32,000 nucleotides of DNA, taken from positions 51,719 through 83,718 of the forward strand of contig JBEKOX010000001.1 of NCBI GenBank assembly GCA_049521335.1, read 5' to 3'. This DNA comes from Chitinispirillaceae bacterium. Its GTDB lineage: Bacteria > Fibrobacterota > Chitinivibrionia > Chitinivibrionales > Chitinispirillaceae. A model generated the notes under the pieces. That model searched no databases and was not told the DNA's origin. It saw nothing but the letters and a program-made list of their open reading frames with translations. The position numbers and the translations under genes were made by a program. Positions 1 through 32,000 of this stretch are shown here, in pieces (positions within the stretch are counted from its first letter, which is position 1; each line of letters starts with the position of its first letter).

Positions 1-867
1 AGTAGTATCGGCAACGATCGCCTCGAAGAAGTATTTTGACGACACGCCGACCCATCGGTAGAAGCCGCTTACATCTTCCTTTTCGTCGGCCTTGTTGAAT
101 CGAATATGTTCAACATCGGTGCCATCGCCATAGTGCGCGACTCTTTCTTCAGTTTGCGAAGAACGTCCAGGTGTCAGCAGCTCACTTTCGGCAATCCCGG
201 CCGGCCACGAAATGGTCACTTTACTGTTGTTGAGCTGACTCCCGGAGACGTTGAAACCTATCCGATAATCATCCCCGCTGAATAAAAACTGCTTTTTAAT
301 CTCAGCCCTTGTTGCGGGATCGTGCGCCATTAACGACAAAGCGAATTGATTTTTCAGAGTTACCGTAACTTTATTACCGGGTATTGCAACTTCAGGCGTA
401 AACATCGCATCGTCGTAGCAACTGTTATTGATCGTCAACCCTGCTCCACCCGGACTGTTCTTTTGAATAAGGTCAACGTAACCGCCGGCAAGTTTCGCAT
501 GGGAGAGATGGCTGCTGTTATACTCCTTCATCTGCAGCGAGATGATCCTCGCGCCACGTTCGCTGATTCCGACGATAATCTTATCGGTTTCAACCCAGAT
601 GGTGTCGCACTTGACCGTAGCGACCGCAGTTGCGGTCGCTACGGAAGATGCGGAAGGCTTTTCCTGAACCGCGGCGTTCTGAGTAGCGGAGGCCGTATTT
701 TCGGCTGGCGTTTCCCCGGGAGCGGCCGATGGCGCTTTGGAAACATAGGTGGCGGGAAGCGGCTCGTTGAGAATTTTATTATAGTAGAATTTCTGCCACG
801 TGGTGCTGGAAAAAAACGCCACGGTCGCCATAATGAGGACAATAGCAAACAAGGTATTCTTATTCAC
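1..867 (-). CDS. yidC: YidC membrane protein insertase, N-terminal 289 codons. The 3' end runs off the window at position 1.
   Basis: My reverse-complement translation from GTG at 867 is open all the way to position 1. It reads VNKNTLFAIVLIMATVAFFSS (N-terminal TM helix), then a long periplasmic-type domain ending ...FYRWVGVSSKYFFEAIVADTT, which matches the W-x-G-x-x-x-KYF signature of YidC periplasmic domains. GGAAAGG lies about 9 nt upstream of the GTG. Synteny with yidD-rnpA-rpmH supports the call. It is absent from the ORF track because no stop codon lies inside the window. Confidence 0.75.
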   Translation of the reverse strand, partial: MNKNTLFAIVLIMATVAFFSSTTWQKFYYNKILNEPLPATYVSKAPSAAPGETPAENTASATQNAAVQEKPSASSVATATAVATVKCDTIWVETDKIIVGISERGARIISLQMKEYNSSHLSHAKLAGGYVDLIQKNSPGGAGLTINNSCYDDAMFTPEVAIPGNKVTVTLKNQFALSLMAHDPATRAEIKKQFLFSGDDYRIGFNVSGSQLNNSKVTISWPAGIAESELLTPGRSSQTEERVAHYGDGTDVEHIRFNKADEKEDVSGFYRWVGVSSKYFFEAIVADTT

Positions 868-1126
868 GCAGTTCAACCTTTCCTGCGGATGGCGGCTCTA
901 AAACCGGATCAAATCCACCCCGCGAAAAGGGATGGCATTTCATGACTCTTTTTATGATACGCGGAACGGCCTTCGCGACAGGCTGGGTTTCTATTGCGTC
1001 TGCGGCATAGTCGGTGCACGATGGATAGAACCTGCAGCAGCCCTGCGGCATTTGAAAAAGAACTTTTATGCCGTTCACCGCACATCTGAAAATTCCGGCC
1101 GCTATTTTTTTAAGGTGTCGTACCAC
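860..1126 (-). CDS. yidD: Membrane protein insertion efficiency factor YidD
   Basis: The 88-aa ORF contains CRFYPSCTDYAADAI ... KCHPFSRGGFDPV, the hallmark YidD motifs. It sits between rnpA and yidC and overlaps both neighbours. Confidence 0.85.
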   Translation of the reverse strand: MVRHLKKIAAGIFRCAVNGIKVLFQMPQGCCRFYPSCTDYAADAIETQPVAKAVPRIIKRVMKCHPFSRGGFDPVLEPPSAGKVELRE

Positions 1127-1497
1127 AGCGTAAGAACCCCTTTGAGCGTATCAGCGTTCACCAACCCGGCAAGGGTGTTGAGTTTGAAAAGAATATCGAG
1201 ATGCAATCCATCGCACGGTCCTTTTCTCAAAAGCTCCCGCATGACCCGCCTTGTTTTATTGCGGTAAACGGCGGAACCGATGGCTGCCGGCGTTATGAAC
1301 GCATACCGGCTTCGGTTCAGCCCGTTGCTACAATAGAAAATGGTAAAATACCGGCAGGCATATCGTTGTCCGTCATGCAGTAACGAACCGATTTCCCGGC
1401 TTCTCTTGATTTTAAGGCTTTTCCCAAAGCGATGCACCCTGTGTTTCCGCGAAGGCTCTCGATTGATCCTTTCACCACAGGCAGCACGATTATTCAT
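1102..1497 (-). CDS. rnpA: Ribonuclease P protein component
   Basis: A basic 131-aa ORF with [13 protein letters not shown] ... [28 protein letters not shown], an RnpA-like pattern. It lies immediately downstream of rpmH, and its ATG (1495-1497) overlaps the rpmH 3' end. The exact start is uncertain. Confidence 0.75.
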
Positions 1498-1633
1498 CTG
1501 ACACGGTAAGCTTTACTCGTCCTTTTCTCCGGCGCGCAGAAAGGACTTTTCTTCCCCCTTTGGTAGACATTCTTTTCCTGAACCCATGGGTGTTGGTTCT
1601 CTTGCGCTTTGATGGCTGATAGGTTCTTTTCAT
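1490..1633 (-). CDS. rpmH: 50S ribosomal protein L34
   Basis: Not in the ORF track because it is under 60 aa. My reverse-complement translation gives [47 protein letters not shown] plus stop, a canonical L34 sequence. It occupies the classical position divergent from dnaA. Confidence 0.9.
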
Positions 1634-1850
1634 AGCATGTTCTCCGATAAAAAACCGTTGATGATGATATATGCCTTACGCAGTTGTAATTTTCAGAATT
1701 ATTTTATTGTAACCGGCATCCGGCTCTATAAAATACCAATCGCCCGGACTCCGCTGCTATCTCTTACCAACAACCGGCGGTTGGCGGACACGATAATACC
1801 TCCTCTCCACCGATTTCCGTCAGATACTATTTTTACTCCTACCCTCAATT

Positions 1851-3173
1851 ATGAATCACTCCCTCTTATGGCAAAATGTTCTCGAGCATCTCTCCCGCTC
1901 TATCGATGCCTATCGATTTGAAACACTATTCCGTCCTCTCTCAGTAACTGAAAACACCGATTATCCAGTTCTTTCGCTCACGTCGCCGAATAAATATATC
2001 GCTGAACATCTTGAAAAACACTATAAGAAAAGTCTTCTGCTTTCGGCCAGGACATTTTCACCCGATATCAGAGATATTCATATCGTTTTTGATTCCCGGG
2101 ATGACTTATCCGCCAGTAAGCCCGACAATAGTTCATCTTCTTCGGCGCCGTTTCTCCGGCTTAATCGTCGGTATACCATGGATAGTTTCGTGGTCGGTTC
2201 CAACAATCAGTTTGCCCAGTCCGCCGCCTCGGCTGTCGCCGTAGCGCCCGGCAAGACTAAATTCAACCCTCTATTGATCTACGGCTCCGTCGGCCTCGGA
2301 AAAACCCATCTTTTGCAGGCCATCGGTAATCATGCTCTTTTAAATAACCCCCGCTGCTCCGTCATTTACAGCACCGCCGAAGAGTTCTATCTGTCCTTTA
2401 TCGATACGATCAAGACCAACAACACAAAAAAATTCTCCACCTATTTTAAAAATGCGGATATCTTACTTGTCGACGATGTCCAGTTTTTTTCCGGTAAAGA
2501 AAGTTCTCAGGAAGAGTTCTTTCATATTTTCAATAATCTCCACAAAAACGGAAAGCAGATAGCGCTCACTTCGGACATTCCTCCCCATGAAATCGCGGGA
2601 CTTCAGGATCGCCTGATCTCGCGTTTTCAATGGGGGCTTTGCGTCGACATCCAGCCTCCGAATTTTGAAACCCGCGTAGCAATTTTGAAGAAAAAAGCCG
2701 AGGAGGATAATCTTAATATCGGCGAGAATATACTTTGTTTTATAGCGGAACAGGTACCTTCGAATGTGCGTGACCTCGAAGGCGTCATTATAAAACTCCT
2801 GGCTTACGCCTCAATTACAAAATCCGATATAACCATAGATTTTGTCCGCAGTGTCTTGAAAGACACTGATATAAACCATAAGATGAATATTTCTCTCGAT
2901 GAAATAATCGAAAAGGTCGGTCAATATTATAAAATTCCCGTGAACAAGATCAGGGAAAAAGATCGCAGAAAAGAGGTAGCGCTCTGCCGACAGGTAGGCA
3001 TGTATGTTTCAAAGTCCATTACAAAATACTCCCTGAAAACCATCGGGTTGCATTTTGGCGGGAGAGATCATAGTACGGTAATCCACGCTATTAAGAATGT
3101 TGAAAACCTTAAAAAAAACGATGAATTGCTGATGCATGACATAGAGTACATCATTAATTCCCTCAAAACGTGA
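1851..3173 (+). CDS. dnaA: Chromosomal replication initiator DnaA
   Basis: A 440-aa ORF with AAA+ Walker A (GSVGLGKTHLL), Walker B (LLVDDVQFF), sensor (SNVRDLEG) and the C-terminal DNA-binding helix region (GGRDHSTVIHA). Confidence 0.95.
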   Translation: MNHSLLWQNVLEHLSRSIDAYRFETLFRPLSVTENTDYPVLSLTSPNKYIAEHLEKHYKKSLLLSARTFSPDIRDIHIVFDSRDDLSASKPDNSSSSSAPFLRLNRRYTMDSFVVGSNNQFAQSAASAVAVAPGKTKFNPLLIYGSVGLGKTHLLQAIGNHALLNNPRCSVIYSTAEEFYLSFIDTIKTNNTKKFSTYFKNADILLVDDVQFFSGKESSQEEFFHIFNNLHKNGKQIALTSDIPPHEIAGLQDRLISRFQWGLCVDIQPPNFETRVAILKKKAEEDNLNIGENILCFIAEQVPSNVRDLEGVIIKLLAYASITKSDITIDFVRSVLKDTDINHKMNISLDEIIEKVGQYYKIPVNKIREKDRRKEVALCRQVGMYVSKSITKYSLKTIGLHFGGRDHSTVIHAIKNVENLKKNDELLMHDIEYIINSLKT

Positions 3174-3260
3174 GATTACCAATACCTTCTTAATGGATAA
3201 TCAACATTACACTATAGTTTTATGATCTTGATTTTCATATTGTTACGTTTCTTTTCCCAG

Positions 3261-3269
3261 TTATGCACA
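3261..3269 (+). promoter_or_regulatory. DnaA box (TTATGCACA, fits TTATNCACA)
   Basis: Direct read of the sequence at 3261-3269. Confidence 0.55.
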
Positions 3270-3321
3270 CATCTACTATCTTTTACTTGTTTTCTTAAGG
3301 AGTGATTTTAAAAAATAGGCG

Positions 3322-3330
3322 TGTGGATAA
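3322..3330 (-). promoter_or_regulatory. DnaA box (perfect TTATCCACA on the minus strand)
   Basis: The plus strand reads tgtggataa at 3322-3330. Confidence 0.6.
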
Positions 3331-3479
3331 CTATTGGTTTCTCAATGTTTATTTAGTGAGAGTATATTATTTTCGATACAGTTCATTTCGTATGCGGGCG
3401 ATAACTATATTTTTACCTTTTATTGGTTTCATCGGCACCCTGGCTTACTACTAAAAAGAACACGATCGGAGCTGCTCTT

Positions 3480-4616
3480 ATGGCCTTTTCAATTTCCAAT
3501 CAATCTTTTTATGATATCCTGCAAAAAGTGTACCCTATTATTCCCCTCAAAAGCTCACTTCAGATATTATCTAATTTCAAAATTTCCTATCAGAACGAGC
3601 AGCTTGAGATTACCGCTACCGATCTCGATCAATCGATAAGGATTATTACCAACGTGTCCGGGGATACCGAGCCGTTCGATGTTACCGCGAACGCCCGAAG
3701 GGTCTTCGAAATTGTGCGGGAACTTCCCGACGGGCAGGTCACTGTCTCCGTTGAGGATAACGTCATCAATTTTGGAACCGAAAGAAATTTCAAGTGCAAA
3801 ATTGCGGGCGCGGATACCGGAGATTTCCCGGGATTTCCCGAAATAAACGGAGGAACGACGTTTGAAATAAACTCCGCTTTGTTAAAAACAATGATACCGA
3901 AGAGTTCCTTTGCCGCGGCGAAGGACGAATCGAGAGCATGCCTTGCGGGTATTCTCTGGGAGAATCATCCCTCGAAAACCGGCATGATCGCCACCGACGG
4001 TCACCGCTTGGGCAGCTGTTTCATCAATGGAGCGTTTCCCGTAAAGGAAAAATTCAGCAGCATCGTGTCGCCCAAGAGCCTGAATCACCTGGTTCGTATC
4101 ATCGGTGAGAAAAACAGTGAAAATATCCGGGTAACCGTCAACGAAAAGTATATGATTTTCTCGGCAGGATCATTCGTGCTGTGCACGAAGCTGATCGACG
4201 GCCCCTATCCTGACTACAACAAGGTTATTCCGACCAACAACCCGAAGGAGGCGATCATAGACCGCGCATCGCTCTTGAACGCCATCCGGCGCGCCATGGT
4301 CCTCTCCAACCAGAAAACACACCTTGTAAAGTTCAGTTTCGCCGAAAATACGCTGGAAGTGGCTGTCGTTAATAAGGAAATAGGCGGCGAGGCCAAGGAG
4401 AAAATACCCATAGAGTACCACGGGGACCCCCATCAGATCGGATTCAACGCGCAGTACTTTAATGAAATTATAGACATCGCTAAGACGCCGAAAATTAAAT
4501 TACAGATGAATACCCAGATCAGCGCGTGTTTGATCTTTCCGGTTTATGAGAAGGAGAAGGAGAAACCAAGCGATGACCTTTTTCTGCTCATGCCGTTACG
4601 AATAATGGAGATGTAA
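3480..4616 (+). CDS. dnaN: DNA polymerase III beta sliding clamp
   Basis: The ORF-track frame 3423..4616 begins at a TTG. The in-frame ATG at 3480 gives MAFSISNQSFYDILQKV..., a typical beta-clamp N-terminus. Internal matches include LEITATDLDQSI, ATDGHRL, KLIDGPYPDYNKVIP and the ending LLMPLRI. It lies directly after dnaA. Confidence 0.9.
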   Translation: MAFSISNQSFYDILQKVYPIIPLKSSLQILSNFKISYQNEQLEITATDLDQSIRIITNVSGDTEPFDVTANARRVFEIVRELPDGQVTVSVEDNVINFGTERNFKCKIAGADTGDFPGFPEINGGTTFEINSALLKTMIPKSSFAAAKDESRACLAGILWENHPSKTGMIATDGHRLGSCFINGAFPVKEKFSSIVSPKSLNHLVRIIGEKNSENIRVTVNEKYMIFSAGSFVLCTKLIDGPYPDYNKVIPTNNPKEAIIDRASLLNAIRRAMVLSNQKTHLVKFSFAENTLEVAVVNKEIGGEAKEKIPIEYHGDPHQIGFNAQYFNEIIDIAKTPKIKLQMNTQISACLIFPVYEKEKEKPSDDLFLLMPLRIMEM

Positions 4617-4621
4617 TCGAG

Positions 4622-4724
4622 AAAACCACTCTGGTGGAGTAGCCTCTTCGAAAAACCCTCAACGCCCCTCTTTATCCGTGGGGCTCCCCCTTCTTCGAAG
4701 ATGTGCCCTCCAGGGTGGTTTTTT
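4622..4724 (+). terminator. Extended three-tier hairpin ending in a T-run; probable dnaN terminator
   Basis: The outer 13-bp stem pairs aaaaccactctgg (4622-4634) with ccagggtggtttt (4710-4722). Inner stems pair cttcgaa/ttcgaag (4646-4652 with 4694-4700) and gcccc/ggggc (4664-4668 with 4680-4684). tttttt follows. The left A-tract and right T-tract make it look bidirectional. Confidence 0.5.
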
Positions 4725-4974
4725 GTTTCCCCGCCTGTATACCCATTTTGTCAAGTAAAACCGGCCTTTTCGCGTCCGCGGCAAATTGTACATGACTTAA
4801 CATAAACCGGGAATTTTATCCACGAAACGCGGTAAAAAAACGTTTAAAAGACCTTTAAAGGGCGGTTGAGGAACCTTTAAAACGGCGTGACCGCCCGCCG
4901 GCAGGTCCGTGGTTCACCCGGAAGCTGCACGGAGATCTCCGCCAGCGAGCTGGATAATTACCAGTTCTTATACG

Positions 4975-5850
4975 ATGTATTTTGATTCCATGCAGAAAAT
5001 CCTTCTCGCCTTCCAGCGCAACGAAATCACCGAGCACTTCGTGTATCGCGCCTATGCGCGCCGGGCGAAAGAAAAGAACCGCGAAATCCTTGAGCGCATC
5101 GCCGCGGACGAGCTCGGGCACTATCATCAATTTTTCAAATACACCAATCAGGAGGTCCGCCCCGACTGGCTGAAGACCCGCTTCTACCGGCTCTGCGCCC
5201 GGCTCTTCGGGTTGACGTTTGGGATGAAGGTCATGGAAAACGGGGAAAAACGCGCGGAAAAAGCATACAGCCACTTCGGCGATACCATGCCCGAGATCGC
5301 GCAGATTATCAGGGATGAGGCTGCGCACGAGCGGTTGCTCATCGGGCTTATCACCGAAGAGCGACTCTCCTACATGGGCACGATGGTGCTGGCGCTCAAC
5401 AACTCCATTCAGGAATTCTCCGGCATCGCCGTGGGGTTGACATTTGCCATGGGCAACGCCGGGCTTATCGGATCAACCATACTGATCAGCGGCATCGCGG
5501 CCACGCTGGCCATATCGGCCTCCGAGTATCTGTCGCAAAAGGCCGAGAAAGGGGATGCCCATGCCGCGGGCCGGAGCCCCCTCACAGCGATCGCCTGGGC
5601 CGGCGGAATTTACCTGGGCGTCGTGCTCGTTATCGCGCTGCCTTATTTACTCCTTATCAATTGCTACGCGGCGCTCGCGCTCGGAGCGGCGGCAGTCCTC
5701 ACGATCATCGTTGTCTTCACTTTTTACATGGCCGTGGTCAGGGACTTGCGCTACCGCGCCGTGCTGCTCGAAACCCTCGCGGTATTCGTCCTGGTCGTCG
5801 TTCTATCGTCCCTCATCGGCCTCGGCGCGAAACGATTGTTTCACACCTGA
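4975..5850 (+). CDS. Ferritin-like (rubrerythrin/CCC1 N-terminal) domain fused to a VIT1/CCC1-family Fe/Mn transporter
   Basis: The N-terminal half carries di-iron-type E..ExxH motifs (EITEHF, ADELGHY, RDEAAHERL). The C-terminal half has several hydrophobic helices typical of VIT1 (GIAVGLTFAMGNAGLIG, ISGIAATLAISASEYLS). Start chosen at ATG 4975 (MYFDSMQKIL); ATG 4990 is also possible. Confidence 0.7.
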   Translation: MYFDSMQKILLAFQRNEITEHFVYRAYARRAKEKNREILERIAADELGHYHQFFKYTNQEVRPDWLKTRFYRLCARLFGLTFGMKVMENGEKRAEKAYSHFGDTMPEIAQIIRDEAAHERLLIGLITEERLSYMGTMVLALNNSIQEFSGIAVGLTFAMGNAGLIGSTILISGIAATLAISASEYLSQKAEKGDAHAAGRSPLTAIAWAGGIYLGVVLVIALPYLLLINCYAALALGAAAVLTIIVVFTFYMAVVRDLRYRAVLLETLAVFVLVVVLSSLIGLGAKRLFHT

Positions 5851-5981
5851 TAAAGTGCATTGGCTCTTCGTTGAAAACGTTCTTGATTTTTTATGCTTCT
5901 TGATTTCTGAAGGTTCCGTCTCTTTTTGATCGGGACCAGGGGGGATATTTATATTAAAACCCTGACCACCTTTCATTTTTT

Positions 5982-7991
5982 ATGAAACCCCGCCACGAAC
6001 CGAAGGGCCCGCGCATGACCGAAATCCTCTGGGAAGGCAAATACAAAGACGGCAGGAAAACCGCGCCCGTGCGCATCGCGCTCCCGTTCCAGACCGTCGA
6101 GACGGTCAACGAGAGCGTCCAGGAGCGCCAGACCGCGCTCGACCTCTTCTCAGCCGGGAAAGATACGGAGTGGCGCAACCGACTCATCTGGGGCGATAAG
6201 AAATACGTGTTGCCGTCGCTTTTGCCCGAATTCGCGGGAAAGGTGAACCTCATCTATATCGACCCCCCGTTCGATACCGGGGCGAATTTCTCGTTCACGG
6301 CGACGATACCGGACGATCCGGAAAACGAAGACAATGAAGAAACAAGCTTTGTGAAGGAACCGAGCATTATTGAACAGAAGGCGTATAGGGATACGTGGGG
6401 GAAAGGAATTGATAGTTATCTTCATTGGTTCTATGAGGCTGTGCTACATTTGGATTCACTACTTTCTGAAAACGGCAGTATTTACGTGCATCTTGACTGG
6501 CATGTTAGTCATTATGCAAAAGCTGTGCTTGATGAAGTTTTTGGTGCAGATAAATTTGTTAATGAAATTGTATGGAAACGCTCTGATGCGAAGGGAGATT
6601 CAACGCAGGGAAGCAAGCATTATTCGCGTGTTCATGATGTAATTCTTTTTTATGCAAAATCAAAATCGGCAACTTGGAACCCCTTATTTGTTCCGTTGAG
6701 TCAAGAATATATAAAGAATTTTTATAAATATAAAGATCCTGATGGCCGCGCTTGGAAAATGGAGAATATGCTCGGCCCAGGTGGTGCGGCTAAAGGCAAT
6801 CCAGTGTATGAGGTTATGGGTGTTACTCGATCTTGGCGTTATTCAAAGCAAAGAATGCAAGATTTAATCAAAGCAGGCCGCGTAGTTCAGACAAAGCCTG
6901 GCAATGTGCCAATGGAAAAACGCTATTTGGAAGATACTAAAGGCGTTCAAGTAGGTACGTGGTGGGATGACATAAGCATGGTTAGAGGGTGGTCAGCAGA
7001 GAAAACTACTTACGCAACCCAAAAGCCAGAAGCATTATTGGAACGAATTCTAAAAGCCTCCTCCAATGAATCTGATCTTGTTCTCGATTGTTTCTGCGGT
7101 TCCGGCACCACTGCCGCCGTTGCCGAAAAGCTCAATCGCCGCTGGATCACCTGCGACCTTGGCCGCTTCGCCATTCACACCACGCGCAAACGCCTCCTTC
7201 AGATACCGAACGTCAAGCCCTTCATCGTCCAGAACCTTGGCAAGTACGAGCGTCAACAGTGGATCGCCGCCGAGTTTCACCAGCCGCAAAGCCGTCTCGA
7301 TCAGGAGAAGGCGTATCGGAACTTCATTCTTGATCTCTACCAGGCCCGCCCGGTAAGCGGTCATGTCTGGCTTCATGGCGCGAAGGCGGGCCGCATGGTC
7401 CATGTCGGCGCGGTCGATTCTCCCGTCAGCCTTGGCGATATCAAGGCGATCATTCAGGAGTTCTGGAAATCGGTCGGCAAGAGCAAAGAGATAAACCGGA
7501 GCGGGGTCGATGTCTTAGGGTGGGATTTCGCCTTTGAGATCAACGAGACGGCGCGTCAATACGCGGCGTCGAACAAGCTTGATCTTAAATTCAAGAAGAT
7601 TCCTCATGAAGTGCTCGAAAAGAAAGCCGTCGAGCAGGGCGATATTAAATTCTTCGAAATGGCTTCGCTTGAGGTAAAAACGAAAAAGTCAAAGAGGGAT
7701 TTGAGCGTCACCCTCGAAAATTTCATCGTTCCGCCTGACGACGTGCCCGAAGAGGTGCAGAAGAATATTTCCCATTGGAGCCAGTGGATCGACTATTGGG
7801 CGATAGATTGGGATTATAAAAACGACGCATTCCATAACCAGTGGCAGAGCTACCGCTCCCGCAAGGAACCGAAAATCGAACTCTCCGCCGTCTATACGTA
7901 TGAAAAAGCCGGCAGCTACTCCGTGCTTGTCAAAGTAATCGATATTCTCGGCAACGATACCACGAAATTATTATCCGTGGAGGTCGGCTGA
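5982..7991 (+). CDS. mod: Type III restriction-modification methyltransferase (Mod, beta-class N6-adenine/N4-cytosine MTase)
   Basis: The catalytic motif IV IYIDPPF (DPPF at 6261-6272) comes before the AdoMet motif I DCFCGSGTTAAVA (about 7086-7125). This circular permutation is typical of beta-class and Type III Mod enzymes. NRLIWGD and TQKPEALLERIL motifs are present. The stop overlaps the res ATG (TGATG at 7989-7993). An alternative start is ATG 6015 (MTEILWEGKY). Confidence 0.85.
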   Translation: MKPRHEPKGPRMTEILWEGKYKDGRKTAPVRIALPFQTVETVNESVQERQTALDLFSAGKDTEWRNRLIWGDKKYVLPSLLPEFAGKVNLIYIDPPFDTGANFSFTATIPDDPENEDNEETSFVKEPSIIEQKAYRDTWGKGIDSYLHWFYEAVLHLDSLLSENGSIYVHLDWHVSHYAKAVLDEVFGADKFVNEIVWKRSDAKGDSTQGSKHYSRVHDVILFYAKSKSATWNPLFVPLSQEYIKNFYKYKDPDGRAWKMENMLGPGGAAKGNPVYEVMGVTRSWRYSKQRMQDLIKAGRVVQTKPGNVPMEKRYLEDTKGVQVGTWWDDISMVRGWSAEKTTYATQKPEALLERILKASSNESDLVLDCFCGSGTTAAVAEKLNRRWITCDLGRFAIHTTRKRLLQIPNVKPFIVQNLGKYERQQWIAAEFHQPQSRLDQEKAYRNFILDLYQARPVSGHVWLHGAKAGRMVHVGAVDSPVSLGDIKAIIQEFWKSVGKSKEINRSGVDVLGWDFAFEINETARQYAASNKLDLKFKKIPHEVLEKKAVEQGDIKFFEMASLEVKTKKSKRDLSVTLENFIVPPDDVPEEVQKNISHWSQWIDYWAIDWDYKNDAFHNQWQSYRSRKEPKIELSAVYTYEKAGSYSVLVKVIDILGNDTTKLLSVEVG

Positions 7992-10564
7992 TGGCCCGTA
8001 AAGGAAACCCGCACCAGTCCGAACTCTTCGAAGATATTCTTCTTTCCCGCACCGCTCCCTGCGTTCCGGCGCTGCGGGAGGCCGTCGCTTCGTGGCGGGC
8101 ATCCGACTATAAGGGGATAACCGACACCACGCGGGAGCTTCTCAACTATTGGTTTTTCACCGATCACCTGTTATCAACCGGCAAGCCGTTCAAATACCAC
8201 GCCGCCCAGAAAGAGGCGATTGAGACGGCCATCTATCTTTTTGAAGTGCGTAATATTCGCTCGCGCAAAGCCCTGCTTGAAAACTTCTCGTATGATAACA
8301 AAAACATCCGGCTGCCGCCCTACGACGATTTCGCCCGCTACTGTATAAAAATGGCGACCGGAAGCGGCAAGACCAAGGTAATGGCTCTTGCGGTCGTCTG
8401 GCAGTTCGCCAATGCTGTCAAGGAGGGAAGGGACGATTACGCGAAGACCTTTCTCATTCTTGCGCCGAATGTCATTGTATTCGAGCGTCTTCAGCTTGAT
8501 TTTGGAAACGGTTTGATCTTCAAAAACGATCCGCTTATTCCGCGCCATTATAATGTGTGGTGGGACATGCAGTATTACATGCGCGGCGACCCGGAACGGT
8601 CGTCAAGCGCGGGCAATCTCTTCCTCAGCAACATTCAGCAGTTTTATGATCGCAGCGAAAGCCAGAGCGATAAAGAGCCGGAAATCATGACGGCCATGCT
8701 CGGCGCTGTTCCGCCGACCCAGAAGAATGAGATATCCGATTTCGACGACCGGATCGCGAAGCTCGATGGCCCGGTCATGGTGCTCAACGATGAGGCGCAC
8801 CACACCCACGATGAAGAGAGCGAATGGAATAAATTCTTACGAGGGCTTCACGCACGAAAGCCGCTTGCCGCGCAAGTCGATTTTTCCGCCACGCCCCGGT
8901 ATTCAAAAGGCGCGCTCTTTCCCTGGACGATATCCGATTACCCTTTGAAGCAGGCGATAGCTGACGGTCTGGTCAAGCGCCCGGTAAAGGGGATTTCGCA
9001 TATCGACGAAGGGCGTTCAAGCGTCTCAAATGTCCGCTATGCGGGCTTCCTTACCGCTGGCGTATGTCGCTGGAAAGAGTATGAGAAGCAACTTAAAGGA
9101 CTCAAGAAGAAGCCGATTCTGTTTATCATGATGAACAGCACGGCTGAGGCGGATGACATCGGCGAATGGTTGCGGACTAAATACCCTTCCGATTTCGGCG
9201 GCGATAAGACTCTTATCATCCATACCGACAGTAAGGGTGAAGTTTCCAAAGGCGATGTGGAGGAAGCCCGTAAACTTGCAAGGAACGTGGATCAGGAAAA
9301 ATCCACGGTCAATGCCATCGTCTCTGTCCTTATGCTTCGCGAGGGGTGGGACGTGCAAAACGTGACGGTCGTGGTGGGTTTGCGCCCGTACACCTCAAAG
9401 GCGAACATCCTGCCGGAGCAGGCCATCGGAAGGGGCTTGCGGCTCATGTTCAGGGGCGATCTGTCCGGCGGCTACACCGAGCGCGTTGACATCATCGGAA
9501 ACAAGACCTTCCTTGAATTTATCGACGATCTGGAAAAGATCGAAGATTTCCAACTCGATACTTTTGAAGTCGGCAAAGACCGGCTGAAAATCATCACCAT
9601 TGCCCCGGACCCGGAGAAGCTGTCGGCGGATATCGCCATCCCCGAACTGACGCCGATTCTCACCCGCAAGAAATCCCTTGCCGATGAGATCGCCGCGCTT
9701 GACGTGCAGAAAATAAAAATCGATCCGTTGCCGCTTGGATCAAAGGATAGCGCCGGGGCGAAAAAATTCATGTATGAAGGCCGGGACATTCTCACCGACG
9801 AGAAGCTCTTTGAACGGCAGTATGAAATACCGGAAGCCCAAACTGCTGAAGAGGTGATTGGTTACTATGCCCGCCGTATATCGCAGGAAATAAAGCTCCC
9901 TTCGCAGTTCGCGGCGCTTGCCCCCAAACTGCGGGAGTTCTTCGAATATCGAGCATTCGGAAAGCAAGTAAACCTTGGCGATCCGCTCGTCGTGAAGGCG
10001 GTGGGAAGTCGTCTTGCCTGCTTCGTAGTGCTCAAGGAGTTTGAGAAGCTCTTGCGGGAACTGGTCGTTGAGGAAAAAATTCCGGAACTCGTGAACTCCG
10101 GCAGACCGCTTTCATCGACGCCGCCCTTCCCGTTCTCGCGGCTTACCCTTGAATCTGCGAAAACTATATTTAATCTTGTAGCGTGTCATAACGATTATGA
10201 ACGCGATTTCGCCTCTTTTCTACACAATGCCGAAGACGTTTCCGCATTTGCAAAGCTGCCGGAGCAATTCGGCTTCTGCATTCAGTACACGGATACGCGG
10301 GCGAATCTACGCAATTACTTCCCGGATTTCGTCGCGCGGCTCAAGGACGGCTCATACTGGATCATTGAAACCAAGGGCCGAGAGGACATCGAAGTCGCCC
10401 TCAAGGACGACGCCGCCCGCATCTGGTGCAGTCACGCGACCACCCTCACGGGCAATAACTGGAATTATATCAAGGTGTTACAGAAGGACTTCGAGGAACT
10501 GGGGCCGGAGCGGTTTGAGGAGTTGGCTCTTACAAATCGAAGGGGTGCTTTCTTTTCCGGTTAG
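7991..10564 (+). CDS. res: Type III restriction enzyme Res subunit (SF2 DEAH helicase plus C-terminal PD-(D/E)xK nuclease)
   Basis: Walker A MATGSGKTKV (about 8351-8380), motif II LNDEAHH (DEAH from 8789) and helicase motif REGWDVQNV. The C-terminus has a nuclease-like YFPDFVARLKDGSYWIIETKGRED. The gene is coupled to mod by a 1-nt overlap. Confidence 0.85.
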   Translation: MARKGNPHQSELFEDILLSRTAPCVPALREAVASWRASDYKGITDTTRELLNYWFFTDHLLSTGKPFKYHAAQKEAIETAIYLFEVRNIRSRKALLENFSYDNKNIRLPPYDDFARYCIKMATGSGKTKVMALAVVWQFANAVKEGRDDYAKTFLILAPNVIVFERLQLDFGNGLIFKNDPLIPRHYNVWWDMQYYMRGDPERSSSAGNLFLSNIQQFYDRSESQSDKEPEIMTAMLGAVPPTQKNEISDFDDRIAKLDGPVMVLNDEAHHTHDEESEWNKFLRGLHARKPLAAQVDFSATPRYSKGALFPWTISDYPLKQAIADGLVKRPVKGISHIDEGRSSVSNVRYAGFLTAGVCRWKEYEKQLKGLKKKPILFIMMNSTAEADDIGEWLRTKYPSDFGGDKTLIIHTDSKGEVSKGDVEEARKLARNVDQEKSTVNAIVSVLMLREGWDVQNVTVVVGLRPYTSKANILPEQAIGRGLRLMFRGDLSGGYTERVDIIGNKTFLEFIDDLEKIEDFQLDTFEVGKDRLKIITIAPDPEKLSADIAIPELTPILTRKKSLADEIAALDVQKIKIDPLPLGSKDSAGAKKFMYEGRDILTDEKLFERQYEIPEAQTAEEVIGYYARRISQEIKLPSQFAALAPKLREFFEYRAFGKQVNLGDPLVVKAVGSRLACFVVLKEFEKLLRELVVEEKIPELVNSGRPLSSTPPFPFSRLTLESAKTIFNLVACHNDYERDFASFLHNAEDVSAFAKLPEQFGFCIQYTDTRANLRNYFPDFVARLKDGSYWIIETKGREDIEVALKDDAARIWCSHATTLTGNNWNYIKVLQKDFEELGPERFEELALTNRRGAFFSG

Positions 10565-10696
10565 GCAAAAAAAGGTACTTTCTAAATAGGAAAACGCCTC
10601 GGCATGCGGCCATTTGTCAATTTTCGACATCTCGGTCATTTTTCGCCGAATTGGGCATAAAGGGAATAATGCATTTGGAGGGGTTTTTAGGCGGTT

Positions 10697-10711
10697 TGGC
10701 ACGTTTTTTGC
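10697..10711 (+). promoter_or_regulatory. Sigma-54-type -24/-12 promoter-like element (TGGCAC-N5-TTGC)
   Basis: The sequence reads tggcacgttttttgc, an exact match to the GG/GC core with correct spacing. It is about 255 nt upstream of the ATG at 10967. No enhancer-binding protein gene is visible in the window. A TGgTAGAAT extended -10-like element sits at 10739-10747. Confidence 0.3.
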
Positions 10712-10966
10712 GCGATTATAAAGAAATGTTGCCAATGTTGGTAGAATAGATTGCTTCCATATCCAATTTGTTCTTAACTATTTTCGTATTGGTTATAAAA
10801 AGAGGCTTGGTCTAAAAAATGAGCCCGATGAAACCAGCCAGTAGTTTTCTTAGTGTCCCTGTAGAACAGATGAAGAAAATGTTGTTTATAAAAAAGGGAA
10901 GCCTTAAATCAAAGGCGGGTTGGGATTTTTTTTGCATAAAAATGCTTTTAAGGAAGGAGGCCCTTA

Positions 10967-11191
10967 ATGGCTTTTACTTTGGATAGTTTTCGAGATGCAA
11001 TGAAGACTCGCAGAGGGGATTTTTCGAACACCCCCAAATGTGAAGAGTGCGGAAAGCCTTTGCAAGAAACCCTTACGGGTAACCGCAAAATATCGAAGGG
11101 GTTTGTGTGTAGCGATTGCTATTTTGATTTATTAGGTAAAGAAATTGATGAGCATCCCATCTTGATTCATCGACCGGTTCACGGAACTTGA
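10967..11191 (+). CDS. Small zinc-ribbon protein (CxxC-N19-CxxC), unknown function
   Basis: A 74-aa ORF with a strong RBS (aaggaaggagg about 8 nt upstream of the ATG). Cysteine pairs CEEC and CSDC are separated by 19 residues. GC is about 35-40%. The stop TGA lies 1 nt before the start of the next ORF. Confidence 0.6.
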   Translation: MAFTLDSFRDAMKTRRGDFSNTPKCEECGKPLQETLTGNRKISKGFVCSDCYFDLLGKEIDEHPILIHRPVHGT

Positions 11192-11192
11192 C

Positions 11193-12131
11193 TTGCATAC
11201 TTATTTTATCGGTAAAGAAGAAGTTTCGCAGTATGCAAAGGATTTCGCAAATCGGTTAAATAAATTAAACGATTCCTTTCCATGCATATGGTGCACGATA
11301 GGGAAATCCGGCGATGAATTGGCGGATTTCTTATATGACTATTTTCCTTTAGAATATCGTCAAAGAATTCTTGTTATTCCATTGCAATGTGATAGAGATT
11401 CAAAATCCATTGTATTCGATAACCCCGCCGACAAAAATATTCTTAATTCAAAATGCAACGTTTTAATCCTCGACGGCGCAATTCATTCCGGGTCCTCCAT
11501 GCTTTCTGCAACCAAGATGCTAAGGGAGCTTGGTGTCGAAAAAATTACATCCTATTCCTTGGTTTTAAAGGCAGGTTCATCATTTATTCCTAATTTTTTC
11601 GGTTTAATTATAGCAGATCATGATAGGGCATTTTTCTTATTGGATGAGATTCCTAATAATCGCATAATGCCCTTTGGAACAATTAGAAAACTAACTTCTG
11701 ATGATGCAACAGAGAAAATAAAATTCCAATGCGGTCTTGAATCTATTGACAGATTTACGTGGGCAGATTTTTGGTATGAATGCGTTGCAGGTTCAAACCA
11801 AGTTTATGTTTATGAAAATGGTCCTGAAATTAGCGGGTTTATCAGTTTTACATTGAATGACAAGACCCTTTTTATTGATTCCGTTGCAAGCGATAAAAAA
11901 TGCGTAGGGCAAAAAATAGGGCAAAACTTAATGAGATGGGCTGAATCTTGGGCTCGTTCCAACAATTGCATTGGTATTAACCTTTGGGCAATAGATGAAC
12001 GAATAGGCTTCTACACAAACTTGGGGTTTGAGACATGTCAAGGAAAAGAAATGCAACTTGGGAAAGAAAAATATACGTCAATGTTCAGAAAGCTACTTTA
12101 CAATATTGATCCGTGTTGCATTCATAACTAG
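11193..12131 (+). CDS. Fusion protein: type I purine-PRTase-like domain (N-terminal) plus GNAT acetyltransferase-like domain (C-terminal)
   Basis: Residues ~1-165 follow the 6-oxopurine PRTase layout: IGKSGDELADFL, then NVLILDGAIHSGSSMLSATKMLRELG (PRPP-loop position, with DG for DD and HSGSS for DTGxT), then IPNFFGLIIADHDRAFF (the PDY-x-G...W-x-F region). Residues ~170-300 look like GNAT: FIDSVASDKKCVGQKIGQNLMRWAESWAR, then IGFYTNLGFE. The only usable start in frame is TTG 11193; the frame opens at 11166 and the next Met is about residue 102. Confidence 0.6.
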   Translation: MHTYFIGKEEVSQYAKDFANRLNKLNDSFPCIWCTIGKSGDELADFLYDYFPLEYRQRILVIPLQCDRDSKSIVFDNPADKNILNSKCNVLILDGAIHSGSSMLSATKMLRELGVEKITSYSLVLKAGSSFIPNFFGLIIADHDRAFFLLDEIPNNRIMPFGTIRKLTSDDATEKIKFQCGLESIDRFTWADFWYECVAGSNQVYVYENGPEISGFISFTLNDKTLFIDSVASDKKCVGQKIGQNLMRWAESWARSNNCIGINLWAIDERIGFYTNLGFETCQGKEMQLGKEKYTSMFRKLLYNIDPCCIHN

Positions 12132-12329
12132 ATGGCCGCCTTAATACCTATTCTACACTTAAAACCGTCCCGTGCGCGGAAAATCAGCCAAATATCTCCG
12201 GGTGGGTGTACCGGTACATAATACGCCTATATACCGTTTTATGGTTCGGCCTCCTGGCCCCGGTACGTCTTAAGCGAATGTCCATGAAATCGTCGCTGTT
12301 CAGGAACTGCCGCGAGCGAGAATTGTACC

Positions 12330-12899
12330 TCAGGCGGCAGCCATATTCGTTTCATGCTCCGAATGTCTGTTGATATCTTCCATCGTCACCGGGGTAGAAA
12401 CATGAAGCGGCGGCACCGGCAGTTTGGTCTTCGACGCTTTTTGAACGCAGTCAAGTAAACCGAATGAAATATTCATGAAGGCTTCTTTGGTAAAGTCCGC
12501 CACTCCTTTTTCGATGGTTTCATCGCCCCGCGCCATTTCGCGCATCTTATCAAGCAAAATCCTGAGTCTGAAGTAATGGTACTTCACCTGATCGGCCATG
12601 GTCATTCGGGTATCGGAAAATCCTATTTCAAGCCGCATATTTACCGCGGAACAGTATTGAACAAGATCATGAACGGTAAGGTCGGTATCTCGGGTATTTT
12701 CGATTTTTGAAACTTTCCCCTGACTGCAATTCATTTTTTGGGCGACGTCGTCCTGGCTCATGTTCGCCCTGCACCGCAAGGCGAAAAGCGTTTTTGAAAT
12801 CTGCTTCGAGTTAATAAGATCCGCCAAGGATTTTACCTCATCCTTATCCTCGGTAGAATCCTTGATCATATCCAGAACGGATGAAAATTGTTTAGCCAT
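12330..12899 (-). CDS. XRE-family HTH antitoxin (HigA-like) with a ~90-aa C-terminal extension
   Basis: HTH region LFALRCRANMSQDDVAQKMNCSQGKVSKIENTRDTDLTVHDLVQYCSAVNMRLEIGF. ATG at 12899 (MAKQFSSVL) is preceded by AGGAAGGGG and starts 2 nt after the toxin stop. The toxin-first order matches HigBA-type modules. Confidence 0.7.
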   Translation of the reverse strand: MAKQFSSVLDMIKDSTEDKDEVKSLADLINSKQISKTLFALRCRANMSQDDVAQKMNCSQGKVSKIENTRDTDLTVHDLVQYCSAVNMRLEIGFSDTRMTMADQVKYHYFRLRILLDKMREMARGDETIEKGVADFTKEAFMNISFGLLDCVQKASKTKLPVPPLHVSTPVTMEDINRHSEHETNMAAA

Positions 12900-12901
12900 G
12901 G

Positions 12902-13258
12902 TTACCCCTTCCTTTTCAACGGTCGTATGTAATCCTGACACTCCCTGATGTCGCCTTTCTGATCAACTTTTGTGCCAATGCTGATGACGTATAAAATCAT
13001 CGCGGCGGAATCGGGATAGATATAAAGCCGGGTTTGCATCAACTTACCTTTGCCGCCTTTTTGATCGATGGCCTTGATTCCTTCGGGCTCGTGATGGATG
13101 AACCCTGCATTGATATTTATCGGGTTGCTTCCATTTTCCAAAGCCTTGAAATAGGTGTCCAAATTGTCCAAAACCGCCGTTGCTTCTTCCCGATGCTTCT
13201 TTTTGAATCGTTCAAAACGACTGTCGAAGAAATCGGATTTTTGCAAAACCCAAGGCAT
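12902..13258 (-). CDS. RelE/HigB-superfamily (Gp49-like) toxin
   Basis: The 118-aa product from ATG 13258 (MPWVLQKSDFFDSRFERFKKK...) ends ...TRLYIYPDSAAMILYVISIGTKVDQKGDIRECQDYI. This fits the RelE/Gp49-type pattern (R-hYhY...hhhhhhhG-K..Q..DI). It is paired with an HTH gene immediately downstream. Confidence 0.55.
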   Translation of the reverse strand: MPWVLQKSDFFDSRFERFKKKHREEATAVLDNLDTYFKALENGSNPININAGFIHHEPEGIKAIDQKGGKGKLMQTRLYIYPDSAAMILYVISIGTKVDQKGDIRECQDYIRPLKRKG

Positions 13259-13332
13259 AATTATTTCCAATCGTAATAAATACGGACGTTATAATATAAT
13301 ATTTCGGCATAATTATTCCAAATCATAATAAT
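13254..13332. promoter_or_regulatory. Duplicated ~27-bp element (52-bp period) at the TA operon start; probable promoter/operator
   Basis: ggcataattatttccaatcgtaataaa (13254-13280, includes the toxin ATG) repeats as ggcataattattccaaatcataataat (13306-13332). The AT-rich spacer between them contains ttataatataat (-10-like on either strand). Confidence 0.4.
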
Positions 13333-13403
13333 TTCCCAATATAACCGTAGCCGGGCCGGCGCAGGTACGCTGCATCAGGCAATCGCTCTCCGGCCATCCA
13401 ACC

Positions 13404-13500
13404 CTTCGCAGTGGCTCGAAAAAATGGGTTTAAATGCCCGTTAAATGGCTGTTAAATGGTCATAAAACGGGGATTAAATAAAAAGAGGAAAAAATTCCAA
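13404..13500. repeat. Direct repeat copy A (97 bp) of a ~85-97 bp element
   Basis: cttcgcagtggctcgaaaaaatgggtttaaatgcccgttaaatggctgttaaatggtcataaaacggggattaaataaaaagaggaaaaaattccaa aligns with 14821-14904 at roughly 85% identity. Copy A carries one extra 11-bp unit. Confidence 0.8.
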
Positions 13501-13504
13501 GTCA

Positions 13505-13560
13505 TTCGGCAAAAAGTGGAAATCCGGCGTAGGAAACTCGCTCGGCAAAAAGTGAAAAAT
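13505..13560. repeat. Tandem direct repeat, ~36-bp period (tcggcaaaaagtg-core)
   Basis: ttcggcaaaaagtggaaat (13505-13523) and ctcggcaaaaagtgaaaaat (13541-13560). Confidence 0.6.
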
Positions 13561-13697
13561 CATGATCGGAGTTTAAGAATTGACGGAAGAAACAAATAGC
13601 GGGGAGGGATGCAATTCGCTCGATTCACGTCAGGTCTTTTAAATAAATTTCCGCGCCGCATATCCTGATCTTGTCCTTTGTGAGGACATCCCGGGTT

Positions 13698-13805
13698 TCA
13701 TCGAGTAAAAGCTGGACCGCCGATAAACACCATCTTTCGGGCAAGGTCTTTTTCCACTGCCCGGTCGAGATAGCGTTCAAGATATGCGATCAAATTAACC
13801 TCCAT
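13698..13805 (-). pseudogene. Possible remnant of an AAA-ATPase (COG1373/DUF4143-type) N-terminus
   Basis: From ATG 13805 the frame reads MEVNLIAYLERYLDRAVEKDLARKMVFIGGPAFTR and then stops. This resembles the start of such ATPases up to the point where the P-loop (GPRQxGKT) should begin. There is no P-loop and no remainder of the gene. Confidence 0.25.
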
Positions 13806-14129
13806 CAGAAAAAAGTCGCGAGTAATTTCCGATGCTACTAAAAATACTCGCGTACCAGGGGAGAAACAATATCTGCCGGATGTCGAAGGCAATCAACAAG
13901 GTCGCGCCTTTTGTGCAAGGGGACGTAGAGGGACGCTACCGCTGAAAAAATGGACTTCCGACGAGCAGGGGTTCTGAAGCGATCCTGGATAGTGATAACA
14001 ACAAGGGATACCTGTACCGATGCCCGTTTATTATTTTCAAATTGCGGTAGAGGACGAATATTTATTACTCTGTAGGAAAAGAATATATCTTTGGGAATTT
14101 TGAAATTCTCTAGTAGTAAGGAGGATACC

Positions 14130-14756
14130 ATGGAAAAACACCTGGCGCGTATAGCGATATCGTCACTTGTCGTACTCTCGGCATCGGCGTTTTCTCAGGT
14201 GAGCGTGCAGCCAGGGTTAGTATTAGGTGACGGAAATTATTGGCTCACGGATAATGGTACCTTTACAAATGCTGGAACAACAACTGGATTATTGGCGGGT
14301 GGAGTGCTGGACATATCATGCAGCAAGCATTTCTCTATTCAATCTGGAATAGAGTATTCTGAGCAAGGCTACTCTACTTTCCAAACCCCCTCGGGAATTG
14401 GGGGTATCCCTGGAATTGTAACTGTTGATGACAAATTTGATGAACTGGTGATACCGCTTAATTTCAAGGCTAAATTCCCAATATTGTCTATGTTTAGCCC
14501 ATATGCGCTGGCGGGATTAAATCTTGGTATGGTGCTGAGAACAACGGGAACGTGGACTCAATCAGGCCTTTTGGTTGAAAAGAATGTTGAAACGGGCAAT
14601 TTTAAAACAGATCTTGGTTTCGTCTTAGGTGCAGGGGTCGATTTTCATGTTGAAAACGTAATTCCGTTTTTTGAAATGAACTATTTGGACGATCCTACTT
14701 ATCATTTAGAATATACAGGTTTCGAAATTAAAGCTGGCATAAGGTTCAAAATGTGA
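14130..14756 (+). CDS. Small outer-membrane beta-barrel protein (OmpW/OMP_b-brl-like)
   Basis: ATG 14130 is preceded by AAGGAGGA. A signal peptide MEKHLARIAISSLVVLSASAFSQ is followed by alternating amphipathic strands (DLGFVLGAGVDFHV). The C-terminus FEIKAGIRFKM is typical of beta-barrel assembly signals. GC is about 45%, below the core. Confidence 0.6.
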   Translation: MEKHLARIAISSLVVLSASAFSQVSVQPGLVLGDGNYWLTDNGTFTNAGTTTGLLAGGVLDISCSKHFSIQSGIEYSEQGYSTFQTPSGIGGIPGIVTVDDKFDELVIPLNFKAKFPILSMFSPYALAGLNLGMVLRTTGTWTQSGLLVEKNVETGNFKTDLGFVLGAGVDFHVENVIPFFEMNYLDDPTYHLEYTGFEIKAGIRFKM

Positions 14757-14820
14757 TACTTGCCTCATTCTGACCTGGCCCTTCCTGACTCGGCCCTCCC
14801 GCAGCGGCACACCCTCGGCG

Positions 14821-14904
14821 CTTCGCAGTGGCTCTAAAAAAGTGGATTTAAATGGCCGTTAAATGGTCAATAAACGGGGATTAAAAAGAGGAAAAAAAGT
14901 TCAA
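14821..14904. repeat. Direct repeat copy B (84 bp) of the element at 13404-13500
   Basis: cttcgcagtggctctaaaaaagtggatttaaatggccgttaaatggtcaataaacggggattaaaaagaggaaaaaaagttcaa. It is in the same orientation as copy A and lies between the convergent 3' ends of the OMP gene and the GGGPS-like gene. Confidence 0.8.
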
Positions 14905-14942
14905 ATAATTATCTGCGCGCTGTTTTTTCTGCAAATCGACTG

Positions 14943-15707
14943 TTATTTCCTTCCGAACCCCTTCACCGCCTTCCCGATCTTTTTCATCATCTCCTCCCCG
15001 CCCTTCTTCTGCAGCAGGTTCCCGGTCACGATGATGTCCGCGCCGGCCGCGAGGATCGCTTCGGCGGTTTCGGCGTCGCGGATGCCCCCGCCCACGATGA
15101 GGGGAATGTCGATGAGCTCCTTCACCTTGCGGATCATCTCGCAAGGAACCGTCCGCGGCGCGCCGCTGCCCGCTTCGAGATAGACCAGTTTCATGCCCAG
15201 GTACTGCGCGGCAAGGGCGTGCGCCGCGGCGATGTCGGGCTTTGCGCGCGGCAGCGGCCGGGTGTCGCTCATGAACTCGACCGAGGTGACCGCGCCGGAC
15301 TCCACGAGCATGTAGGCCGTGGCGATGGGTTCGATGCCGAGTCTCCGGATGATCGGCGCGGCCTTGACATGCTCGCCGATGAGGTTCACCGGGTTGCGGC
15401 CCGAGATGAGCGACAGGTAGAGCAGCGCGTCGGCATGGCCGGAAAGCTGCGTCGCGTCGCCGGGGAACAGGATGACCGGAATTGAGATGCTCCGGCGGAC
15501 GCACTTGACGAATAAATCGAATGAGTTGTGGCGCAGGAGGCTGCCGCCGATGAGGACCGCGTCAACGCCGCCCGCGCTCCCGGCCGATTTCGCCACGCGG
15601 GAAGCCTCGCGGGGCGAGAAGTCGTCCGGATCGAGCAGGATCCAGTATTGCCGGGCGCCTTTCGCGACCTTCTTTTGCAATGCCTCAAATACGGATGGCC
15701 GTTTCAT
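14943..15707 (-). CDS. Geranylgeranylglyceryl/heptaprenylglyceryl phosphate synthase family protein (PcrB/GGGPS-like)
   Basis: From ATG 15707 (MKRPSVFEAL...) the protein has YWILLDPDD, VDAVLIGGS, PVILFPGD, LISGRNP, LVYLEAGSGAP and PLIVGGGIRDAETAEAILAAGADIIVTGN. All are collinear with the PcrB/GGGPS TIM-barrel motifs. The ATG overlaps the alaS TGA (ATGA at 15704-15707). The longer track ORF (to 15899) is an upstream extension inside alaS. Confidence 0.8.
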   Translation of the reverse strand: MKRPSVFEALQKKVAKGARQYWILLDPDDFSPREASRVAKSAGSAGGVDAVLIGGSLLRHNSFDLFVKCVRRSISIPVILFPGDATQLSGHADALLYLSLISGRNPVNLIGEHVKAAPIIRRLGIEPIATAYMLVESGAVTSVEFMSDTRPLPRAKPDIAAAHALAAQYLGMKLVYLEAGSGAPRTVPCEMIRKVKELIDIPLIVGGGIRDAETAEAILAAGADIIVTGNLLQKKGGEEMMKKIGKAVKGFGRK

Positions 15708-18382
15708 GGCGCGGCCTTTACTTTTTCGGTGATGAGGCGGGCGGCCGCGGCGAGCGCCTCGGGAAGCCTGCCGGGCTCCCTGCCGCCCGCTTGCGCGCGG
15801 GACGGGGACCCTCCCCCGCTTCCCGCTACGATGGCCGACGCGGCCTTGACGATCTCGCCGCAATGCGCGCCATATTTGACAGCGGCGTTTCCCGCGCACG
15901 CCGAGAGCATGACGGCGCCGTCCGTAACGCCGGCGAGCACGACGAGCGCGGCATCGAGTTTCTGGCGCTTGATGGCGTCGGATACCGCGTTGAATATGTC
16001 GTTGAAGCTTTTCTTATCGGTATTCCCGAGCGTGTGCACGTTCCACTTCACCGCTCCCTCCCGGGTCAGGGCGGTTTCGAGAATAAGATCCGCCGTGAGC
16101 CGCGCCTGCTCGGCGGCAAGCGAGGCAAGCCTGGCCTGCAATTCGGCCGCCGCGTCGATCGTCGCGCGGAGCCGGTCGATGACGGATTCCCGGTTACTTT
16201 TCAGAAGCGTTGCGGCCTGCGAAAGCAGCCGGTCGTTCTGCTGAAAGAGGCGCGCGCTTTCGAGACCGGTAATCGCCTCGATGCGCCGCACGCCCGAGGC
16301 GATGCTCGACTCCTCTACAATGTGGAAAAGGCCGATCTGCCCCGTGGCTTTTACGTGCGTTCCGCCGCAGAGCTCCTTGGAAACGACGCCCATGGATACC
16401 ACGCGCACCGAGTCGCCGTACTTTTCGCCGAAGAGCGCCGTCGCGCCTTCGCGTTTCGCGGTCTCGACATCCTTGATATCGGTGTTCACGGTCAGATTTT
16501 CAAGGATCCATCCATTCACGAGATTTTCCACCCTGGCAATCTCGTCCGCTTCGAGGGCCTTGAAATGGGTAAAGTCGAAGCGAAGGCTTTTATCGTCCAC
16601 CCGCGATCCCGACTGGTTCACGTGTCCGCCAAGTTCCTTCCTGAGCGCCGCCTGCAGGAGGTGGGTCGCGGAGTGGTTGCGCCGGATCGCGGCGCGGCGC
16701 TCGCCCTGGATGGACGCCATGAGCGGTCTGGTGAAGTCGTCGCGAATCAGAACCGCGTCGGTCGACGCGCGCTGGATGACAAGGTCGTTCCATTTGAACG
16801 TATCGTCGATCCAGAGGGTTTTGCCCGAAGCGGTGGTGAGGATTCCGACATCGCCCACTTGACCGCCGGATGAGGCATAGAACGGCGTTCTGTCGAGAAT
16901 GAGGAGATAGGCGGTTGTTCCATCCTCGCGGTCGAGAACCTTGTAGCGGCAGACGTTGACATCCGCGTTATCCATCTCGTAGCCGACGAAAACGGTTCCG
17001 CTGCAGGGAGCGATGTCGATCCACCCCTCGGGCGAAAGGCCCGACTCATCCGCCTTGCGCGCCTCGCGTCCCCGCGCTTTCTGCTCCTCCATGGCGCGCT
17101 CGAACTCCGCCTCGTTCACCGAAAGCCCCTTCTCCGAGGCCATGAGGCGGGTAAGGTCCATGGGGAATCCGTAGGTGTCGTACAGGGTAAAGAGATCGGC
17201 GCCGGAAAGCCGGGTGTCGCCGCGTTTAACGCTCAGGTCGACCATGACGTTGAATCTCTGGAGGCCCTGTTCGAGCGTCGCGCCGAACCGTTCCTCCTCG
17301 GCGCGGATCACCTCCTCGACATAGGCGCGACGCTCCTTGATTTCCGGGAATGCCTCGCCCATTAACGACTGGAGAGGCGCGACCAGCCGGTAGAGATAGG
17401 GCCCGTTGAGCCCGAGTTCCCGGCCAAAACGCGCCGCGCGGCGCAGGAGCCTGCGCACCACGTACCCCCGACCTTCGTTCGAAGGAAAAACGCCGTCGGT
17501 TATGGCAAATACAAGAGAGCGGATATGGTCGGCGGCTACCCGGAACGCCGTTCCGGCCGCGCCCGGATCGTAGGCGCGGCCGCTGATCTCCTCGATAGCC
17601 GCGATGATGGGCCGGAAGAGATCGGTATGGTAGTTCGAATCGACCCCCTGGAGCACGGCGACGAGGCGCTCGAACCCCATGCCGGTATCCACAAACTTGG
17701 CGGCGAGCGGAACGAGGGCCCCGCCCTTTTCTCTGTTATATTGAATAAAAACGAGATTCCACAACTCGCGGTACCGGGCGTTCTCACCATTTACCCCCGC
17801 AATCGGGTCCGAGAAGGTGGCGTCGCGCGTGGCGGCATCGCCCATATCGAAGTGAATTTCGGAGCATGGTCCGCACGGACCGGTCTCCCCCATCTCCCAG
17901 AAGTTACTCTTGTCGCCAAAAGGAAGGATGCGGGTGCGGGCGATATCGGTTTCGCTTTGCCAACAGGCGATTGCCTCCTCGTCGGTGGCGTGCACCGTCG
18001 CGAACAGCCGGTCCCTGGGCAGTTTCCACACCTCGGTGAGAAGCTCCCATGCCCAGCGGATCGCCTCTTTCTTGTAATAATCGCCGAACGACCAGTTGCC
18101 GAGCATCTCGAAAAAAGTGTGGTGGTAGTGATCGCGGCCCACCTCTTCGAGGTCGTTGTGCTTGCCCGAGACACGCATGCATTTCTGGGAGTTCGCCGCC
18201 CGCTTGAGCCCGCGCGGATTTTCTCCCAGGAAAATCGACTTGAACTGGTTCATCCCCGCGTTGGTAAAGAGGAGGGTGGGATCGTCCGGCGGAACGACCG
18301 GCGCGCTGCGGATGAATAGATGGTCGCGCTCTTCAAAAAAGGTGATGAACTTCTCACGGATCTCGTTGGATGTTGTTTTCAT
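15704..18382 (-). CDS. alaS: Alanine--tRNA ligase
   Basis: An 892-aa ORF. The N-terminus is MKTTSNEIREKFITFFEERDHLFIRSAPVVPPDDPTLLFTNAGMNQFK. The editing-domain HSATHLL and CGGTHV motifs and a C-terminal DHHA1-like tail are present. Confidence 0.95.
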   Translation of the reverse strand: MKTTSNEIREKFITFFEERDHLFIRSAPVVPPDDPTLLFTNAGMNQFKSIFLGENPRGLKRAANSQKCMRVSGKHNDLEEVGRDHYHHTFFEMLGNWSFGDYYKKEAIRWAWELLTEVWKLPRDRLFATVHATDEEAIACWQSETDIARTRILPFGDKSNFWEMGETGPCGPCSEIHFDMGDAATRDATFSDPIAGVNGENARYRELWNLVFIQYNREKGGALVPLAAKFVDTGMGFERLVAVLQGVDSNYHTDLFRPIIAAIEEISGRAYDPGAAGTAFRVAADHIRSLVFAITDGVFPSNEGRGYVVRRLLRRAARFGRELGLNGPYLYRLVAPLQSLMGEAFPEIKERRAYVEEVIRAEEERFGATLEQGLQRFNVMVDLSVKRGDTRLSGADLFTLYDTYGFPMDLTRLMASEKGLSVNEAEFERAMEEQKARGREARKADESGLSPEGWIDIAPCSGTVFVGYEMDNADVNVCRYKVLDREDGTTAYLLILDRTPFYASSGGQVGDVGILTTASGKTLWIDDTFKWNDLVIQRASTDAVLIRDDFTRPLMASIQGERRAAIRRNHSATHLLQAALRKELGGHVNQSGSRVDDKSLRFDFTHFKALEADEIARVENLVNGWILENLTVNTDIKDVETAKREGATALFGEKYGDSVRVVSMGVVSKELCGGTHVKATGQIGLFHIVEESSIASGVRRIEAITGLESARLFQQNDRLLSQAATLLKSNRESVIDRLRATIDAAAELQARLASLAAEQARLTADLILETALTREGAVKWNVHTLGNTDKKSFNDIFNAVSDAIKRQKLDAALVVLAGVTDGAVMLSACAGNAAVKYGAHCGEIVKAASAIVAGSGGGSPSRAQAGGREPGRLPEALAAAARLITEKVKAAP

Positions 18383-18469
18383 GAGACGCTATTTTCAAGT
18401 GAAGAGGCTGTCAAGAACCGGCACAGGCGTGAAGCGTCGCCCCATTTCCACCAGGTAAACGACACCTTC

Positions 18470-19537
18470 CTACTCTCCGGGCGCGGGCTCTTCCGGAGCG
18501 ATAGTTCCCTTATGGACGGCGCCCTTCTCTCTCACTTTTTTCTCTATTTCTTCCAGAACATCGCGATGTGAGGTGAGAAAATCTCTGGCCTTCTCCCTCC
18601 CCTGTCCGATCCGTTCGCCCTGGTAGGAGAACCAGGCGCCGCTTTTTTCGACGATCTGCATTTCGACCGCAAGGTCCAGCACATCCCCTTCAAAGGAGAT
18701 TCCCTTGCCGTACAGGATGTCGAACTCGGCGTCACGGAATGGCGGGGCGACCTTATTTTTAACGACCTTTGCGCGCGTGCGGCTGCCGATAACCGTCTCA
18801 CCGTCCTTGATAGCGGCGATGCGACGAATGTCGATGCGCACCGAAGCATAGAATTTAAGGGCGTTGCCCCCGGTGGTCGTTTCGGGATTGCCGAACATGA
18901 CCCCGATTTTCATGCGAAGCTGGTTGATAAAAATAAGGATGGTGTTGGATTTCGACAGGATGCCGGTGAGCTTCCGGAGCGCCTGCGACATGAGCCGCGC
19001 CTGGAGCCCCATGTGACTGTCGCCCATCTCTCCTTCGATTTCGGCCGCCGGCACCAGCGCGGCGACGCTGTCGACCACGATGATATCGATGGCGTTGCTC
19101 CGGATGAGGGTATCGGCGATTTCGAGCGCCTGCTCGCCGGTGTCTGGTTGCGAAACAAGAAGGTTGTCGATATCAACGCCCAGGCCCCTGGCATAGGTGG
19201 CGTCGAAGGCGTATTCGGCATCGATGAGCACCGCGATGCCGCCTTTACGCTGCGCATTGGCGATCGCGTGGAGCGCAAGCGTGGTTTTTCCCGATGATTC
19301 CGGGCCGAATATCTCGATGACTCTTCCCTTGGGCAGGCCGCCGACGCCGAGCGCAAGGTCAAGCGACAGCGACCCGGTTGATATGACCGGAACGTCGCTC
19401 TTGAGCCCCGCGGTTCCCAGCCGCATAATCGCCCCCTTGCCGTGCTGCTTCTCGATCTGGCTTACCGCCTGCTCGATTGCCGCGCTCCTGCCGTGATCGT
19501 CGTGACTTTCCTCCGGCGTCGCACCTTTTTTCGCCAT
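18470..19537 (-). CDS. recA: Recombinase RecA
   Basis: A 355-aa ORF with Walker [13 protein letters not shown], plus [50 protein letters not shown] is upstream of the ATG. Confidence 0.95.
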
Positions 19538-19779
19538 GGCGTGCCTCCTTTCAGGATTTATTTCCGTCCTGTTGGACGAGCGGAAATTTTAAAGATAAAA
19601 CATGGCGGGAGAAAAGGGAAACGGCGGGCCCATTTTTTCTTGCTTTGGCCGGGGAAATCCGTTTATTTTATTACCCTTGTCGTTGAAATTCCCGTCATGG
19701 CGAAATATTCCATTCAGCGGCAAAACGGTTTTGTTTCATAAACACTTTACAGGGGATCTCCCCGGAAGAGGACGGGCTT

Positions 19780-20085
19780 ATGAAATGGTATCATTACGTT
19801 GCATGCTTTTTTGCGGGCATGTTTCTTGCCAATTTCGTTCCGCATTTTATCCATGGCGTTTCCGGCCTGTCATTTCCGACACCGTTCGCAAATCCTCCGG
19901 GCATAGGCAAGTCCTCTCCGACGGTAAATGTCCTGTGGGGTTTGCTTAACCTGGTCATCGGCTATATTTTATTCCGGGCCGGGAAAATCGCAACGGCAAA
20001 AATAGCGAATCTCGTGGTATTTTTTGCGGGTATTCTGCTCATTAGCGTGATGTTGAGCCATGCCTTTGCAAAGATACCCCGATAA
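19780..20085 (+). CDS. Small integral membrane protein (about 3 predicted TM helices), unknown function
   Basis: A 101-aa ORF with hydrophobic segments (VACFFAGMFLANFV, VLWGLLNLVIGYILF, LVVFFAGILLISVML). No family was recognised. Confidence 0.45.
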   Translation: MKWYHYVACFFAGMFLANFVPHFIHGVSGLSFPTPFANPPGIGKSSPTVNVLWGLLNLVIGYILFRAGKIATAKIANLVVFFAGILLISVMLSHAFAKIPR

Positions 20086-20186
20086 TAAACCGTCAGTTTC
20101 ACGGGCAGCGTGAACGCCGGGATTCTAACCGTTGCTTTCTGAATAAGGGCGCGGAACCCCGACTCTCCGCAAGGATGTAACCAACC

Positions 20187-22316
20187 ATGACAACGACATC
20201 GGACGATGCCGTGAAAACACCCGCGTCGCCGCATACCGTAGCGATTACTCCCGCCGCCGACTGCGCCATCACCGATTTCGATACCTACCTTTTCCGGCAG
20301 GGAAACCATTTCAAGTTGTACAAAAAATTCGGCGCGCATATCGTAACGAACGCCGAAGGCGTAACCGGGGTTCAATTTGTCGTATGGGCGCCGAATGCGA
20401 AGCGGGTGTCGGTGGTCGGTGATTTCAACGGATGGAATGCGGAAGCGAATCCTTGCTGCTCCCGGACCGACGAATCGGGCATCTGGGAGGGCTTCGTGGC
20501 CGGGCTCGGGGAGGGCAGCCTCTATAAGTACCACATCGAATCCCGTTTTCACCATTACGCGGCCAACCGCGCCGATCCCTTCGCGTTTTACTGGGAAAAG
20601 TCGCCGTCGACCTCTCCGATCGTCAGGCAGCTCGACTACCGGTGGCGCGACGCGTCGTGGATGGCGACGCGCAGGGAACGCAACGCCATTGATAAGCCGG
20701 AATCTATCTACGAAATGCATATCGGTTCGTGGCGTCGGAGAAGCGATCGGAAGGACGACTGGTTGAACTACCGGGAACTGGCCCCGCTTCTTGCCGACTA
20801 CCTGAACGGGCTCAAGTTTACCCATGTGGAATTCATGCCCGTCATGGAACATCCGTTCTACGGCTCATGGGGATACCAGACCACCGGGTATTTCGCCCCG
20901 ACAAGCCGGTACGGGACGCCGCAGGACTTCATGTATCTTGTCGATCATCTGCACCGAAACGGCATCGGGGTGCTGCTCGACTGGGTTCCCTCGCATTTCC
21001 CGGGCGATGAACACGGGCTGGTCTATTATGACGGCACGCACCTCTATGAACATGCCGACCCTCGCGAGGGGTTTCATCCGGATTGGAAAAGCCACATTTT
21101 CAACTACGGCAGGGGGGAAGTGCGGTCGTTTCTTTTTTCCAGCGCGATGTTCTGGCTGGATAAGTTTCATATCGATGGACTGCGCGTCGACGCGGTTGCA
21201 TCGATGCTCTATCGCGACTATTCCCGCAAATCAGGGGAGTGGATCGCGAACAAGTTCGGCGGTCGCGAAAATCTCGAAGCCATCGATTTTCTGAAACGGC
21301 TCAATGAAGAGGTTTACAAGACTTTCCCCGAGGTCCAGATGATCGCCGAGGAATCCACCGCGTGGCCCATGGTGTCCAGACCAACCTACGTGGGCGGACT
21401 CGGCTTCGGCATGAAGTGGAATATGGGCTGGATGCACGACGTGCTGTATTATATGGGAAAGGATCCCGTGCACCGGAAGTATCACCACCAGGAGCTCACC
21501 TTCAGCATGCTGTACGCGTTTACCGAAAACTACGTGCTCTCCCTTTCCCACGATGAGGTCGTTCACGGCAAGAGGTCGCTGGTAAACAAGATGCCCGGGG
21601 ATGACTGGCAGCGGCTTGCGAATCTGCGCCTTCTTTTCGCTTTCCAGTTTACTTATCCCGGAAAGAAGCTGCTTTTCATGGGAGATGAATTCGCCCAGTG
21701 GCGGGAATGGGGGCATGATACCGCGCTCGACTGGAACCTGACCGCCTACGACCGACACCGGGGAATAAGCCTTCTGGTACGCGACCTCAATACTCTTTAC
21801 CGGACCGTTCCGGCGCTGCATGAGCTGGACTGCGAAAGGGCGGGGTTCGAGTGGGTCGATTTCAACGATTGGGAAAAGAGCGTCATCTCCTACCTGCGCA
21901 AGGGGAAAGATTCCGACGATGTCGTTCTCGTGGTGTGCAATTTTACTCCGGTGCCTCGCCATAAGTATCTGGTCGGCGTGCCGGCGAAGGGCGTCTGGAA
22001 GGAGATTTTCAACAGCGATGCGGCGTTCTATGGCGGCAGCAATCTCGGCAACTCCGGAAGCGTGACATCGACCGATACGCCGTGTTTCGACAGGAAGCAA
22101 TCGCTCGAGCTGACGCTTCCACCCCTTGGCGCGCTCGTGTTCCGGCATGAAAAGCCCGCCGCGCCCCCTCCCCCCGCTGCCGAAAAGAGCGAGGAGGTCG
22201 ATGTCGCCGCCGGCACCCCGGCTATTTCCGCGGCGGACAAGCGGGCCGTCAGCGTTCGGGCCATTCCCGCAGCGGACACAAGCGCCGACGCGGAATTGCC
22301 GACGGACCCCGCCTAA
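20187..22316 (+). CDS. glgB: 1,4-alpha-glucan branching enzyme
   Basis: A 709-aa ORF with GH13 motifs: DWVPSHF, GLRVDAVASMLY, MIAEESTAWP, LSHDEVVHGK. The N-terminal region is FRQGNHFKLYKKFGAH. An Ala/Pro-rich tail of about 70 aa is at the C-terminus. Confidence 0.92.
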   Translation: MTTTSDDAVKTPASPHTVAITPAADCAITDFDTYLFRQGNHFKLYKKFGAHIVTNAEGVTGVQFVVWAPNAKRVSVVGDFNGWNAEANPCCSRTDESGIWEGFVAGLGEGSLYKYHIESRFHHYAANRADPFAFYWEKSPSTSPIVRQLDYRWRDASWMATRRERNAIDKPESIYEMHIGSWRRRSDRKDDWLNYRELAPLLADYLNGLKFTHVEFMPVMEHPFYGSWGYQTTGYFAPTSRYGTPQDFMYLVDHLHRNGIGVLLDWVPSHFPGDEHGLVYYDGTHLYEHADPREGFHPDWKSHIFNYGRGEVRSFLFSSAMFWLDKFHIDGLRVDAVASMLYRDYSRKSGEWIANKFGGRENLEAIDFLKRLNEEVYKTFPEVQMIAEESTAWPMVSRPTYVGGLGFGMKWNMGWMHDVLYYMGKDPVHRKYHHQELTFSMLYAFTENYVLSLSHDEVVHGKRSLVNKMPGDDWQRLANLRLLFAFQFTYPGKKLLFMGDEFAQWREWGHDTALDWNLTAYDRHRGISLLVRDLNTLYRTVPALHELDCERAGFEWVDFNDWEKSVISYLRKGKDSDDVVLVVCNFTPVPRHKYLVGVPAKGVWKEIFNSDAAFYGGSNLGNSGSVTSTDTPCFDRKQSLELTLPPLGALVFRHEKPAAPPPPAAEKSEEVDVAAGTPAISAADKRAVSVRAIPAADTSADAELPTDPA

Positions 22317-23218
22317 GCGGTTCCTTTCCCGTCGGCGGTTTCATCCTCGGCGCACTCCTGCTCCTCCATGAGCCGTTTTCGTTTGTCGTTACGGATTTTC
22401 ACGGCGATGAACGCGAGGATGGCGAGAAGCGCGCCGAGGAACCAGAAAAGATAGGCATCGCTGAAAAAAAACACTCCCCGATAGCGCTCCACGATGTAAT
22501 TCCTCACCAGCCGGTCCAGTTCAGCATCTGTCAATCCGTACTCCTGCTTGAGCGCGGCGTCGAACGAGCCGCAGGAACGAAGCGCCCGCAACAGCTCCGG
22601 AATGCCGTCGAGGCCGTAGCGGTCGATCATCCAGGCGACAGCCAGGTGACTTTCGCTATAGGCAAGCTCCGCCTCGTGAACGTCGAAACGGTTGACCATT
22701 TCGATGGAGTCGAGCGGCAGGAGCTTACGGGTGAAAACGGCCCGGGAGAGCGACAGCTGCTCATCGAAGGAGAGCTGGCCGGAGAGGGTCATGGCGAGTC
22801 CCTCGTGGAACCAGCGCGGCACATGGAGCCGGCCGTAGGCCCGTTCCAGGGCGATATGGGTAAGTTCGTGAACGGTTACCTGCGGAAGGGTTACATCGGG
22901 CAGCGGCGAGCGGTCGATGGGAATGACGATGAGATCCCGCCCCACGGCGCCTCCACCTCCCCACTCCGGCAGGCGAACGCTCTGCTTCCTTTGATCGAGG
23001 CGGGAGTAGTAGACGACGGTGATCGCCCGGCGGTCGAGCGCCGCTTCCGGCGCGACCGCCTTCCATATCCTTTCGTAGTTGCGCATGGCGAATGAGCGGG
23101 TAATGGTGGAAGGAACCCTGCCGCTGAGCGCAATCGTCGAGTCCGCCGGATCTTCAACCGCCAGCGCCGGTCCGGCGAACAGCCGGAGCATCAGCGGAAT
23201 GAAAATGCGGTACAACAT
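22313..23218 (-). CDS. Membrane-anchored MA-clan zinc metallopeptidase-like protein (HExxH)
   Basis: A signal-like N-terminus MLYRIFIPLMLRLFAGPALA, HExxH as VHELTHI with a downstream WFHEGLA, a C-terminal TM helix (LFWFLGALLAILAFIAV) and an acidic tail. Confidence 0.6.
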   Translation of the reverse strand: MLYRIFIPLMLRLFAGPALAVEDPADSTIALSGRVPSTITRSFAMRNYERIWKAVAPEAALDRRAITVVYYSRLDQRKQSVRLPEWGGGGAVGRDLIVIPIDRSPLPDVTLPQVTVHELTHIALERAYGRLHVPRWFHEGLAMTLSGQLSFDEQLSLSRAVFTRKLLPLDSIEMVNRFDVHEAELAYSESHLAVAWMIDRYGLDGIPELLRALRSCGSFDAALKQEYGLTDAELDRLVRNYIVERYRGVFFFSDAYLFWFLGALLAILAFIAVKIRNDKRKRLMEEQECAEDETADGKGTA

Positions 23219-23407
23219 GATCGGCGGCCGTTTCTTCCCGGATGAAATTGCCGGAAGTCACCCTCTCGGGCGGTCAGGGGTACCTGAAAAATAGATGCGG
23301 GAGGTTGGAGCGCTCTTCAGATAGTATTTTTAAACCTCTTCAAACGGCTGCCGGAAGTTGTTCGCCACACAGGCGGGAGCCCCTGCGCGAAGAAGAGGAG
23401 ATCTCCC

Positions 23408-24925
23408 ATGTCGCCAAAAGAGTGCATAGGCGCCTTTCTGTCCGGGAAGGCTGCGGACGAAATCGATGCGGGGTTTCTGGCTTATCTTGCCAATCTCGCG
23501 AATGTCGCCGACGTCGCTCCCGTAATCGCGCGCTCAATTGTCTCGGAGCTTGCCGACCAGCGTTCGAATTTGAAACTCATCGCCAGCGAAAATTATTGTT
23601 CGCTTGCAACGCAGCTTGCAATGGGCAATCTGCTCACCGATAAATATGCCGAGGGGTTCCCTTACCATCGCTTTTATGCCGGGTGCGGAAACATCGATGC
23701 CATCGAAGCATACGCCGCGGATCAAGCATGCCGTCTTTTCGGTTGTGAACACGCCTACGTGCAGCCGCACAGCGGCGCCGATGCCAATCTCATCGCTTAT
23801 TGGGCGATTCTGACGACCCGTGTGCAGAATCCCGCCATGAAGGAGCTCTCCGAGACCAACCCCTCGCACCTTTCGCGTGACAAGTGGGAGGAACTTCGAC
23901 ACCGGCTCGGCAACCAGCGTCTTCTCGGCATGGATTACTATTCCGGCGGCCACCTTACCCATGGGTATCGCAACAATGTTTCGGCGCAGATGTTCGATGC
24001 CTACGGTTACGGCGTTGACAAGGAAAGCGGGCTGATCGATTACGACGAGGTGGAGAGGATGGCGCTGGACATAAAGCCCCTTATCCTTCTTGCCGGCTAC
24101 AGCGCATATCCCCGGAAAATCAATTTCGCGCGCATGCGCGCCATCGCCGACCGGACGGGCGCGGTCTTTATGGTGGACATGGCGCATTTTGCCGGCCTTG
24201 TCGCGGGAGGGGTGTTTACGGGCGATTTCAACCCGGTTCCGCATGCGCATGTCGTCACTTCAACGACGCATAAAACGCTCCGGGGCCCGCGCGGCGGACT
24301 TATTTTATGCGTGCATGAGTTTACCGAAAGCGTGGATAAGGGGTGTCCCATCGTCATCGGCGGCCCCCTGGGCCATTGCATGGCGGCAAAGGCGGTGGCG
24401 TTAACCGAGGCGAACGACCCCTCCTTCGGCCAATATGCCCGCAACGTGGTCGAAAATGCCCGAGAACTCGCCGAGGCATGCCGCGCACTCGGAATGCGCG
24501 TGGCAACCGGGGGCACCGACAACCACCTCATGCTGATCGATGTGACGCCGTTCGGCATCACGGGTCGTCAGGCGGAAAGCGCGCTTCGTGAATGCGGCAT
24601 TACCTGTAACCGGAACTCGCTGCCGTACGATCCTAACGGCCCCTGGTATACCAGCGGTCTGCGAATCGGCACGCCGGCGATAACAACCCTTGGCATGGGT
24701 CAGAGCGAAATGCGCGAGATTGCTTCGATTATCCGCACGGCGCTTTCCGCCACCCGGCCTGCGATTGTGCAAGACGGTCAAAGGGCGGGGCAGTCGAGCA
24801 AGGCGAAATACTCTATCGAAGCGAAGACCGGAACCGGGATCCGTGAACGTATTGGCACGCTTCTTGCGAAATTTCCGGTGTATCCGGAGCTTGATCTGGC
24901 ATTTCTCCAAAAGTGGTTCGGATGA
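23408..24925 (+). CDS. glyA: Serine hydroxymethyltransferase (long form, 505 aa)
   Basis: [31 protein letters not shown], the PLP-lysine motif [18 protein letters not shown], and [12 protein letters not shown]. It has extra N-terminal, internal and C-terminal segments relative to ~415-aa enzymes. Confidence 0.9.
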
Positions 24926-25070
24926 ACCATGAGTTCATCCGGATAACGTTGTACTATCGGTTTATGGGGCGATTATTGATTTTTCTTTACAGCGACCCGA
25001 GCGCTGATTTATACTTTCACCTAACGCGGGAGCGTGCTATTCTTACCCACTCTTAACAAAAGGAGTAACC

Positions 25071-25370
25071 ATGGCAGGAAAAAGCTTGACGCAAACACAA
25101 ACCATCGCCAAACTGGCCGAGGCGACGGAACTTTCGAAGAAGCAGGTGAAAGCGCTTCTTGACAACCTGGCAGAAATTGCTTATAAGGAAGCCAAAAACG
25201 GCTTCACGCTGCCGGGGCTGGGCAAACTCGTTCTCGTCAGCCGTAAGGCCAGGACCGGAAGAAATCCCGCTACCGGCGAACCGATCCAGATTCCGGCGAA
25301 AAAAGTCGTGAAATTCCGCGTGGCGAAAGCGGCCAAGGAAGCTATCGGGGGACCGAGTAAGAAAAAGTAA
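25071..25370 (+). CDS. hup: HU/IHF-family nucleoid-associated DNA-binding protein
   Basis: A 99-aa ORF with GFTLPGLGKLVLVSRKARTGRNPATGEPIQIPAKKVVKFRVAKAAKEA, the beta-arm signature R-x-G-R-N-P-x-T-G. GGAG RBS is upstream. Confidence 0.88.
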   Translation: MAGKSLTQTQTIAKLAEATELSKKQVKALLDNLAEIAYKEAKNGFTLPGLGKLVLVSRKARTGRNPATGEPIQIPAKKVVKFRVAKAAKEAIGGPSKKK

Positions 25371-25392
25371 ACAGTTTCAATACATTCATTGA

Positions 25393-25425
25393 AAAGGCCT
25401 CGTTCGTAAGGAGGCCTTTTTATTT
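25393..25425 (+). terminator. Rho-independent terminator after the HU gene
   Basis: The stem pairs aaggcctc (25394-25401) with gaggcctt (25411-25418), with a 9-nt loop. ttttatttg follows. Confidence 0.7.
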
Positions 25426-25671
25426 GCGCGCATTGTCGGCCAGGCCCGTATAGAAACTTTACGGCCTTTTCCCTCGGGCGGCGTATTGAAAGCGGACCCT
25501 CGGGAAAGACGACTTTTGGCAAGAATAATTTTCTCTCCAATAAACTTTGCGACAATTCCTGACCAATAGTATATTATTACTTGACAGAAGTTGATGTTTT
25601 TATGTAACCTCACCCGCTCCCGTAAAGTCATAATACCCGTATACCCGTCCACTTTCAGCAAAGAGGCACGT

Positions 25672-28392
25672 ATGCACCTCACCGGAAACACAGCCCTCTA
25701 TGCCGTAGCAACGCTTGCAGTAGTTACGCATGCTGCACTTGCGGATTTCGCGACCGCCACCGTGGCAACAGGTGAGAATCCCTTTGCCATGGCGGTAAAC
25801 CCGGTTACCAACAAAATTTACGTGGCAAACTACGGCAACAACAACGTAACGGTGATCGACGGGTCGACCAACACGATCGCCACCGTGGCAACGGGAACCC
25901 AGCCGCAGGCCATAGCGGTGAACCCGGTGACCAACAAGATCTATGTGGCCAACTTGAACAGCGCCAACGTAACGGTGATCGACGGAGCGACCGACGATAC
26001 CGCCATCGTGGCGGTAGGTTCATATCCCTATGCCATAGCGGTGAACCCGGTGACCAACAAGGTCTACGTAGCCAACAACGGCAGCGCCAACGTAACGGTG
26101 ATCGACGGGTCAACCAACGCGACCGCCATTGTGGTGACAGGGTATGATCCCTGTGCCGTCACGGTAAACCCGGTGACCAACAAGGTTTACGTGGCTAACT
26201 GGTACAGCAACAACGTAACGGTAATCGACGGATCGACGAATGATACCGCCATCGTGGCGGCAGGCGCACGACCCAATGCCATAGCGGTGAACCCGGTGAC
26301 CAACAAGATCTACGTGGCCAACGACAGCGGCAACACAATAACCGTTATCAATGGGACGACTAATGCCACTACCGTTGTGGCGGCAGGTACGAATCCCTAT
26401 GCCGTGGCGGTGAATCCGGTGACCAATACGGTCTACGTGGCCAACTCCGGCGGCAATAACGTGACGGTCATTAACGGTTCGACCAACGCGACCGCCACCG
26501 TAGCGGCAGGCGCACGACCCTATGCCGTGGCGGTGAACCCGGTTACCGACAAGGTCTACGTGACAAACAGCAACAGCAATAACGTGACGATTATCGACGG
26601 ATCGACCGACGATACCGCCATCGTGGCAACGGGAACCCAGCCGCAGGCCGTGGCGTTGGACCCGGTGACCAACAAGATCTACGTGGCCAATTACTACTAC
26701 TTGAGCGACAACGTGACGGTAATCGATGGTTCAACCAACGATACCGCCACCGTGGCGGCAGGTTCAGCACCCCAGGCTTTAGCAATAAACCCGAAGACCA
26801 ACAAGGTTTACGTAGCCAACAGCGGTGGCTCCACCATAACGGTGATCGACGGGTCGACCAACGCGGCCGACACTGTGGTGGCGGGTAAGTATCCTTGGGC
26901 TGTAGCGGTGAACTCAGTGACCAACAAGGTCTACGTGGCCAACGAAGGCGACTCCACAGTAACAGTTATCGATGGGTCGAACAACACTACCACTACCGTA
27001 GCGACACATGCAAATCCCGAGGCTGTAGCAGTGAACCCGGTGACAAACAAAATTTACGTGGCCAACGAGGGCAGCAGCAGCGTAACGGTTATCGACGGGA
27101 CGACCAACGATACCACCACCGTGGCGGTATGGCCCGGACCCAATGCCGTAGCGGTGAACTCGGTGACCAATAAGGTCTACGTAGCAAACTACGGCAGCGT
27201 CTATTATCACAACGACTCCAATAGAGTAACAGTCATCGACGGATCGACCAACGCAACAAATAACGTGGCGGCAGGTAATGAGCCCGATGCCGTAGCGGTG
27301 AACCCGGTGACCAACAAGGTCTATGTAGCCAACATAGTAAGCAGCACCATAACGATTATCGACGGGTTGACCAACAATACTACCACCGTCACATTGATAC
27401 CATTTTCCTCACCCTCTGCCGTAGCGGTAAACCCGGTGACCAACAAGATCTACGTTTGCAATGGCTACATAACGGTCATTGATGGGGTGACCGATTCGAC
27501 TACCACCGTGGCGGCAGGTAGATATCCCCGTGCCGTAGCGGTAAACCCGGTGACCAATAAGATTTATGTGGCCGACACAGGCGGAATCGTCACCATCATC
27601 GACGGGACAACCAACGCGACCACCACCGTGGCGGCAGGTTCATATCCCATTGCCGTAGAGGTGAACCCCGTTACCAACAAAGTCTACGTAGCCAACGATA
27701 ACAGCAGAAACGTAACGGTTATTAACGATGCGTCGCTGGGAAACACCCAGGTAGCGGCCACCTTTAACCCCTTGCTTATTAACGATCCCACATCATCGGC
27801 CCAGCCGACGCTCACCGGCATGGCAGCCAGCCTGCTCACTCCAGGCCACACGGGTATTGCAGCCGTAGAAGGCAGTATCGGCACTGCTCAGAGTTCTTGG
27901 ACGTCACTCAACATTACCGGGGGGGCAGGCACCACCTCCCTGACATGGAGTTGGAACTGGGGAAGCGATTCGCTGTTGCCGGGAGAGAATTTTCTGTGCG
28001 TGTGGACCGCCGACTCCCAGATGGCCGGAGTCAACAGCTTGGGCATGGGAACCTGCATGACCGGCAATCTCACGGTCTGTCCCGTATACCGGATCTTGCC
28101 GCCGACAGCCACACTCCCCTCCCGTGTTAAATTGGCCAATAAAACCCCATTGCTGAGCATCACTGGCATGGCAGGTATGACGGCCATAGTGCGCTATACC
28201 GTCCCGCGCGCCTGCAAGGTCGCCATGGAGATTTACAGTATGCAAGGCCGCCGTGTGGCGACACTGGTAAACGCGGAGCGGCAACCCGGCAACTACGCGG
28301 TTCCGCTCGCGACGCACCGATTGGCGAGCGGGTCATACGTGCTGTCGTTCAAGGCAGGCGAGTTCACGGACAAACAACGGGTGATCTGGTAG
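25672..28392 (+). CDS. Secreted YVTN-type beta-propeller repeat protein with a T9SS C-terminal sorting domain
   Basis: ATG 25672 follows AAGAGG. The signal peptide is MHLTGNTALYAVATLAVVTHAALA. I count 16 consecutive ~38-48-aa repeats of P-x-A-[VI]-A-V-N-P-V-T-N-K-[IV]-Y-V-A-N-(x5)-V-T-V-I-D-G-S-T-N. The last ~75 aa (RYTVPRACKVAMEIYSMQGRRVATLVNAERQPGNYAVPLATHRLASGSYVLSFKAG) look like a Por secretion tail. Confidence 0.8.
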   Translation: MHLTGNTALYAVATLAVVTHAALADFATATVATGENPFAMAVNPVTNKIYVANYGNNNVTVIDGSTNTIATVATGTQPQAIAVNPVTNKIYVANLNSANVTVIDGATDDTAIVAVGSYPYAIAVNPVTNKVYVANNGSANVTVIDGSTNATAIVVTGYDPCAVTVNPVTNKVYVANWYSNNVTVIDGSTNDTAIVAAGARPNAIAVNPVTNKIYVANDSGNTITVINGTTNATTVVAAGTNPYAVAVNPVTNTVYVANSGGNNVTVINGSTNATATVAAGARPYAVAVNPVTDKVYVTNSNSNNVTIIDGSTDDTAIVATGTQPQAVALDPVTNKIYVANYYYLSDNVTVIDGSTNDTATVAAGSAPQALAINPKTNKVYVANSGGSTITVIDGSTNAADTVVAGKYPWAVAVNSVTNKVYVANEGDSTVTVIDGSNNTTTTVATHANPEAVAVNPVTNKIYVANEGSSSVTVIDGTTNDTTTVAVWPGPNAVAVNSVTNKVYVANYGSVYYHNDSNRVTVIDGSTNATNNVAAGNEPDAVAVNPVTNKVYVANIVSSTITIIDGLTNNTTTVTLIPFSSPSAVAVNPVTNKIYVCNGYITVIDGVTDSTTTVAAGRYPRAVAVNPVTNKIYVADTGGIVTIIDGTTNATTTVAAGSYPIAVEVNPVTNKVYVANDNSRNVTVINDASLGNTQVAATFNPLLINDPTSSAQPTLTGMAASLLTPGHTGIAAVEGSIGTAQSSWTSLNITGGAGTTSLTWSWNWGSDSLLPGENFLCVWTADSQMAGVNSLGMGTCMTGNLTVCPVYRILPPTATLPSRVKLANKTPLLSITGMAGMTAIVRYTVPRACKVAMEIYSMQGRRVATLVNAERQPGNYAVPLATHRLASGSYVLSFKAGEFTDKQRVIW
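25755..27730 (+). repeat. Intragenic tandem repeat array (~126-bp period, about 16 units) encoding the YVTN blades
   Basis: Recurrent near-identical DNA cores, e.g. gcggtgaacccggtgaccaacaag(a/g)tctacgt(g/a)gccaac and aacgtaacggtgatcgacgg. Confidence 0.85.
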
Positions 28393-28456
28393 AGGTACGC
28401 GGGAGATACCTTTTGCAAAGAAGCGGCGGTCGGTATTTAAAGAGGGGAGCTATTTC

Positions 28457-28723
28457 TTAAGAGCAGGTGAATGGTTTTGAAGCGTCCGGTGAAACTGAAA
28501 ATGTTTTTCCTCTATTTTTCTCTTCCCAGCAGCCCCTGAAAGCGGCGGCGTATTTTTGTATCCACTCCGTATAGATTTCATTGAGAGACCGGTCTCGTAG
28601 CGGGTCATACCCCAGTTGTGTCCCCAGAGACCATTTGAATCGCTCCATTTCAGTAATCTGAGCTTTGACGTATTCCTGTAGATCGCACTGGTCCGTCACT
28701 TCCCTACGAAGGTTCTGTTCCAA
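28457..28723 (-). CDS. Hypothetical protein (88 aa)
   Basis: A TTG start at 28723 is preceded by GAGGAG, 6 nt upstream on the minus strand. The sequence ...EMERFKWSLGTQLGYDPLRDRSLNEIYTEWIQKYAAAFRGCW looks like a real folded protein, but I cannot name the family. Confidence 0.4.
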   Translation of the reverse strand: MEQNLRREVTDQCDLQEYVKAQITEMERFKWSLGTQLGYDPLRDRSLNEIYTEWIQKYAAAFRGCWEEKNRGKTFSVSPDASKPFTCS

Positions 28724-29017
28724 ATAAAACTCCTCGTAACATGAAACTCATCAATCGCGAACCCTTATAAATTAATTCCTGCACCAGGAGGGAGTAATTT
28801 TTTTTAATCGTTATTGCAGATGATGCCGGCCGCCGGTGATAGTTCAATTTTTCATGCTATTCAACGTCGGTATTGAAACTTTCACGGCCATGGTTCCATG
28901 ACCCGGGATGGAAAAGGAAGAAGACCCGAGCTTGCCCCGTCCCGGCTGTACGAATTCCGATTATCGCTCGCGTCGAGTTAGTATTTTATTCCCAAGGATC
29001 AAAAGGAGGCGCACTGC

Positions 29018-29965
29018 ATGATTCTTGTTACCGGCGCGGCGGGATTTATCGGATTTCATGTTGCAAAGCAACTGTGCGGAAGGGGCGACGAAGTCCTCGG
29101 GATCGATAACGTGAACTCCTACTACGATCCTTCGCTCAAGGAGGCGAGGCTGGCCATCCTCAAAAGGGATAAACGCTTTTCGTTCAGAAAAATTGATATT
29201 TGCGATAACTCCGGGCTCGACGCGCTTTTTCGGGAGCGCCGCATCGACCGCGTATGCCATCTGGCGGCGCAGGCGGGCGTCCGGCATTCGCTTACCGATC
29301 CCTGGAGCTACCAGAAATCGAATAACGAGGGCTTTTTGAATATCATTGAACTGGTTCGAAAGTACCGGCCGGAGAATTTCGTGTACGCCTCGTCATCGTC
29401 GGTGTATGGTGCAAATACCAAATTACCCTTTTCGGAGGAAGACCCGACCGACAGCCCGCTTTCGCTCTATGCCGCCACGAAAAAAGCCAACGAACTGGTC
29501 GCTACATGTTACCGCCATCTGTATGGCATTCCCTGCGCCGGGTTACGGTTTTTTACCGTTTACGGTCCGTGGGGCCGGCCGGATATGGCGCTCTTCAAGT
29601 TTACCAAGGCGATTCTTGCCGGCGAACTGATCGAAGTCTACAACAACGGGCGCATGCGGCGGAATTTCACCTATATCGACGATATCGTCGCCGGAACGCT
29701 TTGTGCGCTCGACCGGGCGGCGCCCGGCGAAATTTACAATATCGGCAACGACCGGGCCGAACAGCTCATGGATTTTATCGCGGAAATCGAGAAACAATGC
29801 GGGAAAAAAGCCGCGATGCGTTTTCTGCCCATGCAGCCGGGGGATGTGGTCGAAACGGTAGCGGACATAGAAAAGCTCCAAGCGCTCGGCTACCATCCGA
29901 AGACCGATATCGACACGGGAGTGAGGGCGTTTGTCGAGTGGTACCGGGAATATTACCGGGTGTAG
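29018..29965 (+). CDS. NAD-dependent nucleotide-sugar epimerase (extended SDR; UDP-glucuronate 4-epimerase-like)
   Basis: Rossmann motif ILVTGAAGFIGFHV, YASSSSVYG, and the catalytic YAATKKANE (YxxxK). AAAGGAGG RBS is present. Substrate specificity cannot be set from the sequence alone. Confidence 0.8.
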   Translation: MILVTGAAGFIGFHVAKQLCGRGDEVLGIDNVNSYYDPSLKEARLAILKRDKRFSFRKIDICDNSGLDALFRERRIDRVCHLAAQAGVRHSLTDPWSYQKSNNEGFLNIIELVRKYRPENFVYASSSSVYGANTKLPFSEEDPTDSPLSLYAATKKANELVATCYRHLYGIPCAGLRFFTVYGPWGRPDMALFKFTKAILAGELIEVYNNGRMRRNFTYIDDIVAGTLCALDRAAPGEIYNIGNDRAEQLMDFIAEIEKQCGKKAAMRFLPMQPGDVVETVADIEKLQALGYHPKTDIDTGVRAFVEWYREYYRV

Positions 29966-29981
29966 ACAACGCCCTGTTTGT

Positions 29982-32000
29982 TCACCCTTTATCAATCATG
30001 ACATCGATCGGTTTGGCGTTCCAGATCTCCCCGGCGTATTCGGCGATGGCGCGATCCGAGGAGAAAATTCCCATTTTCGCGACATTCAGGATCGACATGC
30101 GCGTCCACGCTTCTGGTTCGCTTTTATAAACAAGCGCCGCCTTGTGCTGGCATTCCGCATAGGCCTCGAAATCGGCCATCACCAGGAAGGGGTCTCCGCC
30201 TGCGAGCAGTGAATCGTGAATCGGCGTGAACAGGTGCGGCTCTTCCGGGCTGAAAAATCCCGAGTTGATGAGATTCATGACCTTCTGAAGAACCGGGCTC
30301 TTCCGGTAGTACTCCCAGGGGTTGTAGCCGCCGGCGCGGAGCTTGTCGATCTCATCCGCACGCAAACCGAAAATAAACATATTTTCCTCGCCGATTTGCT
30401 CGGCCATCTCGACCGTTGCGCCGTCCATGGTGCCGATGGTCAATGCGCCGTTCAGGGCGAATTTCATGTTTCCGGTGCCCGACGCCTCGGTTCCCGCCGT
30501 GGAGATCTGCTCCGAAAGGTCGGCGGCCGGGATAACATATTCGGCGAGCGACACACGGTAGTTGGGCAGAAAGTGGATCCGGAGAAGCCCGGCGGTGGCG
30601 GGATCGTTGTTGATGATGCCGGCGACATTGTTGATGAATTTGATGATGAGCTTGGCCATGAAATACCCCGGGGCGGCCTTGCCGGCGAATATGACGGCCC
30701 GGGGCACGAAATCCTTCGTATCCCCCGCCTTGATGCGGGTGTACAGCGCAATCGTATGCAGGAGGCAGAGCAGTTGCCGTTTGTATTCATGGAGCCGCTT
30801 TACCTGTACGTCGAAGAGCATCGATGTGTCGATGGTCATGTGCTCCCATTTATGCATCTTCCGTGCGAACCGATCCTTCGCCGCGTTTTTAGCCGCTCTC
30901 CATAGTTCCCTGAATGCGGGGTCGTTTGCATGTTCCGCAAGTTTCGAAAGCTCGCCCAGGTTCATCACCCACGCGGGGCCGATCGTTTCGGTGATGAGGT
31001 CGCGCAGGGAGGGGTTTGCCTTGTACAGCCACCGCCGGGGCGAGATGCCGTTCGTTTTGCTGTTGAATTTATGGGGCCACATTTCGAAGAAATCGCGGAC
31101 CAGCCGGTCGCAGAGCAGCCGGGTGTGAAGTTTTGAAACCCCGTTGACGGAATGACTGCCCACGATCGCCAGATACGCCATCCGCACCTGCTGTTCGCCG
31201 CCCTCCTCGATGATGGACATCCGGCGCAGCCGGTCCGTATCACCGGGGAAACGGTACGAAACCTCCCGCAGGAAGCGCGCGTTAATTTCGAAGATGATAT
31301 CGAGGTGGCGCGGCAGCAGGTTGCGCATGATCGACACCGGCCATTTCTCCAGCGCTTCGGGCATGAGCGTATGATTGGTGTAGGCGAAGGTTCCGGTCAC
31401 GAGCGCCCACGCCTCATCCCATTCCAGGTGGTGTTCGTCGAGAAACAACCGCATGAGCTCGACGATGGCAATGGTCGGATGCGTATCATTCAGTTGAATG
31501 GCGACCTTTTCAGCGAAGGCGCGGAAATCACTGTTTACTCCCCGGTAACGCCGGATGATGTCCTGCAGGGAGGCTGAGGTAAAAAAGTGTTGCTGCTTGA
31601 GCCGGAGTTCACGGCCTGAAACATTGTTATCGTTCGGGTAGAGAACCTTGGAAATGTTCTCGCTGACCAGTTTTGACTCGCAGGCACCGATATAGTCGCC
31701 CTGATTGAACTCCTGGAAGTTGAACTCCTCGGCGGCCCGCGCCGACCAGAGGCGCAGGGAGTTGACATTGTTGACCCCGAAACCCGGAATTGGTATGTCG
31801 TACGGAATGGCAAGCACATCGATGGTGTCGATCCACCTGAAGCGCGTTTTTTCGTCATGGTCCTTCACCTGCATGGTCTTTCCGTAGAATTTGATGGTTC
31901 GCTTGAATTCGGGCCGTTCGATCTCCCACGGATTGCGGAACTGAAGCCATGTTTCCGGCACCTCTACCTGGTTGCCGTTCAAGATTTTCTGGTTGAAAAT
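29982..32000 (-). CDS. glgP: Glycogen/maltodextrin phosphorylase (5' end runs off the window at 32000)
   Basis: The frame stays open to position 32000 (IFNQKILNGNQVEVPETWLQFRNPWEI...). The PLP-lysine region is EASGTGNMKFALNGALTIGTMDGA. The track start at 31982 is an internal TTG. Confidence 0.92.
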   Translation of the reverse strand: MFNQKILNGNQVEVPETWLQFRNPWEIERPEFKRTIKFYGKTMQVKDHDEKTRFRWIDTIDVLAIPYDIPIPGFGVNNVNSLRLWSARAAEEFNFQEFNQGDYIGACESKLVSENISKVLYPNDNNVSGRELRLKQQHFFTSASLQDIIRRYRGVNSDFRAFAEKVAIQLNDTHPTIAIVELMRLFLDEHHLEWDEAWALVTGTFAYTNHTLMPEALEKWPVSIMRNLLPRHLDIIFEINARFLREVSYRFPGDTDRLRRMSIIEEGGEQQVRMAYLAIVGSHSVNGVSKLHTRLLCDRLVRDFFEMWPHKFNSKTNGISPRRWLYKANPSLRDLITETIGPAWVMNLGELSKLAEHANDPAFRELWRAAKNAAKDRFARKMHKWEHMTIDTSMLFDVQVKRLHEYKRQLLCLLHTIALYTRIKAGDTKDFVPRAVIFAGKAAPGYFMAKLIIKFINNVAGIINNDPATAGLLRIHFLPNYRVSLAEYVIPAADLSEQISTAGTEASGTGNMKFALNGALTIGTMDGATVEMAEQIGEENMFIFGLRADEIDKLRAGGYNPWEYYRKSPVLQKVMNLINSGFFSPEEPHLFTPIHDSLLAGGDPFLVMADFEAYAECQHKAALVYKSEPEAWTRMSILNVAKMGIFSSDRAIAEYAGEIWNAKPIDVMIDKG

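Follow-up and report, generated by a model that had tools for sequence, protein, structure and literature searches.

A zinc-ribbon protein and an HGPRT-like PRTase-GNAT fusion form a conserved, mobile gene pair: a candidate defence module from a Chitinispirillaceae bacterium

What is the function of a small gene pair of low GC content that lies directly downstream of a Type III restriction-modification (R-M) system in a Chitinispirillaceae bacterium (assembly GCA_049521335.1)? An earlier sequence-only reading had proposed that a zinc-ribbon protein (ZnR) and a fusion of a phosphoribosyltransferase (PRTase) with a GNAT acetyltransferase form an uncharacterised toxin-antitoxin-like or anti-phage module. 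We analysed the window, that is, the whole stretch of 32,000 nt around the pair (contig JBEKOX010000001.1, positions 51,719 to 83,718), together with the homologues of both proteins. The features of the locus are given below in window coordinates.

5982-10564, + strand: Type III R-M system, outside the module and immediately upstream of it (Mod 5982-7991, Res 7991-10564)
10565-10966, + strand: AT-rich spacer of 402 bp with 38% GC, from the Res stop to the ZnR start
10955-10960, + strand: Shine-Dalgarno sequence AGGAGG, 6 bases before the ZnR ATG, read directly from the sequence
10967-11191, + strand: ZnR gene (open reading frame), ATG start, 74 aa, with C25-x2-C28, 19 residues, C48-x2-C51
11193-12131, + strand: PRTase-GNAT fusion gene (open reading frame), TTG start, 312 aa
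11193-11687, + strand: predicted PRTase-like domain (residues ~1-165), type I fold, 6-oxopurine PRTase-like, from AlphaFold, Foldseek and profile
11460-11501, + strand: PRPP-motif equivalent VLILDGAIHSGSSM (residues 90-103), from alignment A1 and the HMM alignment to human HGPRT
11622-11663, + strand: DRAFFLLDEIPNNR (residues 144-157) at the PRTase-GNAT junction, more conserved than any other motif in the family
11715-12092, + strand: predicted GNAT domain (residues ~175-300) with the acetyl-CoA motif A region VGQKIGQNLMRWAE and the invariant Tyr274

Both open reading frames were found as described earlier, 1 nt apart and with the CxxC-N19-CxxC arrangement in ZnR. The same applied to the motifs quoted from the fusion (VLILDGAIHSGSS at residues 90-102, VGQKIGQNLMRWAESWAR and GFYTNLGFE), to the strong ribosome binding site of the pair and to the Type III R-M system as its upstream neighbour. 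Mod matched Pfam N6_N4_Mtase (1.8e-41), and Res matched Pfam ResIII and RE_endonuc as well as PADLOC REase_III (1.5e-21). Since the start codon of the fusion follows one base past the ZnR stop codon, translational coupling of the two genes is likely. P0001, which bears the name 'GNAT family N-acetyltransferase [Chitinispirillaceae bacterium]', has the same sequence as the fusion product (100% identity).

Other statements of the sequence-only reading had to be corrected. The pair had been described as the most AT-rich coding DNA with 30-37% GC; the values are 36.4% GC in the fusion gene and 42.7% in the ZnR gene, compared to 52.7% for the whole window, and the non-coding stretch 3001-3500 is more AT-rich than the cassette. 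Promoter-like elements had been suspected in the spacer upstream of ZnR. A scan of 10400-12500 for sigma-70 promoters revealed zero promoter-like sites, while 4.9 would be expected by chance; we nevertheless presume that the module has a promoter of its own in the spacer. A search for a riboswitch or other RNA upstream gave zero Rfam matches at E≤1 for 10300-13600. When flanking direct or inverted repeats were sought as marks of insertion, just short, chance-level matches were found. The putative toxin-antitoxin module of the earlier reading, downstream of the cassette, consists of genes for an HTH protein and for a 122-aa protein without a Pfam, NCBIfam, PADLOC or PDB match.

The two genes were strongly associated with each other. 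ZnR was present directly upstream of the fusion and on the same strand in 16/16 distinct loci that were ascertained through the fusion, and also in the window and next to the distant Ralstonia homologue. Conversely, the fusion was located directly downstream of 40 of the 45 distinct, independently ascertained ZnR genes. The intergenic gap was 1-5 nt in one subfamily. Pairwise identities of ZnR and of the fusion were correlated with r = 0.91 (Mantel p = 0.001, 38 pairs). We concluded that ZnR is a genuine conserved partner of the fusion, as had been anticipated. Orphans occurred among ZnR genes (5/45) and not among fusions (0/18). This asymmetry would be suggestive of a toxin-antitoxin pair; the difference was not statistically significant, and it was dropped as a signature.

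The AlphaFold model of the fusion reached a pLDDT of 88.5 and a pTM of 0.83. Foldseek aligned its N-terminal domain to HGXPRT and other purine PRTases (5bqo, 4zfn and 1vdm; E ~1e-8, TM 0.65-0.81), and the best PDB sequence matches of the family profile in this part were human HGPRT and PRTFDC1 (E ~2e-5), with PRTFDC1 on top. In Pfam, Pribosyltran scored 17.1 bits for the window fusion and thus stayed below the cut-off of 26.3, which is reached or exceeded by relatives. Model, fold comparison and family profile agree that the N-terminal domain has an HGPRT-like type I PRTase fold, as the first inspection had assumed.

The predicted active site is conserved in an unusual form. The PRPP motif of the family has the consensus VLxLD(G/S)AIHSGxTM, in which D94, H98, S99, G100 and M103 are invariant (alignment A1). 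In the HMM alignment to human HGPRT (VLIVEDIIDTGKTM), D94 is opposite the Glu and G95 opposite the second Asp, so that the second acidic residue is lost and replaced by Gly or Ser in the family. H98 is opposite the catalytic Asp (human D137), this position being an invariant His in the family and Arg in the Ralstonia branch, and S99-G100-x-S/T is opposite the T-G-K-T 5'-phosphate loop. Also conserved are S39-G40 of the PPi loop, K126 (≥90%) and D/E142. From the HGPRT literature we take K126 to be the equivalent of K165, the 6-oxopurine lysine, and D/E142 to be the equivalent of the Mg-binding D193. The family therefore retains the 5'-phosphate loop, the PPi loop and the counterparts of K165 and D193, and lacks the complete set of the acidic dyad E133-D134 and D137. 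Having lost an acidic residue of the dyad as well as the canonical Asp of catalysis, the PRTase domain may bind a ligand without catalysis. D144 and R145 of the junction motif DRAFFLLDEIPNNR are invariant; it is also here that the model has its only stretch of low confidence (pLDDT <50 at residues 149-154).

For the C-terminal domain, Pfam scores were above the cut-offs for Acetyltransf_1 (41.3 bits, cut-off 20.7; 2.2e-10), Acetyltransf_7 (38.0, cut-off 27) and Acetyltransf_10 (29.7, cut-off 23.6). Foldseek retrieved RimI, Ard1, PaiA and streptothricin acetyltransferases, with TM values of 0.6-0.76 to RimI, Ard1 and PaiA. R248, R255, L264 and Y274 are invariant and G243 is nearly invariant (alignment A1), so that motif A, Tyr274 and the GNAT motifs as a whole are conserved. 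By these profile scores and by the predicted fold, the domain belongs to the GNAT superfamily, in line with the initial assignment. Among GNAT proteins it is nearest to streptothricin-type, RimI and Ard1 acetyltransferases, i.e., to enzymes that are not toxins. The top PDB sequence match of the family profile was the putative streptothricin acetyltransferase 3pp9 (7e-9). The analogy to TacT and AtaT that had been drawn from the sequence turned out to be weak, since none of the 54 PDB profile matches at E≤0.01 was a toxin-named chain.

ZnR belongs to a family of its own. A profile search collected 272 clusters; the 120 clusters listed comprise proteins of ~70-100 aa, and all but one are without a Pfam domain. 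The family alignment has the signature C-x2-C-x2-(P/V)LQET(I/V/L)TG-x-R ... CSDC(Y/F)(Y/F)-x3-G ... HPI, with C25, C28, L32, E34, G38, R40, C48, S49, C51 and P64 being invariant. Residue 2 is small (A, P, T or V) in 16/16 aligned proteins, and the alignment contains no invariant Lys. AlphaFold (pLDDT 83) predicts a helix at 5-21, a zinc hairpin at 40-47, a helix at 49-62 and a disordered tail. Comparison of this model with PDB and BFVD gave zero significant fold matches. Pfam produced sub-threshold matches only, to generic zinc-finger and DUF families, and there were zero matches to RHH/DUF1778 in Pfam and NCBIfam.

The pair is rare and patchy in its distribution. The fusion family comprised 245 representatives at E≤1e-3, which were mostly full length among the 150 listed. 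Carriers belong to Fibrobacterota, Verrucomicrobiota, Patescibacteria and Proteobacteria, with a distant branch in Ralstonia. By the pattern derived from the narrower alignment A2, 6 of 185,579 species genomes harbored the family, and a scan of genome contigs with the single fusion protein as query gave zero matches. The metagenomes in which it was found were mainly of the soil, peat or rhizosphere type. In a Methylococcaceae genome the cassette is inserted between rplT and pheS; an integrase and a primase adjoin the pair in locus L030, and an integrase adjoins it in Ralstonia. The low GC content (36-43% in a window of 53%), the patchy distribution, the rplT-pheS insertion and the integrase neighbors together demonstrate that the pair is horizontally mobile. 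Among 72,556 plasmid records there was one distant match, and such near-absence from plasmids is unusual for addiction modules. Orphan ZnR homologues were found on two viral contigs, at 469-666 of L100 and at 8001-8210 and 8227-8415 of L101, in one case next to a Sak4-like recombinase, while ZnR was absent from GenBank phages and the fusion from both the 2.9 million IMG/VR contigs and GenBank phages. The viral orphans are a hint of phage counter-measures.

The genomic neighborhoods gave a divided picture. By a simple tally without a background set, about 10 of 26 non-redundant neighborhoods were R-M, defence or mobile-element contexts. Locus L004 contains Mod, GmrSD and a TnsA-like endonuclease. 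The neighbors in L011 are Mrr, an SNF2 protein (PADLOC DrmD, placed at this locus by attribution, the aggregate PADLOC scan yielding counts only), a methyltransferase and ResIII, and those in L015 are MmeI/Eco57I, SNF2 and HNH. In L026 the pair is located inside a type I R-M operon beside an AbiJ-domain protein. L009 has radical SAM and NB-ARC/TPR genes, L034 has a PLD nuclease, and L051 has a gene for a DUF7380/DUF4209 protein. The remaining neighborhoods, roughly half, were of the housekeeping kind, with genes such as those for ribonucleotide reductase, aconitase and molybdopterin oxidoreductase, dnaG or pheS. The predicted association with defence islands is thus real and partial. It had been argued before that an occurrence mainly in housekeeping operons without ZnR would speak against a module: ZnR was always present, and the context was only half in favor.

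We compared the pair to the systems that share one or the other of its parts. PADLOC-DB 2.0 gave zero matches for ZnR and, for the fusion, only a marginal match to PsyrT over the PRPP loop (E 0.049). A described system with the PRTase::GNAT plus ZnR architecture was not found in the literature, so that the claim of novelty held in both searches. Pairs of a GNAT toxin and a small antitoxin encoded upstream of it are established. Like our pair, TacAT, AtaRT, KacAT and ItaRT have a small gene just upstream of the GNAT enzyme, are often translationally coupled, are mobile and conserve the acetyl-CoA motifs. The fusion is twice as long, though, with an HGPRT-like domain at its N-terminus, and its partner is a zinc ribbon instead of an RHH/DUF1778 protein. 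With 312 aa in two domains instead of ~160-180 aa in one, and no RHH/DUF1778 gene upstream, the pair was not assigned to this class; neither the 54 PDB profile matches (E≤0.01) nor the Foldseek top 50 contained a recognised TacT, AtaT, KacT or ItaT.

PRTase-like effectors had been mentioned for retrons, and the literature confirms this and extends it to other defence systems (PMC7736814, PMC12746101, PMC12961424). In ShosTA, also a two-gene module, a non-canonical PRTase-like protein is toxic and this toxicity needs PRPP binding (PMC12961424). Its partner is DprA-like, whereas here it is a 74-aa zinc ribbon, and the PRTase is fused to GNAT. Apart from the PsyrT match mentioned above, neither protein had a PADLOC match, and no ShosT chain was among the PDB matches; the pair was not assigned to ShosTA. 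Retron-Eco11, a type III-A retron, has a PRTase-like effector, and its activation depletes PRPP (PMC12746101, PMC7736814). Our pair shares the PRTase-like protein with type III-A retrons, and has a GNAT domain and a ZnR partner instead of the other retron components; no reverse transcriptase was present among the annotated neighbors in the window and the loci examined, and the Rfam search mentioned above was negative, so that a retron assignment was set aside as well. HGPRT, HGXPRT and PRTFDC1 are the nearest relatives of the N-terminal domain in sequence and fold and are collinear with it. The fusion differs from HGPRT by Gly or Ser at the second acidic residue, the replacement of D137 by His, the attached GNAT domain and its location outside purine-salvage contexts. 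ComF/ComFC resembles the pair in combining a four-Cys zinc finger with a PRTase-like domain, and weak matches were obtained (DZR_2 to ZnR, 0.014; TIGR00201 to the fusion, 0.0069). In ComF, both parts are on one polypeptide and a GNAT domain is lacking. The TIGR00201 match amounts to 16.3 bits against a cut-off of 233.55 and covers the PRPP loop only, ZnR is a separate gene, and competence genes are not nearby; ComF/ComFC was therefore rejected.

We consider the pair a credible candidate for a defence module. The reading that we prefer, with a probability of roughly 0.45, is that of an autonomous toxin-antitoxin-like or abortive-infection module in which the fusion acts as effector and is regulated by ZnR. 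In such a horizontally transferred module the 312-aa fusion would be an enzymatic effector. Its HGPRT-derived domain would form the pocket in which PRPP or a 6-oxopurine nucleotide (GMP, IMP or a (p)ppGpp-like compound) binds, and its GNAT domain would transfer the acetyl group from acetyl-CoA. The fusion might deplete the pool of a nucleotide precursor, or it might acetylate an amine that is linked to a nucleotide, e.g., on a nucleotide or at the 3' end of an aminoacylated tRNA, and either activity would lead to growth arrest of the infected cell. ZnR, the first of the two proteins to be made and, in one subfamily, probably coupled to the fusion in translation, would be its cognate regulator. 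It may serve as an antitoxin or sensor and keep the enzyme switched off until the cell is infected or the module is lost. We infer that the two proteins interact physically; binding of ZnR over the acceptor site of the GNAT domain, over the pocket of the PRTase domain or over the DRAFFLLDEIPN loop would fit the action of an inhibitor or antitoxin. Toxicity and an anti-phage function would follow from the same scheme. The PRTase domain may be the sensor and GNAT the effector; the opposite assignment is just as possible, since the PRTase-like effectors known from defence act by binding or depleting PRPP.

This module reading is supported by the obligate pairing and co-divergence of the genes, their mobility, the defence neighborhoods, the conserved enzyme motifs, the precedents of ShosT, Retron-Eco11 and GNAT toxins, and the viral orphan ZnR genes. 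It is weakened by the housekeeping neighborhoods, the lack of a PADLOC match, the non-toxin relatives of the GNAT domain, the near-absence from plasmids and the loss of acidic residues in the PRTase domain. Most type II antitoxins carry a DNA-binding domain, and the absence of a recognisable domain of this kind from ZnR counts against a toxin-antitoxin pair.

The kinship of the GNAT domain also fits detoxification or resistance. The GNAT domain would then acetylate an amino group, either on an antibiotic of the nucleoside or streptothricin kind or on a toxic analogue of a nucleotide; the HGPRT-like domain would dock this molecule or convert it to a ribotide, and ZnR would be accessory or regulatory. 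The best PDB match (3pp9, 7e-9), nourseothricin and OrfE acetyltransferases among the further fold and sequence matches, the mainly soil, peat and rhizosphere-type metagenomes and the horizontal movement agree with this, and a purine-shaped pocket beside an acetyltransferase would suit an aminonucleoside substrate. A weak NCBIfam match to the Sat4 streptothricin acetyltransferase (NF000360) points in the same direction, but its 16.6 bits against a cut-off of 380 indicate another family, and an assignment to Sat4 was rejected. Resistance acetyltransferases are normally single genes, and a strictly conserved, co-evolving and translationally coupled 74-aa zinc-ribbon partner is unexpected for them; moreover, R-M and defence genes recur near the pair, while biosynthetic or efflux neighbors do not. 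We regard a role in resistance as improbable. The same low probability is given to a regulatory, non-toxic module, in which a non-catalytic PRTase domain would sense PRPP, GMP or (p)ppGpp and switch a RimI/Ard1-like GNAT domain that acetylates protein, with ZnR as dedicated substrate or adaptor. The GNAT fold is indeed nearest to the N-alpha-acetyltransferases RimI, CBU0801 and Ard1, and many neighborhoods are housekeeping. The change of the catalytic Asp to His and the loss of the second acidic residue are paralleled in PRTFDC1, the top PDB sequence match of the PRTase part; human PRTFDC1 has very low catalytic activity. The small residue 2 of ZnR (16/16) would be compatible with removal of the initiator Met, but half of the resulting N-termini would be Pro, which is a poor acetyl acceptor, and ZnR offers no invariant Lys. 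The low GC content, the patchiness, the insertion into a conserved operon and the integrase and R-M neighbors rather suggest selfish or defence cargo, and with 6 carriers among 185,579 species genomes, by the pattern mentioned above, the family is much too rare to serve core regulation.

Since R-M operons on the same strand adjoin or enclose the pair in the window and in L004, L011, L015 and L026, the fusion may also be an R-M accessory that makes or installs an acyl mark on DNA or a nucleotide precursor, for self-marking or as an extra barrier. Precedents exist in Mom, a GNAT-family DNA-modification enzyme (PMC7824862), and in the GNAT/TGT modules proposed for BREX-related systems (PMC12839542). 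Different loci have different types of R-M system (I, IIG, III, DISARM-like), however, and most loci are without R-M. The GC content of the cassette differs from that of the neighboring R-M genes, and neither Pfam nor the PDB profile search revealed a Mom-like match. Such a function is very unlikely.

Returning to the toxin-antitoxin-like or abortive-infection module, a more specific version of it is tentative and rather unlikely: a new class in which an HGPRT-derived pocket is wired to a GNAT domain that makes or consumes an acetylated nucleotide-type molecule or acetylates a nucleotide-linked amine, with a zinc-ribbon antitoxin family of which some phages have captured the antitoxin. The invariant replacement of Asp by His, in an HGPRT active site that is otherwise intact, points to a changed chemistry. 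Two cultured carriers, Methylobacterium persicinum NBRC 103628 and Ralstonia solanacearum SEPPX05 (from the distant branch), make experiments feasible, and the orphan ZnR homologues of phages provide material for the question of antitoxin mimicry. Should the pair be a resistance or regulatory device instead, its strict zinc-ribbon partnership would still be new for GNAT enzymes. If it is a defence or toxin-antitoxin module, it would represent a new PRTase::GNAT effector architecture with a new antitoxin fold, and it would join the attack on PRPP and nucleotide pools, as known from ShosT and retron PRTases, with acetyl-CoA-dependent toxins, two strategies that have been separate so far.

The window holds two adjacent open reading frames on the same strand, exactly where the sequence-only reading had placed them:

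10967-11191, plus strand, ZnR gene (ATG start, 74 aa; open reading frame from sequence)
11193-12131, plus strand, fusion gene (TTG start, 312 aa; open reading frame from sequence)

The ZnR ATG is preceded by AGGAGG at a distance of six bases, and the fusion gene starts 1 base past the ZnR stop codon. ZnR carries the cysteine pattern C25-E-E-C28, 19 residues, C48-S-D-C51, and the motifs cited earlier for the fusion, VLILDGAIHSGSS, VGQKIGQNLMRWAESWAR and GFYTNLGFE, were all found in that protein. The fusion is 100% identical to an NCBI protein of a Chitinispirillaceae metagenome-assembled genome, named only 'GNAT family N-acetyltransferase'. The GC content was 36.4% for the fusion gene and 42.7% for the ZnR gene, whereas the window as a whole has 52.7% and the adjoining R-M genes have 50-53%. 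The composition of the cassette is foreign to its surroundings. Both genes were thus AT-rich relative to the window as described, although the ZnR gene less so than had been claimed. The promoter-like elements proposed upstream of the pair were not recovered, as a sigma-70 scan gave no such site around the cassette; an Rfam search for RNA elements there gave no match. A 55-aa open reading frame at 10819-10986 overlaps the ZnR start and is called in public records (e.g., at L103:6853-7020, one such record); it is unsupported here and probably spurious.

In the window, the genes run from dnaA and dnaN through a rubrerythrin-like gene and the Type III genes Mod and Res to the pair, beyond which come two minus-strand genes, for an HTH protein and a 122-aa protein, then a gene for an outer-membrane beta-barrel protein, alaS and recA. 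The same arrangement was present in other metagenome samples of this organism. Within the dnaA and dnaN region (1851-4616), the intergenic stretch 3174-3422 (34% GC) is probably the chromosomal origin region; it has one perfect DnaA box and one with a single mismatch (3322, 3261), with box counts over the window not above chance. Between dnaN and the core of 60-67% GC (alaS, recA), the GC content is lower (36-53%) over a block at 4900-15000, in which lie the rubrerythrin-like gene, the R-M system of Type III, the pair, the HTH gene pair and the beta-barrel gene. The block resembles a small genomic island beside the origin, conserved over several metagenome samples of the same organism. The overlapping minus-strand genes at 12330-13270 encode the 122-aa protein, then a 203-aa XRE-type HTH protein. 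The latter matched HTH_31 and the PADLOC model HTH_VI (8e-8), the former no family and no PDB entry, and the layout resembles a putative toxin-first toxin–antitoxin pair.

Three Pfam GNAT models exceeded their gathering thresholds for the fusion, and in Foldseek searches of the PDB its C-terminal half resembled RimI, CBU0801, Ard1, PaiA and acetyltransferases of the streptothricin type. The GNAT identity proposed for this half is secure. The family alignment shows no variation at R248, R255, L264 and Y274 and very little at G243, which is consistent with an active acetyltransferase. Since the PRTase domain scored below the Pfam threshold (17 versus 26.3 bits), its identity was examined by other methods. 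The AlphaFold2 model of the fusion, with 43 homologues as input, reached a pLDDT of 88.5 and a pTM of 0.83. Foldseek matched the N-terminal half to the archaeal and human 6-oxopurine PRTases 5bqo, 4zfn, 1vdm and 5w8v in the PDB (TM 0.56-0.81), and the best PDB sequences for a profile of this domain were human PRTFDC1 and HGPRT (E about 2e-5). Model, structure and profile matches together bore out the PRTase-like fold suggested before. Residue correspondences were read from alignments to HGPRT, with residue roles and human numbering (E133, D134, D137, K165, D193) as in the HGPRT literature.

Residues of the fusion, their HGPRT counterparts and their state in the family
D94; Glu of the VLIVEDIIDTGKTM motif (E133); kept, invariant
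G95 (Gly or Ser in the family); second acidic residue (D134); lost
H98; catalytic Asp (D137); invariant His instead
S99-G100-x-S/T; 5'-phosphate loop T-G-K-T; kept
K126; Lys of SLLVKR (K165); kept
D/E142; D193; kept
S39-G40; K-G-G PPi loop; kept

Because the pocket residues are kept, D134 has no acidic equivalent and D137 is replaced, the domain resembles a 6-oxopurine PRTase whose ligand pocket is intact and whose catalytic centre is altered. A distant Ralstonia branch has Arg where the rest of the family has His98. The results firmly establish the fusion as a predicted two-domain enzyme, combining a purine-nucleotide/PRPP-type pocket with an acetyl-CoA-dependent transferase. The most conserved motif of the family, DRAFFLLDEIPNNR (residues 144-157), lies between the two domains and includes the only low-confidence stretch of the model (residues 149-154, pLDDT <50). 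Such a combination would fit a loop that becomes ordered upon partner or ligand binding. Some family proteins (P0179, P0183) retain the PRTase domain and the LRWAETxAR helix and no longer match any GNAT model. Degeneration of the acetyltransferase half is possible in these proteins and bears on the question of which domain is the effector.

At E≤1e-3 the fusion family had 245 representatives in a library clustered at 50% identity, and at E≤1e-30 it had 103. Most of the 150 representatives listed were full-length (300-340 aa), and the others were shorter fragments. The ZnR signature consists of C-x2-C-x2-(P/V)LQET(I/V/L)TG-x-R, CSDC(Y/F)(Y/F)-x3-G and HPI. Its profile found 272 clusters; the 120 listed were of about 70-100 aa, all but one without a Pfam domain. 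The ZnR model (pLDDT 83) shows a helix, a zinc hairpin, a second helix and a disordered basic tail, and had no significant structural relatives in the PDB or BFVD.

ZnR had been proposed as a partner of the fusion, and the genomic data agreed. A same-strand gene of 70-83 aa lay directly upstream of the fusion gene in all 16 distinct loci retrieved via the fusion; duplicates were removed, and the count includes L026, a locus where the gene caller missed the upstream gene, and five genome loci translated by hand. When ZnR by itself was used to search metagenome contigs, 67 loci were found, and the fusion followed immediately downstream for 40 of the 45 distinct ZnR sequences with enough 3' DNA to judge. 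Pairwise identities of ZnR and fusion were correlated over 38 distinct pairs (r = 0.91, Mantel p = 0.001), and therefore both genes are inherited and diverge together, without partner swapping. ZnR is thus firmly established as a small zinc-binding partner, obligate to the fusion and co-evolving with it, and produced first of the two. Two subfamilies differ in the intergenic gap (1-5 nt versus 20-113 nt), and the short gap implies that translation is probably coupled in the former. The Ralstonia solanacearum SEPPX05 megaplasmid (CP021449.1) carries, near an integrase, a distant branch of the same pair (23% identity) in a cultured plant pathogen: an unannotated 79-aa ZnR-like frame (L102:7708-7947; CAEC..PLQESITGVR..CRAC) upstream of a 353-aa PRTase::GNAT homologue recorded as 'peptide transporter'.

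No fusion homologues were found in IMG/VR or GenBank phages. ZnR homologues without fusion were present on two IMG/VR contigs predicted to be viral. One carries a canonical ZnR (L100:469-666) adjoining a Sak4-like annealing protein/recombinase, the other tandem divergent copies with a replaced LQET loop (L101:8001-8210 and 8227-8415) among phage-family genes. These two contigs hint at ZnR as an inhibitor copied by phages, and the viral copies could be antitoxin mimics or anti-defence genes. A few cellular contigs also hold an orphan ZnR, one of them beside a 1,002-aa frame whose sequence we read, by eye, as that of a conjugative relaxase.

Carriers of the family are few and scattered. By one peptide pattern, it occurred in 6 of 185,579 species genomes (Saccharimonadales, Methylobacterium persicinum NBRC 103628, Methylococcaceae and three Verrucomicrobiota); Ralstonia and the Chitinispirillaceae bacterium from which the window comes are further carriers. 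In the Methylococcaceae contig JBAQSX010000186.1 (L007/L022) the pair (L022:~9750-10939) sits between rplT and pheS, within the otherwise conserved thrS-infC-rpmI-rplT-pheS cluster. The pair is therefore an autonomous mobile cassette and no part of any one neighbouring system, and its horizontal mobility is firmly established. The association with defence islands was partial: by our plain count, about 10 of 26 non-redundant neighbourhoods had an R-M, defence or mobile-element context, and the others contained ordinary housekeeping genes, most plainly at the Methylococcaceae locus.

Neighbouring genes of the pair at individual loci
Window: Type III R-M
L004: TnsA-like endonuclease, methyltransferase, GmrSD
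L011: Mrr, SNF2 (PADLOC DrmD, attributed to this locus by us), large methyltransferase, ResIII
L015: MmeI/Eco57I, SNF2, HNH
L026: between type I hsdS and hsdR; DUF7380/EMARD and AbiJ-domain genes adjoin
L009: HxsD, radical SAM, NB-ARC/TPR, FRG
L027: radical SAM, Hsp70, 1225-aa DUF87 ATPase
L030: integrase, primase, excisionase-like HTH
L034: PLD-family nuclease
L051: DUF7380/DUF4209

Among 190 neighbour proteins, PADLOC gave many matches to R-M, DISARM, Zorya-D, MADS, PARIS-AriA, AbiL and OLD models. Residence of the pair in regions of defence genes or mobile elements is clearly frequent, though not universal. The unrelated loci L026 (4067-5917) and L051 (5933-7774) encode, immediately before the pair, a DUF7380 protein of about 615 aa with a DUF4209/EMARD domain, the L026 copy within the type I R-M operon and beside the gene with the AbiJ domain. 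This protein may represent a further uncharacterised gene of defence islands.

Toxins of the GNAT fold that are preceded by a small antitoxin gene are well known. In ShosTA, a PRTase-like protein is the toxic effector and its toxicity needs PRPP binding (PMC12961424), and type III-A3 retrons have PRTase-like effectors, with PRPP depleted upon activation (PMC12746101, PMC7736814). We tentatively favour, at a probability of about 0.45, a toxin–antitoxin-like or abortive-infection module, in which the fusion would act as effector and ZnR as its cognate inhibitor or sensor. The PRTase domain might consume PRPP or a nucleotide, with GNAT as modulator; GNAT might acetylate a substrate docked in the PRTase pocket, e.g., the aminoacyl-adenosine terminus of a tRNA, or a nucleotide; or an acetylated nucleotide might be made in two steps. 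The earlier division into PRTase sensor and GNAT effector is only one of these three assignments.

The similarity of the GNAT domain to streptothricin acetyltransferase would also suit an enzyme that detoxifies, or confers resistance to, aminonucleosides or compounds like streptothricin, but the obligate ZnR partner and a score short of the Sat4 cut-off make this unlikely. We consider equally improbable a protein acetyltransferase gated by a nucleotide, for which ZnR would be the substrate or an adaptor: the rarity and mobility of the family speak against it, despite the RimI/Ard1-like fold and the similarity of the PRTase domain to PRTFDC1, which has very low activity. An R-M accessory modifying DNA or nucleotides is very improbable, since R-M types vary and many loci lack any R-M, even though the pair adjoins R-M genes on the same strand.

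Tested for membership, the pair fell outside TacT/AtaT-class toxins, ShosTA, type III-A retrons, ComF, Sat4 and every PADLOC 2.0 family. Our search of the full-text literature turned up no PRTase::GNAT fusion described together with a zinc-ribbon partner, in line with the earlier statement that no described system with this architecture was known to the reader. The combination is not categorically new, because there are precedents for each of the folds and for the two-gene logic. As a candidate system the pair is conserved, clearly bounded and accessible to experiment, and its active site is changed in an unusual way, but it is one among many uncharacterised defence-island candidates.
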